Source: an uncultured Rikenellaceae bacterium (lineage in GTDB: Bacteria; Bacteroidota; Bacteroidia; Bacteroidales; Rikenellaceae). Taken from it: a stretch of DNA of 53,023 nucleotides. Positions 1 to 53,023 of this stretch are shown piece by piece (position 1 is the first letter of the stretch; each line of letters opens with the position of its first letter). Location of the stretch: the NCBI GenBank assembly GCA_947054185.1, contig CAMRVW010000001.1, forward strand, positions 1 through 53,023, read 5' to 3'. The notes under the pieces were generated by a model. That model made no database searches and was not told where the DNA came from. It was given only the letters and a program-made list of their open reading frames with translations. The position numbers were made by a program, and so were the translations under genes.

Positions 1-187
1 ACTTCTTGGAACTATCTGTTTTTAGTGTCAAGGTGATATAACCATAGTCTGACGATGTCCATCCGCCGTGCCATCTTTTGCCGCTCAGCCCTTATTGTCT
101 GCCGCCCCGCCTCCACACCCTTTCCGCAATGGCCTTGGCCCCGTTTTGACATCATTCAGGCACCAACCACAAGGGTCAAAAACAGAT

Positions 188-232
188 ATGTCATAAATGT
201 GAAAGACGCATGTCGAAACATATTTATGACAT
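188..232. other. AT-rich inverted repeat (hairpin or operator-like), 14-nt arms
   Basis: atgtcataaatgtg (188-201) is complementary to catatttatgacat (219-232) at 13 of 14 positions, with a 17-nt loop. No T-run follows. Confidence 0.45.
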
Positions 233-255
233 TACACTCTTAGTCTTTGCTCTCA

Positions 256-398
256 AAAATATCAAAAGGGGGTCCGAGACCCCTCTGTGACCCCTCCCCC
301 GGAAGGGCCGCCGGAGGCAGTTCCCGCAAAACAATAAGAGGCAGTGCCGGCAAATCAAAACGGCAGTTCCGCAAATAAGAGGCAGTGCGTCAAGAAGC
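256..398 (+). repeat. GC-rich upstream element plus four ~19-24-bp-spaced GGCAGTKCCGCAAA direct repeats. An inverted copy lies at 52941-53023.
   Basis: aaaatatcaaa..ggggtccg..tgacccctcccccggaagggccgccggaggcagt matches the reverse complement of the last ~80 nt of the window. GGCAG cores start at 316, 340, 362 and 381. A perfect TGCCGGCA palindrome lies at 345-352. Confidence 0.7.
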
Positions 399-432
399 GA
401 AGATATTCTTTTGTCGTTTAGTGGCATTGTTG

Positions 433-440
433 TATCTTTG
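433..440 (+). promoter_or_regulatory. Bacteroides-type -7 promoter box TATCTTTG for folE
   Basis: Exact TAnnTTTG match 21 nt upstream of the folE ATG (461). Confidence 0.55.
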
Positions 441-460
441 CGCATCAACAAACGTTTCTT

Positions 461-1051
461 ATGAGTATATACGACAAGGTTGAGGAGTATGACGACGAGG
501 CTGTCGGGGAGATTGCCGGTCATTATCGCGCCCTGCTCTCCTTACTGGGAGAGGATCCCTCTCGTGAGGGGCTTGAGAAGACACCTGTGAGGGCTGCCAA
601 GGCGATGGCTTTTTTCACCAAAGGATATGACGAAGACCCTGAGCAGATATTGCTCTCGGCACGGTTTCGCGAGGAGTATCGTCAGATGGTGATAGTCAAA
701 GATATAGAGCTTTATTCTCTGTGCGAACACCATCTGTTGCCCTTTTACGGCAAGGTGCATGTGGCATACATTCCCAACGGATATATCGCAGGGCTGTCTA
801 AGATTGCGCGCGTGGTCGAGGCGTTTGCCAGACGCTTGCAGGTGCAGGAGAGGCTTACGGTGCAGATACGCGACTCCATACAGAAAGCCTTGCAGCCGTT
901 AGGCGTGGCCGTGCTGATAGAGGCCAGCCATATGTGCATGCAGATGCGCGGAGTGCAAAAGCAAAACTCGGTGACCACCACATCGGCCTTTACGGGGGTG
1001 TTCCTCAAAGAGATGAAAACACGTGAAGAGTTTATTTCACTAATCAAATAA
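461..1051 (+). CDS. folE: GTP cyclohydrolase I
   Basis: 196-aa ORF with FolE hallmarks ([22 protein letters not shown]). The length is typical. Confidence 0.95.
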
Positions 1052-1059
1052 TAACACAG

Positions 1060-2478
1060 ATGAGCGGATTTTTTGGATGCGTGTCGCGCAACGAATGTGT
1101 GGGCGACGTATTCTATGGCACTGATTACCATTCACATTTGGGAACTAAGCGTGCGGGCATGGCCTTTTTCGACGGCACCAAGTTCGTGCGGTCGATACAC
1201 AGTATCGAAAACGCCTATTTCCGCAATAAGTTCGAGCCGGACTTGCCGCGATTCGAGGGGTCGCGCATGGGCATAGGGGTCATATCAGACACCGAGTCGC
1301 AGCCCATAACGGTGACGAGTTGTTTGGGACGCTTCTCGGTGGTGACGGTGGGACGCATCGACAACATAGACGCCTTGTGCGGTGAGGTGCTGAGCGAGCA
1401 CAGACACTTCTCCGAGCTTTCCGATTCGTCGTTCAACGCCACCGAGCTGGTGGCCATACTGATTGCCTCGTGCTCTTCTTTCGAGGAGGGCATACGCAAC
1501 GTGCAAAACAGGGTCAAAGGCTCGTGCAGCATGCTGATACTCACAGAGCAGGGCATATATGCCTCGCGCGACAAGTATGGACGTACACCCATAGTGTTGG
1601 GGCGTAACGACACCGGATATGTGTGTGCTTTCGAGTCGTCGTCTTTTACCAACTTAGGCTATAAGACGGTGCGTGACGTGGATGCCGGCGAGACGGTGTT
1701 TCTCACCTCAGACGGCATATTGAGCATCTTGCCTCCATCGCCCAAGAAGCAGGTGTGCTCGTTTCTGTGGATCTATTACGGTTATCCTTCCTCTTATTAC
1801 GAGGGTATCAACGTGGAGGAGTCGCGCTATCGTTGCGGGGCTGCCATATCGAGGTATGACGAGGGGTTGAAGGTCGATTTCGCCGCCGGCATACCCGATT
1901 CGGGCATAGGTCATGCCATCGGTTACAGTAAATGCCGCGGCATACCTTACGAACGCTCGTTCGTCAAATATACGCCCACGTGGCCGCGCAGCTTCATGCC
2001 TCAGAACCAGAAGATGCGCGACCTTGTGGCCAAGATGAAGCTGATTCCCAACAAGGAGTTGACCAAAGACAAGAGCGTGGTGTTTCTCGATGACTCGATA
2101 GTGCGCGGAACACAACTCAAAGACAATGTGGTCAAGCTGATAGAGAGCGGCATCAAAGAGGTGCACATGCGCATTGCCTGCCCTCCGCTTATCTATCCGT
2201 GCCTGTTTCTCAACTTCTCGTCGTCGCGCTCGTCGTTCGACCTCTTCACCCGCCGCATAATACGCGACCTGGAGGGCACGACAGACCTTACCGACGACAT
2301 GCTTAAGGAGTATGCCGACGCCGAAAGCCCCAAGTATAAGCGTATGGTGGAGGTGATGCGGGAGCACCTCAAGCTCACGACCCTCAAGTTTCAGCGGCTC
2401 GATGATTTGGTCAAGGCCATAGGGTTGCCTAAAGAGCAGCTGTGCACCCACTGCTTTGACAACTCGAGCTATCTTTAG
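1060..2478 (+). CDS. Amidophosphoribosyltransferase-like protein (class-II amidotransferase-like N-domain plus PRTase domain)
   Basis: 472 aa. The N-terminus MSGFFG aligns to the MCGIVG of canonical PurF. A PRPP-binding loop VVFLDDSIVRGTQ is present. The gene starts 8 nt after the folE stop. Confidence 0.85.
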   Translation: MSGFFGCVSRNECVGDVFYGTDYHSHLGTKRAGMAFFDGTKFVRSIHSIENAYFRNKFEPDLPRFEGSRMGIGVISDTESQPITVTSCLGRFSVVTVGRIDNIDALCGEVLSEHRHFSELSDSSFNATELVAILIASCSSFEEGIRNVQNRVKGSCSMLILTEQGIYASRDKYGRTPIVLGRNDTGYVCAFESSSFTNLGYKTVRDVDAGETVFLTSDGILSILPPSPKKQVCSFLWIYYGYPSSYYEGINVEESRYRCGAAISRYDEGLKVDFAAGIPDSGIGHAIGYSKCRGIPYERSFVKYTPTWPRSFMPQNQKMRDLVAKMKLIPNKELTKDKSVVFLDDSIVRGTQLKDNVVKLIESGIKEVHMRIACPPLIYPCLFLNFSSSRSSFDLFTRRIIRDLEGTTDLTDDMLKEYADAESPKYKRMVEVMREHLKLTTLKFQRLDDLVKAIGLPKEQLCTHCFDNSSYL

Positions 2479-2641
2479 CCTGAGGCCGGGGCGCTCTCTT
2501 CGGGGCTGAAGGGTGGGCGCGTGGTGTGGCGCTTGTTTGGAGGATGTCGGTGTGCTTTTTTGAGGGTGTGTCCGGCGGCGGTGGCGCTTTGCCGGGGGTG
2601 TATTGAGAATAAGGTGTTGTTTGAGTGTTATATGACAGAGT

Positions 2642-3784
2642 ATGAGAGATAGATTGACATTCACCGTTGAGCATGCTGACAAGGCCACGTGTGCGCGGGC
2701 AGGGTTGCTGGAGACCGACCACGGTGTCATACGCACACCCATATTCATGCCTGTGGGTACGGCGGCGACAGTCAAAGGGGTGTTTCATCGCGACCTTACC
2801 GAGCAGGTGGGGGCGCAGATCATACTCGGCAACACATATCATCTCTATCTGCGTCCGGGGCTCGATATAATAGGTCGTGCCGGCGGGTTGCACAGATTCT
2901 CGTCGTGGGATGGCCCTCTGCTGACCGACAGCGGCGGTTTTCAGGTCTTCTCCTTGGCCGAGTGCCGCAAGCTCACCGAGGAGGGATGCCGTTTCAGTTC
3001 GCATATAGACGGGTCGCGTCACCTTTTTACGCCCGAGAATGTGATTGACACCCAGCGTATTATAGGTGCCGACATAATGATGGCTTTCGACGAGTGTCCG
3101 CCAGGCACCGCTCCTTACGACTATGCCGAAAGGTCGCTCGACCTTACATTGAGGTGGCTGGATCGTTGCATGGAGCGTTACCGTGCCACCGAGCCTCTTT
3201 ACGGTCATTATCAGGCCTTGTTTCCGATAGTGCAGGGGGTGGTCTATCGTGACCTGCGGGCGAGGGCGGCGCAAAAGGTGTGCGAGTATGACGCCGACGG
3301 TTATGCCATAGGCGGGTTGGCCGTGGGTGAGCCTGCCGAGCAGATGTATGAGATGATAGAGGTGGTGAATGCCATATTGCCCGCCGACAGGCCGCGTTAT
3401 CTTATGGGTGTGGGCACTCCGGCCAACCTGCTGGAGTCGATAGAGCGCGGGGTGGACATGTTCGACTGCGTGATGCCCACGCGCAACGGACGTAATGGCA
3501 TGTTGTTTACATGGGATGGCGTGATAAACATACGCAACAAGAAGTGGGAGGACGACTTCTCGCCCATAGATCCGGAGAGCGATTGTTTCGTCGACCGCAC
3601 ATACACCAAGGCCTATCTGCGGCATCTTACCATTGCCGGCGAGATGTTGGCGGCTCAGATTGCCTCTATGCACAACCTGGCCTTTTACCTGCAACTGGTG
3701 GAGGCGGCTCGTGAGCACATCATTGCCGGCGACTTCAAGGAGTGGAAAGAGCACACCATAGAGCGTGTGAGCAGGCGTCGGTAA
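2642..3784 (+). CDS. tgt: Queuine tRNA-ribosyltransferase (tRNA-guanine transglycosylase)
   Basis: 380 aa with TPIFMPVGT, LTDSGGFQV, YAIGGLAVGE and FDCVMPTRNGRNG motifs typical of Tgt. Confidence 0.95.
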   Translation: MRDRLTFTVEHADKATCARAGLLETDHGVIRTPIFMPVGTAATVKGVFHRDLTEQVGAQIILGNTYHLYLRPGLDIIGRAGGLHRFSSWDGPLLTDSGGFQVFSLAECRKLTEEGCRFSSHIDGSRHLFTPENVIDTQRIIGADIMMAFDECPPGTAPYDYAERSLDLTLRWLDRCMERYRATEPLYGHYQALFPIVQGVVYRDLRARAAQKVCEYDADGYAIGGLAVGEPAEQMYEMIEVVNAILPADRPRYLMGVGTPANLLESIERGVDMFDCVMPTRNGRNGMLFTWDGVINIRNKKWEDDFSPIDPESDCFVDRTYTKAYLRHLTIAGEMLAAQIASMHNLAFYLQLVEAAREHIIAGDFKEWKEHTIERVSRRR

Positions 3785-3909
3785 GGTGCGTGGTGTGTGC
3801 CGGGCGGTGACGTGGCGCGGTGAGCATCCTGAGAGTGGCGCGGCGGGAGTTTTTGAAATGGAGCGGTGCGGAGAGCGACAGAAAAGCAACGGTCATAAAA
3901 ACGGAAAGA

Positions 3910-5058
3910 ATGGAAAACGACACATCGATGATAAAGAAAAATGCGGGTTCTCTGTGGAGCCGCATCGGTAAGTTGAAGGTGGGGCGCATAGACCGTTACA
4001 TCATGCGTAAGTTTATCGGCACCTATCTGTTCACCATATTGTTGCTTGTGGTGATAGTGGCTATTTTCCATGCGGTGGAGAATATCACCGACTTCATAGA
4101 GCGCAACGCCACGATGAGCGATATTCTGCTGGTCTATTATCCCAACTTCGTGCCTTTTTTCATAAACCAGTTTTCGGGGCTGATAACCTTTATAGCCGTC
4201 ATCTTTTTCACCTCAAAGATGGCTTATAACACCGAGATAATAGCCATACTGTCGGGCGGGGTGTCGTTCAAGAGGCTCATGTGGCCCTATTTCCTGTCGG
4301 CGTTTCTTATAGCCTCGCTGAGTCTGGCCCTCAACCTTTTCATATTGCCCGAGTCTAACAAGGTGAGGATAGATTTTGAGCAGAAATATCTCAAAAAGGG
4401 GTTGAGAGGTAATTATGAAGAGTTGATATACAGGCAGATATCTCCGAATACCTTTATATGTATCAAGGGTTACAACAACCTCACCAAGAGCGCCGAGTTC
4501 ATGACGCTCGAGACCTATGACGGCGGGCGCATAGTGTCGTCGCTGTTGGCGCGCGCACCGCGTTTCAATGTGCAGACAAAGCGTTGGACGGCGTCGCATT
4601 ACCTGAAGCGCGAGAATATAAACGGGGTGGAGGTGTTGCAGAAGAAGCGTAACCTCGACACCATGATCAACCTGTCGGCCAATGAGCTGGGCAAGGTCAA
4701 CAATTATATTCAGACGCTTAACATAGTGAGTCTGCGCCGTTTCATACGCGAGCAGGAGCGCAAGGGGTCTGACATGGTGTCGGCATTCAAGGTGGACATG
4801 TACAACAGGTTCGCTTACCCGGTGTCGACATTCATACTGACGCTCATAGGCGTGTCGCTGTCGTCGCGCAAGGTGAGGGGCGGCACGGGGGTGCATATAG
4901 GAGTGGGCATAACGCTATGTTTCGCCTATATTCTGGTGATGCAGTTCGCCAATGAGTTTGCCAAGGGAGGGGTGTTGCCGCCGGTGGTGTCGGTGTGGAT
5001 GCCCAACGTGATATTTGCCTTTATCGCCATATATCTTTACAAAAAAGCGCCTAAGTAA
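3910..5058 (+). CDS. LptF/LptG (YjgP/YjgQ) family permease
   Basis: The N-terminal IDRYIMRKFIGTYLFTILLL helix, a large periplasmic loop and C-terminal TM helices fit the family. The start is uncertain: the open frame begins at 3820, with in-frame ATGs at 3910 and 3928. Confidence 0.8.
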   Translation: MENDTSMIKKNAGSLWSRIGKLKVGRIDRYIMRKFIGTYLFTILLLVVIVAIFHAVENITDFIERNATMSDILLVYYPNFVPFFINQFSGLITFIAVIFFTSKMAYNTEIIAILSGGVSFKRLMWPYFLSAFLIASLSLALNLFILPESNKVRIDFEQKYLKKGLRGNYEELIYRQISPNTFICIKGYNNLTKSAEFMTLETYDGGRIVSSLLARAPRFNVQTKRWTASHYLKRENINGVEVLQKKRNLDTMINLSANELGKVNNYIQTLNIVSLRRFIREQERKGSDMVSAFKVDMYNRFAYPVSTFILTLIGVSLSSRKVRGGTGVHIGVGITLCFAYILVMQFANEFAKGGVLPPVVSVWMPNVIFAFIAIYLYKKAPK

Positions 5059-5492
5059 TGGAGGTGTTGTTAGGAGAGTGGGGCTATATAGGCCTGTTCA
5101 TAGGGTCGTTTCTTGCAGCCACCGTTGTGCCGTTCAGCTCGGATGTGCTGCTTGTGGGTATGTTGGTGGCGGGGGCATCGGTGTGGCCTGCCGTCATTGT
5201 GGCAACGGTTGGCAACTGGCTCGGTGGGCTGACCTCTTATTACATGGGTTACATAGGCAAGTGGGAGTGGCTGGAGAGGTGGTTTCGGGTCAAGAGGTCG
5301 ACGTTGGAGAAGCAGAAATCGAGGGTGGACAGGTATGGCCCGTTGCTGGCCCTTATGACATGGTTGCCCGTGGTGGGCGATGTGTTTGCCATAGCTCTGG
5401 GTTTTTACCGTCAGCGATTCTGGCCCTCGGCGGCATATATGCTGGCAGGCAAGGCGGCAAGGTTTGTGATATGGGCGCTCTTTTTCGTGTGA
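5058..5492 (+). CDS. YqaA/DedA-like small integral membrane protein
   Basis: 144 aa with 4 predicted TM helices. The ATG overlaps the upstream stop (TAATG at 5056-5060). Confidence 0.7.
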   Translation: MEVLLGEWGYIGLFIGSFLAATVVPFSSDVLLVGMLVAGASVWPAVIVATVGNWLGGLTSYYMGYIGKWEWLERWFRVKRSTLEKQKSRVDRYGPLLALMTWLPVVGDVFAIALGFYRQRFWPSAAYMLAGKAARFVIWALFFV

Positions 5493-5536
5493 GAGGGGCC
5501 GCCGGTTGAAGTTTTTCTTTTGGGGGATCGGGGATT

Positions 5537-6067
5537 GTGGGCCTCAGATGTCGGAAAGATTTTATTTACAGTGATGTGAGTAAGTTCGGTGAATTTGTCG
5601 ACAACAAGGGGTTGTTGTTTGTGTTGGTGGGGGCGGCCGCTTTGGTGTCGGTATATTTCGGCGGTCGCACGTTGTATGACCTCTGTTGCAAGCAGAAGGA
5701 GTATGACACCACAATGGCCACCGTTGTCAATGTTACCGAGAGAGAGCACGTAAGGCGCTCCGGCAGACGTACGAGGCGTTCGGTCGAGCGAATATATACC
5801 GTTGCATATAAGACAGCCTCGGGGCGTACGTGTCAGAGCGTTTTGCAGTCATCGTCTCTTGTGAGGTATGACAGGGGCGAGACACTGGAGGTGGTTTACG
5901 ATCCGCAGAATCCGTATGATGTGCTGAACCCCAAAGGGGTACGCCGTTTCGGGTGGTTGTTGATAGGCTTAGGGGTTATTTTTATTGTGATAATACCTCC
6001 CTCTTACATGGCCGAGAAGCGTAAGAACGGACGTAAGGCGCAGGAAGAGGATAACGAGGAGGAGTAA
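5537..6067 (+). CDS. DUF3592-like membrane protein
   Basis: 176 aa with two TM helices flanking a beta-rich domain (ATVVNVTERE...YTVAYKT...VVYDPQNP). The start is GTG and the C-terminal tail is acidic. Confidence 0.55.
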   Translation: MGLRCRKDFIYSDVSKFGEFVDNKGLLFVLVGAAALVSVYFGGRTLYDLCCKQKEYDTTMATVVNVTEREHVRRSGRRTRRSVERIYTVAYKTASGRTCQSVLQSSSLVRYDRGETLEVVYDPQNPYDVLNPKGVRRFGWLLIGLGVIFIVIIPPSYMAEKRKNGRKAQEEDNEEE

Positions 6068-6280
6068 CGGTGCGGTTGCCTTGCGTGGTGCAGATGTTGT
6101 GGCACAGTATGTCATGACGTTTGTTTCTATAAAAACAGGCGCGATGGGCCACTATTGCCGGTATCCCTAATGGTTTGCGAGGCATGTTGCTGTCGGTTTA
6201 CGAAGCATTTGTGTAATAGTGCGCATGAAACGGCGGGTGTGATGCCGGCGCGTGAAGTGTGAGGTGCGTCCTTTTAGGAT

Positions 6281-6324
6281 AAGGCGACCTCTTCGGCAGA
6301 TGTCGGAGAGGTCGCCTTGTTTTT
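6281..6324. terminator. Bidirectional stem-loop terminator
   Basis: aaggcgacctct (6281-6292) pairs with agaggtcgcctt (6307-6318), followed by gttttt. It lies between convergent genes. Confidence 0.6.
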
Positions 6325-6427
6325 GCATTTACATGATATTTGCCTTCGGGTGGCTCGTTGTCGGGTGTCGACGCAGGGTGGTGCGGTGGTCCGGGTGTTG
6401 GCGCGGCGGGGGATTAGGGCCGGACGG

Positions 6428-7003
6428 TTATATCACCGGCTTGCGGTTGATGTCGAATATGTTGATGCCGGCGCGGTCGAAGATGTCTTCCAGGGCGGGG
6501 AGACCATATTGACGTTTGTAATCGAGTTCCGATTGCGAGATGGGTATGCCGAGCATCACCTTGACAGGATAGTTGAGCACTTTGAGCGACGCGAGCTTGT
6601 TGTGCCACAGGTAAGGGTAATAGAACATCACGTGCTTCATTGCCGCTTTGGGGTAATACAGCTCTATGACCGATTCGAACACGTTGCCCAGAGAGCAGTC
6701 CCACTTGTCGCGTATGACGAAAAAGGCACACGAGGCCACCACGGCCTCTATGTCGGGAAACTGTCTGTGTCCGCCCATGACAATCTCGTAACACCCTCCG
6801 TTCACGTTGTAACCCATAAGGCCGAGCGAGGCGTAAAACGACACGTTGGCATCGGCGGCGTCGGCACATTGCAGTATGTCGAGGTTGCATGAGCCGAAGT
6901 CGTCGATAAAGTTGCTTACCGTCGGGTTGACACCTAATATGGGCGACAACTTGGAGAAAAGCTCTATCTGCGCATTGCTCGGATATAAGACAGGAGATTG
7001 CAA
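6428..7003 (-). CDS. Suppressor-of-fused (SUFU)-like domain protein
   Basis: 191 aa with ordinary amino-acid composition, unlike the two overlapping ORFs. The FYASLGLM...EIVM core and the C-terminal IPISQSELDY..G..ALEDIF...I.IFD..R pattern resemble bacterial SUFU-family proteins as I remember them. Confidence 0.5.
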   Translation of the reverse strand: MQSPVLYPSNAQIELFSKLSPILGVNPTVSNFIDDFGSCNLDILQCADAADANVSFYASLGLMGYNVNGGCYEIVMGGHRQFPDIEAVVASCAFFVIRDKWDCSLGNVFESVIELYYPKAAMKHVMFYYPYLWHNKLASLKVLNYPVKVMLGIPISQSELDYKRQYGLPALEDIFDRAGINIFDINRKPVI

Positions 7004-7087
7004 AATGTTTGTGCTTTATTCGTTCTTTTTCGGTCAAAGGGTGCGTGTGTCTGAAGGCACGATGCATCCTTGCGGTGGTGCAGTTGA

Positions 7088-7124
7088 CTGCCGTGCCCTC
7101 GGCATTGGCTTTTAGGCACGGCAG
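7088..7124 (-). terminator. Intercistronic 10-bp stem-loop downstream of secA (no clear U-run)
   Basis: ctgccgtgcc (7088-7097) pairs with ggcacggcag (7115-7124), 43 nt after the secA stop. Confidence 0.35.
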
Positions 7125-7166
7125 CATCTGTATAACGTTCACATCGGCGGTTTATTGCATATGTGC

Positions 7167-10454
<3,288 letters not shown>

Positions 10455-10513
10455 AATATGTTAAAACTCTTTTAATTGCGTGTTTCGGTGAAAATAAAAA
10501 ATATTCAGCCCTC

Positions 10514-10521
10514 CAAAGTTA
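10514..10521 (-). promoter_or_regulatory. -7 box TAACTTTG for secA
   Basis: The reverse complement of caaagtta matches TAnnTTTG, ~60 nt upstream of the secA ATG. Confidence 0.45.
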
Positions 10522-10592
10522 CAATAATTTTGCCATTCGGTCAATTTTTCAGGAGGGAAATTTTAGCGCTTGTATATATAAGAGGTTTGTAT

Positions 10593-10600
10593 TAATTTTG
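10593..10600 (+). promoter_or_regulatory. Candidate -7 box TAATTTTG
   Basis: Exact TAnnTTTG match, but 420 nt upstream of the next + strand ATG (11022). It would imply a very long leader or a separate small RNA. Confidence 0.3.
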
Positions 10601-10865
10601 CAATGACTGCAAGTTGTTCTTTATTAGAAGAGCGACGGCATTACAACAGATTGATTATTAACTAAAACGTAAATTAAGAAACAGACAGGAAGAGACATGA
10701 CCTTGGGGTAACCTTTCTGCAGATGGACGGGTGCCTTGATTTTGACCGTTAGATGTGTGAGACATCAATTCGGCAACAGTAAAATTTTAACACTAAAGGT
10801 CGTTTCTGTTCATAACTTGAAAAAATAAAATAGGAACTATTTGGTTCTTGTTCTTTTTCGTTGAA

Positions 10866-10964
10866 TACCGCCAATTATTCGTCATGCAAGAACAGGCATC
10901 AGGGAAGTTCACGCCTTTGGCGTGGGCTATCCTTTGCTTGTGCATGACGGGTCGCTTGGCGGTA
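10866..10964. ncRNA. ~100-nt rod-like imperfect hairpin (candidate structured RNA or MITE-like element)
   Basis: taccgccaa (10866-10874) pairs with ttggcggta (10956-10964). cgtcatgca (10880-10888) pairs with tgcatgacg (10941-10949). The apex is a cacgcc/ggcgtg hairpin. The strand is undetermined. Confidence 0.3.
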
Positions 10965-11021
10965 ACCTAACGAAAGCAGGTAAATGGATGGTCGCGCCTT
11001 TTTTTTATTTATTTAATTGAT

Positions 11022-12086
11022 ATGAAAAGATTTACTTGCTTTGTCGGTGCCCGTGTCTGGGTAATCGCATTGACAGTCTTTATGTGTTTTGCATGTGGCA
11101 AGGAGAAAGAGTCGTTTTGGGAGTTTGAGAATACCTCGATGTCGTTTCCGGCAAAAGGTGGCACACTTAAAGCCACTCTTGTCGGCACCGGTGATGTGTA
11201 TTCGTTTATTTGCCGTTCTTCTCAGAACTGGTGTACGGTAAGTAAGAGTGGAACTGTTGTGAATGTTTCAGTTTCGGCGAATACCGGTGTGTCGAGCAGG
11301 CAGGCCTATGTATATCTCATCAATGCCAATACTGATGAGGCCGGTTCGGTATTGTACATATCGCAGAGTAAGGGGGAGGGGTCATCAGGCGGTTCTTCTG
11401 ATGACTATGATGACAGCTATGATGACGATTATGATGATGGCGATGACAACAACGGTTCCTCGGGTGGATCTTCAGGCGGGAGTTCTGGTGTCAGGCCGTC
11501 TGCACCGACGTCCGTTTCAGTGGCTAACACCGGTACGGTGGCTTATCCTTATGTTGTGGTGTCTTGGAATTGGGTGTCAGGGGCGACCGGTTATAGTGTC
11601 TATAGGAGCAGTTCCGCTTCAGGTGGATATTCTTATTTGGGAAGGGCTTCAGGGACAAGCTATAGAGATGCCGGATGCAGACTCGGAAACGTCTATTATT
11701 ATAAGGTCAAGGCTGAGAATGGAGTCGGTTCGAGTGATTATAGCGCCTATGCCAAATTCGATTTTAAAGATACCCGTAAGCCCGGGATAGCGCAGTATGG
11801 CTATTGCTCGGTAAGCGGAACGACGATGACCATTCGTTGGTCTGTTCCGTCCGGTGATTATGGAACACCGACTAAGGCGTTGTTGCGGGTAAAACATCCT
11901 GATAACGACACATATACAACATTAAAGGAGTTGCCAGGTACGGCAACCTCCGCGTCGTTTGCATATACGGGATGGGTTAATTCCGGCGGATTCGTATATG
12001 TCGGGATTATTCTTGAGAATGAAAACGGCACCGGGGGTGGAGTTCCGAAGGTGTACGATAACAAAAACCACAAATGGATTAACTGA
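11022..12086 (+). CDS. Surface lipoprotein with BACON-like N-domain, acidic D/Y-rich linker and FN3-like domains
   Basis: The signal peptide ends in a lipobox (FACGKE). A BACON-like segment (FPAKGGTLKATL...WCTVS...YISQ) is followed by the linker SSDDYDDSYDDDYDDGDDNNGSSGGSSGGSSG and an FN3-like PSAPTSVSV...GYSVYRS...YYYKVKAENG. Confidence 0.7.
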   Translation: MKRFTCFVGARVWVIALTVFMCFACGKEKESFWEFENTSMSFPAKGGTLKATLVGTGDVYSFICRSSQNWCTVSKSGTVVNVSVSANTGVSSRQAYVYLINANTDEAGSVLYISQSKGEGSSGGSSDDYDDSYDDDYDDGDDNNGSSGGSSGGSSGVRPSAPTSVSVANTGTVAYPYVVVSWNWVSGATGYSVYRSSSASGGYSYLGRASGTSYRDAGCRLGNVYYYKVKAENGVGSSDYSAYAKFDFKDTRKPGIAQYGYCSVSGTTMTIRWSVPSGDYGTPTKALLRVKHPDNDTYTTLKELPGTATSASFAYTGWVNSGGFVYVGIILENENGTGGGVPKVYDNKNHKWIN

Positions 12087-12138
12087 CAGGCATTTACAAA
12101 GGTATGATAGAGCCGATTGACGGTTGGCTCTGTGTGGC

Positions 12139-12172
12139 AAGAGAGCGCTTACATTGGTGCTCTCTTTTGTTT
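12139..12172 (+). terminator. Rho-independent terminator after the BACON lipoprotein gene
   Basis: aagagagc (12139-12146) pairs with gctctctt (12159-12166), followed by a T-rich run. Confidence 0.55.
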
Positions 12173-12394
12173 ATTGTGCAGGGCTGGGTTGTGTGTGGCG
12201 TGATGATTTTGCGGGCAGGCCATTTTGTGCGGTATTTTGTGGACGGGATGGTTTGGAGCTTTTTGCAGCTTTTGTTTTTGGGAGTGCGGCGGTTATGCCA
12301 GTGTGCTGTTCGGTGGTTTGGGAGGGTTAGGGTGATTTTGAGGCAGGCGGCTTTCGGTGTTTCGACTGCTTTCGGCGGCTTTCAGAGGGCAAAC

Positions 12395-12424
12395 AAAAAG
12401 GACGGAAATTGTTCCGTCCTTTTT
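12395..12424. terminator. Bidirectional terminator
   Basis: ggacggaa (12400-12407) pairs with ttccgtcc (12412-12419). It is flanked by A5 upstream and T4 downstream, and sits 20 nt from the FKBP gene stop. Confidence 0.75.
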
Positions 12425-12442
12425 GTTTGTTGTGCGCCCCGG

Positions 12443-13132
12443 TTATTTGCGGGTCACGTCTTTTACTTTGACATCGAAGAAGAGTGCCTGGTTGCCGCCG
12501 ATGGGGCCTGAGCCATATTCGCCGTAAGCAAGCTCGGAGGGGATCCACAGTTTGATGTGGCCGCCTTTGCCCACAAGCTGCATGCCCTCTTTCCAGCCTT
12601 CGATCACGCCGTTGAGGGGGAAGGTGGCGGGAACGCCGCGCTCGTATGACGAGTCGAACACCTTGCCGTCAGAGAATTTACCTTCGTAATCGACGGTTAC
12701 GGTGTCGTTGATGGTCGGTTTGAGGTTGACGTCGCCCTCGTCGACAATGACGTAAACTATGCCGGTGGGGGTTACCTTAGCGCCTGACTCTTTTTGTGCC
12801 TCTTCGAGGAATTTTATGCTGTTGTCTCTGTTGCGCTTGGGTATTACGGTCATGACATATTTCTGCATGCTCTCGGTTGCCTCCTGGTTTGAGATGGCTG
12901 TCTTCTGGCCTGAGAATGCCTCTTTGATGCCTCTGTTGAGAGCTGCGGGATTGAGGTCCTCGTCGAGGAAGCCCCACGATTTGAGCTGCGAGCCCATAGA
13001 GACGCCGATGGCGTAAGAGAGCGAGTCTTTAGAGCTCTTTATTGACGCCGTGCCGCCTGTAACGTTGTTTTCGCATGATGCGCCGGCCATTAACGTTACG
13101 ATGGCCGCTGAGAATAATAATAGTTTTTTCAT
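12443..13132 (-). CDS. FKBP-type peptidyl-prolyl cis-trans isomerase lipoprotein (FkpA/FklB-like)
   Basis: 229 aa with a lipobox (AGASC), an N-terminal dimerisation-like region and a C-terminal FKBP domain (VTVDYEGKFSDGKVFDSS...IPSELAYG). Confidence 0.9.
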   Translation of the reverse strand: MKKLLLFSAAIVTLMAGASCENNVTGGTASIKSSKDSLSYAIGVSMGSQLKSWGFLDEDLNPAALNRGIKEAFSGQKTAISNQEATESMQKYVMTVIPKRNRDNSIKFLEEAQKESGAKVTPTGIVYVIVDEGDVNLKPTINDTVTVDYEGKFSDGKVFDSSYERGVPATFPLNGVIEGWKEGMQLVGKGGHIKLWIPSELAYGEYGSGPIGGNQALFFDVKVKDVTRK

Positions 13133-13198
13133 GATTATGGTTGGTTTTTATGACAGACTAATGGTGATAACGTCTTGTGTGTGTTTGTTATTGTGCTG

Positions 13199-13206
13199 CA
13201 AAGTTA
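13199..13206 (-). promoter_or_regulatory. -7 box TAACTTTG for the FKBP gene
   Basis: The reverse complement of caaagtta lies ~67 nt upstream of the ATG at 13132. Confidence 0.45.
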
Positions 13207-13476
13207 TATAAATTATTGTATTTTCAGAGCAAACCTGCCGTATGGAGCCGTTTTTATTTTGTCATGAGGTGTGGATAAGTTGTTGAAAAGGTGTCGGTCG
13301 GCGGTTGATTGCGTGTTAATGTTTTGATATTCATATGTGTTGTTGTTTTGTCGGTTGTTGATGTATCTATGTTCGTGTGTGTTGATATGATGTTTACAAA
13401 GTGTTGATTGGTGTTGAAAATTATAGTGCAACATGGGTATACGCAATTATTATGCCGTGCTTGAGTGCACGAATAA

Positions 13477-13500
13477 GGGCCGGAGTGTTCTCTCCGGCCC
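13477..13500 (-). terminator. Terminator of the PCMD operon
   Basis: gggccggag (13477-13485) pairs with ctccggccc (13492-13500), 22 nt downstream of the stop at 13522. Confidence 0.6.
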
Positions 13501-13521
13501 TATAGTGTTTTATGTGTGTGG

Positions 13522-15078
13522 TTATCTGACAATCGGCGTTGAGTCGTAATCGAACGACAGGTCGTCGAGCCAGAGTTTTGAGCCGACGCCACCGCAATAT
13601 TTTTCGCCGTACACGCTCGAGGTGGCCACCAGCACTATGTGTGTGGGTTGTATGGTGGTGGTCTTGTAATCGAGGGTGATCGAGAACTCCTTGTACTGAT
13701 CGTTAGCCTCGCTCGACTTGAACTCGCCGTATGCCACAACGTCGCGGGCGTCCTCTTTGGGGCGGCTTGTGGCACCACGCCAGTTTTCGAGCGACAGGTA
13801 TATGTGGCATTGGTCGGGTTGGCCTATGTATTGCTTGTCTTCGGGTTTGGTTGCGAAGTCGATGGTTTTGGGTTGGTATGAGTACCAGCCTTTGAGCCCT
13901 GCCGGGCGACCTGTGAACGGGCGTCCGAATTTGGGACTGTCGGCTGCCTCTGCTATGCCGGTGAAGATGAAGTCGCCGGTGAAAAGGTTGCCGGCAGCCA
14001 GTTGTATCATCACCTTTTTGGTCTCCATGCATGCGGCATATTTACCCTGCTTGACCTTATCTTCGACAGGTATCGTGGCGTTGACTTTGCCAAACTGGGC
14101 AGTTGCGTAATTGCCTGTTATCCAGAATGGAGTGCTGCCCTGAGCGTACGGATACCAGCAGATGCCCCCGGGGTCACCCTGGTGCCACTCTTCAAAGTCC
14201 ATGTTGGGTATCTCTTCCACCTTGCCGGTGGTGAAGGTCTGTTCCTGGCCCTTCTCGTCGCCGAGGAAGGGGCGGCACACATACTTGGTGCCGGGTTCGA
14301 GGCCGGTCATGACTGCCGTCATGGTGCCGCCGTCGAGAGAGACGTTCTCTATGTCGGTGCGGTTCCAGGCTTCGTCCACTTCGCGGCGATACTCATAGCC
14401 TATGTCGGTGGCGCCAACGGGTACGCTGGCTGTGGCGGTGGCTGCCTTGGTCCATGCCGTCACCGACTTGCTCTGTATCGAGAATTGGGCGTGGGCCGCC
14501 GATATGCGCCACTCTTCGGTGCGGCCGAACATGCTCACCTTAAACACCTGGCCGTCGCCCCTCAGGTCGAAGGTGCCTTGCAGCGGGTCGGGCGTTATGA
14601 CGGCAGAGGCAGGCCCTATCTGTATCTTGTTGATCTTTATGGCGCCGAGGTGTTGCGTCTTGGCAACGGTGACTATCATCACGCGGCCGACGGTGTCGAC
14701 AGAGGCGTCGCCTATCTGGTCGGCGGCGTTGACGAGGTATTGCACGTCCCATTTGGCGTTGATGCTCCACTGATAGTCTTGCCATGTGCGCAGGGTGCAC
14801 AGGTATGGTTTGGCTAAGTTGAGCCTCTCGGGCATTTCGGGCACCATCTCGGTGGAGTCGCTTATGTCCCAGAAGATTACGCGCACATTGGTGATGTCAT
14901 GGTCGCCGTCGACAGTGAGGTTGACCTTGCGGTTGAGCTGGTCGAACTCAGAGTTGCCTATCTGTCCCTCCACCTCGAAGGCTTTGAAACTCGGCTGGCG
15001 GTTGGGGTATGGTATGTCGTTGGGTATGCACCCTGTGACAAGCAGCAGGGTCATTATTATGATGTTAACGCGTCTCAT
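13522..15078 (-). CDS. PCMD-domain surface lipoprotein (Ig-like/FN3/PCMD), operon gene 5
   Basis: Lipobox LLVTGC. An FN3-like segment (MTGLEPGTKYVCRPF) precedes a C-terminal PCMD-type block (AAGNLFTGDF...FGRPFTGRPAGLKGWYSY...CHIYLSLENW...VVAYGEFKS...THIVLVATSSVYG...LWLDDLSFDY). The ATG overlaps the upstream stop (ATGA at 15075-15078). Confidence 0.75.
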   Translation of the reverse strand: MRRVNIIIMTLLLVTGCIPNDIPYPNRQPSFKAFEVEGQIGNSEFDQLNRKVNLTVDGDHDITNVRVIFWDISDSTEMVPEMPERLNLAKPYLCTLRTWQDYQWSINAKWDVQYLVNAADQIGDASVDTVGRVMIVTVAKTQHLGAIKINKIQIGPASAVITPDPLQGTFDLRGDGQVFKVSMFGRTEEWRISAAHAQFSIQSKSVTAWTKAATATASVPVGATDIGYEYRREVDEAWNRTDIENVSLDGGTMTAVMTGLEPGTKYVCRPFLGDEKGQEQTFTTGKVEEIPNMDFEEWHQGDPGGICWYPYAQGSTPFWITGNYATAQFGKVNATIPVEDKVKQGKYAACMETKKVMIQLAAGNLFTGDFIFTGIAEAADSPKFGRPFTGRPAGLKGWYSYQPKTIDFATKPEDKQYIGQPDQCHIYLSLENWRGATSRPKEDARDVVAYGEFKSSEANDQYKEFSITLDYKTTTIQPTHIVLVATSSVYGEKYCGGVGSKLWLDDLSFDYDSTPIVR

Positions 15079-16166
15079 TGTTCGTAATTTTTGAGATTTG
15101 TCTTTATCGCCTTTTCGAAGTCGTCTTCACTGGCCCTGCGTGCCGACTTGCGGAACTTATAGTTGGCAGGGTTGAGACCGCGCATGGAGTTGAGATAGAA
15201 CGCCATGCCTAAGTTTATCGAGAAGAGGTCTATCTTGAAGTTGGCCGATGTGCGGGCGTGTTTGCCGGTCTCGACCTGGTTGGTGGTCTGTTTGATGGTG
15301 TTGTATTTGAGGCCGAGCACACCCACCGACACCTCGACACCCACGTTGTCGGTGATGAAGGCGACAACGCCGGGGGCCAGACCCAGCTGCAGGCTTCTTA
15401 TCTGCTGATAGGTGCCGATCACATCTTCTTTGCTTGAGTTGACCAGCTTGCCCTGGCCGCCGCCGTATGTAAGGCGTGTCTCGTTGAACAGGCCTATGCG
15501 GCGTTGGGTGCCAAGGTTGATGTAATTGCGGAAGAACAACGATATGTCGTACTGGTGTTGTATATAGTTTATGTCGTTGAGCCCGAAGCTGATGTCGTCG
15601 CTTATCTTGAGGTTGACGCTGCCTATGTCGGCCGAGGTGCGAGAGTAAACCAGGCGCGCGCCTATGGCGGTGTTGTTGCCAACGAAGCCACCGAAGAACG
15701 GGCTTACCTTGAAGATATATGCACCCACGTTTATGTCGTCGACAATCAGGAATTTATAGTTGTCTTCGGTGTAATCTTGAAACGATATGTTGCCGCCAAC
15801 GAGCCATTGGCCTTTGGGCACGAATACTATCTGGTCGATGCCGCGGTCGAAAGGGTGGCTCTTGCCTCGCATCCAGTTGTTGGCGCGGGCGGCCTCGTGT
15901 TTGGCATAACGTTCGGCGCGTCGTTGTTCCTCTTTCTCGGGACGCATCACAACGGCCTCGTGTATGGTGTCGAGGGCGTGTATGCGTTGTTCGATGGTCT
16001 GGAGGCGTTTTTCCATGACGCGCGTGAGGCTGTCTATTGCTGGAGACATTACGGGAACGAATACGGTGTCACGGCGATATGGGTTACGGTCGGAACTGCC
16101 GGCCGAGGCATATCCGTATGTGCTGAAAAGTAATGTTATGGCCATCAGGCCTTTGATTATCTGCAT
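15075..16166 (-). CDS. Putative outer-membrane beta-barrel protein with N-terminal coiled-coil segment, operon gene 4
   Basis: A signal peptide is followed by a charged helical segment (EKRLQTIEQRIHALD...EKEEQRRAERYAKHEAARA). Alternating hydrophobic beta-strand patterns then run to ...INLGMAFYL, and a charged ~35-aa tail follows. Confidence 0.55.
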   Translation of the reverse strand: MQIIKGLMAITLLFSTYGYASAGSSDRNPYRRDTVFVPVMSPAIDSLTRVMEKRLQTIEQRIHALDTIHEAVVMRPEKEEQRRAERYAKHEAARANNWMRGKSHPFDRGIDQIVFVPKGQWLVGGNISFQDYTEDNYKFLIVDDINVGAYIFKVSPFFGGFVGNNTAIGARLVYSRTSADIGSVNLKISDDISFGLNDINYIQHQYDISLFFRNYINLGTQRRIGLFNETRLTYGGGQGKLVNSSKEDVIGTYQQIRSLQLGLAPGVVAFITDNVGVEVSVGVLGLKYNTIKQTTNQVETGKHARTSANFKIDLFSINLGMAFYLNSMRGLNPANYKFRKSARRASEDDFEKAIKTNLKNYEQ

Positions 16167-16231
16167 AAGCTCGATTTCTGAATCGCTTGCGAGAACATTT
16201 TTCGTCTCTGTCCCGATTCGGTATTAGAAAA

Positions 16232-16321
16232 GAATCACCCATACCCCCGCGGGGAGTGCCTTTGGTGGTCGCAACGGGGGTGGCGGGGTTGTCACGACCG
16301 GCAGCGGAGGCAGAGTGATTC
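16232..16321 (-). ncRNA. Candidate C-rich structured RNA, copy 1
   Basis: Same architecture as copy 3. P2 has two G.U pairs and P1 has one. U4 follows. Confidence 0.45.
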
Positions 16322-16368
16322 GTATCGAAAGATCGTCACCGACAGTTTGTCGGTTTATGTCAAAAAAA

Positions 16369-16457
16369 GAATCACCCATACCCCCGCGGGGAGTGCCTTG
16401 ATGGTCGTAACGGGGGTGGCGGGGTTGTCACGACCGGCAGCGGAGGCAGAGTGATTC
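16369..16457 (-). ncRNA. Candidate C-rich structured RNA, copy 2
   Basis: Same architecture as copy 3. P1 and P2 each have one G.U, which would be a C.A mismatch on the + strand. U7 follows. Confidence 0.45.
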
Positions 16458-16502
16458 ATATCGAAAGATCGTCACCGACAGTTCGTCGGGTTATGTCAAA
16501 AA

Positions 16503-16590
16503 GATCACCCTTATCCCCGCGGGGAGTGCCTTTGGTGGTCGCAACGGGGGTGGCGGGGTTGTTGCGACCGGCAGCGGAGGCAGGGTGATC
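16503..16590 (-). ncRNA. Candidate C-rich structured RNA, copy 3 (first transcribed)
   Basis: On the sense strand, P1 is GAUCACCC/GGGUGAUC and P2 is GGUCGCAAC/GUUGCGACC (both perfect). The P2 loop is AACCCCGCCACCCCC, P3 is a CCCCGCGGGG hairpin, and U5 follows. Confidence 0.45.
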
Positions 16591-16594
16591 TGTG

Positions 16595-18706
16595 TTAATA
16601 GAGCATCTCAAATTCGTCTATATATAATGTACTTCCCTCACCGCCGATAAAGTCGGAGCCGTACACGCTTGAGGTGGCCACCATGACTATATGGGTCGGC
16701 TTGATGGTGTTGTCGTTGCCATCTTTGGCGAGGGTGTATTCTATGTCGAAGCCCGCTTCGGTATATTCGTCTTTGTTGTCGGCCGATTTGAATTCGCCGT
16801 AACCCACCACCGTGGGGTTGGACGGACGTTCGGTCAGGTTGGGGTCGCCCCAGTTCTCAAGGCTGATATAGACGTGCATCTGGTCGTCTTCTCCCTGGTG
16901 TGAGCCTCCGCCGCGGTTTATCTTCGTGGAGGTGTACTTATAGTGGAAGCGCAGGCCTGAGGGGCGGCCGGTGAACGGACGTCCGAAGTGCACGCTGGCT
17001 TTCGGGTTGGACATGTTGGTCTTGAAGTAACCGGTGAAGAGGTTACCAGCCGCAAAGGTGTTGGCCGGGAATCCCACCCACATGGAGGTCATCTTGACGC
17101 CACGGCCGCGGTATGCTTCCGACTCGTCGACAGGCACGGTGTTGGAGTTGGTCACTATGGTGACGCCGCTGTTGCCGGTATCCCAGAACTGGCTCACATC
17201 GCCGCCCCACGGGTTCCATGTCTTGCCCGACTGGCTCCACGCATCCATGTTGAGGTTGGGTATATAGTGCTTGCTTTCGGTGGTGAATGTAAGCTCGTTA
17301 CCTTCTATAAGGGCAGAGCGGGCGCGCACCTTGTATCTGGTGTCAGGGTCAAGACCGTGCAGCGTGGTCTTGAAGTCGGTGCCGTTCATTGCTATTTCAT
17401 CATCCGGGCATTGAGTCCATTGGCTGTCGCTCTCTTTGCGGTATTCGATGGTCAGACCCTCGGGTTGCTCCTCAGAGACCCAGGCGGCCTCTATATGGGC
17501 ATATGTTGCGAACGCCTCGACACTTTTGGTTTCGGTGTCGGCCTTTGAAGAGCGCACGTTGAATATGACCTCTTGTTCGACGAATCGTGAGTGGTTGTCG
17601 AGCAACATGAGGGTGATGATATGTTCGCCGGTCTTCATCTTGGAGGTCATGCCCGTGAAGTCGACGAAGCCTGATGTTGTGCCGATGCCTCCCCAGGTTA
17701 TGCCTGCCGCATTGAGGGCGGCAATCTTGTCGTCGTCGGCCGTGGTGAGGTTGGTAAACTCGGCTATGCCTTGCTGCGAGAGCGTCGGGTCGCAGTGGGT
17801 GATGTAAAGCAGGTCTATGCCGGCAGGCGATTCTATGTTTACGCGCACCGGAGTGACGACCTCCGACCATATATCGGTCGGGCTGTCCATGTTTATGTCG
17901 TCAGAGGCGAAGCTTCCCATGGGGGCATCGCAGGGCACAAGCACTATCTCGTGGTCAATGTCGCCGGTTGTGGCGTCGACGTTGACAGAGGTGTGTATGC
18001 CGCCGTCGGTGATTTCCCCTGTGTCTGAGACCTTGAACCTGAAGGTATAATGTTCGCGCGGCTTGACGCCCGTGATGGTCTTGCGTATGCGGTAAGTGGC
18101 GCCCTGTGTGTTGGTAAGGTCGAGCACCCAGCTGAGCGAGCCTGTCGCCTTGAAATAGGCCTGGCGGTTTTCGTCAGTGGTGAACGTGAGGGCGGCGTTG
18201 TCGCTTGCGTTGTTGGTAACGGAGGCTTCTATATGAGAGAAGTTGTCTGCCAGGTTTTCGTCGAAAACGACACTCACCTTTACATTGGCCAAAGAGCAGA
18301 CGGGCGAAACGCTGGTGAGTTCTCCCGTCTTTATCTTGAACTTCCGAGTGCCCACCAGATAGGGCGACTCCCAACCCGACTCCATGTCCTGACCGCTCGT
18401 GGCGGTGAGTGTGTATGTGCCGTAATCGAGCTCGACGGCCTCGGGCATGTCGTTGCTGTCGTCGAACGACATTACATCGACGCCCTTGGAGTCAGTAATC
18501 GTAACCCGATAACTGTCGGCGGCATCGGCATAAGTGGTGCGCTCTATTACCGAAACATCCTTGCGGATGCTCTCTATGAGCAATACTCCCTTGTCCTTGT
18601 CGAGTGCGGCTGTCGGATGCTGGGTGCATGACGGCGTCACGCACACCGACGATGCGGCGGCAAGAAGCATGGATATATGGCTTTTTATGTCGGTAAATAA
18701 CCTCAT
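16595..18706 (-). CDS. DUF4493-like/FN3/PCMD surface lipoprotein, operon gene 3
   Basis: The likely start is MRLFTDIKSHISMLLAAASSVCVTPSC (ATG at 18706); the open frame extends to 18898 but that part is not signal-peptide-like. A DUF4493-like block (WESPYLVGTRKFKIKTGELTSV...ANVKVSVVF) is followed by FN3-like LHGLDPDTRYKVRARS and a PCMD C-terminus (AAGNLFTGYF...FGRPFTGRPSGLRFHYKY...MHVYISLENW...THIVMVATSSVYG). Confidence 0.75.
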   Translation of the reverse strand: MRLFTDIKSHISMLLAAASSVCVTPSCTQHPTAALDKDKGVLLIESIRKDVSVIERTTYADAADSYRVTITDSKGVDVMSFDDSNDMPEAVELDYGTYTLTATSGQDMESGWESPYLVGTRKFKIKTGELTSVSPVCSLANVKVSVVFDENLADNFSHIEASVTNNASDNAALTFTTDENRQAYFKATGSLSWVLDLTNTQGATYRIRKTITGVKPREHYTFRFKVSDTGEITDGGIHTSVNVDATTGDIDHEIVLVPCDAPMGSFASDDINMDSPTDIWSEVVTPVRVNIESPAGIDLLYITHCDPTLSQQGIAEFTNLTTADDDKIAALNAAGITWGGIGTTSGFVDFTGMTSKMKTGEHIITLMLLDNHSRFVEQEVIFNVRSSKADTETKSVEAFATYAHIEAAWVSEEQPEGLTIEYRKESDSQWTQCPDDEIAMNGTDFKTTLHGLDPDTRYKVRARSALIEGNELTFTTESKHYIPNLNMDAWSQSGKTWNPWGGDVSQFWDTGNSGVTIVTNSNTVPVDESEAYRGRGVKMTSMWVGFPANTFAAGNLFTGYFKTNMSNPKASVHFGRPFTGRPSGLRFHYKYTSTKINRGGGSHQGEDDQMHVYISLENWGDPNLTERPSNPTVVGYGEFKSADNKDEYTEAGFDIEYTLAKDGNDNTIKPTHIVMVATSSVYGSDFIGGEGSTLYIDEFEMLY

Positions 18707-18867
18707 GTTGTTGTTTCTTTTAATTGCGACTCTTGCCATGGGGCCTTGCCGCTCTTTCATGAGAGCCTTTGGGGTGTCGTTTTGGCGTAAGTCGGTGCAT
18801 TTGCCAAGACATTGAAACTTGTGTGGCGGTGTCGCACCTTGGTTTTCGCAATATGCTTGTCTGTCCA

Positions 18868-18895
18868 TTGCCTGTGAGCGTACGGGCACAGGCAA
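18868..18895 (-). other. Intercistronic 9-bp stem-loop between operon genes 2 and 3
   Basis: ttgcctgtg (18868-18876) pairs with cacaggcaa (18887-18895), 12 nt after the stop at 18907. No U-run follows. Confidence 0.4.
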
Positions 18896-18906
18896 CACAG
18901 ACGATA

Positions 18907-20196
18907 TCAGTTGACCCTGTTTATTGTGAGGGTGGCTTTCACCTCTGCCTCCTTGTTGTCGACAAGGGTCATGTGGAACTTGTGTGTGTTGACATCGAGC
19001 AGAGACATGAAGGCGCCCACAGAGAACGAGGTGCTTTGTGCTCCGGCAATGGGTTTGCTGTCGATGAGACCGAGGTTGGTGAAAGCCCCCTTAAGCTCGT
19101 CAGACAGATTGGCGATGTCAAATTTGACGGGTATGTTGAGACCGCCCAATAGTTCTTCTGTGAGCAACGGCGAGTCTATCTCCACGAAAAGATGTGCGAT
19201 GCCTTCGGGGGCGTTGAAGTTGACGATCACTTCGGCCCCTGCCGCCTCCGCTTCGGTGAAGGTGAGGGGATTGGCTATGTTGAAGCCCTTGCCTTTGATG
19301 GTGGGGGCGCCGCCTTGCGGGGTGTCGTTGTCGTCCCATGGGTTGTCGGTGTCGCCGAAGTCGCTGCCGTCACCATCGTCGCCGCCCTCTTCGGGGATGA
19401 CCACGTCATACTCTTTGTCGGTGATCTCACCATCGAATATTATGCCCATATCGGCCTGCCCCGTGCCTATGGCGCTGATGCGGAAGCGGTGCAGTTCATT
19501 GGCCTTGATGTCGTCTATCATGACGGTCTTGGTGAGCACCGTGCCGCTCTTCTTGCTGGTACCTTTGGCAGTGACCCTCAGGCCGCCGGTGCCGACAGAG
19601 AAGAATCCGTATCTGTTTTTACCGTCAGGGGTGAAGACGAGCTCGCTGTTTTTGTTGCCGGCGTCAGTTTTGGCTATGGTGATGGTGCCGCCGTCGAGCT
19701 GTTCGGCGAAACTGGGGTCGAACTCGACGTATGTGGCTGCGCTTTGGAGCCTGCACGAGAGGTTGATCTCGGTGAGCTTGCCGGGCATTATGCCGATGCG
19801 GTCTTCGCCTCTGAAGTGTGGCGTGTCGAAACTTGCGATCTTTACATCGCGGCTTTCGGCTATAAGTGTGTAACTGCCCTTCTCTATCTCGGCAATGGGA
19901 GGCACGTCAGAGAGTCGGTCCCACTGGTGGGTGACGGCTTCGGTCTCGTTGTCGACAAGGGTTATCTTGAAGTCATCGACAACGGCCATTGCGGCTATGG
20001 CGTCACGATGCTCGTTTACAGAGACATTGTCGCTTATAGTGCCGTGGTCTGAGACCGACAGACTCTGCATGTCGGGGCGAGACTGGAGCCTGAAGCCCAT
20101 ATCTTTCTCGGTGCGCGAGGTGCTGCTGGCGCATGATGCTGCCATTATGCCGCCTGCCAGCAGGGTCAAGGTGTATAAGAAAGATTTTTTCATCAT
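18907..20196 (-). CDS. DUF4493-like surface lipoprotein with acidic linker, operon gene 2
   Basis: Lipobox MAASC. A DUF4493-like block (FDTPHFRGEDRIGIMPGKLTEINLSCRL...YVEF) is followed by the acidic linker PEEGGDDGDGSDFGDTDNPWDDNDTPQGG and a C-terminal Ig-like region. No PCMD domain is present. Confidence 0.7.
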   Translation of the reverse strand: MMKKSFLYTLTLLAGGIMAASCASSTSRTEKDMGFRLQSRPDMQSLSVSDHGTISDNVSVNEHRDAIAAMAVVDDFKITLVDNETEAVTHQWDRLSDVPPIAEIEKGSYTLIAESRDVKIASFDTPHFRGEDRIGIMPGKLTEINLSCRLQSAATYVEFDPSFAEQLDGGTITIAKTDAGNKNSELVFTPDGKNRYGFFSVGTGGLRVTAKGTSKKSGTVLTKTVMIDDIKANELHRFRISAIGTGQADMGIIFDGEITDKEYDVVIPEEGGDDGDGSDFGDTDNPWDDNDTPQGGAPTIKGKGFNIANPLTFTEAEAAGAEVIVNFNAPEGIAHLFVEIDSPLLTEELLGGLNIPVKFDIANLSDELKGAFTNLGLIDSKPIAGAQSTSFSVGAFMSLLDVNTHKFHMTLVDNKEAEVKATLTINRVN

Positions 20197-20259
20197 AATC
20201 TTTATTTTGTTCCGTAAGCAGCCTTGTTATTGACGTGCAATTTCAAAAAGGTCGCTTAA

Positions 20260-22407
20260 TTATAGTTTCGTATATATCAGTTCGACATTGTCAACGGTAA
20301 GCACGTTACCGATGTATTTACTGTCGGCGTATGCTTTAAACGCACCCAACGAGCCTTTGACCGGGTTGACTTTGGGAGTGTCGGCCGATGACGATTTGAA
20401 AGCCACGGATATATGGGTCGCTTTGAGGGCGGTGTTCGAGTAAACGAATGCAATGGTCGCTGTCGTGAAGTCGTTCATCGGGGTCTTGGCCGTTTCAGGG
20501 TCGATCTGCGCTCGCGCCAACTCGGTGACGGTGCCGTCTTCGGCGCGGTGCTCGACGATGGCCCACGCATCGAAGGCCTCTTCGCCTATCTGTGCGAACT
20601 TATAGTCGAATCTCACACCCTCTGGGCGGGAGGGGAACGAGCGGCCCATGTTTTCAGTGCGGTTAGAGATATCGTAATCGCCGATGAAAAGCATGCCCGC
20701 GGTGATGTTTTTCTTAATTCCTGCGCCTCCGGGGAAGGTCGAGCCGCTGCCCCAGTTGACGGTACTGATCTCAGCCGCCAACCCGCTAGGACCTTGCGCC
20801 GAACGTGTGCCGGAGTATTGGTTGTAATATGTCGAGGTGCCGTTCTTATCGCTGGTGGTGAGGGCGTTGCGCGTGTCCCAATATTTGGTGGCGGGGGTGT
20901 TGAAATCGTAAGGGAAGACCTCGTAAATCTCTATACCCATGCCCATAAGGAGCTTTTTGTAACACATCTGCTCGCTCCATGTCTCGAAATCGCGGCCGGG
21001 CACCTGCTCGTCTTTTTCGGTGGCAAACTCCGTTTCGGGGCCGAATGTGCTGTTATTGTAACATATCCTTACCTTGTAAGCGGTTTGCGGGTTGAAGCCC
21101 CAGACCTCCATTTGCAAGCTGTCGCCGGTTTCGTTGAGTGTCTTTTCTGCGGGCAGGTCTATCCACCGGCCGTCTGCAAAGCGCTGCAACTTGAATTTTT
21201 CAGGGTTGGCATCGGTGATGGTTATGCCAGTCTCTATGTGACGGGCCCATGCCATGCCCTCCGAGCTCATGTAATCGAAGCGTGCGGGGTCGACGTGGGC
21301 GGTGTATGTCGGGCTTGTGACGGTCTGGCCCATGCCGTCGGTGACTTTCAGGGTGAAAGTGTGGTCGCCGGGGGAGAGCATGCCCAATGTGGAGCTGAAA
21401 TCTATGTTGCCGGATGTGTTGTCGGCCATCTCGTCCCATTTGAGCGAGTCGCGTTCGAGCACCTTTTTGGTGTCGGCGTCGAGGGTGAGCAGGTCAAACT
21501 CTTCAGGCCATCCGTTAGCTCTCAGGAATGGTGATTCGACTTTAAGTATGCACTCCCTTATCTGTCCCGGGGCATATATGCCTATGCGGGCATTTTCGGT
21601 GAAGCCCTCGGTATATGTGGCGCGGTTGTCGGTAAAGCCTGTGACTGCAAATTCGGGCGCCGGTTTGGGCAACATGAATTTGGGTATCTCGAAGACAAGC
21701 TCCTTGTCGTCTGTGGTCAGATCTTTCTCTATGTTGAGAGAGAAAGTGCCGCCGCCGTTCTTAAGGTTGAGCTTTATGTGCTCGCCCGGTTTGACATCTT
21801 TTACGGTGGGGGGGATGTATATCTTCTGCTCTCCGTCAGTGTTTGTGAATGACACTCTGAAACGTATGTCGGCAGGGGGGGCGAAAGCTGAACGTGTCTC
21901 TTCCGGAGTGAACGTAAGACGTGTGCCCGAGGTGTAAAGAAGCACCGACAGGTCGCTGTGGGTCTCAAGGAAATCGTCGTCGGGGCATACGCTTATGCGT
22001 ACGTTGCGCAATCCAGCTGTCACCGACACGGGGGTCACCTTGCCGGGCAGTATGGTGACGGGGCTTTCGCCGTAATAATAGGGCTTGGAGAAACCGACCT
22101 TGGTGGAGTCGCCATAGAATGCGACCACCTTGTGTGTGCCCTGACGCACGTTGCCATAGCCTGTAAGGTCGGAATAACGGTTCCACTTCTTGAGAAGCGT
22201 CTGACCCGAATATATGAGAAGACGGAAATTGCCGAGGGTGGTGCCGCAGTCGTCGATAGGCTCGTCAAGGCTCTCCATAGCTTGAGAGCAGGCCAGCGAC
22301 ATGCTTATGGTGCCTTCGCCTTGCCCGGGGGCCTCGTCTGACCGTTTGCATCCCGACGCAAGAAGCGTAAAGATAAATATGAAGGTAAATATTTTAGCCA
22401 TATCCAA
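20260..22407 (-). CDS. DUF4493-like/FN3/PCMD surface lipoprotein, operon gene 1
   Basis: Lipobox LLASGC. A DUF4493-like block (FSKPYYYGESPVTILPGKVTPVSV...RNVRISV) is followed by FN3-like VWGFNPQTAYKVRICY and a divergent PCMD-like C-terminus (ITAGMLFIGDY...MGRSFPSRPEGVRFDYKF...THISVAFKSS...VDNVELIY). Confidence 0.72.
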   Translation of the reverse strand: MDMAKIFTFIFIFTLLASGCKRSDEAPGQGEGTISMSLACSQAMESLDEPIDDCGTTLGNFRLLIYSGQTLLKKWNRYSDLTGYGNVRQGTHKVVAFYGDSTKVGFSKPYYYGESPVTILPGKVTPVSVTAGLRNVRISVCPDDDFLETHSDLSVLLYTSGTRLTFTPEETRSAFAPPADIRFRVSFTNTDGEQKIYIPPTVKDVKPGEHIKLNLKNGGGTFSLNIEKDLTTDDKELVFEIPKFMLPKPAPEFAVTGFTDNRATYTEGFTENARIGIYAPGQIRECILKVESPFLRANGWPEEFDLLTLDADTKKVLERDSLKWDEMADNTSGNIDFSSTLGMLSPGDHTFTLKVTDGMGQTVTSPTYTAHVDPARFDYMSSEGMAWARHIETGITITDANPEKFKLQRFADGRWIDLPAEKTLNETGDSLQMEVWGFNPQTAYKVRICYNNSTFGPETEFATEKDEQVPGRDFETWSEQMCYKKLLMGMGIEIYEVFPYDFNTPATKYWDTRNALTTSDKNGTSTYYNQYSGTRSAQGPSGLAAEISTVNWGSGSTFPGGAGIKKNITAGMLFIGDYDISNRTENMGRSFPSRPEGVRFDYKFAQIGEEAFDAWAIVEHRAEDGTVTELARAQIDPETAKTPMNDFTTATIAFVYSNTALKATHISVAFKSSSADTPKVNPVKGSLGAFKAYADSKYIGNVLTVDNVELIYTKL

Positions 22408-22587
22408 ACCCTTTCCGCACCTTATAATTTAAGAAAGTTCCCTTTTATTGGGGGTGGGTCTTTTTAAGGTGCTTGCGGTTGTTTTTCCGGCGGCGATATC
22501 TTGCCGTCTGTCCGTTTTGCGGAGTGTGCGTTCGCTGAACGTGACATGCCGACAAACGGGGTCTTGGTATTTGTAACCTGACCGGGA

Positions 22588-22595
22588 CAAAGATA
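22588..22595 (-). promoter_or_regulatory. -7 box TATCTTTG for the PCMD/DUF4493 operon
   Basis: The reverse complement of caaagata lies ~180 nt upstream of the ATG at 22407, implying a long leader. Confidence 0.45.
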
Positions 22596-22877
22596 TGGCA
22601 TTTTTGATGGAGGTCCAAATTTTTTCGTCTGTTTTTTTGCTTAAAACGGCCTGTGGGGTGTTGTGGGGCCGATTGTCGGGTGGTAAATGAGAGGTTGCCG
22701 TGTGTGGTGTGCGGCGGGTTAGTGTTTTTTTTATTTTCTTTATTTTAAGATAACGATTATGTTGTTTTTGCGGTTATGACTCTTACATTTTAAGCGATAT
22801 CAGGCCTGTTGTAATGCGTTTTGTTGTGGCGTGACGGTAAAAATGTGGCAAATGTGATGCAACTCGGAAAATATTAT

Positions 22878-22885
22878 TATCTTTG
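22878..22885 (+). promoter_or_regulatory. -7 box TATCTTTG for aspA
   Basis: Exact match 83 nt upstream of the ATG at 22968. Confidence 0.5.
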
Positions 22886-22967
22886 TGGTGCCCTGTGGCG
22901 CGATGCGTCAGGCGGGTAAATGTGCTTTAATCATCAGCTCTGAAAGAAGACTTAAATTTTAACCGTT

Positions 22968-24404
22968 ATGAAGATAACAGAACAGCAATTATCCGGCCAG
23001 GTGAGGGTGGAGCACGACCTTCTCGGCGACAAAAGCATTCCTGTCGAATATTATTTCGGCGTACAAACCATGCGTGCGGTGGAGAATTTCCACATCAGCC
23101 GTGTGAGTCTTGGCATGTATCCAGTGTTCGTCAAGGCTTTGGCCATTGTAAAACAGGCTGCTGCCGAAGCCAACTGCGAGTTGGGCATTCTTCCCGTCGA
23201 GATACGCGATGCCATTGTGGCGGCATGTAAAGAGGTGCGTGAGGGCAAGTTCGACGAACATTTCGTTGTCGACATGATTCAGGGCGGTGCCGGTACTTCA
23301 ACCAACATGAACGCCAACGAGGTGATTGCCAACCGTGCCCTGGAGATAATGGGGCACAAGAAGGGCGAGTATAAATACTGCCACCCCAACAACCACGTAA
23401 ACCTCTCGCAGTCAACTAACGACGCCTATCCCACATCGGTGCGCGTGGCATTGCTTTACCGTACCCGCGACCTTGTGGAGACTCTCAGGCAGCTCGTCGA
23501 GGCGTTCCGTGCCAAGGGAGAAGAGTTTGCCGACGTGATAAAAATGGGGCGCACCCAGATGCAGGATGCCGTGCCCATGACCCTCGGGCAGGAGTTCGGC
23601 GCCTATGCTGCCACTCTGGCAGAGGAGATAGAGCGTCTGGAGCATAACGTGCGTCTGTTCCTTGAGGTCAACATGGGTGCCACGGCCATAGGTACGGGCA
23701 TCAACTCAGACCCCGATTACACTCCCACCTGCATCAGGCACTTGGCGCAGATTTCGGGCATGCCCGTGGTGGCGGCAGGCAACATGATAGAGGCAACCAA
23801 CGACACCGGCGCGTTCATCATGTATTCGTCGGCAGTCAAACGACTGGCTGTCAAACTGTCTAAGATAAGCAACGACCTCCGTCTGTTGTCATCGGGTCCG
23901 CGCACCGGCTTTAACGAGATAAATCTGCCCCCCATGCAGCCCGGCTCGACCATCATGCCCGGCAAGGTCAACCCAGTAATTCCCGAGGTGGTCAGCCAGA
24001 TAGCCTTCAAGGTGATAGGCAACGACCTTACCGTCACCATGGCCGTGGAGGCGGCTCAGCTTGAGCTTAACGCCATGGAGCCTATAATAGTGCAGGCGCT
24101 CTTTGAGAACATAGAGATGCTTATAAACGGCATGAACACCCTGCGCGAAAGGTGCATCGTGGGCATCACCGCCAACAAAGAGCGTTGCCGCGACATGGTG
24201 TACCACAGCATTGGTCTTGTGACCGCTCTCAACCCCTATTTGGGTTATGAGGTATCGACCGAGCTGGCCAAAGAGGCGCTGGAAAACAACAAGGGCGTAT
24301 ATGACCTTGTGCTCGAGAAGGGGCTGATGTCTAAAGAGGAGCTCGACAATGTGTTGCGCCCCGAAAACATGGTCAAGCCGCGTAAGTTCGTGACCAAAAA
24401 ATAG
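22968..24404 (+). CDS. aspA: Aspartate ammonia-lyase
   Basis: 478 aa. The fumarate-lyase superfamily signature GSTIMPGKVNP and the N-terminal VEHDLLGDKSIPVEYYFGVQTMRA are typical of aspartase. Confidence 0.92.
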   Translation: MKITEQQLSGQVRVEHDLLGDKSIPVEYYFGVQTMRAVENFHISRVSLGMYPVFVKALAIVKQAAAEANCELGILPVEIRDAIVAACKEVREGKFDEHFVVDMIQGGAGTSTNMNANEVIANRALEIMGHKKGEYKYCHPNNHVNLSQSTNDAYPTSVRVALLYRTRDLVETLRQLVEAFRAKGEEFADVIKMGRTQMQDAVPMTLGQEFGAYAATLAEEIERLEHNVRLFLEVNMGATAIGTGINSDPDYTPTCIRHLAQISGMPVVAAGNMIEATNDTGAFIMYSSAVKRLAVKLSKISNDLRLLSSGPRTGFNEINLPPMQPGSTIMPGKVNPVIPEVVSQIAFKVIGNDLTVTMAVEAAQLELNAMEPIIVQALFENIEMLINGMNTLRERCIVGITANKERCRDMVYHSIGLVTALNPYLGYEVSTELAKEALENNKGVYDLVLEKGLMSKEELDNVLRPENMVKPRKFVTKK

Positions 24405-24466
24405 TGTCGCCAACCGTCATTCTCTTTCAGCGGTTCTGCGAAGCCGTGAAAGAGCGATAACATCAA

Positions 24467-24494
24467 GGCCGTCATATCATTGACGGCCTTTTTT
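24467..24494 (+). terminator. Rho-independent terminator of aspA
   Basis: ggccgtca (24467-24474) pairs with tgacggcc (24481-24488), followed by T6. Confidence 0.8.
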
Positions 24495-24668
24495 GTGTAT
24501 TTGCGGGAGATTTTGTGGATGTACGGGGCGGTGAGTTGACGGCTTTGGGTGACAATTACATAGAGTCGGGCAGACGGCAATAACAGAGGACTGTTTTCTA
24601 TATTATTATATATAAGAGGTGTAAGGAAATAGGACGGTACGGATGAAAAATAGCGTTTTGCAACACAA

Positions 24669-25072
24669 TTGCAAAACAAAACGGCTATCTTTGACCTGAT
24701 GGTTTAAGGTACTCGTGCTCGGCAAAAGCAGACAAAGTTGCTTGTCTCTCGGCTTAACCGTATCGTTGACCTGACGGTCTAAGATACTCCGCCTCGGACA
24801 ACCAAATAAAATTTGCTTGTCTCTCGGCTTAACCGTATCGTTGACCTGACGGTTTTAAGATACTCTCGCTCGGCAAAAAAACAAACAAGTTTGCTTTTGC
24901 GCTCGCTTATCCGTATCGTTGGCTGACGCCTTAGATACTTCGCCTCGGACAACCAAATAAAATTTGCTTGTCTCTCGGCTTCATCGTATCTTTAACCTGC
25001 TGGTTTAAGGTACTCGTGCTCGGCAAAACACAAACAAGTTTGCTTTTGCGCTCGCTTAATCGTATCTTTGTG
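24669..25072 (+). repeat. Tandem array of ~5.4 units (73-78 nt) of a promoter-like repeat ending at the start of the metal-efflux operon
   Basis: Units begin at about 24669, 24738, 24813, 24891, 24964 and 25039. Each has TTGCTT..N~20..TATC(G/T)TTG. Exact TATCTTTG boxes lie at 24686-24693 and 25063-25070, the latter 5 nt before the ATG at 25076. Confidence 0.9.
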
Positions 25073-25075
25073 GTG

Positions 25076-25498
25076 ATGAACAAGAGATTGTTACATATAG
25101 TGTTGCTGTTGGCGGCCGCCGTTTCGTTCGTGGCCCATGCCGCGGTTGTGCACCATCATCATCTTAGAACTGTATGTCTGGATGTGGTCTGTGAGTGCAT
25201 GTGCCCGGGTGAGTGCGGCACGTGTGACGGTTGCGACGGTTGCCACGACGGCGACACCTGCCGGGAGGAGTGTGTGGCGTTCGCCTTGTTCGAGTTGCCG
25301 CACTCTCACGACGACGAATCGGTTGCGGCGAGCGACCTGCCCGACAGTGGCCCGGTGCCATTATCGGTTGAAGATGTGAGGGTGGCTGCGGTGTGCGCGG
25401 GGTGTCTCTTGTCGTGTGACGATGCCATGGCGTTGCCACACCGTCTTATTGTAAGGTCGTTGTCTTTGCGTGCCCCGCCGGTGGGGCTTTATGTGTGA
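25076..25498 (+). CDS. Small secreted Cys/His-rich protein (putative metal-binding)
   Basis: 140 aa starting MNKRLLHIVLLLAAAVSFVAHA (signal peptide), then HHHH and 13 Cys (VCLDVVCECMCPGECGTCDGCDGCHDGDTCREEC...). It is the first gene of the RND operon. The longer ORF from 24968 uses TTG inside the repeat array. Confidence 0.5.
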   Translation: MNKRLLHIVLLLAAAVSFVAHAAVVHHHHLRTVCLDVVCECMCPGECGTCDGCDGCHDGDTCREECVAFALFELPHSHDDESVAASDLPDSGPVPLSVEDVRVAAVCAGCLLSCDDAMALPHRLIVRSLSLRAPPVGLYV

Positions 25499-25584
25499 GT
25501 CCGGGCGTCGGGATGATGCCGGGGTCTGTTTTTGTGTCCGCATAGTTTGCGGCATTAGTCTTACATTTCAATTACCGGACAATC

Positions 25585-26823
25585 ATGTTTAGATATATAA
25601 TGTTGTTTGCGGCGTTTCTGTTTGTCGTATCGTGCGACGGCGGAAGTGCCGATGCCGATGTGGCCGTTGCTGTGGGCGCGGCGCACGACCATGACCATGA
25701 AGACGAGCATAACCATGGCGACGATCACGTTCACGGCGCTCTCGACCACGAGGACGAGCATGCCGACGAGGCGCACGACCATGACGAAGATGCCCGTGTG
25801 ATAGTGTTCAATCCCGAAACGGCCGCCAAGCTGGGGTTTGAGATAACGGAGGCGACGGTGCGGCCCGTGAGCGGCGCCCTGCATGTGGCCGGACGGGTGT
25901 TGTCGGCACAGGGCGACGAGGCGGTGGTGTCGGCGCCGGTGTCGGGCATGGTGGCCTTGCCCGAGAGGAGTCTGGCCGACGGCGTGTATGTCGCCAAGGG
26001 TCAGACCGTCATGACCATAGTTTCTGACGATATGTTGCAAGACAATTACATGGAGCAGTTTAACGCTGCCAAGGCGGCTTACGACAAGGCTTCGGGCGAT
26101 TATGAAAGGGCACGTCAGTTGGCCGGCGACACTATTGTGAGCGCCAAGGAGCTGGCGGCCGTAAAGGCGGAGTATATGCAGGCCAAGGTCCGTTATGAGG
26201 TGTTGGCGCGCAATGCCGCAAATGGCGGCAAGCGGGTGGTGGCGCCCATGGCGGGTTATGTGGGAGCCATAGAGGTGCGACAGGGTCAGTATGTCGCCTC
26301 GGGGACGCCTCTTGCCGTGATTACGCAAGGCAGGCGTATGAGGTTGCGTGTGGATGTGCCGCAGCGCGATTTCGCCGTCATGGGGCAGAGGCTGTCGGCG
26401 CGTTTTGTCACCCCTTACGACGGCAAATGTTACGATATCGCCGACATGGACGGGCGGTTGGTCTCTAAAGGAAGATCGACCGACGGCGGCTTCTTCGTGC
26501 CCGTGACCTTTGAGTTTGACGGTGCCGGGCAGGTGATGCCGGGGGCGTTCGTGGATGTCTATCTGTCGGGCGGCGATGCCAAAGAGGTGTTGGCCGTGCC
26601 GGCGGGGGCGTTGGTTGAAGAGCAGGGAGTCTATTCGGTATATAAGAGAGTGGGACCCGACGAGTTTGAGAAACGATATGTAAAGCCCGGAGTCAGCGAC
26701 GGCGGGTATGTCGAGATTGCGGCCGGCCTGGAGCCCGGCGACAGGGTGGTGTCGAGCGGTGCCTATTATGTAAAGTTGGCGGGGGTATCGGCCTCGGTGC
26801 CGGCGCACAGTCATTCACATTAA
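25585..26823 (+). CDS. Efflux RND periplasmic adaptor (CzcB/CusB-like) with His/Asp/Glu-rich N-terminus
   Basis: 412 aa with lipobox FVVSC. The segment AHDHDHEDEHNHGDDHVHGALDHEDEHADEAHDHDED precedes the barrel-sandwich/hairpin regions typical of membrane fusion proteins. Confidence 0.88.
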   Translation: MFRYIMLFAAFLFVVSCDGGSADADVAVAVGAAHDHDHEDEHNHGDDHVHGALDHEDEHADEAHDHDEDARVIVFNPETAAKLGFEITEATVRPVSGALHVAGRVLSAQGDEAVVSAPVSGMVALPERSLADGVYVAKGQTVMTIVSDDMLQDNYMEQFNAAKAAYDKASGDYERARQLAGDTIVSAKELAAVKAEYMQAKVRYEVLARNAANGGKRVVAPMAGYVGAIEVRQGQYVASGTPLAVITQGRRMRLRVDVPQRDFAVMGQRLSARFVTPYDGKCYDIADMDGRLVSKGRSTDGGFFVPVTFEFDGAGQVMPGAFVDVYLSGGDAKEVLAVPAGALVEEQGVYSVYKRVGPDEFEKRYVKPGVSDGGYVEIAAGLEPGDRVVSSGAYYVKLAGVSASVPAHSHSH

Positions 26824-26835
26824 TCGGTTAAAGAG

Positions 26836-29800
26836 ATGATAAACAGGATAATAAAATATTCTCTCGACAACAGGTTGGTGATAATGGCGCTCTCTGTGCT
26901 GCTCATGTTTGCGGGCGGTTACACTGTGGGGCGCATGGAGGTCGATGTGTTTCCCGACCTTACCGCGCCCACAGTGGTGGTGATGACCGAGGCGCAGGGT
27001 CTGGCCTCCGAAGAGGTGGAACGGCTGGTGACCTTTCCTGTGGAGACATCGTTGAACGGTGCCACCAACGTGCGGCGCGTACGTTCGCAGTCGTCGACGG
27101 GCTTCTCGGTGGTATGGGTCGAGTTTGACTGGGGCACCGACATATACATAGCCCGGCAGATTGTCACCGAGAAGCTGGGCAGCGTGTCCGAGCAGTTGCC
27201 CGACGGTGTGGGTGCACCCACGCTTGCGCCCCAGTCGTCGTTGCTCGGCGAGGTGATGATAATAGGTGTCACATCAGACAGCATGTCGCTCGGGCAGTTG
27301 CGCACGTTGGCCGACTGGTCTATGCGTCCGCGTCTGTTGTCGGTGGGCGGTGTGGCCCAGGTGACGGTGTCGGGCGGCGAGGTGGCCGAGTATCAGATAC
27401 TTCTCGACCCCTTACGCATGAAGCATTACGGCGTCACCCTCGACGAGGCGTTAGCCGCTGCCGGGAGGCTCAACGACAACGCCTCGGGCGGCATAATAAA
27501 CAGTCGCGGCAACGAATATATAATACGCGGCATGGTGCGTACCACCGATCCCGTGCAGATGGGGCAGGCTGTGGTAAGGCAGGCGGACGGGCTGCCCGTC
27601 ACCTTTGCCGACATAGCCACGGTGCGCATGGGTGCCAAGAGTCCGCTGCTTGGCGAGGCCTCGGTGGAGGGCAAGCCGGGTGTGTTGCTCTCGATAACCA
27701 AACAGCCGGGCGTCGACACGGGCCGCCTGACCGAAGAGTTAGACCGCACATTGGCCGACCTTAAGAGAAACATGCCCGCCGGAGTGGTGTTCAACACCGA
27801 CATTTTCCGTCAGTCGACATTCATAGACGCTTCGATACATAACATAGAGCGCGCCCTGATAGAGGGAGCCGTGCTGGTGGTGGTGATATTGTTCATATTT
27901 TTAGCCAATGTGCGCACCACTGTCATATCGCTGGTGGCCATACCGTTGTCGCTGCTCTTCTCGGTGGTGGTGCTCAAGGTGATGGGGCTCACGCTCAATA
28001 CCATGAGTTTGGGCGGGTTGGCCATTGCCATAGGTTCGCTTGTGGACGACGCCATAATAGACGTTGAGAATGTGTTCCGCCGGTTGCGTGAAAACAACCT
28101 GCTGCCGCCGGAGAGCCGGGCTCCCAAGCTGAAGGTGATATATGAGGCGTCGGCAGAGATCCGTTCGTCGATATTCAATGCCACGCTCATCATCATAGTC
28201 ACTTTCGTGCCCCTCTTTTTCCTTAGCGGCATGGAGGGACGCATGCTCAAGTCGTTGGGGGTGTCGTTCATAGTGTCGCTCTTTGCCTCTATGGTTGTGG
28301 CTGTCACCATCACACCCGTGTTGTGCTCGTATATGCTCACCTCAGACAAGATGTTGGCCGGCCATGAGCGCGAGCCGTGGATCACCCGCAAGATGAAAGA
28401 GGGGTATCGCAGGTTGCTCACGGCGGTGCTGAACCATCGTAAGGTGGTGGTGGCCGTGGCCGTGGTGCTCTTCGGCGGCGCCATGTTTGTGATGACGCGT
28501 CTGGGGCGCAGCTTTCTGCCTCCGTTCAACGAGGGGTCGATGTCGATTTCGCTGGCCACCCTTCCGGGCACCGACATGGCTCACAGCGGACGTTTGGCAT
28601 CCATTGCAGAGGAGATGCTTTTGTCCATCCCCGAGGTCAGGACCGTGGCCCGCAAGACGGGACGCGCCGAGCTCGACGAGCATGCTTTGGGCTCCAACAC
28701 CTCGGAGCTTGACGTGCCTTTCGTGCTCGGTGACAGAAGCCGTCGGGAGCTGTTTGCCGAGGTGCGCGACAAGCTGGGGTCGATAGACGGCGTGGTGTTC
28801 GAGATAGGGCAGCCCATATCGCACCGCATGGACATGTTGCTGTCGGGTACGCGTTCAAATATCGCCATCAAGATATTCGGCGATGACCTGCAACGCATGT
28901 TTGCCATAGGCGGCTCCATCAAGACGCTTGTGGAGGATATACCCGGTCTGGTGGATGTCAATGTGGAGCAGCAGATAGAGAGTCCGCAGATACACATAAA
29001 GCCCCGCAGACAGGTGCTGTCGCGTCTTGGCATACCCATAGGCGACTTTGTCGACGATTTGGAGGTGGCTCTGGCCGGGCGCGTGGTGTCGCAGGTCTAT
29101 GACAGGTCGCGTAACTTTGACGTGACGGTGAAATTTGACGACAGGGTGAAAGAGTCGCCCGAGGAGTTGGGCCGCATACTCTTCGACGCCACGGTGGACG
29201 GACGCAGCGTCAAGGTGCCGCTCGGCGAGATTGCCGAGATAGTATCCACGTCGGGTCCCAACTCGGTAAACCGCGAGAATGTGATGCGCAAGGTGGTGGT
29301 GTCGGCAAACGTGGAGGGGGGCGACCTGCGAGGCGTGGTCGATGAGATTGCGCGCCGTGTGGATGAGTCGATAGCGTTGCCCGAAGATTATCACATTGAG
29401 TATGGCGGTCAGTTCGAGAGCGAGGCGGCGGCATCGCGCACGTTGATGATAATGTCGGCTCTCTCGATATTGGTGGTGCTTCTGCTGCTGTTCGGCGAGT
29501 TTCACAATGTCAGGCTCACGGGCATAGTGATGCTCAACCTGCCACTGTCGCTCATTGGCGGGGTGTTTGCCGTGTGGCTGTCGTCGGGGGTGATAAGCAT
29601 ACCTTCCATAATAGGTTTCATATCGCTTTTCGGTATTGCCACGCGCAACGGCATATTGCTCATATCTCACTTCAATGACTTGAAAAACAAGGGTATGGGT
29701 GTGGTTGAACGGGTGGTCGCAGGTTCTTACGACCGTCTCAACCCCATCATACTGACGGCCCTTACCTCGGGGTTGGCCTTGATACCCATTGCATTAGGTG

Positions 29801-29937
29801 GGTCGTTGCCCGGCAATGAGATTCAGAGTCCCATGGCCGTGGTGATACTCGGCGGTCTTTTCAGCTCCACATTGTTGAATCTTTTCGTTGTGCCGGCGGT
29901 ATATGTGCTTGTGTATGACGGAAAAGAGAGGGAGTGA
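26836..29937 (+). CDS. CusA/CzcA-family heavy-metal efflux RND transporter
   Basis: 1033 aa with 12-TM RND topology and two large periplasmic loops. The N-terminus MINRIIKYSLDNRLVIMALSVLL is typical of the HME-RND family. Confidence 0.95.
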   Translation: MINRIIKYSLDNRLVIMALSVLLMFAGGYTVGRMEVDVFPDLTAPTVVVMTEAQGLASEEVERLVTFPVETSLNGATNVRRVRSQSSTGFSVVWVEFDWGTDIYIARQIVTEKLGSVSEQLPDGVGAPTLAPQSSLLGEVMIIGVTSDSMSLGQLRTLADWSMRPRLLSVGGVAQVTVSGGEVAEYQILLDPLRMKHYGVTLDEALAAAGRLNDNASGGIINSRGNEYIIRGMVRTTDPVQMGQAVVRQADGLPVTFADIATVRMGAKSPLLGEASVEGKPGVLLSITKQPGVDTGRLTEELDRTLADLKRNMPAGVVFNTDIFRQSTFIDASIHNIERALIEGAVLVVVILFIFLANVRTTVISLVAIPLSLLFSVVVLKVMGLTLNTMSLGGLAIAIGSLVDDAIIDVENVFRRLRENNLLPPESRAPKLKVIYEASAEIRSSIFNATLIIIVTFVPLFFLSGMEGRMLKSLGVSFIVSLFASMVVAVTITPVLCSYMLTSDKMLAGHEREPWITRKMKEGYRRLLTAVLNHRKVVVAVAVVLFGGAMFVMTRLGRSFLPPFNEGSMSISLATLPGTDMAHSGRLASIAEEMLLSIPEVRTVARKTGRAELDEHALGSNTSELDVPFVLGDRSRRELFAEVRDKLGSIDGVVFEIGQPISHRMDMLLSGTRSNIAIKIFGDDLQRMFAIGGSIKTLVEDIPGLVDVNVEQQIESPQIHIKPRRQVLSRLGIPIGDFVDDLEVALAGRVVSQVYDRSRNFDVTVKFDDRVKESPEELGRILFDATVDGRSVKVPLGEIAEIVSTSGPNSVNRENVMRKVVVSANVEGGDLRGVVDEIARRVDESIALPEDYHIEYGGQFESEAAASRTLMIMSALSILVVLLLLFGEFHNVRLTGIVMLNLPLSLIGGVFAVWLSSGVISIPSIIGFISLFGIATRNGILLISHFNDLKNKGMGVVERVVAGSYDRLNPIILTALTSGLALIPIALGGSLPGNEIQSPMAVVILGGLFSSTLLNLFVVPAVYVLVYDGKERE

Positions 29938-29965
29938 GAGTGGTTACATTAAAAGAGACAGATTG

Positions 29966-31195
29966 ATGAAAAAGATATTTTTAGCGGCCCTGATGTCGTT
30001 TGCCTCGCTTGCCGGGCAGGCGCAGATAGAGCCTAACACCGTGATGTGCACCAAAGATATGCCCGTCATGGAGATGCCAATGGGGGCGGGTTATGCCCGT
30101 TTCATAGAGCATGTGCTGGCTTCGAGTGTCGAGATAGAGGCGCTCGGGGCCGCGCTTGAGGCCGAGACAAAGGCTGCGCGCGTGGGCATAGGGCCTGAAG
30201 ACCCCGAGGCCGAGATAGCCTATTTCGTAAAGCGTAACACATCGTTCGAGATGAATGTGGTGCAGGGGTTTGAGTTTCCCACCGTCTATGTCAACCGTTC
30301 GCGGTTGGCGCGTTTGCAGTCGGCTCGCAGCGGTGCGGCCTATCGCATGGCGGTGCGTGAGTTGGTGGGGCAGGCGCAAGCCATGTATATGGATGCCGTC
30401 TATTACAACAACCTCATATCGTTGCTGGCGCGTTCGCTCGACAATGCCGACCGTTTTTACCGCACCTATCGCAAGCGTATGACCGGCGGTGATGGCACCG
30501 TGTTGGAGGCCAATAAGATAGAGGCGATGTATTTGGGCGTGTCGGCGCAGTATCGCAAGGCGGTGACCGAGCGTGACAACAATCTGCGCAAGATGCGCCT
30601 GCTGGCTTCACTGCCCGAGACGTTCACCGTCACCGACAGCATCTATCCTGCATTCGATGTTGACGTCGAGGGCTTTGTGGCACGTGCCCTCGAGATGGAT
30701 TACGGCCTTGAGCAGGCGGCAATAGACACGCTGATCGCCCGGAGGCAGCTGCGTCTGTCACGCAGCGAGAGGCTGCCCGGCTTTAAGGTCGGTTACCGTC
30801 TGAGCATGGAGGCGCGTGAGCCGTCGCACGGTGTCGTTGCCGGTTTGAGCATACCGCTGTGGGGACGGGCAGGCTCTGTAAAGGCGGCCAAGGCGGCGCA
30901 GCACTCTGCACACAAGAGCATGGAGGCCAAGCGCGCCTTGCTCGAAGCGGAGCTCGAGGGGGTGAGAGAGTCGTACCTTACATCTGTGGCCACGCTTGAC
31001 GATTACCGCAGGTTGCTCAGGGGACGTTCGTCGGCCGAGGTGCTCGGCAAGGCCCTCGATGCGGGCGAGCTGTCGGTGCTCGAATATTTCGTGGAGCTCA
31101 ACGTGTGGTACGATACCGCGGTGGCGATAGTTGAAAACGAGCACGAGGCGGCTCTTGCGGCGGCCTTCATGCAGTTGTGCGTGTCGGAGTTTTGA
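29966..31195 (+). CDS. TolC-family outer-membrane efflux protein
   Basis: The start MKKIFLAALMSFASLAGQAQ (ATG at 29966) is a signal peptide. The body is a two-repeat alpha-helical OMF. The open frame extends to 29888 and overlaps the RND gene. Confidence 0.85.
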   Translation: MKKIFLAALMSFASLAGQAQIEPNTVMCTKDMPVMEMPMGAGYARFIEHVLASSVEIEALGAALEAETKAARVGIGPEDPEAEIAYFVKRNTSFEMNVVQGFEFPTVYVNRSRLARLQSARSGAAYRMAVRELVGQAQAMYMDAVYYNNLISLLARSLDNADRFYRTYRKRMTGGDGTVLEANKIEAMYLGVSAQYRKAVTERDNNLRKMRLLASLPETFTVTDSIYPAFDVDVEGFVARALEMDYGLEQAAIDTLIARRQLRLSRSERLPGFKVGYRLSMEAREPSHGVVAGLSIPLWGRAGSVKAAKAAQHSAHKSMEAKRALLEAELEGVRESYLTSVATLDDYRRLLRGRSSAEVLGKALDAGELSVLEYFVELNVWYDTAVAIVENEHEAALAAAFMQLCVSEF

Positions 31196-31215
31196 TGACA
31201 TTGATTTGTTTTAAA

Positions 31216-31241
31216 AGGCCGTCCGACGGGGCGGCCTTTTT
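31216..31241 (+). terminator. Rho-independent terminator of the efflux operon
   Basis: aggccg (31216-31221) pairs with cggcct (31232-31237), followed by T5. Confidence 0.7.
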
Positions 31242-31334
31242 GTTTGTGCGGAGGCCTCGGGGGGCGTGTCTGGTCTGACAGGTGTTTTTGCGGGCTATTT
31301 GTTGTGCGGGTTGTCGTTGTCTTGTAAAAAATGT

Positions 31335-31342
31335 TATCTTTG
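31335..31342 (+). promoter_or_regulatory. -7 box TATCTTTG for dnaX
   Basis: Exact match 47 nt upstream of the ATG at 31389. Confidence 0.5.
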
Positions 31343-31388
31343 CATGAGCCTCTGTGTGAGGTGTCTTTTATGTAAAAGAGTATTCAAT

Positions 31389-33350
31389 ATGAGTGAGTTT
31401 ATAGTATCGGCACGAAAATATCGCCCTGTGACTTTCGAGTCGGTTGTGGGGCAGAGACATATAACCGAGACGTTGCGCAATGCCGTGACAAGGGGCACCA
31501 TTGCACATGCCTATCTGTTTTGCGGTCCGCGCGGGGTGGGTAAGACCACATGCGCGCGCATCTTGGCCAAGACCATCAACTGCCTGTCGCCCAAAGACAA
31601 CGCCGAGCCGTGCAACGAGTGCGAGTCGTGCCGTGCCTTTGCCGACAACAGGTCGTTCAACATACACGAGCTCGATGCCGCGTCGAACAACTCGGTCGAC
31701 AACATACGCGCACTCACCGAGCAGGTGCGCATACCGCCGCAGGTGGGCCGTTACAGCATTTACATAATTGATGAGGCCCACATGTTGTCGACGGCTGCAT
31801 TCAACGCCTTTCTCAAAACACTCGAAGAGCCGCCCGCGCATGCCGTTTTCATACTGGCCACCACCGAGAAGCACAAGATAATACCGACCATATTGTCGCG
31901 GTGTCAGATATATGATTTCAAGCGCATAAAGGTTGACGGTGTGGTCGATTACCTCAAGTTCATATCGGGTAATGAGGCTGTGGGGTATGACGACGAGGCG
32001 TTGCACATAATAGCCCAAAAGGCCGACGGGTGCATGCGCGACGCCCTTTCGATGTATGACAAGGCGGTGTTGTATTGTGCCGGCAACCTTACGGGGCATG
32101 CTGTGGCAGAGGCGCTTAACGTGCTCGATTACGACACATATTTCAATTTTGTCGACACGGTGGCGGCGGGCGATTATGCCTCGGCACTCGTGCAGTTTGA
32201 CGATGTGTTGCAGAAGGGGTTTGACCCGCAGATATTTCTTGGCGGCCTGTGTGCTCATCTGCGTAATCTGTTGGTTGCCAAAAACGGGTCGACCATGTCG
32301 CTTTTGGAGGTGACAGGCTCGGTGGCCGAGCGTTACAAGAGGCAGGCTGCCGCGGTGAATGTGCCTTTTGTGTTCGATGCCCTGAATATAGTGTCGTCGG
32401 GTGAGCGAGACATCAAGAACAGCAATTCGCAGAGGCTTCAAAGCGAGATAGTCATACTTAAGATATGCAACCTCTCTCCGGTCAAGCTTACAGGCGGGCC
32501 GTCGGGGGCTTATACTCTGCCGTCGGGAGGAGCTTCTGCACCCGTTGCAGGGGCGGCTTCTTCTGTGGGGACGGGCTCTTCTGCGAGGGGTGCGGCTCCT
32601 GCGGCCCCTGTGGGTTCTGCGGGTGCCGGGGGGGCTTCTGCGGGTGTGGCGCGGGGTGGTGCTGTCGCTTCAGCGGCAACTGTTTCGTCGGCAGGTGGTG
32701 CGGCATCTGTGCCTTCGGGCGGTGCCTCTGTGAGGGCGGGCATGGCTGTCACGTCGGCTCCTTCGGTGACGGTGTCGGCACGTCCTGCTGTATCACGCCC
32801 TGTGTCGGGGGCATCATCTGCGGCGGTGGCATCGTCTGTGGCGGACTCTTCTTATGCGGGGGGGGCGTCGCGGGGAGGCTCCAAGTTGGGTTTGTCTATA
32901 AGTTCTATGGTGGGGAGTGCCGCCAGGGCAACGGCGTCGAACGAGGCCAAGAGCGACGAGGCCGAGCCCGACGTCATCTCACCGATTGCCGAGAGCGACC
33001 ATGAGGCGGTGCTCAACGCCTGTAAGGCTTATGCCTCCGAGCTGATAGAGAGTCGTCCGCGCATGGCGGTGGCTTTCACATCGGCGCACATAGATGACGG
33101 CCGCATTGTGCTGACATTGAAGAGCAAGATAATAGAGCAGGAGGTGACCCAAAACAAGTATGAGTTTGTCGGTCGTCTCATAGAGCTGTCGGGAGTGAGC
33201 AATATAAGCATAGAGACTGTGGTTGACGAGACCATGGAGGATAATACGAAGACAATCTTTGTCAAGGACGAAGACAAACTGAAGTATCTGACCGAGAAAA
33301 ACCCCGACATAAGGCAGTTGTGCAAGGAACTGGGGTTGGATTTCGCCTGA
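31389..33350 (+). CDS. dnaX: DNA polymerase III subunit gamma/tau
   Basis: The start is MSEFIVSARKYRPVTFESVVGQ. Walker A is GPRGVGKTT, the zinc module is CNECESC, and the SRC motif is TILSRCQ. A long Ala/Ser/Gly-rich linker separates these from the C-terminal domain. Confidence 0.93.
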   Translation: MSEFIVSARKYRPVTFESVVGQRHITETLRNAVTRGTIAHAYLFCGPRGVGKTTCARILAKTINCLSPKDNAEPCNECESCRAFADNRSFNIHELDAASNNSVDNIRALTEQVRIPPQVGRYSIYIIDEAHMLSTAAFNAFLKTLEEPPAHAVFILATTEKHKIIPTILSRCQIYDFKRIKVDGVVDYLKFISGNEAVGYDDEALHIIAQKADGCMRDALSMYDKAVLYCAGNLTGHAVAEALNVLDYDTYFNFVDTVAAGDYASALVQFDDVLQKGFDPQIFLGGLCAHLRNLLVAKNGSTMSLLEVTGSVAERYKRQAAAVNVPFVFDALNIVSSGERDIKNSNSQRLQSEIVILKICNLSPVKLTGGPSGAYTLPSGGASAPVAGAASSVGTGSSARGAAPAAPVGSAGAGGASAGVARGGAVASAATVSSAGGAASVPSGGASVRAGMAVTSAPSVTVSARPAVSRPVSGASSAAVASSVADSSYAGGASRGGSKLGLSISSMVGSAARATASNEAKSDEAEPDVISPIAESDHEAVLNACKAYASELIESRPRMAVAFTSAHIDDGRIVLTLKSKIIEQEVTQNKYEFVGRLIELSGVSNISIETVVDETMEDNTKTIFVKDEDKLKYLTEKNPDIRQLCKELGLDFA

Positions 33351-33400
33351 CGTACGGGCTGTGGCCTGTGTTTTTATGTTACCTCTCGGAGTCGGGACGG

Positions 33401-33964
33401 CTATTTCGCCGTGTTTTTACGGTGTCTTTCCGGGTCGAAAAATTTGTATCCTATGTTTACGCCTATCTTGTAAGGCATCCATTCGGCCGACATGTTGTAA
33501 AAGATATCTTCGCCAGTTACCTTGTTCAGCCCTGTGTACCAGCTGTGTTGCCAGCCATATCCCACGAACGCCTCTATGAGCATGCGTTTGCCAACCCTCC
33601 ATTGGTAACCGGTGGTGGCGCCTATGATAATGCCCCAGCCTTTGCAGTTTTTCATGTCGTCTTTGGCCATGTTAAAGCCCAGCATGCCGGCAGAGGCCCC
33701 TATATACCAGCCGTTGAAGTTTTCTTTGGTGTGAAACCTTACCTCGTTGAGGAATAAGCCGAATTGCATGGGACGTCCGCCCACAGAGTTCCACGGAGAG
33801 TACACACCCTCCATGTTGAAGGTGGTCTTTTTAGACAGAGGCATCTCCAATGACGGATTTATGACCCCCACGAGCGCATATACGCCGTTGAGTTTGACGT
33901 AAGATTGCGCCATAAGACTTGTGGATGACAATATCGCCAATGTGAGGAGGATGAACTTTTTCAT
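33401..33964 (-). CDS. DUF3575-like small outer-membrane beta-barrel protein
   Basis: 187 aa with a signal peptide ending MAQS. The alternating aromatic/glycine beta-strand pattern (GWYIGASAGM, GIIIGATTGYQW, EAFVGYGWQ) fits the family. Confidence 0.65.
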   Translation of the reverse strand: MKKFILLTLAILSSTSLMAQSYVKLNGVYALVGVINPSLEMPLSKKTTFNMEGVYSPWNSVGGRPMQFGLFLNEVRFHTKENFNGWYIGASAGMLGFNMAKDDMKNCKGWGIIIGATTGYQWRVGKRMLIEAFVGYGWQHSWYTGLNKVTGEDIFYNMSAEWMPYKIGVNIGYKFFDPERHRKNTAK

Positions 33965-33974
33965 GATAGAATAT

Positions 33975-34195
33975 TTGTTGCAAAGATACGATTAAGCCGA
34001 GAGGCAAGCAAATTTTATTTGTTTGCCCGAGGCGAGAGTATCTTAAAACCGACAGGTTAACGATACGATTAAGCCGAGAGGCAAGCAAATTTTATTTGTT
34101 TGTCCGAGGCGAGAGTATCTAAGACCGTCAACTCAAAGATGGCAAAAACTTGTTTGTTTTTGCCCCGGCGAAGTATTTAAGGCGAAGCTGAAAAC
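33975..34195 (-). repeat. Second array (~3 units) of the same ~75-nt promoter-like repeat, oriented toward the DUF3575-like gene
   Basis: On the minus strand the sequence reads ...ttgcttgcctctcggcttaatcgtatcgttaacc... and ends ...cttaatcgTATCTTTGcaacaaatattctatcATG. The TATCTTTG box lies at 33981-33988 and the ATG at 33964. Confidence 0.85.
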
Positions 34196-34280
34196 ATGAA
34201 CAGGCGAGGGCAAAAGCAAGGATGGTGTGTTTTGCTGTCAGGTCAAATGTATATAACAGAAAATGTTGTCGTACAGTGTT

Positions 34281-35201
34281 TTAATGTTTGAGTTTCACAT
34301 CGAACACCTCTCCTTGTGCGGCGCAATATGTCTGCGGGAATATCTTGCGGGCCTCTTCGAGCAGTGGTGTGTTGTCGCCTTTGTAACGCGATGAGAAGTG
34401 GCCTATGACCAGGCGGCCCACATTTGCTTTCAGGGCTGTCATGGCGGCGTCTGTTGCCGTGGAGTGGTCTGTCATGGCGGCGCGTGTGCTGTCCGGGCAT
34501 GCGAATGTCGCCTCGTGAAAGAGCAGGTCGACATCACGGACGGCCTCGACGATGGTGTCGGAATATGCCGTGTCGGTGCAGTAAGCTATCGAGCGTGGAG
34601 AGTATGGGCGATAGGTCAGCATGCTGTTGGGCAGGGTGTGGTCTGCGCGCACTATGTCTTCACCGCGTTTGGCGGCACATATCTCGTGGAGCGACAGCGA
34701 ATGGTTGGCGATGGCCGCCTTGCTGACGTTGAGTGCAGGAGTCTTCTCTTTGAAGAGAAAGCCGCATGCCGGCACCGAATGTTTCAGCGGTATGGTGGTT
34801 ATGGTCAGGGTCTTGTTTTCAAAGATGGTTTCGGCTCGGGCGGACTCTATGGGGTGGTGTTCTATCTTGTAAGGCAGCAGGTCGAAGAAGATGCCCATGG
34901 ACGACATCAGCTCCTCTAAGGCAGCAGGTGCATATATGTGTAACGGCTGCTCGCGTTTGATGAGTCCCATTGTGGAGACAAGGCCGAAGAGTCCGAAGAC
35001 GTGGTCGCCGTGCAGGTGGGTTATCAGTATGCGGTTGAGCTTGTGCAGCGGTATGTTATAGCGTATAAGTTGTTTTTGTACCCCTTCGCCGGCGTCTATC
35101 AAAAAAAACTGCTCGTGTGAGTTTATCACACAAGCAGTCGGATATTCGCCGACCACGGGAAGCGCCGATGCGCTCCCTAACATAGTCAGCCTGAAAGTCA
35201 T
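34281..35201 (-). CDS. rnz: Ribonuclease Z
   Basis: 306 aa with a metallo-beta-lactamase fold, the HLHGDH motif and an N-terminal LGSASALP. It starts 7 nt downstream of rpsA. Confidence 0.9.
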   Translation of the reverse strand: MTFRLTMLGSASALPVVGEYPTACVINSHEQFFLIDAGEGVQKQLIRYNIPLHKLNRILITHLHGDHVFGLFGLVSTMGLIKREQPLHIYAPAALEELMSSMGIFFDLLPYKIEHHPIESARAETIFENKTLTITTIPLKHSVPACGFLFKEKTPALNVSKAAIANHSLSLHEICAAKRGEDIVRADHTLPNSMLTYRPYSPRSIAYCTDTAYSDTIVEAVRDVDLLFHEATFACPDSTRAAMTDHSTATDAAMTALKANVGRLVIGHFSSRYKGDNTPLLEEARKIFPQTYCAAQGEVFDVKLKH

Positions 35202-35208
35202 ACGTTAA

Positions 35209-37020
35209 CTATTTTTCAGCGTTTTCAAGTTGTGCCTTAAGCTCGGCAAGACCTGAAATGTCACCCAAGGTGGTCTTCTCGACAGCTGAGTTGATCATCT
35301 TGACAGCCTTCTGAGTCGAGTTGCCGTCTTTAGAGGGTTTCTCTGAAGAGGCCTCGAGAGCGGGGGCGTTGTCGCCTTGCGCAATGCGGGTGTGCGACAG
35401 GGTGATACGTTTGGTTGCCTTTACAAACTCGATGACCTTGAAGTCGAGAGTCTCGCCGACAACGGGCATGGTGCCGTCTTCCTTAACCAGCTGCTTGGTG
35501 GGAGCGAAGCCCTCAACACCGTGCTCGAGGGTTACGATGGCGCCCTTGTCGTTGATTTCGGCTATTGTGCCCTTGTGTGTCGAGTCGAGCGTGAAGAGCG
35601 TTTCAAACACGTCCCAGGGGTTGTCTTCGAGCTGTTTGTGACCGAGGCTCAAACGACGGTTCTCTTTGTCTATCTCGAGCACCACAACCTCTATCTCTGC
35701 ACCCTTTGAGGTGAACTCTGCCGGGTGTTTGATTTTCTTGGTCCAGCTGAGGTCTGAGATGTGGATGAGGCCGTCGACGCCCTCTTCTATCTCGACGAAC
35801 ACGCCGAAGTTGGTGAAGTTACGCACTTTGGCCTTGTGGGTTGAGCCGACGGCATATTTGGTCTCGACATCTTCCCAGGGGTCTTTGGTGAGCTGTTTGA
35901 TGCCCAGGCTCATCTTGCGCTCGTCACGGTCGAGGGTGAGCACAACTGCCTCTATCTCGTCGCCAACCTTCATGAACTCCTGTGCAGAGCGCAGGTGCTG
36001 TGACCATGACATCTCGCTTACGTGTATCAGACCCTCGACGCCCGGAGCGATCTCGATGAACGCACCGTAATCGGCCATGACAACCACTTTGCCCTTGACC
36101 TTGTCGCCGATCTTAAGCTCTGAGCTGAGCGCATCCCAAGGATGGGGAGTGAGCTGCTTGAGACCCAAGGCGATACGTTTTTTGGCATCGTCGAAGTCGA
36201 GTATAACCACGTTGAGTTTCTCGTCGAGGTGTACAATCTCTTCGGGATGGTTTACGCGGCCCCAAGAGAGGTCGGTGATGTGTATGAGGCCATCCACGCC
36301 GCCAAGGTCGATGAACACGCCGTAAGAGGTGATGTTCTTGACGGTACCTTCGAGCACCTGACCTTTTTCGAGCTTGGAGATGATATCTTTTTTCTGTTGC
36401 TCGAGCTCGGCCTCGATGAGAGCCTTGTGCGATACAACGACATTGCGGTATTCCTGATTGATTTTGACAACCTTGAACTCCATGGTCTTACCCACATATA
36501 CGTCGTAATCGCGTATGGGTTTGACATCTATCTGAGAGCCGGGAAGGAACGCTTCTATGCCGAACACGTCCACGATCATGCCGCCTTTGGTTCTGCATTT
36601 GATGAAGCCTTTGATGATCTCGTCTTTCTCCAGAGCCTCGTTGACGCGGTCCCAAGAGCGGAGCTGACGTGCTTTCTTGTGAGAGAGCACCAGCTGGCCT
36701 TTTTTGTCTTCGGCGTTCTCGACATACACCTCGACCTTCTCGCCAATGGCAAGCTCGGGGTTGTAACGGAATTCGCTGACAGGTATCACACCCTCAGACT
36801 TGTAACCGATGTTGACGACAACCTCGCGTTTGTTAACCGCGATTACCGTTCCTTCGAGCACCTCGCCCGACTGGATGTTAGAGAGAGTCCTGTCGTATTT
36901 GTCGGAGATAGACTCTTTTGAGTCGTTGCCGTAAATACCTTTTTCGCTTTCAAACGCATCCCAATCGAATGTCTCGATGTTGGCTGAAGCGTTGATCTGC
37001 TCGTTTGTTTTTTCTGCCAT
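35209..37020 (-). CDS. rpsA: 30S ribosomal protein S1
   Basis: 603 aa with six S1 repeats (recurrent G.V..I..YG.F...G.V.GL.H.S....). Confidence 0.97.
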   Translation of the reverse strand: MAEKTNEQINASANIETFDWDAFESEKGIYGNDSKESISDKYDRTLSNIQSGEVLEGTVIAVNKREVVVNIGYKSEGVIPVSEFRYNPELAIGEKVEVYVENAEDKKGQLVLSHKKARQLRSWDRVNEALEKDEIIKGFIKCRTKGGMIVDVFGIEAFLPGSQIDVKPIRDYDVYVGKTMEFKVVKINQEYRNVVVSHKALIEAELEQQKKDIISKLEKGQVLEGTVKNITSYGVFIDLGGVDGLIHITDLSWGRVNHPEEIVHLDEKLNVVILDFDDAKKRIALGLKQLTPHPWDALSSELKIGDKVKGKVVVMADYGAFIEIAPGVEGLIHVSEMSWSQHLRSAQEFMKVGDEIEAVVLTLDRDERKMSLGIKQLTKDPWEDVETKYAVGSTHKAKVRNFTNFGVFVEIEEGVDGLIHISDLSWTKKIKHPAEFTSKGAEIEVVVLEIDKENRRLSLGHKQLEDNPWDVFETLFTLDSTHKGTIAEINDKGAIVTLEHGVEGFAPTKQLVKEDGTMPVVGETLDFKVIEFVKATKRITLSHTRIAQGDNAPALEASSEKPSKDGNSTQKAVKMINSAVEKTTLGDISGLAELKAQLENAEK

Positions 37021-37075
37021 TTCTATTAGTTGTTAGACATTATGTTTCACCTCTGGTCATCAGACTAGAGGCCTG

Positions 37076-37083
37076 CAAATGTA
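37076..37083 (-). promoter_or_regulatory. -7 box TACATTTG for rpsA
   Basis: The reverse complement of caaatgta lies ~56 nt upstream of the ATG at 37020. Confidence 0.45.
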
Positions 37084-37132
37084 ATAATAATATTCCGAAC
37101 AGCAAATATCGGCCTTTTTTTTGACGTACTGT

Positions 37133-38737
37133 TTATGGTCGCAAGGGGGTAAGGTCGATGGTTTGTGTGATGCCTATTTGGTCGATGAAACGGTCGTCGT
37201 GCGATATGACCATAAGTGTGCCGCGATACTCTCTTATGGTGTCGGTGAGTATGGCGAGGCTTTCGATGTCGAGGTTGTTGGTCGGCTCGTCAAGCACGAA
37301 GAGGTCGGGGCTGTGGTCGGATATCATCATGCAGCACAGCATAAGGCGCATGCGTTCGCCTCCGCTGAGTGTATGGCAGGGCTTGTCCCACGACGACGCC
37401 GGGAACAGGGCGCGGTCAAGGCGCATCTTGATGTCGTGGTCGGCGAGGTGGCGCACGTTGTGGCGTTCTGCCATTTGCAGTACCGTCAGAGGGGTGTCGA
37501 GTGCCTTGTACTCCTGGTCGAGACAGGCGGTCGAGAAGTCGGCGCGTTCCACCCGTCCGTGTGTGGGGGTGAGATGGCCCAGCAGCAGGCGCACCAGCGT
37601 TGTCTTGCCGCTGCCGTTGTCGCCGGCTATGTGCACCCGCCCGCCGCTGCATATCTCTATGTCGAGCGGATGGCTCCATAGGGTGGCACCGTCGTTATAG
37701 GCGAAACAGAGGCCCGAGGCCCTGACAAGACGTTTGCCTGTGTGAATGACGGCGTTGTTGAAGTCTATCTTAAGCTCGGCGCGGTGTGTCTGTCTTTGGC
37801 GTAACAGGTTGAGTTTCTGTTGTGTCTGCTCTATGATGGCGGTGTGCCTGAGGCGAAGCTGCGATGTGCTGTTTTCGGCCTGTGCGCCGCGTGCATTCAT
37901 TATTATGCGGGCTGTGCCCCCTTTCGATTTGTTGCGTTCGCCCTGTGCCGTGCGCCGTTCCTGCCTTTGCTGTGCCTCCTGTGCCCGTTTGCGGGCCGTG
38001 CGCAGGGCGTTGTGTCCCGCCTCTATCTGTTCTGTCAGCGACTGTTCTTCGGCGTCTCGTTGCTTGCGATAGAAGTCGTAATTGCCGCCATAGCTCTTTA
38101 CACCCTCGGATGTCAGTTCGTAAGTGGTATTCAAGAGGTTGAGCAGCGTTATGTCGTGGCTGACCACTATCAGCGTGGCGCTTGTCTGCTCTATGTAACG
38201 GTAAAGTCTTGCCCGTGCCGTGCGGTCGAGGTGGTTGGTGGGTTCGTCTAACAGCACCGTGTCGGGGGAGTGCAGGGCAAGTGCCGCGAGCATGGCCTTG
38301 GTGCGTTCGCCGCCGCTGAGTTCTGAGGCCGGGGTGTCGGGCCCTATGTGCGAGAGTCCCCACTGTGCCAGGGCCGTGTGGCATCTATCCTCTATATCCC
38401 AGTCGTCAGAGAGGGTGTCGAAGAGGATGGGGTCGACCGAGCCGGCGCAGATGGCCCGCAAAGCCTCTATCTTGCCGGCGACACCGAGCATTTCGGCGAC
38501 GTTTCGGCTGTCGGGGGCTGTGTTTTGGGGTATGTAACAGAGGTGCGATGAGGCTGTGACGCTTCCCGTGGCAGGGGTCAGACGACCTGCCATTATTTGC
38601 ATAAGCGTCGACTTGCCGACACCGTTGGCGCCTATAAGCGATACTTTGGCCCCCTCGGGCACCGAGAGGCTGATGTTTGAAAACAGCGGTTGCTGATTGG
38701 TGTGGCGGTAAGAGATGCCGCGTAATATGATACTCAT
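37133..38737 (-). CDS. ABC-F family ATPase (two ABC domains, no TM domain)
   Basis: 534 aa with two Walker A motifs (GANGVGKST, GDNGSGKTT) and two LSGGE signatures. A charged Arg/Gln-rich interdomain linker separates the two halves. Confidence 0.9.
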   Translation of the reverse strand: MSIILRGISYRHTNQQPLFSNISLSVPEGAKVSLIGANGVGKSTLMQIMAGRLTPATGSVTASSHLCYIPQNTAPDSRNVAEMLGVAGKIEALRAICAGSVDPILFDTLSDDWDIEDRCHTALAQWGLSHIGPDTPASELSGGERTKAMLAALALHSPDTVLLDEPTNHLDRTARARLYRYIEQTSATLIVVSHDITLLNLLNTTYELTSEGVKSYGGNYDFYRKQRDAEEQSLTEQIEAGHNALRTARKRAQEAQQRQERRTAQGERNKSKGGTARIIMNARGAQAENSTSQLRLRHTAIIEQTQQKLNLLRQRQTHRAELKIDFNNAVIHTGKRLVRASGLCFAYNDGATLWSHPLDIEICSGGRVHIAGDNGSGKTTLVRLLLGHLTPTHGRVERADFSTACLDQEYKALDTPLTVLQMAERHNVRHLADHDIKMRLDRALFPASSWDKPCHTLSGGERMRLMLCCMMISDHSPDLFVLDEPTNNLDIESLAILTDTIREYRGTLMVISHDDRFIDQIGITQTIDLTPLRP

Positions 38738-38833
38738 GATAAACGATCGTACGGATGGCCGCCCGGCCGGTGAAACCTGAATGCTTGTTGTGTGACATCG
38801 GCTCCCTTGGAACCGAACTAACGATCGCTTATC
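38738..38833 (-). promoter_or_regulatory. Structured 5' leader of the ABC-F gene (long-range 13-bp helix abutting the start codon)
   Basis: On the sense strand, GAUAAGCGAUCGU (38833-38821) pairs with ACGAUCGUUUAUC (38750-38738): 12 Watson-Crick pairs plus one G.U. The 3' arm ends at position -1 of the AUG. Confidence 0.5.
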
Positions 38834-38838
38834 TTCAT
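38818..38838 (-). CDS. Candidate leader peptide uORF (MKISDR)
   Basis: ATG AAG ATA AGC GAT CGT TAG on the minus strand. Its codons 2-6 overlap the 5' arm of the leader helix. Confidence 0.35.
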   Translation of the reverse strand: MKISDR

Positions 38839-38861
38839 CGGAGTGATTTTTGATTCGGGGA

Positions 38862-38869
38862 CAAAAATA
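38862..38869 (-). promoter_or_regulatory. -7 box TATTTTTG for the ABC-F gene
   Basis: The reverse complement of caaaaata lies ~125 nt upstream of the ATG at 38737 and ~24 nt upstream of the uORF ATG. Confidence 0.4.
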
Positions 38870-39030
38870 GAAAATAAAGCGGTGCGGACAAAATTTAAGG
38901 AGCTCTTTTTATTCGTCGGGTGACGACCGGCTTTCAAGCGGATATGGGTAAAGGGGCGTGGCAGGGGGCTTTCGGAAGAGGGGTCTTGTTGTTGGGGAGT
39001 GGGGTTTTTCCGGAAGGCGATATCTTAAAG

Positions 39031-39061
39031 TAAAAGAGCAACCCCGTTTGCTTGCGGTTGC
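39031..39061 (-). terminator. Terminator after the SGNH-like gene
   Basis: gcaacc (39038-39043) pairs with ggttgc (39056-39061), with a U-rich run on the minus strand. Confidence 0.5.
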
Positions 39062-39072
39062 ACTTTTGTTTA

Positions 39073-40017
39073 CTATAGTTTCAGGGTCTCTTTGAGTATG
39101 AGGCTGAATTTTTCGGCTCCCTCTTCGTGCAGATGGCTGGCGTCGAAGAAGTCGTCTTCCGTAAAGCGGGGGTCGTCGATGAAGTCGTAATACTCCGTTT
39201 CGGGGTATGCGCTCTGCATGGAGTCGACGCATTGCCGCATCTCTGCCTTGCCGCGCTCGGTCATCATCTCTGTGAAGGTGCTGTAACAGGGCATGGCAAT
39301 CACCGCTAAGCGCACACCGGCCTTGTTGCAGGCGTCGGCAAGGTGTTTGAGGTTGTCGATGCCCTCTTTGAAAGCGAGCGGGGCATTGGGGTGACCATAG
39401 TCTATTGTGAGCGTGAGTTGGGTGCTCTTCCAGTCTTTCGAACGTGACGATGCAGGCATCCTCTCAAACCCCGACGGCATGCATCCGTGCTTGTCCTCGA
39501 AGTCGCTTTTGAAAATGCGCGCACCATACTCCAGGCGCGAGTTGAGCAGTTCCGACCAATGCCAATAGGGTATGTGGGGCTCGTATGATATGCCCATATA
39601 CTTTTCATACATGCACTGATAGGTCGAGGTGAAATTTACAGACTTTTGAGTCCCCTCTTTACTTGCGCACGGATATAGGTAACTCAGATATTGCGAGTTG
39701 TATCGAAGGGGCCATATCACGCATTTCAAGTTGGTGAGTGTGGGTATGTAACGTCGGGCCAGTGCTGCATCGTAATAGGCAGTGCGTCCGCTGATGGCCA
39801 TGTTGAACACGCTGTCGCCCAAATGTTCGGGTATAATGCCGGTGGCGGTGTGAGAGTGCCCCAGCACCAGCACCTTTATGCGGTCGCCGTGCTCTTCGAC
39901 ATATCGCCGCTTATATGAGTAACCGTTCGGGACGGTGAGCAGAAACAGCTCTATGGCTATGCAGAGAAGCAATGCAAGCAGGGCGAAGAGTGCCGTTTTG
40001 CGCAAAAAACATTTCAT
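39073..40017 (-). CDS. Membrane-anchored SGNH/AlgJ/DltD-like partner of the MBOAT acyltransferase
   Basis: 314 aa with one N-terminal TM helix and a VLVLGHSH block near the N-terminus. It lies 6 nt downstream of the MBOAT gene. The assignment rests mainly on context. Confidence 0.5.
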   Translation of the reverse strand: MKCFLRKTALFALLALLLCIAIELFLLTVPNGYSYKRRYVEEHGDRIKVLVLGHSHTATGIIPEHLGDSVFNMAISGRTAYYDAALARRYIPTLTNLKCVIWPLRYNSQYLSYLYPCASKEGTQKSVNFTSTYQCMYEKYMGISYEPHIPYWHWSELLNSRLEYGARIFKSDFEDKHGCMPSGFERMPASSRSKDWKSTQLTLTIDYGHPNAPLAFKEGIDNLKHLADACNKAGVRLAVIAMPCYSTFTEMMTERGKAEMRQCVDSMQSAYPETEYYDFIDDPRFTEDDFFDASHLHEEGAEKFSLILKETLKL

Positions 40018-40023
40018 GGTCTG

Positions 40024-41466
40024 TCAGAATTGGAAGTAAATAAAATCGGTCTGTCCTCCCGCGAAGAGCAAGATAATGAGTATGATGGAAAGGTAAAGCG
40101 CCCAACGTACGGCTCGCGGGCGCAGCACTGCCGAGGTGTCGGCAAGTTGCAGCACGTGGTTTTTGTGACGTCCCAACCACTCGACAACCAAGAATATCAC
40201 TATGAACGCCAGCGCCTTTTTGCCGTATGTGGGCATGGCGGGGTGCAGCTTGGTTACCATGCACACCATATAGTCGTATGCCTGTTGTATCGTCTCGGCG
40301 CGGAACAGAATCCACCCTATCACCACCAGGGCAAAGGTGAGAATCATCTGCCACGCCTCTTTAAACGACGGCAGCATCTTGCCTTGCGCCACCACATCGG
40401 TATATTTGCGGTTGCGTCCCAGCATCAGCAGCGGGAAGAACAACAGCGCGTGGTATGCACCCCAGCCTATGAACGTCCAGTTGGCGCCATGCCAGAATCC
40501 GCTGATGAGAAATATTGTCATGGTGTTGCGGGCCACCTTCCACCGGGCGCAACGGCTGCCGCCCAAGGGTATATATATGTAATCGCGGAACCATGTGGTG
40601 AGCGATATGTGCCAGCGCCTCCAAAACTCGGCTATGTCGCGCGAGAAGTACGGGAAATTGAAGTTGCGCATGAGGTCTATGCCGAACAGACGCGCCGTGC
40701 CGATGGCTATGTCGGAATAGCCCGAGAAGTCGCCGTATATCTGGAAGGTGAAGAATATGGCTCCGCAAATCAGGTCTAAACCGTTAAGAGTCTGGTAATT
40801 GGCGAATATGATGTTTGCTGCCGCGGCGCAGTTGTCGGCTATCACCATTTTTTTGAAAAATCCCCATAGTATCTGTCTTGCCCCGTCGACGGCCTTGGTG
40901 TAATCGAATGTGCGTGGTGCCAGAAATTGGGGCAGCAGGTTGGTGGCGCGCTCTATGGGGCCGGCCACCAGCTGGGGGAAGAAGCTGATGAAGGCGAAGA
41001 ATGCCACCATGTCGTGGGTGGGTGTTATCTTGCGTCGATATACGTCGATGGTGTAACTGAGGGCCTGGAACGTGTAAAAGCTGATGCCCACGGGCAGCAG
41101 TATGTCGAGCGTGACCCAGTCGGCCTCCATGCCTAAAGAGCGTAAGATGTGTGCAAAGTTTTCGCCGAAGAAGTTGAAATATTTGAAATAGCACAGTATC
41201 GCCAGGTTCAATACTATGTTGGCGGCGCTGATGGCTTTTTGCACACTGCGTCTGCCCTCGTTGCGCTCGAGCAGTATGCCGCTCAGGAAGCTGCATACGG
41301 TGGTTATGGCAATGAGGATGAGAAAACGCCAGTCCCACCAGCCGTAAAAGAGATAACTGACCGCCACCACAAAGAGGTTTTGCTGTCGCAGGGGTTTGAA
41401 CACGAACCAATAGAGCAGGAAGACTATGGGCAAAAACAGAAGGAATTCGAAAGAGTTGAAAAGCAC
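40024..41466 (-). CDS. MBOAT-family O-acyltransferase (AlgI/DltB-like)
   Basis: It is multi-TM, and after a GTG start at 41466 the N-terminus LFNSFEFLLFLPIVFLLYW is typical of the family. A conserved His region FWRRWHISL is present. The ATG-extended frame reaches 41532 but contains the -7 box, so the shorter start is preferred. Confidence 0.88.
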   Translation of the reverse strand: MLFNSFEFLLFLPIVFLLYWFVFKPLRQQNLFVVAVSYLFYGWWDWRFLILIAITTVCSFLSGILLERNEGRRSVQKAISAANIVLNLAILCYFKYFNFFGENFAHILRSLGMEADWVTLDILLPVGISFYTFQALSYTIDVYRRKITPTHDMVAFFAFISFFPQLVAGPIERATNLLPQFLAPRTFDYTKAVDGARQILWGFFKKMVIADNCAAAANIIFANYQTLNGLDLICGAIFFTFQIYGDFSGYSDIAIGTARLFGIDLMRNFNFPYFSRDIAEFWRRWHISLTTWFRDYIYIPLGGSRCARWKVARNTMTIFLISGFWHGANWTFIGWGAYHALLFFPLLMLGRNRKYTDVVAQGKMLPSFKEAWQMILTFALVVIGWILFRAETIQQAYDYMVCMVTKLHPAMPTYGKKALAFIVIFLVVEWLGRHKNHVLQLADTSAVLRPRAVRWALYLSIILIILLFAGGQTDFIYFQF

Positions 41467-42004
41467 GGATGTCTGTTGTTGCACCCCGGTTCCTCGGCAG
41501 GGCGTTTTGCAAAGATAAAGCGTGAGGAACATTCGTCTTATCTCTCTTTCGGGTAAACGGAACTAAAACAAACAGTGCACTCTTCTCACCCGGCGCCACG
41601 TTGTGTGAGAGTTGCGGTGTTTATCCTTTCAGTCTGTAAAATTGGCGATTTTAAAAGAGAAGGATAAAGCAGAAAACGCTTCTTGTTGATTTACTGTCTT
41701 TTGCCGTTTTGACAAGACAGGTGTGATAAGTCTATTGCTAATTAAAACGCACGGCGGCAGAGGTGTTGTGCCCGGGTTCCTCTGACAGGCTTTTGCAAAA
41801 AAAAGAAGCGTGAGGAACTAAATCGTTTATCTCTCTTTAGGTATCGCCAAACACCCGACTAAAAACAAACAACATCTTCCCCACGCAATACCACAAACAG
41901 GCCGCACGGGCGTGTTCATAGCATTGGTGAGCGTTTGTATTGTCTATCCTTTTAGTCTGTAAAATTGGCGATTCTAAAGAGAAGGATAAAGCAAAAACGC
42001 TTCC
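41458..42004 (-). repeat. Tandem duplication (~225 and ~260 nt copies) of the MBOAT 5' region
   Basis: Copy A (41458-41682) and copy B (41744-42004) share the following blocks: gttg[ct][ag]ccc.ggttcctc..cagg..ttttgcaaa, then gcgtgaggaac, then tatcc-ttt-agtctgtaaaattggcgatt, then agagaaggataaagca. Copy B keeps a decayed start (GTGCGTTTTAA versus GTGCTTTTCAA in copy A). Confidence 0.75.
41510..41517 (-). promoter_or_regulatory. -7 box TATCTTTG for the MBOAT operon
   Basis: The reverse complement of caaagata lies 44 nt upstream of the GTG at 41466. Confidence 0.45.
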
Positions 42005-42325
42005 TATATATCTAATTCATAGCTGTTTTTGAAATGACTTTTTCATAAACAGCATCACAAAGTTAAATAAATATCGGAACAATACAACGCTTCGGGGAAG
42101 ATGTTGAAATGCAAAAATATAATTTATTTGGAGAAAGTGTCGGCAAAATAGTTGTGATGCACATTTTCAGACATGGCAGGCTTTTGTTGTCGGATGGAGG
42201 CTGACGATGGGTTAGGGCGGGGGAGGATGGGGGAGTCGGTGTCGGGCGGTTGTTTAGGCCGTTCTATTGATGAGCAGCATGTTGAGGCTGTCGGAAAGAG
42301 CCGTGGGGGTGGCGGACGATAAACG

Positions 42326-42357
42326 AAAAAGGCCCCGTCATCAAGACGGGGCCTTTT
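42326..42357 (-). terminator. Terminator of nifJ
   Basis: ggccccgtc (42331-42339) pairs with gacggggcc (42345-42353), flanked by A5 and T4, 20 nt after the stop. Confidence 0.8.
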
Positions 42358-42376
42358 GGTCAAGGTATTTTAAAAC

Positions 42377-45300
42377 TTACTCTTCGGTGTTGTAATTCAT
42401 CGCTGCGAAGCGTTTGTATGTCGAGTAACGCCATTTAGCGTTGGTCTCGGAAGCAGCGAAGAGCTCTTGAGCCTCGGCGGGGAACGCCTTGAGCAATGAG
42501 GTGTAACGCACCTCGTTGAGGATGAAGTTTTGGAATTCGCTCCAGTTCGGCTCTTTAGAGTCGAGGGTGAAGGGGTTTTGTCCCTGCTCTATGAGGGTGG
42601 GGTTATAGCGCCACAGGTGCCAGTAACCGCACTCGACAGCGCGTTTCTCGGTGAGCTGTGACACACCCATGCCGCCCTTGATGCCGTGGTTGATACACGG
42701 TGCGTACGCTATGATGAGCGATGGCCCGTCGTATGCCTCGGCCTCTTTGAGAGCCTGGAGGTATTGGTTGTGGTTGGCGCCCATGGCCACCTGTGCCACA
42801 TATACATAGCCGTATGTCATGGCCATTGCGCCAAGGTCTTTCTTGCGCACACGTTTGCCGGCAGAGGCAAATTTGGCAACGGCGCCTATCGGGGTCGACT
42901 TAGACGACTGGCCGCCGGTGTTGGAGTAAACCTCGGTGTCGAGCACCAGCACGTTGACATTCTCGCCCGATGCCAGCACGTGGTCCAGGCCGCCGTATCC
43001 GATATCGTAAGCCCAGCCGTCGCCGCCGAATATCCAGGTCGACTTGCGCACCAGATATTGCTTGAGGTCGACAATCTGACGGCAAGCGTTGCAGTCGCAC
43101 TTCTCGGCAAGCGGCAACAGCTTCTCGGCAGCAGCCTTCGATGCCTCGTATGAGTTGAAGCCGTCGAGCCACTCCTGCATCGCAGCCTTGGTCTCGGCCG
43201 AGCACTTGTCGCAGTTGGCGATGGCGTCGGTGACAGTGGCTTTCAGGCGGTTACGCAGGGTCTTGACACCGGTGTTGATACCCAGGCCGAACTCGGCGTT
43301 GTCCTCGAAGAGCGAGTTGGCCCATGCGGGACCGTGGCCGTTCTTGTCGGTGCAATAGGGTGACGAGGGTGCAGAGCCGCCGTATATAGACGAGCATCCT
43401 GTGGCGTTGGCGATGTTCATGTGGTCGCCGAACAGCTGGGTTATGGCCTTGATATAGGGGGTCTCGCCACAGCCTGCACATGCGCCCGAGAACTCGAAGA
43501 GCGGTTGTGCGAACTGGCTGTTCTTGACGCTGCGGGTCTTGTCGACGACGGTTTTGTAACCCACCTTGTCGTGCATGTATGCAAAGCGTTCTGCCTCACC
43601 GTTTTCGAGCTCTCCCTCAAGGGGCTTCATGACGAGTGCCTTGGTCGGTGCGGGACAGATGCCGGCGCAGTTGCCGCAACCGGTACAATCGAGCGGGCTG
43701 ACCTGTATCTTGAACTTGTACTCTTTGAGAGCGCCTGCACCCTGTATGGTGACGGTGCCTGCGGGAGCTGCGGCAGCCTCGGCCTCGGTCAGGAGGAACG
43801 GGCGTATCGCTGCGTGGGGGCACACATAGGCGCACTGGTTACACTGTATACAGTTTTCTGACTGCCACTGGGGAACGTTGGTTGCGATACCGCGCTTTTC
43901 ATACTGGGCGGTGCCGGCATCCCAGGTACCGTCTTCGCGGCCCTTGAAGGCGCTGACGGGCAGGTCGTCGCCTTTGAGCGCGTTGATGGGGGCAACGATC
44001 TTGGCGATGAACTCGGGAAGGTCGCCGTGGTGCTCGGGTGCAGGGGTGATAGAGGCCCACTCGGCGGGTATCTCTATCTTGACGACATTTGCACCGGCCT
44101 CAACGGCAGCATAGTTTTTGTTTACGATGTCTTCACCTTTCTTGCCGTAAGATTTGAAGATGGCCTTCTTCATGTGCTCGACGGCGCTGTCGTAAGGTAT
44201 GACGCCCGACACCTTGAAGAATGCGCTCTGCATTATGGTGTTGGTGCGTGAGCCCAACCCCAGCTCGGCAGCTATCTTGGTGGCGTTGATGACATAGAAG
44301 TTGATGTGGTGCTCGGCCATGTATCTCTTCATGTCGTCAGGCAGGTGCTTTTTGGTGGTCTCCTCGTCCCAGACACTGTTGAGCAGGAAGGTGCCGCCGT
44401 CTTTCAGCCCTTTCAAAAGGTCGTATTTGCCAAGGTATGAAGGCACATGGCAGGCCACGAAGTCGGGAGTGGTGACCAGATAGGGCGAGTTGATGGGGTG
44501 GTCGCCGAAACGAAGGTGCGAGCTGGTGTAACCGCCCGATTTCTTCGAGTCGTAAGAGAAATAGGCCTGGCAATATTTGTTGGTTGCCTCACCGATGATC
44601 TTGATGGAGTTTTTGTTGGCGCCCACGGTGCCGTCCGAGCCCAGACCTATGAAGCGCGCCTCGAACAGACCCTCGTGGTCGAGCTGAAGCTCGGGACCCA
44701 CGGGCAACGACTTGAAGGTGACGTCGTCGACGATGCCCACCACAAACTGGTTTTTGGGCTCGTTCATCTTAAGGTTGTCGTAAACGGCCAGTATCTGTGC
44801 AGGGGTGGTGTCTTTAGACGAGAGACCGTAACGGCCGCCCACTATTAACGGGGCGTTCGCCTTGCCATAGAAGAGGTCTTTGACGTCGAGATAGAGGGGG
44901 TCGCCGTTTGCGCCCGGCTCTTTGGTGCGGTCGAGCACACAGATGCGTTTGACCGTCGAGGGGAGCACACTCATGAAATGTTTTGCCGAGAAGGGACGAT
45001 AGAGGTGTACCGATATAAGACCCACTTTTTCGCCTCTCTTTGCAAGGTATGCGATGGTCTCGCGGATGGTCTCGGTGATAGAGCCCATGGCGATGATGAT
45101 GTTTTCGGCATCGGGTGCGCCGTAATAGTTGAACGGGGCATAGCTGCGTCCGGTGATGTGGCTTATCTGCTTCATGCACTCGGCAACCATGTCGGGAACG
45201 GCGTCATAGAAGCTGTTGGCAGCCTCGCGCGTCTGGAAGTATATGTCGGGGTTCTGCGCGGTGCCTCGTGTGACGGGATGCTCGGGGTTGAGAGCGCGAG

Positions 45301-45919
45301 AGCGGAACTCGGCCAGAGCCTTCCTGTCGAAGAGGGGCTCGAGGTCTTCCTGCTCGAGAAGCTCTATCTTCTGTATCTCGTGCGAGGTGCGGAAACCGTC
45401 GAATATGTTCATGAAGGGCACACGGGCCTTGAGAGATACAAGGTGAGAGACCGCAGAAAGGTCCATCACCTCTTGCACACTGCCCGACATGAGCATGGCG
45501 AAGCCCGTCTGGCGGGTGGCCATGATGTCCTGATGGTCGCCGAATATAGAGAGCGCCTGAGCAGCCAACGCGCGGGCCGACACATGGAAGACGCCGGGAA
45601 GAAGCTCGCCCGATATCTTGTACATGTTGGGGATCATCAGAAGCAGGCCCTGTGAGGCAGTGAAGGTGGAGGTGAGGGCACCGCTCTGCAACGAGCCGTG
45701 CACGGCACCGGCAGCACCGGCCTCAGATTGCATCTCAACGACATTTACGGTCTGGCCGAAGATGTTCTTGCGACCGGCAGCCGACCATTCGTCGACCAGT
45801 TCCGCCATTGTTGACGACGGTGTGATGGGGTAAATGGCCGCAACCTCACTGAACATATAGGCAATGTGGGCGGCGGCATAGTTACCGTCACAGGTGATGA
45901 ATTTCTTTTCTTTTGTCAT
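42377..45919 (-). CDS. nifJ: Pyruvate:ferredoxin (flavodoxin) oxidoreductase
   Basis: 1180-aa single-chain PFOR with two 4Fe-4S ferredoxin motifs (CIQCNQCAYVCPH, CTGCGNCAGICP) and a TPP-binding region GGDGWAYDIGYGG. Confidence 0.97.
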   Translation of the reverse strand: MTKEKKFITCDGNYAAAHIAYMFSEVAAIYPITPSSTMAELVDEWSAAGRKNIFGQTVNVVEMQSEAGAAGAVHGSLQSGALTSTFTASQGLLLMIPNMYKISGELLPGVFHVSARALAAQALSIFGDHQDIMATRQTGFAMLMSGSVQEVMDLSAVSHLVSLKARVPFMNIFDGFRTSHEIQKIELLEQEDLEPLFDRKALAEFRSRALNPEHPVTRGTAQNPDIYFQTREAANSFYDAVPDMVAECMKQISHITGRSYAPFNYYGAPDAENIIIAMGSITETIRETIAYLAKRGEKVGLISVHLYRPFSAKHFMSVLPSTVKRICVLDRTKEPGANGDPLYLDVKDLFYGKANAPLIVGGRYGLSSKDTTPAQILAVYDNLKMNEPKNQFVVGIVDDVTFKSLPVGPELQLDHEGLFEARFIGLGSDGTVGANKNSIKIIGEATNKYCQAYFSYDSKKSGGYTSSHLRFGDHPINSPYLVTTPDFVACHVPSYLGKYDLLKGLKDGGTFLLNSVWDEETTKKHLPDDMKRYMAEHHINFYVINATKIAAELGLGSRTNTIMQSAFFKVSGVIPYDSAVEHMKKAIFKSYGKKGEDIVNKNYAAVEAGANVVKIEIPAEWASITPAPEHHGDLPEFIAKIVAPINALKGDDLPVSAFKGREDGTWDAGTAQYEKRGIATNVPQWQSENCIQCNQCAYVCPHAAIRPFLLTEAEAAAAPAGTVTIQGAGALKEYKFKIQVSPLDCTGCGNCAGICPAPTKALVMKPLEGELENGEAERFAYMHDKVGYKTVVDKTRSVKNSQFAQPLFEFSGACAGCGETPYIKAITQLFGDHMNIANATGCSSIYGGSAPSSPYCTDKNGHGPAWANSLFEDNAEFGLGINTGVKTLRNRLKATVTDAIANCDKCSAETKAAMQEWLDGFNSYEASKAAAEKLLPLAEKCDCNACRQIVDLKQYLVRKSTWIFGGDGWAYDIGYGGLDHVLASGENVNVLVLDTEVYSNTGGQSSKSTPIGAVAKFASAGKRVRKKDLGAMAMTYGYVYVAQVAMGANHNQYLQALKEAEAYDGPSLIIAYAPCINHGIKGGMGVSQLTEKRAVECGYWHLWRYNPTLIEQGQNPFTLDSKEPNWSEFQNFILNEVRYTSLLKAFPAEAQELFAASETNAKWRYSTYKRFAAMNYNTEE

Positions 45920-45994
45920 TTTTATAATCGTTAGTCAATAGATTCTCAATTCTGAAACTCAGGGGCTGTTGTCTGTCGGGTCATTGCCCCGTAC

Positions 45995-46002
45995 CAAAGA
46001 TA
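45995..46002 (-). promoter_or_regulatory. -7 box TATCTTTG for nifJ
   Basis: The reverse complement of caaagata lies ~76 nt upstream of the ATG at 45919. Confidence 0.5.
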
Positions 46003-46272
46003 TTCCAACTCGCAAATGTATCAAAAATACATAAAAAATGCAAGAAAAATCGTCGAAGCTTATCTTGCGGCGACGCTATTCAAACGGGCGGTGCCGTTTT
46101 TTTTGTTGTCTTGCGGAGGGGGCTGGCAAAGAGGTTTGCAGCGCTATCAGAAGATGGTGTGCGTATGTCAGCACGAAGCGCCCGATGCGGTGATCTCTTT
46201 GACGCATCGCACCCCAAGAGGCGAATCTTGTGCGGGCAAGAGGGGGCATGGTCGGGGATTGTCGTGGCGGGG

Positions 46273-47034
46273 CTATAGTATTTTTACCAGTTTCTCTTTG
46301 AGTACCACGGCCGAGAGGTTGGAATAGAGGATGCCTTTGTCGACGTACGATATGCGTCCGGTCTGTTCCGACACCACCACCACCACAGCATCGGTCACCT
46401 CGCTGACGCCTATGGCAGCCCTGTGGCGCATGCCCAGCGAGGCCGGTATGTCGTTGCGTTCGGTTTGGGGAAGCACACAGCGGGCGGCCGAGATGCGTCC
46501 GTTGCTTATTATCATGGCGCCGTCGTGCAGGGGTGAGTTTTTGAAGAATATGGTCTCGATGAGGCGGTGCGATATCTTGGCGTTGATGACGTCGCCGGTA
46601 TCTTGTATGAGGTTGAGGTTGCTGCGTCGGGTGAAGACTATGAGCGCACCCACGCGTCCGGCACCCATGTTCTCGCATGCGGTGACTATCTCGTCTATAT
46701 ATCCTGTCTCGTCCGAGCCTGCCAGCGAGCTGCCCAGTCCGTGGCTGAATTTGTCGAAGTAACGGTTGCCGAAATAGAGCAGCAGACGGCGTATCTCCTG
46801 CTGAAACACCACTATGAGCGCGATGACACCCACACCTATGATCTGCCCCATGATGCTGGAGAGCAGCTCCATGTTGAAAGAGCGGACCACGATCCACGAG
46901 ACATAAAAGATGAATATGCCTATGAAGATGGAGAAGGCACTGGTGCCCTTTATCATCTTATATATCTGATACATCAACACACCGACAATCAAAATGTCTA
47001 TCAGGCCGGTTATGTTCATAGAGAAAAAATCCAT
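46273..47034 (-). CDS. cdaA: Diadenylate cyclase (membrane-anchored, CdaA type)
   Basis: 253 aa with three N-terminal TM helices and a DAC domain carrying DGA (LHDGAMII) and RHRAA (GMRHRAAIG) motifs. Confidence 0.9.
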   Translation of the reverse strand: MDFFSMNITGLIDILIVGVLMYQIYKMIKGTSAFSIFIGIFIFYVSWIVVRSFNMELLSSIMGQIIGVGVIALIVVFQQEIRRLLLYFGNRYFDKFSHGLGSSLAGSDETGYIDEIVTACENMGAGRVGALIVFTRRSNLNLIQDTGDVINAKISHRLIETIFFKNSPLHDGAMIISNGRISAARCVLPQTERNDIPASLGMRHRAAIGVSEVTDAVVVVVSEQTGRISYVDKGILYSNLSAVVLKEKLVKIL

Positions 47035-47079
47035 CGTCGTTTAGTTTTTCTTAGTGTTGCCGGGTATTGTGCGTCCGGC

Positions 47080-48024
47080 TTACAGGCGCAGGCGTTTTCG
47101 TGTCGGGCGCGAGGGTGCCTTTTTAGGGGCTGTGATATTGGGATTGTACGGTATGTCGGTTATCATCTCGGGGGTGATTTTGCCGTGCATCGCCTCGAAG
47201 AGCCTTACCGCCTGCATGGCTTCCCGGGTGTCGTGCACACGCAATATGTTGGCGCCGCGCTCGAGTGCCGCCATGTGCAGGGCGGTGGTGCCGTTGAGGG
47301 CACGGGCAGCGTCTATGCCCAGGGTGCGCCATATCATAGACTTGCGTGACAGGCCCACCAGTATGGGGGTGTCGAATATGTCGAACTCGTCAAGACGACG
47401 CAGGAGTTCGAAATTCTGCACCACCGTCTTGGCAAAACCGAAACCGGGGTCTATGATGATGTCGCCCAAGCGTTTTTGGCGGAAAAGCTCCATGCGCTCG
47501 GCGAAATAGGCGATTACGGCGGCGGTGACGTCGTCGTAATCGGTCATCTTTGACATGGTGGCGGGGGTGCCGCGCATGTGCATGGCGATATAGGGCAGCT
47601 TATAGTGGGCCACCGTGTCGAGCATCTCGGGGTCGCCCTCGCCTGCGGTTATGTCGTTGACGATCACCGGTCCGAAGCGTTCGACGGCCTCGCGCACCAC
47701 TGACGAGCGAAAGGTGTCTATCGATATGGGCAACTGCTTGTCGAAAGATTGGCGAATGCACTCAAGACCCCACAAAACACGCAGTTTTTCATGTTTCTCG
47801 TCGAGGTCGGCGGCACCGGGACGCGACGAATACCCTCCTATGTCGATTATTTGGGCGCCGCAATCGATGTGGCGTCTTACCGATATTGTAAGCTCTTTGG
47901 TCGAGTTGACGCGCGAGTCGGCGTGGAACGAGTCGGGGGTGAGGTTGACGATGCCCATGACGGTGGGTGAGCTTAAGTCGTAAAGCTCGCCGTCCAAGCG
48001 CATGAAGTATGGCGGATGTGTCAT
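47080..48024 (-). CDS. folP: Dihydropteroate synthase
   Basis: The pterin-binding domain shows VMGIVNLTPDSF, IIDIGGYSSRPG and VNDI. The ATG at 48024 is preferred because the ORF-track start at 48048 is a TTG that overlaps the upstream gene. Confidence 0.92.
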   Translation of the reverse strand: MTHPPYFMRLDGELYDLSSPTVMGIVNLTPDSFHADSRVNSTKELTISVRRHIDCGAQIIDIGGYSSRPGAADLDEKHEKLRVLWGLECIRQSFDKQLPISIDTFRSSVVREAVERFGPVIVNDITAGEGDPEMLDTVAHYKLPYIAMHMRGTPATMSKMTDYDDVTAAVIAYFAERMELFRQKRLGDIIIDPGFGFAKTVVQNFELLRRLDEFDIFDTPILVGLSRKSMIWRTLGIDAARALNGTTALHMAALERGANILRVHDTREAMQAVRLFEAMHGKITPEMITDIPYNPNITAPKKAPSRPTRKRLRL

Positions 48025-48031
48025 GACTCGA

Positions 48032-48979
48032 CTATCTTGCACCGACAATTTCTATGACACTGCCTGCTTGAAACAGGGGTATTTCTCTTTGTGTCAATAC
48101 TTTGAGCCCGTACCACAGTTTGCAGTCGGTTAGTGTGGGGGTGACGACATAGAGGGTGTTTTTGCCTTGCGCCTTGCAGTCGACCGTTTGGCAGGGGGAG
48201 GCTGCGGTTATGTCGAGCATGACGGGTTCGCCCGAAAGGTCGGAGCGGTCGACAATGCCTTCACTCTCGGAGAAGCGGCACACCACTATGTTGTCAAGCT
48301 CGTGTGAGGGGGTCACATCTATGGTAACCTCATACACCTCGGTGCTTTTCTTGCCCGTAAAGAGCGACAGATAGTTGTCTTCCAGGCGAGATATCTCTTC
48401 GAGGGCGGCGGGCAGGCCTGCGCCGAACACGTTTTCGCCGAACTCGCCGGTGATGAGGTCGAAGCGGCGTTTGCGCAGTGTGAAGAGTGCGCCGGCGGCA
48501 TCGGCGGCCATCTGGCTGAGGCTCTTCTCGCGCATGGATGTGCGCATGTCGCCGTGGCCTTGCGAGGCGGCATAGACTATGGGGTCGAGGCACACCTCGG
48601 TGAAGGGGGGCTTGTTGACGGCGACGGTGGCAGTGTCGCCGGCACCGCAGCTCAGGTATTCGGCCTTGAGGGGCTTGCTGTCGGTGTATGAGAGCCCGGC
48701 CGAGGTGATGGTGTATGATGTCTTGTCGTTGAGCGGCGCTGCTATGCCCAAGTATTGTTGCGAGTATTTGGCATAGGGGCCTTTGATTATGTGTTCGCGT
48801 TTTACCGTAAGGGTGACATGGAGGGTGGTGCGGGGTATGATTACCGGGTTGACCATTTGTCTTACCTCTATGGCGTACGGTTGGGTTTGTCTCTTTTCGC
48901 CCTTGGGGGTGTCGGCCGAGGCCGGTGTCGCCGTGCAGAGTGCGGCAAGGCACAAGAGGGTTGTCAGATGTGTCTTCAT
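48032..48979 (-). CDS. Secreted hypothetical protein (possibly DUF4831-like)
   Basis: 315 aa with a signal peptide (LCLAALCTATPASA) and ordinary composition. The family name comes from memory only. Confidence 0.4.
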   Translation of the reverse strand: MKTHLTTLLCLAALCTATPASADTPKGEKRQTQPYAIEVRQMVNPVIIPRTTLHVTLTVKREHIIKGPYAKYSQQYLGIAAPLNDKTSYTITSAGLSYTDSKPLKAEYLSCGAGDTATVAVNKPPFTEVCLDPIVYAASQGHGDMRTSMREKSLSQMAADAAGALFTLRKRRFDLITGEFGENVFGAGLPAALEEISRLEDNYLSLFTGKKSTEVYEVTIDVTPSHELDNIVVCRFSESEGIVDRSDLSGEPVMLDITAASPCQTVDCKAQGKNTLYVVTPTLTDCKLWYGLKVLTQREIPLFQAGSVIEIVGAR

Positions 48980-49229
48980 GGCGTTAAGGTTGCTTGTTAT
49001 GGGGCCTTTCGTTGCGGCTGACAGTCATACAGACAGCCACTTGGCGAAAGATTGCCGTTTTGTCAATCTCCGGTAAAGGTACAAAATATTTTCGGTCGGT
49101 GCGTAAAAAATTATTTTTTGTCGGGTTGGGTGATGCCTGTGGCTTTTGCCGATTATGCCGTGTGGCCGACGGGTATCTTGTTTTTGTGCCGCGGTGCGCC
49201 TTTTGGGGTGTCGGCAGGTGCGTAAGGAG

Positions 49230-49264
49230 TAAAAACGGCGGGAGACTTTATTGTCTCCCGCCGT
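49230..49264 (-). terminator. Terminator of the M43 protease gene
   Basis: acggcgggagac (49235-49246) pairs with gtctcccgccgt (49253-49264), with U5 on the minus strand, 10 nt after the stop. Confidence 0.8.
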
Positions 49265-49273
49265 CTGTGCTCT

Positions 49274-50527
49274 CTATCGCATGGTTACGATGGGTATGTC
49301 GACAGGGCCGTAAGTGGTTTTGCCCGCTGTTTCGGGGTTGAACTTGGGTCCGGGTATCATAAGACCGTAATTGAGCACTGCGCGTACCCGTTTGCGTTGG
49401 TCGGGGGTGAATTGGTCGGCATAACTAACGTCGTAATCCATGATGTTGTGCGACTCGAACCGTGTGCCGTCGCATGCCTGGCGTGTCACCAATTCGGCGA
49501 AGGTCTTGCCGGTGGAGAATTGCTTCATATAGGCTGTGCGGTCGTAATTGGGGGTGTCGTCGCAATAGTCGGTGCCGAAGCACTGGTCTTCCGAAAAGGC
49601 GTGGTAAAGGCCGAGATAGTGGCCGAGTTCGTGCGAGGTGGTCACATTGATGTCGGCATTGTTATATTGGCCGTTTGCCGACTCTTCATTTATGTAAATG
49701 CTGTTGATGGAGGCACACAGGGGAAACTTTATGTTGTCGAGGCCAAGGTGCGGATATTGGTATTTGGTGAGACCCGGTATGGCGTTGCCTTCGTATATTA
49801 TGGGCAGATGCGATATGCCTAAGGTGATGCCGCCGCCTGTTTTGGCGAAGTTATAGACCATCACGTTGACGTAACTGTTGGGGTCCCAAAGCATAGAGAC
49901 ATATTTGCCGGTGTCGTCGTTCATGAATTTGTCGCAGTCGATGGGGTATGACTCCCTCCAGCGTATGTATTCCACGCCGGGGGTGAGCATGGCTTTGCCG
50001 TCGGGGTCGGTATCGGCCAGGACGAACGAGAGGTTCATGTCGGGGCTGTCGGTGCCACCCTTGTAATATTTGTTGACCTTGGCAAGTATGTCGGCGAGCC
50101 TTTTGTGATCGACATATTGTTTGGGGTCGGCAGCGTTTTGGTAAAGCACGTGGAAAACGACCGGTATGGTGTAATGGGTGTTTTTGGGGCCTTCGGTGCC
50201 TGATGGCAACTGGCTGATCTTTATTTCGTCCATCAGGTTGTCGGTGATGATGGTGACTGTGCCCCGGCGCGGTTGGTCGCTATGGTTGGGGAGCACTGTT
50301 ATGGTGAGGGTGGCGTCTCCGCTGCCGGCGGTTTTGTCGGGAGTGAGCCAGTAATCGCTGGCTATGGCCATCCATGACGAATTGCATGTGATGTCGGTCT
50401 TGAGTCTTTCGCCGTCGCTTTCAACCGACTCGAAAACCGAGGGCGACAACGTCAGTGTGTCTCGCTCTTTTCTGCATCCGAAAAAGGAGCAGATTATCAT
50501 CAATATGAGAAACGGAAACTTTTTCAT
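49274..50527 (-). CDS. Zinc metalloprotease lipoprotein (M43/pappalysin-like) with N-terminal BACON-like domain
   Basis: The start is MKKFPFLILMIICSFFGC (lipobox). A BACON-like segment (CNSSWMAIAS...ATLTITV...RRGTVTI) precedes the zinc site HELGHYLGLYHAF and CDDTPNY. Confidence 0.8.
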   Translation of the reverse strand: MKKFPFLILMIICSFFGCRKERDTLTLSPSVFESVESDGERLKTDITCNSSWMAIASDYWLTPDKTAGSGDATLTITVLPNHSDQPRRGTVTIITDNLMDEIKISQLPSGTEGPKNTHYTIPVVFHVLYQNAADPKQYVDHKRLADILAKVNKYYKGGTDSPDMNLSFVLADTDPDGKAMLTPGVEYIRWRESYPIDCDKFMNDDTGKYVSMLWDPNSYVNVMVYNFAKTGGGITLGISHLPIIYEGNAIPGLTKYQYPHLGLDNIKFPLCASINSIYINEESANGQYNNADINVTTSHELGHYLGLYHAFSEDQCFGTDYCDDTPNYDRTAYMKQFSTGKTFAELVTRQACDGTRFESHNIMDYDVSYADQFTPDQRKRVRAVLNYGLMIPGPKFNPETAGKTTYGPVDIPIVTMR

Positions 50528-50651
50528 TACAGTTCTGTTTGGTGTGTCGGCATGTTGCATGACGGCCGGAGAATATGACGGGAAAATTATTTAAAAATTA
50601 CGATAAAACCAATTTATCATCCTTTGGAGGCGCTTTGTTGCCGGCGGCCGC

Positions 50652-51359
50652 TTACAGATAAAATTCGCGCGTCAGTTCGGAGTATGCGGCACTTCGGCTT
50701 CCGTCTTCGTTTTCGAGGTGCATGCGGCTTGAGTCAAGGCGCCAGGCCGGTTGTTTGGCAAACTCCATGAGCACACGTTTTACAGGTTTGGCGCGGCGGC
50801 CGTGTATGTCGGTGCGGCGTGTCAGGTAAAGGCCGTATTCAACCGCTTCGGCAATGAAGACATTGGCCTCTTCGTATGGAAGTATGGCGGCGAAGGTGCC
50901 GTTATCGGATAATAATTGCCGTACGCAGGCGCCCAGATCGGCGGGAGGGAGTGATTCGTTGTGGCGGGCAAGGCACTTTTTCAGAGACTCGTTTTTGAGC
51001 GAGCGGCTGAAGTATGGCGGGTTAGAGAGTATGACGTCATATTTGGATTCGGGGCAGAACTCTTGTATGGCCGTGTTATAGACAGTGAGCCTGTCGGCCC
51101 ATGGTGACGACTCGAAGTTCTCGCTGGCCTGCACTGCCGCCTCTGACTCTAACTCGACGGCGTCTATCATGGCCACGGGGGCGCGTTGTGCCGCCATAAG
51201 GGCGATGAGTCCGGTGCCGGTGCCTATGTCGAGTATGCGTGTGGCGGCGGCCGTTATGGTTGCCCACGAGCCGAGCAGTACGCCGTCGGTGCCCACCTTC
51301 ATGGCGCAATGTTCTTGCTTGACGGTAAATTGCTTGAAACGGAAATATTTGTTGGCCAT
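50652..51359 (-). CDS. tRNA (adenine-N6)-methyltransferase, YfiC/TrmN6-like
   Basis: 235 aa starting FRFKQFTV.Q..CAMKVGTDGVLLG. The SAM motif is DIGTGTGLIAL and the catalytic motif is NPPYF. Confidence 0.85.
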   Translation of the reverse strand: MANKYFRFKQFTVKQEHCAMKVGTDGVLLGSWATITAAATRILDIGTGTGLIALMAAQRAPVAMIDAVELESEAAVQASENFESSPWADRLTVYNTAIQEFCPESKYDVILSNPPYFSRSLKNESLKKCLARHNESLPPADLGACVRQLLSDNGTFAAILPYEEANVFIAEAVEYGLYLTRRTDIHGRRAKPVKRVLMEFAKQPAWRLDSSRMHLENEDGSRSAAYSELTREFYL

Positions 51360-51453
51360 GTCGGTGATTGTGTGGGTGTTTGTGGGCTTTATGGTGTTAT
51401 GGGGAGTGCGGGGGATGCGGCGTGTGTGGTGGTCGAGAGAGTCGGGGGGACGG

Positions 51454-52232
51454 TTATATCACCTTGTTGATGCCGGCGCCGAAGAGGGCGAAGTCATATT
51501 TGATAGGGTCGGAGGGGTCGATAAGGCGCAGGTTTCCGGTTATCTCCTCCACAGATTTCCAGTCGTTTTGTTTGCGCTCGAGCAGACCCAATGCACGGCC
51601 GACATTGCCCGAGTGGACATCGAGCGGCAGATAGAGCGCCGAGGCCGGTATGCCTTTCCACATACCTAAGTCGACGCCGGCACCGTCGTCTCTGACCATC
51701 CATTTGACATACATGTTGAGCCTTTTGCAGGCTGCTTTCTTGTCGATGGACGACAGGTGTTTCTCGACGCGTTTGGGGTGGGGCAGCGAGAAGAATTCGC
51801 CTCTGAAGCGTGACAGCACCGTGCGCATGTCGCCGCACTCGTTATATGTCTGTTCGAAGAAGGCGCCGATGCCTCCGTGGGTAAGGCAGATGTTTTTGAT
51901 GGCCTCGATGAAATAGAGGCAGTCGTGGCCGTTGAAGGTGCGGTGCACGAAGTCGCAGAGGTGCACCTTCTCGCCATGCGAGGCCTCCATGACAAAGCGG
52001 TGGGGCTCCATGTCGAGCATGGTCATGAGTCGGTGGCAGTTTTTCACTATGGCCTTGCGGTTACCCCAGGCTATCGTCGAGGCCAGAAAGCCCGATATCT
52101 CGCGGTCTTCGCGGCTCTCGAAAAGGTGGGGTACGCTTATGGGGTCGTCGGCAATGAAGTCGGGGGTGTTGAACCTGTCCACCAACGAGTCAAGGTATGG
52201 TTTGAGGTCGTCTATTTGCTGCTGTGTTATCA

Positions 52233-52233
<1 letters not shown>
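51454..52233 (-). CDS. TIGR02757/DUF2400-like protein
   Basis: 259 aa from MITQQQIDDL. The ATG overlaps the upstream stop (TAATG at 52231-52235). The remaining 118 codons of the ORF-track frame are Arg/Pro/His-rich and lie inside the upstream gene. Confidence 0.75.
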
Positions 52234-52886
<653 letters not shown>

Positions 52887-52940
52887 TCCTGACTCGCTTT
52901 TGTGCCGCAAGATACGAAAAATTTTTCAACCGGCCATGGT

Positions 52941-53023
52941 TTGCCGGCACTGACGTTATTTTGCCGGCACTGCCTCCGGCGGCCCTTCCGGGGGAGGGGT
53001 CACGGACCCCGGTTTGATATTTT
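52941..53023 (-). repeat. Inverted copy of the 256-398 upstream element (truncated by the window end)
   Basis: The reverse complement reads aaaatatcaaaccggggtccgtgacccctcccccggaagggccgccggaggcagtgccggcaaaataacgtcagtgccggcaaa. TGCCGGCA palindromes lie at 52942-52949 and 52962-52969, with a 20-bp period. Confidence 0.7.

Follow-up and report, generated by a model that had tools for sequence, protein, structure and literature searches.

Conserved tandem hairpins between two genes of a Rikenellaceae surface-protein operon: a candidate intercistronic partial terminator or mRNA stabiliser

What is a tandem array of hairpins doing between two genes of one operon, and does it act there on the operon's own mRNA? 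The question is raised by a five-gene DUF4493/PCMD operon (genes 1-5, all on the minus strand) of an uncultured Rikenellaceae bacterium. Rikenellaceae are common gut residents of which few strains have been cultured or studied and, to our knowledge, RNA-level control in Bacteroidales beyond Bacteroides is almost uncharted. The locus offers a clean natural experiment, the same surface-protein operon being found with and without a 420-nt array at one junction, and the array appears to have been held under selection while the neighbouring sequence drifted. Should it act in cis, a single structured-RNA insertion could rewire the gene ratio of an operon; should it act in trans, a C-rich-loop multicopy RNA of the cuckoo/LhrC kind would be present in a phylum without the usual loop target.

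Layout of the array within the operon

The window hereafter denotes the whole stretch of DNA that was analysed (53,023 nt). Three tandem near-identical units had been predicted between the stop codon of gene 3 and the start of gene 4, in agreement with motif counts and with Tandem Repeats Finder, which returned an array at 16228-16589 (period 136, 2.7 copies, 92% matches, score 622). Two core motifs of 19-20 nt occur exactly 3 times each in the window versus 0.02 expected by chance, and a repeat search placed the three copies 133-137 nt apart. The predicted unit length of ~90 nt holds for the hairpin and not for the repeated unit, which measures about 136 nt on the minus (operon sense) strand and consists of a ~90-nt hairpin, a U4-7 tract and a spacer of ~40-47 nt. 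The array occupies the gap from the gene 3 stop codon (16595-16597) to the gene 4 ATG (16166), a distance of 428 nt that is untranslated, and the spacers are free of ORFs, each with a small CCGAC...GUCGG hairpin. The features are listed below in the order of transcription.

22588..22619, minus strand: sole canonical Bacteroidota promoter upstream of genes 1-5, TTTG-N20-TAtcTTTG
16595..18898, minus strand: gene 3 (DUF4493 + PCMD), upstream neighbour of the array; start codon uncertain
16502..16591, minus strand: hairpin unit A, first in the transcript, beginning 3 nt past the gene 3 stop codon
16497..16501, minus strand: U5 tract immediately 3' of hairpin A
16458..16496, minus strand: spacer 1, with the small hairpin CCGAC-GAACU-GUCGG at about 16475-16489
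16369..16457, minus strand: hairpin unit B
16362..16368, minus strand: U7 tract immediately 3' of hairpin B
16322..16361, minus strand: spacer 2, with the small hairpin CCGACA-AAC-UGUCGG at about 16339-16353
16232..16321, minus strand: hairpin unit C, last in the transcript
16228..16231, minus strand: U4 tract (UUUUCU) after hairpin C; the sister lineage has the same tail behind its last unit
16167..16227, minus strand: 3' flank of the insertion, outside the repeats and extending to the gene 4 ATG
15075..16166, minus strand: gene 4 (signal peptide + OMP beta-barrel-like protein), downstream neighbour of the array

The helices P1 (GAAUCACUC/GGGUGAUUC) and P2 (GGUCGUGAC/GUUGCGACC), the 15-nt loop AACCCCGCCACCCCC and the U4-U7 tracts were all found as originally described, as were the differences between copies, with U.G, U-A and C-G at P2 position 6, G.U, G.U and A-U at P2 position 7, and U.G, U.G and C-G at P1 position 8. 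Unit A has AGAUCACCC/GGGUGAUCU as P1 and GGUCGCAAC/GUUGCGACC as P2, with its loop at 16546-16560 (-44.6 kcal/mol, z -6.1; covariance-model score 109.7 bits); the corresponding helices are GAAUCACUC/GGGUGAUUC and GGUCGUGAC/GUUACGACC in unit B, loop 16412-16426 (-45.2 kcal/mol, z -5.8; 117.6 bits), and GAAUCACUC/GGGUGAUUC and GGUCGUGAC/GUUGCGACC in unit C, loop 16276-16290 (-44.0 kcal/mol, z -4.9; 117.4 bits). Copy B also contains a 35-codon ORF; a coding role for the region was rejected because the other copies lack the ATG of copy B and a 1-nt indel shifts the frame.

Promoters were sought on the minus strand between 13000 and 23000 with the pattern TTTG-N17-23-TAnnTTTG, a sigma-70 promoter scan being inapplicable to Bacteroidota. 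Canonical matches were obtained only upstream of gene 1 and of the gene that comes next, fkbp, and none was present in or after the array or ahead of any of its units. The U-tract with a G makes only a one-mismatch look-alike of the -7 element, without a -33 element.

Fold, strand polarity and conservation

The two array-bearing lineages supply six distinct copies, and every one of them folds at minimum energy (-44 to -49 kcal/mol) into one long, bulged rod with 31 pairs, capped by the 15-nt loop. The three-way, multi-helix layout that had been proposed did not survive a comparison of energies, since it reaches only -28 to -31 kcal/mol, versus -43 to -49 kcal/mol for the rod, and is 12-18 kcal/mol worse. 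In the rod, CUGCCUCCGC, formerly taken to be single-stranded, is base-paired to GCGGGGGUA, which belongs to the proposed CCCCGCGGGG hairpin as its 3' half; a further pairing joins UGCC and GGCA.

Folding of both strands bore out the claim that pairing is favoured on the minus strand only: the window copies gave z scores of -4.9 to -6.1 on the sense strand, where 0/200 shuffles folded as well, versus -0.8 to -4.0 on the antisense strand. G.U pairs make up 3-5 of the 31 pairs in copies B and C and in the sister-lineage copies, and 2 of the 31 in copy A, one such pair being invariant in all copies; they become A.C mismatches on the opposite strand, where the mirrored rod is 5-17 kcal/mol weaker. 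A tract of four to seven U stands directly behind 6/6 distinct copies in both lineages, though the adjoining spacer has diverged, and the hairpin structure together with this tract fits the operon sense strand only. About 28 bases per unit are left unpaired (18 C, 7 A, 2 U and 1 G), C or A accounting for 25 of the 28. A canonical G-quadruplex motif is absent from the template strand of the array. Antiterminator pairing of the spacer GGUGA with the next P1 is possible in the window; this candidate was dropped because the pairing is not conserved in the sister lineage.

That homologous copies keep P1 and P2 was confirmed in the second lineage, 99.5% of the 186 pair cells being paired across the six distinct copies. 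The between-copy alignment revealed two double compensatory changes at the base of P1, plus four changes between G.U and G-C or A-U. The hairpin bodies differ by 4-13% between the lineages (87-96% identical), against 29% at fourfold-degenerate sites (71% identical) and ~35% in the spacers (63-65% identical), a neutral benchmark that is only rough because the locus is a mosaic, in which gene 3 has ~200 nt at 97-100% between-lineage identity, and 9.5% of 90-column windows across it are as conserved as the hairpins. The 3' flank of the array is 75% identical and another intergenic region 82%. Neither the loop nor the CUCCCC bulge varies among the six distinct copies, the chance of which under the fourfold-site rate is 0.71^21, about 7e-4. 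Because the hairpins are far less diverged than the fourfold sites and spacers and the loop is invariant, the comparison indicates purifying selection on the array, and it lends weight to the original prediction of selection at the RNA level in the direction of the operon. The proteins of genes 4 and 5 are 95% and 85% identical between the lineages versus 29-31% change at fourfold-degenerate sites, which marks both genes as being under strong purifying selection.

Distribution and insertion history

The array is known from two related Rikenellaceae lineages only, with three units in each. Since six relatives with 71-80% identity in the gene 4 protein have a gene 3-gene 4 junction of 14 nt instead, alignment of the loci points clearly to a recent, lineage-specific insertion of ~420 nt and not to an old component of the operon; the 3' flank at 16167..16227 is likewise missing in relatives without the array. 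No further copies were detected in the window by a motif search with 3 mismatches or by the covariance model with filters off, the next-best match of the latter scoring 14 bits on generic hairpins, and a covariance-model search of 21 related loci returned only the same arrays. Elsewhere, the scans of GTDB and JGI were exact-pattern searches, and metagenome-assembled genomes (MAGs) tend to lose repeats: an exact 19-mer scan of GTDB species representatives gave 66 loci, of which 64 were chance matches in high-G+C genomes and the remaining 2 were the two contig ends of the array locus in one Rikenellaceae MAG, and a gapped pattern run on JGI metagenomes gave 15 loci, all chance matches. No match elsewhere was found for the stretch that follows unit 1 in that MAG (L057 2376-2399). 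IMG/VR viral contigs, phages and plasmids yielded no array copies. Given this narrow distribution in two close lineages, the array is to be regarded as a good candidate rather than a discovery.

The spacers are near-identical within one genome. Some assemblies carry one or two units instead of three, so that three copies may not be required; among the cluster members, whose contigs were collapsed or broken, no new sequence variation was found. Recombination could possibly alter the unit number (1-3 in assemblies) and thereby adjust how much of the RNA is made and how strongly genes 4-5 are expressed.

Candidate functions and kinship with known elements

The reading preferred here, tentatively and at a probability of roughly 0.45, is that the array acts in cis as a partial terminator or a barrier to 3' exonucleases, decoupling genes 1-3 from genes 4-5. 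The array would be transcribed within the operon mRNA that runs from gene 1 to gene 5, each unit forming, in the sense orientation, a highly stable rod of 31 pairs with the U-tract directly at its end. The hairpins would then cause partial Rho-independent termination, hinder 3'->5' exonucleases, or do both, such that transcripts ending at a unit would comprise genes 1-3 and have a protected 3' end, and genes 4-5 would be found on read-through transcripts only. The insertion would thereby have turned the tight coupling of genes 3 and 4 seen in relatives into unequal expression of the two halves of the operon, and the serial placement of three units would multiply the effect. That the units terminate or stabilise the transcript, and thereby alter gene dosage, is what we infer.

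This cis-acting reading draws support from the intercistronic position of the array and the lack of a canonical promoter in or after it. The strong purifying selection on genes 4-5 means that expression through the array must persist, which fits partial and not complete termination. A stable hairpin followed by a U-tract on the transcribed strand, as expected of an intrinsic terminator, is present in 6/6 distinct copies. The units nevertheless depart from the usual dimensions of such terminators (stem ~5-14 bp, loop 3-8 nt, G+C-rich base): their stem base reads G-C/A-U/A-U/U-A, the loop has 15 nt, and a terminator consensus scan left them unflagged. Native terminators in the window have 12-18-bp stems with 4-6-nt loops, the array hairpins being about three times longer. 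Several observations run against the cis-acting reading, among them that the 15-nt loop and the A/U-rich stem base are atypical of efficient intrinsic terminators, that a purely structural role leaves the invariance of the loop and the CUCCCC bulge unexplained, and that six related lineages manage without the array.

Precedents do exist in the malE-malF REP and the Rhodobacter puf stem-loop, which are intercistronic protective 3' hairpins, and in menBCE, where consecutive hairpins lead to graded decay (PMC5927463). In common with these, the array comprises stable sense-strand hairpins between genes of one operon, with serial placement possible and conservation above the synonymous rate, and the expected outcome would be alike, the upstream genes being expressed more than the downstream genes. 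There is, however, no homology: the array is made of 90-nt hairpins with an invariant 15-nt C-rich loop and a U-tract behind each, its three 136-nt units standing in tandem within an insertion confined to the two lineages. The original prediction had recognised no known Rfam family, and this stands, in that Rfam 15 at gathering thresholds gave no match in the whole window and a scan at E<=10 gave nothing relevant, the best matches by E-value in 16100-16700 being Actino-ugpB (18.2 bits, threshold 42.5, E 0.92) and HOTTIP_1 (11.4 bits), both antisense. The array is most likely a known kind of element, an intercistronic partial stop or stabiliser signal, with a new sequence family.

The main rival, which is rather unlikely and can be compatible with a role in cis, holds that the units are released by termination or processing as stable multicopy RNAs of ~90-135 nt, with the C-rich loop as recognition surface. 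The loop, and perhaps the CUCCCC bulge too, would pair with G-rich targets, or bind or titrate an RNA-binding protein. Such a function would fit the invariance of both elements across lineages that are 29% apart at fourfold-degenerate sites, the predominance of C and A among the unpaired bases, and the multicopy, tandem arrangement with a terminator-like 3' end. It would also have parallels. LhrC of Listeria is a C-rich-loop multicopy sRNA comparable to the array. The cuckoo/CcsR RNAs of Alphaproteobacteria have an analogous layout, with a conserved C-rich loop motif on modular hairpins and clusters of up to 9 copies (PMC4615179), and CcsR RNAs, as is predicted for the array, are co-transcribed with an upstream gene. 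The array is nonetheless no member of the cuckoo/CcsR group, whose RNAs each have 2-4 neighbouring hairpins, all with CCUCCUCCC in the loop (PMC4615179): its loop differs from that motif and from UCCC, each unit forms one long rod and not 2-4 short hairpins, Rfam gave no match, and the stems are conserved in sequence as well.

Several points weigh against action in trans. No unit has a canonical promoter ahead of it on the minus strand between 13000 and 23000, and the element is confined, as known, to two close lineages. As Bacteroidota are mostly without Shine-Dalgarno sequences, the usual C-rich-loop target is missing, and anti-Shine-Dalgarno mimicry in this host would have no obvious object. 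No convincing complementary site for the loop was found on any transcript strand in the window; its best duplexes with 36 translation-initiation regions and the operon mRNA resemble G-rich coding stretches and were put down to chance. Finally, the characterised multicopy sRNAs of Bacteroides, FopS, are dispersed RNAs of 65-70 nt with their own sigma-ABfr promoters and a single-stranded 5' seed, R1/R1' (PMC11697453). FopS/GibS RNAs share with the array a multicopy state in Bacteroidales and a link to operons of outer-membrane or surface proteins; the array is set apart by that description, being tandem, different in size and layout, and without a TAnnTTTG promoter in or beside its units.

A selfish or neutral repeat is an improbable explanation. 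On that view a MITE- or REP-like palindrome would have inserted between genes 3 and 4 and then multiplied through slippage or unequal crossing-over, with the hairpin and the U-tract as incidental features. The recent insertion missing from six relatives, the near-identity of spacers within one genome, as expected after recent amplification or gene conversion, and the one-, two- and three-unit assemblies, which suggest an unstable copy number, would all be in keeping with it. REP/BIME elements are, like the array, imperfect extragenic palindromes that can be tandem and can stabilise upstream mRNA. They are, however, short (20-40 nt) and associated with RAYT transposases, and they occur scattered in either orientation with copy numbers in the tens to hundreds, whereas the array has a palindromic body of 89-90 nt at a single known locus (window, 21 related loci, GTDB species representatives by exact 19-mer), with all copies in one orientation. 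No transposase or integrase is encoded among the 36 ORFs of the window, and a RAYT (IS200/IS605-like Y1) transposase by 0/36, in what is one part of the genome. The ends do form an inverted repeat (P1) as in a MITE, but there are neither dispersed copies nor a target-site duplication, no duplicated flank being visible at the array borders (TAA-CAC/.../CTAATACC). A generic dispersed REP or MITE, the alternative named in the original prediction, was thus not encountered in the window, related-locus, GTDB, JGI, phage or plasmid searches. Moreover, the conservation of the hairpins far above that of spacers and synonymous sites is unlike that of neutral DNA.

Still less credible is a Rho-loading site, in which the C-rich, G-poor unpaired segments of the three hairpins would form a composite rut-like site and impose Rho-dependent polarity on genes 4-5. 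The base composition of the unpaired segments and the three serial units in an untranslated intra-operon gap would suit Rho, whose preference is for untranslated RNA that is rich in C and free of structure; yet the ~28 unpaired nucleotides per unit are embedded in very stable duplex, which makes for poor Rho loading, and the conserved U-tract points to intrinsic termination.

Hardly any better, and the least probable of those weighed, is a DNA-level element, the imperfect 90-bp palindromes serving as binding or recombination sites (operator arrays or attC-like folded single strands). Sequence conservation extends to both arms and the loop, and integron attC sites are likewise bulged imperfect palindromes with a strand preference. 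Their consensus ends are R''(RYYYAAC)...R'(GTTRRRY), and by inspection the GAATCAC...GTGATTC ends of the units do not match; the spacers hold no cassettes or ORFs, and no integrase or recombinase lies within the 53 kb, all of which places the array outside the attC/CALIN class. The G.U pairs, including the invariant one, would be A.C mismatches in DNA, and the one-sided T-tract has no obvious role at that level. A type III toxin-antitoxin locus (ToxI-like, with repeats of ~34-36 nt followed by an endoribonuclease toxin gene) fails as an identification because the period is 136 nt and the gene downstream encodes a signal-peptide OMP beta-barrel-like protein.

Layout of the array and its operon

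In the minus-strand DUF4493/PCMD operon, tandem hairpin units occupy the 428 nt that separate the gene 3 stop codon (16595-16597) from the gene 4 ATG (16166). They were reported by Tandem Repeats Finder as one array at 16228-16589 (period 136, 2.7 copies, 92% matches, score 622) and recovered in a second repeat search as three copies spaced 133-137 nt apart, which bears out the three near-identical units of the original prediction. The 53-kb window contains exactly three occurrences of each of two 19-20-nt core motifs; chance would give 0.02. On the sense strand, the repeat unit is made up of a ~90-nt palindromic body, 4-7 U, and a ~45-nt spacer with a small CCGAC...GUCGG hairpin inside it. 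The units are referred to as copies A, B, and C in transcript order, hairpin A beginning 3 nt past the gene 3 stop codon. Only copy B has a 35-codon ORF (16353-16457), which begins with an ATG at 16457 and terminates within the spacer; as the other copies have no such start codon and their frame is displaced by a 1-nt indel, it is most unlikely to represent a gene.

Genes of the operon
Gene 1: 20260-22407, minus strand, DUF4493 and/or PCMD
Gene 2: 18907-20196, minus strand, DUF4493 and/or PCMD
Gene 3: 16595-18898, minus strand, DUF4493 and/or PCMD
Gene 4: 15075-16166, minus strand, signal peptide, with weak OMP beta-barrel Pfam matches in relatives
Gene 5: 13522-15078, minus strand, DUF4493 and/or PCMD

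A scan of the minus strand from 13000 to 23000 for the Bacteroidota consensus TTTG-N17-23-TAnnTTTG returned just two promoters, one ahead of gene 1 (22619-22588) and one ahead of fkbp, the next gene (13233-13199); the latter apart, nothing resembling a canonical promoter was present within the array or beyond it. On this basis genes 1-5 appear to form a single operon. A conventional short terminator lies 3' of gene 5. The native terminators of the window, having arms of 12-18 nt and loops of 4-6 nt, are much smaller than the array hairpins. The proteins of genes 4 and 5 are 95% and 85% identical, respectively, to those of the sister lineage L003, denoting strong purifying selection and hence a useful rate of transcription through the array. 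An apparent long 5' leader of ~180 nt (22402-22588) separates the operon promoter from the start of gene 1 and contains a C-rich stretch, CCCACCCCC, that is similar rather than complementary to the hairpin loop.

Fold, strand polarity, and selection

The minimum-energy structure of the sense strand is a single rod of 31 pairs common to every copy, in which the closing helix P1 (GAAUCACUC/GGGUGAUUC) is surmounted by UGCCUCCGC paired with GCGGGGGUA and UGCC paired with GGCA, and the upper helix P2 (GGUCGUGAC/GUUGCGACC) carries the 15-nt loop AACCCCGCCACCCCC at the tip. Two bulges, ACCAAA and CUCCCC, are both located on the 3' side, and 25 of the 28 unpaired bases within the hairpin are C or A. 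The three copies folded at -44.0, -45.2, and -44.6 kcal/mol (z -4.9 to -6.1), a stability equalled by 0 of 200 shuffled sequences. The three-way layout originally proposed (P1, P2, a CCCCGCGGGG hairpin, and a free CUGCCUCCG segment) reached just -28 to -31 kcal/mol and was superseded by the rod, while its proposed orientation held when both strands were folded: antisense folds differed between copies (z -0.8 to -4.0), and the mirrored rod had 2-5 pairs fewer and was 5-17 kcal/mol weaker because G.U pairs turn into A.C mismatches.

Selection and covariation were assessed on six distinct sequences from two lineages only. Between the window and L003, 29% of fourfold-degenerate sites differ (921 sites, five genes), and identity amounts to 63-65% in the spacers, 75% in the array 3' flank, and 82% in the intergenic region separating gene 5 from fkbp. 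In the hairpin bodies, the two differ at 4/90, 5/89, and 12/90 positions (binomial P of 3e-9 to 4e-4 against the fourfold-site rate), copy A being the most diverged. A caveat is that conservation equal to that of the hairpins also occurs in 9.5% of all 90-column windows over the 7.8-kb locus. The sliding identity profile repeatedly swings from 90-100% within hairpins B and C to 37-63% in spacer windows, a pattern that no single recombination tract could yield. The locus is also a mosaic: over approximately 200 nt in the 3' portion of gene 3 (16800-16994), the lineages share 97-100% identity, synonymous sites included, compared with 81% for gene 3 overall. This stretch may have been exchanged recently by recombination, or it may represent a constrained element embedded in the gene.

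The six distinct copies share an identical 15-nt loop and CUCCCC bulge; variation is seen in the other bulge and in one single-base bulge. Stem substitutions preserved pairing in all but one cell (99.5% of 186 cells paired), P1 and P2 being maintained in the sister-lineage copies as well. Two of the changes were double compensatory ones, replacing G-C/A-U by A-U/G-C at the P1 base of copy A, and four were exchanges between G.U and Watson-Crick pairs. The array unit is a genuine RNA structure that is strand-specific and under selection.

Proposed action of the array

The best-supported reading, tentatively assigned a probability of about 0.45, is that of a cis-acting attenuator or stabiliser RNA. 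Each unit, with its very stable sense-strand hairpin and U-tract, would terminate a fraction of transcripts; alternatively or additionally, the hairpin units would block 3'->5' exonucleases. The outcome would be expression of genes 1-3 above that of genes 4-5, an effect which the serial arrangement of three units would multiply. A terminating ribosome at the gene 3 stop would presumably cover the 5' arm of hairpin A. The consecutive hairpins of menBCE, the puf hairpin, and the malE-malF REP work in this manner (PMC5927463), and in its proposed working the array would stand closest to intercistronic protective hairpins or partial terminators, with some resemblance to C-rich-loop multicopy sRNAs.

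A purely structural role is ill-fitting for a loop and one bulge that are both conserved in sequence, which points to a recognition surface as an additional or alternative function. One form would be a trans-acting RNA, released in multiple copies in the style of cuckoo/CcsR (PMC4615179); the invariant loop and CUCCCC bulge speak for it, but it is considered unlikely; no canonical promoter for it was found in the scanned minus-strand interval and no complementary target in the window. The other form would be a protein-binding site. It is quite improbable that the array is a neutral or selfish repeat; none of the 36 ORFs of the window encodes a transposase, RAYT, or integrase, and the neighbourhood is one of housekeeping genes (SecA, FolE, LptF/G, RND pump, DnaX, ribosomal protein S1, PFOR, CdaA, and FolP). 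A Rho-loading site merits slightly less credence again, and a DNA-level site the least.

Distribution, insertion history, and copy number

Rfam scans were empty at gathering thresholds and brought up nothing of relevance at E<=10, in line with the original prediction. The covariance model R1, built from the array copies and run across the window with filters off, retrieved the three units only (110-118 bits), the next best hits of ~14 bits being generic hairpins. An exact 19-mer scan of GTDB (one genome per species, 185,579 species) returned 66 loci, 64 of them chance matches in high-G+C genomes; the remaining two lie at opposite contig ends and represent the same gene 3/gene 4 locus of the MAG "Rikenellaceae bacterium SC0386_comb_2". 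A gapped pattern yielded chance matches only in JGI metagenomes, and nothing was recovered from viral contigs or from phage and plasmid records. Membership was rejected for any Rfam family and for the REP/BIME, MITE, cuckoo, FopS, attC, and ToxI classes, the array lacking at least one tested defining feature of each. It is a known kind of RNA structure in a new sequence family, found so far in two close Rikenellaceae lineages.

Contigs with the window's own gene 4 protein carry the same array, collapsed to two units or broken inside a unit, and the sister lineage (L003, with L024 and L057 from the GTDB MAG; gene 4 protein 95% identical) likewise carries three units, at a period of 140. Six further lineages, at 71-80% identity to the window in the gene 4 protein, show the junction TAA-cgaaaatgtNNNNt-ATG, a 14-nt gap from which the element is absent without trace. 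The array block of ~420 nt is therefore an insertion acquired in the common ancestor of the two close lineages rather than an ancestral part of the operon; since their spacers are homologous, at least two units were already present in that ancestor. In a distant Alistipes sp. operon (L095 2883-3000), the gene 3-gene 4 gap is 118 nt, unrelated to the array, and holds an 8-bp hairpin, CUAUGGUU/AACCAUAG; structured gaps at this junction may have more than one origin. At L057 2340-2399 (the end of JAIECQ010000037.1), unit 1 and a spacer variant are followed by a different sequence, cacgaaAGACAGCGCCGACGCGGCGCGTGG, with no second unit. This sequence, which contains a GCGCCG/CGGCGC hairpin, has no match elsewhere in the sequences compared and may reflect a variant unit, another locus with the same repeat, or a chimeric contig end.

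Among SPAdes-type contigs, those of the window and L003 hold three units and that of L001 holds two; two Logan contigs from independent runs contain a single chimeric unit joining the 5' half of A to the 3' half of C, and more than 20 other contigs end inside the last unit. This variation may be a real recombinational copy-number polymorphism or a short-read assembly collapse.

Array-region coordinates with three, two, or one units, same species
L001: 5709-5943
L097 and L098: 1343-1443
L099: 1-60

Other repeats were noted in the window. A short tandem repeat at 314-388 (period 21-24, ~2.7 copies, consensus GAGGCAGTTCCCGCAAAACAAAA) is closely followed by a canonical promoter (410-440) and the gene for GTP cyclohydrolase I. 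A second, unrelated family of ~75-77-nt units comprises ~5 tandem units at 24686-25070, upstream of a 140-aa ORF (ATG 25076, plus strand), and two units in the opposite orientation at 33985-34127, upstream of a DUF3575 gene (33401-33964, minus strand). A Bacteroidota -7-like motif, TATCGTTG or TATCTTTG, closes every unit, the gene-proximal units match the full promoter consensus (25039-25070, plus strand; 34012-33981, minus strand), and the family looks like tandemly repeated promoter modules.

What the first reader, a model, noticed from the sequence alone, without database searches (positions are those of the whole stretch)
24669..25072. Tandem array of ~75-nt promoter-like units abutting the start codon of the metal-efflux operon
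- About 5.4 direct repeats (periods of 75, 78, 73 and 75 nt for the four best-defined units) fill the whole space between the aspA terminator region and the ATG at 25076.
- Each unit carries a TTG-containing block (aaTTTGCTTg), followed ~20 nt later by a -7-like box: TATCTTTG, TATCGTTG (three times), TATCTTTA and TATCTTTG.
- It is therefore a stack of Bacteroides sigma-ABfr-type promoter look-alikes.
- The last, perfect box ends only 5 nt before the ATG, which would imply an essentially leaderless mRNA.
- Units alternate between two tail variants (cggacaaccaaataaaatt and cggcaaaa.acaaacaagtt).
- Units also contain a conserved hairpin (cttaaccgt ... acggt.taag).
- The same family recurs at 33975-34195 in the same orientation relative to another envelope gene.
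- I know of no described repeat class with this behaviour.
Basis: partly seen in the sequence, partly recalled or inferred. Interest (0 to 1): 0.65.

Follow-up and report, generated by a model that had tools for sequence, protein, structure and literature searches.

The report
Promoter-carrying repeat inserted behind promoter boxes
The tandem array is five copies of a small repeat, abundant in gut and rumen Bacteroidales and not found in the literature searched, that sits exactly behind a gene's own promoter box and supplies a replacement promoter at its end.

Summary
Window 24694-25070 holds five head-to-tail ~75-nt units in two alternating subtypes. A second array of the same family lies at 34243-33981 on the minus strand.

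The units are not a local oddity. A capped metagenome scan and a genome scan gave about 80 distinct arrays of 1-5 units in Prevotella, Prevotellaceae and Rikenellaceae-like contigs. Almost all point at a gene start; one sits 4 nt before a tRNA gene.

Each unit has three elements:
- An arm complementary to a -7 box, forming hairpin H1.
- An AT-rich palindrome, H2, which holds the -33 TTTG.
- A -7 box, TATCTTTG, as its last 8 nt.
Both hairpins show compensatory changes across the family.

Syntenic relatives lack the units at both loci and have a single TAnnTTTG box there. With the array removed, the window aligns collinearly with its closest relative. The array is therefore an insertion directly 3' of the native -7 box.

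Only the terminal units match the full Bacteroides promoter consensus. Internal boxes are mostly off consensus. Copy number differs between strains.

I found no transcription data. How the family spreads is unknown. "A stack of firing promoters" is only partly supported.

The parts
24465..24500 (+). Intrinsic terminator of aspA (10-bp stem, then a T-run). Not part of the repeat.
   Evidence: The same hairpin is conserved in the relative L136.
24654..24685 (+). Native upstream promoter region (palindrome TTTTGCAAcacaaTTGCAAAA, then aaaacggc). It is homologous to the unit-free promoter of the closest relative.
   Evidence: collinear with L136 ...attgcaacacgagtgcaagagtaaattca.
24686..24693 (+). 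Native -7 box TATCTTTG. It is the left flank (insertion point) of the array and forms the 5' arm of the first H1 hairpin.
   Evidence: In L136 this box is followed directly by tattcgATG.
24694..24768 (+). Unit A1 (75 nt). The H2 palindrome is a hybrid of the two subtypes. Its box is TATCGTTG, which is off consensus.
   Evidence: nhmmer hit E=6.6e-10.
24769..24843 (+). Unit A2 (75 nt, subtype 1: GACAACCAAATAAAATTTGCTTGTC). Its box is TATCGTTG.
   Evidence: E=1.6e-12. H2 fold z=-3.9.
24844..24921 (+). Unit A3 (78 nt, subtype 2: GCAAAAAAACAAACAAGTTTGCTTTTGC). Its box is TATCGTTG.
   Evidence: E=2.7e-11.
24922..24994 (+). Unit A4 (73 nt, subtype 1). Its box is TATCTTTA.
   Evidence: E=7.3e-11. H2 fold z=-4.2.
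24995..25070 (+). Unit A5 (76 nt, subtype 2), the terminal unit. It has -33 TTTG at 25039-25042, a 20-nt spacer and -7 TATCTTTG at 25063-25070. This is the inferred working promoter.
   Evidence: Best nhmmer hit, E=7.8e-16. It is the only unit of array A that matches TTTG-N19-21-TAnnTTTG.
25076..25498 (+). First gene of the operon: a 140-aa secreted His/Cys-rich protein. The ATG is 5 nt after the box, so the mRNA is inferred to be leaderless.
   Evidence: no Pfam family. Orthologues occupy the same position in L136-L138.
25585..31195 (+). RND efflux genes: CusB/CzcB-type adaptor (25585-26823), AcrB-type pump (26836-29937) and outer-membrane factor (29888-31195).
34244..34251 (-). Probable native -7 box TACATTTG of the DUF3575 gene. 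It is followed directly by acctgaca, the left end of the first (decayed) unit of array B.
   Evidence: Unit-free orthologous sites with TATATTTG were seen.
34134..34243 (-). Decayed units of array B. Recognisable remnants of H1, H2 and the linkers remain, and the box reads CATCTTTG.
   Evidence: Below the nhmmer threshold.
34058..34133 (-). Unit B1 (76 nt, subtype 1). Its box is TATCGTTA.
   Evidence: E=6.6e-11. 94% identical to A2/A3 over 80 nt (I1).
33981..34057 (-). Unit B2 (77 nt, subtype 1), the terminal unit. It has the full consensus promoter with box TATCTTTG at 33988-33981.
   Evidence: (0 mismatches).
33401..33964 (-). DUF3575 outer-membrane beta-barrel gene. Its ATG is 16 nt after the terminal box of array B.

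Best explanation
Array A is a head-to-tail cluster of five copies of a ~75-nt non-coding dispersed repeat. The repeat is common in gut and rumen Bacteroidales.

**Unit anatomy, 5' to 3'**
1. A short apical stem, then CnAAGATAC, which is complementary to a -7 box.
2. The linker TCnCGCTCGG.
3. An AT-rich palindrome (H2) with a one-base bulge. Its 3' arm contains the -33 TTTG.
4. The linker CGCTCG(G)CTTAATCG.
5. The -7 box TATCTTTG as the last 8 nt.

**How it sits in the genome (shown)**
- The element lies immediately 3' of a pre-existing TAnnTTTG box.
- The displaced native box pairs with the element's left arm to form hairpin H1.
- The element's own -33/-7 pair lands at about the same distance from the gene as the old one.

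**What follows (inferred)**
- The gene keeps a promoter, here giving an essentially leaderless mRNA for the metal-efflux operon.
- Every unit recreates a -7 box at its 3' end, so further copies can be added behind it.
- Unequal recombination can also change the number of units. Together these give tandem arrays that vary between strains.
- The gene-proximal unit is kept intact as the working promoter. Internal units decay or are silenced.

**Status of the steps**
- Shown: family membership, unit anatomy, insertion point, orientation towards genes and copy-number variation.
- Inferred: promoter activity of the terminal unit.
- Unknown: the enzyme or recombination route that copies units to new sites.
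For: **Dispersed, multicopy family**
- Word depth inside the arrays is 15-100 times that of the flanks in DNA runs. Reads leave the unit at 25070/25071 into many different sequences.
- A genome scan gave 11 loci in named Prevotella, Prevotellaceae and Bacteroidaceae MAGs.
- A profile search found 236 units in about 80 distinct arrays of 1-5 units.

**Orientation towards genes**
- Of 50 arrays with enough flank, 32 have a same-strand ORF start within 50 nt of the 3' end, and 42 within 120 nt.
- On the other side the counts are 4 and 8.
- Distances cluster at 4-5 nt and at 19-32 nt.
- In L012 the unit ends 4 nt before a tRNA-Ser gene.

**Empty sites**
- The syntenic relative L136 (adaptor protein 79% identical) has ...TATCTTTGtattcgATG and no unit.
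- The window with 24694-25070 removed aligns collinearly with it.
- More distant relatives (L137, L138) are also unit-free.
- Orthologues of the array B site are unit-free and have TATATTTG. No unit was found in any of those loci.

**Left flank**
- The left flank of arrays is a -7-like box in 38 of 49 cases, with variable middle bases.

**Terminal versus internal units**
- Consensus boxes occur in 31 of 33 terminal units and 17 of 45 internal units.
- In the window only the terminal units match the full consensus.

**Hairpins**
- H2: 87% of cells paired. There were 62 compensatory cells against 24.8 expected. The covariation score was 0.331 against 0.133, reached by 0 of 500 shuffles.
- H1: 31 compensatory cells against 10.4 expected. 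The score was 0.214 against 0.118, reached by 0 of 500 shuffles.

**Copy number varies**
- L024 and L123 share both flanks and differ by exactly one 73-nt unit.
- Other orthologous groups show 1/2, 2/3 and 3/4/5 units.
- A strain in run X5 lacks 152 nt of array A.
Against: - No transcription start data exist for this organism, so promoter use is inferred from motif, position and orientation only.
- The loci were collected with a pattern that requires a good -7 box. This favours functional-looking copies and inflates the terminal-box statistic for single-unit arrays. The multi-unit comparison is less affected.
- The empty-site comparisons use relatives at 56-79% protein identity. Precise loss of the array in those lineages cannot be excluded.
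- No transposase lies in the window.
- Array orientation shows no bias with respect to GC skew (25 against 21). This does not fit the best-known hairpin-guided single-strand transposases.
- Many left-flank boxes are preceded by ..TCG, as in the unit itself, so some may be decayed units rather than native boxes.
Confidence: 0.7

Rival explanations
1. The array is a stack of working promoters. Every unit initiates transcription, and copy number tunes expression of the efflux operon.
For: - Every unit has TTTG about 20 nt before a -7-like box.
- The native box at 24686 is a perfect TATCTTTG.
- Copy number varies between strains.
- 17 of 45 internal boxes elsewhere are still consensus.
Against: - In the window none of the internal units meets TTTG-N19-21-TAnnTTTG.
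- Four internal boxes carry a change inside or at the end of the TTTG core.
- Internal boxes sit in the 5' arm of hairpin H1.
- Within an array the internal units often share the same defect: TATCGTTG x3 here, TACATTGG x3 in L124 and CAATCTTT in L106.
Confidence: 0.15
2. The array is a purely local minisatellite. The gene's own promoter was duplicated in tandem by slippage, and no dispersed or mobile family is involved.
For: - The structure is tandem.
- One-unit indels occur between strains.
Against: - The same unit lies before about 80 unrelated genes in many genomes.
- It recurs 9 kb away in the window at 91-94% identity.
- The native promoter of the relative shares only the 8-nt box with the unit.
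Confidence: 0.03
3. The units are REP/BIME-type extragenic palindromes kept by a RAYT-like enzyme. Their main role would be in mRNA stability, termination or DNA topology, and the promoter look is incidental.
For: - There are two covarying palindromes per unit.
- Two variants alternate in tandem.
- Copy number is high and the family is homogeneous within a genome.
Against: - Units are all head-to-tail, not in alternating orientation.
- There is no GTAG or CGTC tag (sequence; PMC3733652 read).
- Units lie at the 5' side of genes in a fixed orientation, not at 3' ends.
- The terminal unit ends exactly at the -7 box.
Confidence: 0.07
4. The units act as RNA. Transcripts from an upstream start run through the array, and the hairpins form a structured leader or small RNAs.
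For: - Both hairpins show compensatory changes.
- Run X24, labelled 'RNA?', has short contigs that span more than one unit of related copies.
Against: - In the commonest case (47 of 80 arrays) there is a single unit that ends at the -7 box, so it is upstream of the transcript.
- Non-Watson-Crick cells in H2 show G-T 8 against A-C 17, so there is no RNA-type wobble excess on the sense strand.
- Rfam gave no match even at E=10.
- X24 may contain DNA.
Confidence: 0.08
5. The units are operator arrays. The conserved linkers (CGCTCG repeats and the AAGATAC/GTATCTT half-sites) would bind a global regulator or nucleoid protein, and the repeats spread because of that function.
For: The linkers are conserved in sequence from Prevotella to the window's organism, while the stems only keep complementarity.
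Against: - No candidate protein is known.
- The spacing between the AAGATAC and GTATCTT half-sites varies from 3 to 15 nt.
- This view does not explain the insertion exactly behind -7 boxes.
Confidence: 0.07

Closest known systems
Putative mobile promoters (promoter reuse; Matus-Garcia, Nijveen and van Passel 2012; PMC3575422)
   Same: Near-identical promoter regions lie in front of unrelated genes, both within one genome and across genera. The way they move is unknown.
   Different: - Here the unit has a defined anatomy of two covarying hairpins.
- It has a precise insertion point behind the -7 box.
- It forms tandem arrays.
- That paper does not mention Bacteroidetes.
Correia elements (CREE/NEMIS) of Neisseria
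   Same: Both are small (about 100-150 nt) non-coding dispersed repeats with short terminal inverted repeats. Both sit next to genes and supply outward promoters (own knowledge; cited in PMC3575422).
   Different: - Correia elements insert at TA with a TA duplication.
- They are usually single copies and carry sigma-70 promoters.
- They are not known to target promoter boxes or to stack head-to-tail.
REP/BIME and REPIN elements with RAYT transposases
   Same: Both are high-copy palindromes with compensatory changes, clustered in regular arrays with alternating variants and homogeneous within a genome.
   Different: - REPs carry GTAG or CGTC tags.
- They alternate in orientation.
- They lie mainly after genes.
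- None of these features holds here.
IS200/IS605-derived palindrome-associated elements (PATEs)
   Same: - Both have hairpins near the ends.
- Both insert 3' of a short specific sequence without a true duplication.
- In both, internal sequence is complementary to the flank, which recalls guide-to-cleavage-site pairing (own knowledge of IS608).
   Different: - No orientation bias relative to GC skew was seen.
- No Y1 transposase has been linked to the family.
- The layout differs: here the order is target, hairpin, then complement.
Bacteroides primary-sigma promoter (-33 TTTG / -7 TAnnTTTG; Bayley et al. 2000, own knowledge; generic motifs also reported for Segatella copri in 10.1101/2024.04.05.588293)
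   Same: The terminal units fit the consensus and its 19-21 nt spacing. They lie 4-32 nt before gene starts.
   Different: Ordinary promoters conserve only the two boxes. Here the spacer, about 45 nt upstream of the -33 box, and two palindromes are conserved across families of bacteria.

Membership tests
Bacteroides-type primary-sigma promoter | -7 box TAnnTTTG | tested here: met
   - The terminal units of A (25063-25070) and B (33988-33981) read TATCTTTG.
- The internal units of A read TATCGTTG x3 and TATCTTTA, and fail.
- Family-wide, 31 of 33 terminal boxes and 17 of 45 internal boxes are consensus.
Bacteroides-type primary-sigma promoter | -33 TTTG placed 19-21 nt upstream of the -7 box | tested here: met
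   The spacing is 20 nt in the window units and 19-20 nt in Prevotella-type units.
Bacteroides-type primary-sigma promoter | Transcription starts a few nt downstream of the box | not testable with these tools
   No RNA run holds this organism.
Putative mobile promoters | Homologous promoter region before non-homologous genes, within and between genomes | tested here: met
   The downstream genes include leuS, prfA, holA, a Y-family polymerase, tRNA-Ser, efflux genes and an outer-membrane protein.
MITE (for example Correia) | Terminal inverted repeats | tested here: met
   (C)AAAGATAC ... GTATCTTT(G), 7-9 nt, at the two ends of single units such as L016/L036.
MITE (for example Correia) | Target-site duplication made on insertion | tested here: inconclusive
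   - Array A is flanked by TATCTTTG on both sides.
- Array B has TACATTTG on the left and TATCTTTG on the right.
- The right box therefore looks like part of the element rather than a duplication.
MITE (for example Correia) | A parent insertion sequence with the same ends | not tested
There is no transposase in the window.
REP/BIME | GTAG or CGTC tag at one end of the palindrome | tested here: not met
   H1 starts (C)GTATC. H2 starts G(C/A)AAA.
REP/BIME | Neighbouring palindromes in alternating orientation, mostly after genes | tested here: not met
   All units in an array are head-to-tail, and the arrays lie before gene starts.
REP/BIME | A cognate RAYT gene flanked by the repeats | not testable with these tools
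   This needs the complete genome.
IS200/IS605-type PATE | Insertion 3' of a short specific sequence | tested here: met
   The units begin directly after TAnnTTTG.
IS200/IS605-type PATE | Orientation bias with respect to replication | tested here: not met
   - 25 arrays lie on the G-rich strand and 21 on the C-rich strand.
- Arrays A and B are in opposite orientation in one stretch of constant skew.
Described structured RNA (Rfam 15) | Match to a covariance model | tested here: not met
   No match at gathering score in the window, nor at E<=10 in 24600-25100.

The most novel reading that the evidence does not exclude
The family is a self-propagating 'promoter mimic'. It would be a non-autonomous element that finds -7 boxes through its complementary left arm and integrates exactly behind them. 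It then pays for the insertion by supplying an equivalent promoter. Insertions would be near-neutral, so the element could colonise a large share of the promoters of gut and rumen Bacteroidales. It would be moved by an enzyme not yet linked to it.
Probability: 0.35. Interest if true: 0.85.

Novelty: new variant of a known kind. Interest (0 to 1): 0.72.

Why it matters
- If the terminal units are the working promoters, many genes in Prevotella, Rikenellaceae and related gut and rumen bacteria are driven by copies of one repeat. These would include housekeeping genes and a tRNA.
- That would affect promoter prediction, transcription-start annotation and the design of expression tools for these bacteria.
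- It would also affect assembly, because contigs break at these arrays.
- Insertion exactly behind a -7 box, with a replacement promoter, would be an unusual way for a selfish element to avoid harm to its host.
- The arrays also mark places where the DNA upstream of the same gene and terminal unit differs completely between assemblies. They may therefore be recombination break points.

Tried and rejected
- **Mis-registered pattern.** My first collection pattern was one base out of register for the window's own units. It still returned 11 true family members, but I could not count copies in a complete genome.
- **RNAalifold.** On the plain MAFFT alignment of 76 junction segments it predicted no structure, because stems and loops were misaligned. 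I replaced it with anchored alignments and explicit pair counts.
- **RNA evidence.** Three searches for RNA runs gave none that hold this organism. The 'organism A' runs were listed only by shared species label, not because they hold the sequence. Run X24 ('RNA?') does not contain the rpsA region.
- **tRNA, tmRNA and Rfam.** Nothing was found.
- **Literature.**
  - The sequence strings are not in the searched papers.
  - The Segatella copri transcriptome paper and its supplements do not contain the unit.
  - I judged the 188-bp Prevotella intermedia repeat (PMC4755523) unrelated from its size and restricted host range; its sequence was not compared.
- **CRISPR-like array.** Rejected, because the whole period is conserved and there are no variable spacers.
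- **Sigma-70 promoter scan.** It has no bearing here, and nothing exceeded chance.
- **Replication-strand bias.** Tested and not found.

Full report
**1. The observation**

Tandem Repeats Finder reports 24686-25070 with period 75 (4.4 copies) and, better, period 151 (2.6 copies, 84% matches, score 547). Reading the sequence gives six -7-like boxes.
- They start at 24686, 24761, 24836, 24914, 24987 and 25063.
- They read TATCTTTG, TATCGTTG x3, TATCTTTA and TATCTTTG.
- The last ends 5 nt before the ATG at 25076.

That ATG opens a 140-aa protein with a signal peptide and His/Cys-rich stretches. It is followed by a CusB/CzcB-type adaptor, an AcrB-type RND pump and an outer-membrane factor. "Metal-efflux operon" is therefore a fair description.

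A second array of the same family lies on the minus strand (34243->33981). It ends 16 nt before the ATG of a DUF3575 outer-membrane protein. Units of the two arrays are 91-94% identical over 54-80 nt. The unit core occurs 5 times in the window against 0.00 expected from shuffles.

Two details of the finding need correction.
- About 185 nt of ordinary spacer lies between the aspA terminator (24465-24490) and the array.

**2. The unit belongs to a large dispersed family**

In DNA runs from mouse gut the word depth inside the arrays is 15-100 times that of the flanks. Sequences leave the unit at 25070/25071 into many different continuations.

Collection scans gave these results.
- A pattern scan of species-representative genomes gave 11 loci in Prevotella, Prevotellaceae and 'Bacteroidaceae' MAGs from rumen and gut.
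- A profile of the 70-nt unit finds 236 units.
- After merging orthologous loci there are about 80 distinct arrays. Their sizes are 47 of 1 unit, 26 of 2, 4 of 3, 1 of 4 and 2 of 5.

The closest relative of the window's adaptor protein is named as a Rikenellaceae MAG, and the runs that hold the window are mouse-gut samples. The window itself is an ordinary chromosomal stretch without a transposase. It carries folE, lptF/G, secA, aspA, dnaX, rpsA, PFOR, folP and cdaA.

**3. Anatomy of a unit**

From the family alignment, a unit reads 5' to 3' as follows.
1. A short variable stem-loop, then CnAAGATAC.
2. The linker TCnCGCTCGG.
3. An AT-rich palindrome, H2.
4. The linker CGCTCG(G)CTTAATCG.
5. The box TATCTTTG.

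The -33 TTTG lies in the 3' arm of H2. The -7 box is the last 8 nt of the unit. It is also the 5' arm of a hairpin, H1, whose 3' arm is the CnAAGATAC of the next unit.

Both hairpins keep complementarity while their sequence changes.
- **H2, energy tests.** The mean z-score against shuffles is -4.2. Cognate arms fold at -7.6 kcal/mol against -3.3 for arms swapped between loci, reached by 0 of 2000 permutations.
- **H2, explicit pair count.** 87.4% of cells are paired (73.7% in shuffles). There are 62 compensatory cells (24.8 expected). The covariation score is 0.331 against 0.133, reached by 0 of 500 shuffles. Slid controls give 0.06-0.11.
- **H1, pair count.** 31 compensatory cells (10.4 expected). 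The score is 0.214 against 0.118, reached by 0 of 500 shuffles. Slid controls give 0.04-0.09. The changes lie in the three apical pairs.
- **RNA or DNA.** Non-Watson-Crick cells in H2 are G-T 8 against A-C 17. There is no sign of RNA-type wobble on the sense strand, so the constraint looks DNA-level. This is not decisive.

In the window itself the hairpins are modest, at -2 to -6 kcal/mol as DNA. The significance comes from the family.

**4. Relation to genes**

Fifty distinct arrays have at least 420 nt on both sides.
- A same-strand ATG ORF of at least 80 aa starts within 50 nt of the 3' end in 32, and within 120 nt in 42.
- On the other side a divergent ORF start lies that close in only 4 and 8.
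- Distances cluster at 4-5 nt (the leaderless arrangement seen in array A) and at 19-32 nt.
- In L012 the unit ends 4 nt before a tRNA-Ser gene, so the bias is not an artefact of ORF calling.

The downstream genes are unrelated to each other. They include leuS, prfA, holA, a Y-family polymerase and outer-membrane proteins.

**5. Terminal and internal units differ**

With the strict Bacteroides consensus TTTG-N19-21-TAnnTTTG the window has 7 matches (0.33 expected). Two of them are the terminal units of arrays A and B, and none is an internal unit.

In multi-unit arrays the terminal box is TAnnTTTG in 31 of 33 cases. Internal boxes are consensus in 17 of 45. Internal units of one array often share the same defect.

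The search pattern demanded one good box per locus. This biases the single-unit cases, but biases the within-array comparison much less.

**6. Empty sites**

This is the most informative result.

*Array A.*
- The adaptor's closest homologue (79% identity) lies in a syntenic locus: aspA, spacer, small His/Cys protein, adaptor, pump.
- Its spacer is 353 nt and ends ...attgcaacacgagtgcaagagtaaattcaTATCTTTGtattcgATG, with no unit.
- The window spacer with 24694-25070 removed aligns collinearly with it. The shared features are the terminator hairpin, the 'tatatataa' block, the ttgcaacac..tgcaa palindrome, TATCTTTG and the ATG.
- That alignment has 251 identical columns and score 135, against 41 with the array left in.
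- Two more distant relatives also have a bare TATATTTG 7 nt before the ATG.

*Array B.*
- Orthologous sites with rpsA-MBL-DUF3575 synteny have a 35-nt spacer with TATATTTG and no unit. Another relative is likewise unit-free.
- In the window the box TACATTTG (34251-34244) is followed at once by acctgaca, the start of a unit.
- The left box here differs from the unit's own TATCTTTG. It therefore looks native rather than a duplication.

*All loci.*
- No unit is detectable in any of these relatives' loci.
- Across the family the left flank of the first unit is a -7-like box (at least 5 of 6 positions) in 38 of 49 arrays, with variable middle bases.

**7. Dynamics**

- L024 and L123 share both flanks and differ by exactly one 73-nt unit.
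- L039 and L054 carry the same downstream gene and terminal unit joined to unrelated upstream DNA.
- Other orthologous groups show 1/2, 2/3 and 3/4/5 units.
- A strain in run X5 lacks 152 nt, or two units, of array A.
- L005 and L010, from one MAG, share the same two-and-a-half-unit block, including a defective internal unit. Multi-unit blocks can therefore be copied as a whole.

These are short-read assemblies, so individual counts may be collapsed.

**8. Explanation**

The array is a cluster of copies of a promoter-carrying dispersed repeat that sits directly 3' of a native -7 box. It replaces the native promoter with its own at a similar distance: 5 nt from the ATG here, against 6 in the relative.

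The terminal unit is most likely the working promoter and, for the efflux operon, gives a leaderless mRNA. Internal units are mostly crippled. Each unit ends in a -7 box, so further units can be added behind it, and recombination can change their number.

How units reach new sites is open.
- A hairpin-recognising enzyme is attractive, because the element carries a complement of its target.
- However, orientation shows no bias relative to GC skew (25 against 21; arrays A and B are opposite within constant skew).
- No enzyme has been linked to the family.
- Copying between -7 boxes by recombination or template switching is an alternative.

**9. Comparison with known elements, and novelty**

The family works like the "putative mobile promoters" of Nijveen and colleagues (PMC3575422) and like promoter-bearing small repeats such as Correia elements.
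- It fails defining features of REP/BIME: no GTAG or CGTC tag, no alternating orientation, and a position before genes.
- It does not show the strand bias expected of IS200/IS605 derivatives.
- It matches no Rfam family.
- Searches of the literature by sequence string and by topic found no description.
- The Segatella copri start-site study reports only the generic -7 and -33 motifs.

I rate it a new variant of a known kind: a small promoter-carrying repeat with an unusual, promoter-box-specific position and tandem growth.

**10. Limits**

- There are no transcription data.
- No complete genome could be scanned.
- The loci were ascertained through a good -7 box.
- The relatives used for the empty sites are not close strains.
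- Copy number in the window is not confirmed by long reads.

Noticed in passing
window 16228-16589: An intergenic tandem repeat with a 136-nt period (2.7 copies, 92% matches) lies between two minus-strand genes of a DUF4493/PCMD paralogue cluster (13522-22401). No long ORF spans it.
   Followed up: partly
window 256-388 and 52956-53023: The two ends of the window carry a 51-nt inverted repeat (92% complementary). Next to it are 21-24-nt tandem repeats (GAGGCAGTTCCCGCAAAACAA...). This looks like another dispersed repeat, and it may be why the contig ends there.
   Followed up: no
window 25076-25498; L136 1986 onward; L137 1628 onward; L138 266 onward: A small secreted protein with an HHHH run and several Cys pairs has no Pfam family. 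It is conserved as the first gene of this RND efflux operon in all relatives seen. It may be a periplasmic metal-binding partner.
   Followed up: partly
L136 1964-1985; L137 1611-1627; L138 249-265: In the unit-free relatives the native -7 box lies 6-7 nt before the ATG. The leaderless arrangement of this operon therefore predates the insertion.
   Followed up: yes
L024, L123, L039, L054 (same downstream gene): The same gene and terminal unit are joined to three unrelated upstream sequences in different metagenomes. The repeats may act as recombination break points.
   Followed up: partly
L005 5728-5899 and L010 768-1007 (one MAG): Two different loci share an identical block of two and a half units, including an internal unit that has lost its -33 TTTG. 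This suggests that whole blocks are copied.
   Followed up: no
window 41618-41655 and 41941-41978: A 38-nt direct repeat (92% identical), with copies 323 nt apart, lies in the long spacer between the MBOAT gene and the PFOR gene.
   Followed up: no
window 410-440, 22588-22619, 37076-37106, 38862-38892, 45995-46025: Five ordinary full-consensus Bacteroides-type promoters lie outside the repeat family. Three of them also use TATCTTTG as their -7 box, so the unit's box is the common one in this organism.
   Followed up: partly
L132 7340-7436 (IMG/VR contig): One unit of the family lies on a contig classed as viral. Its context was not examined, and no ORF of at least 80 aa follows within 300 nt.
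   Followed up: no
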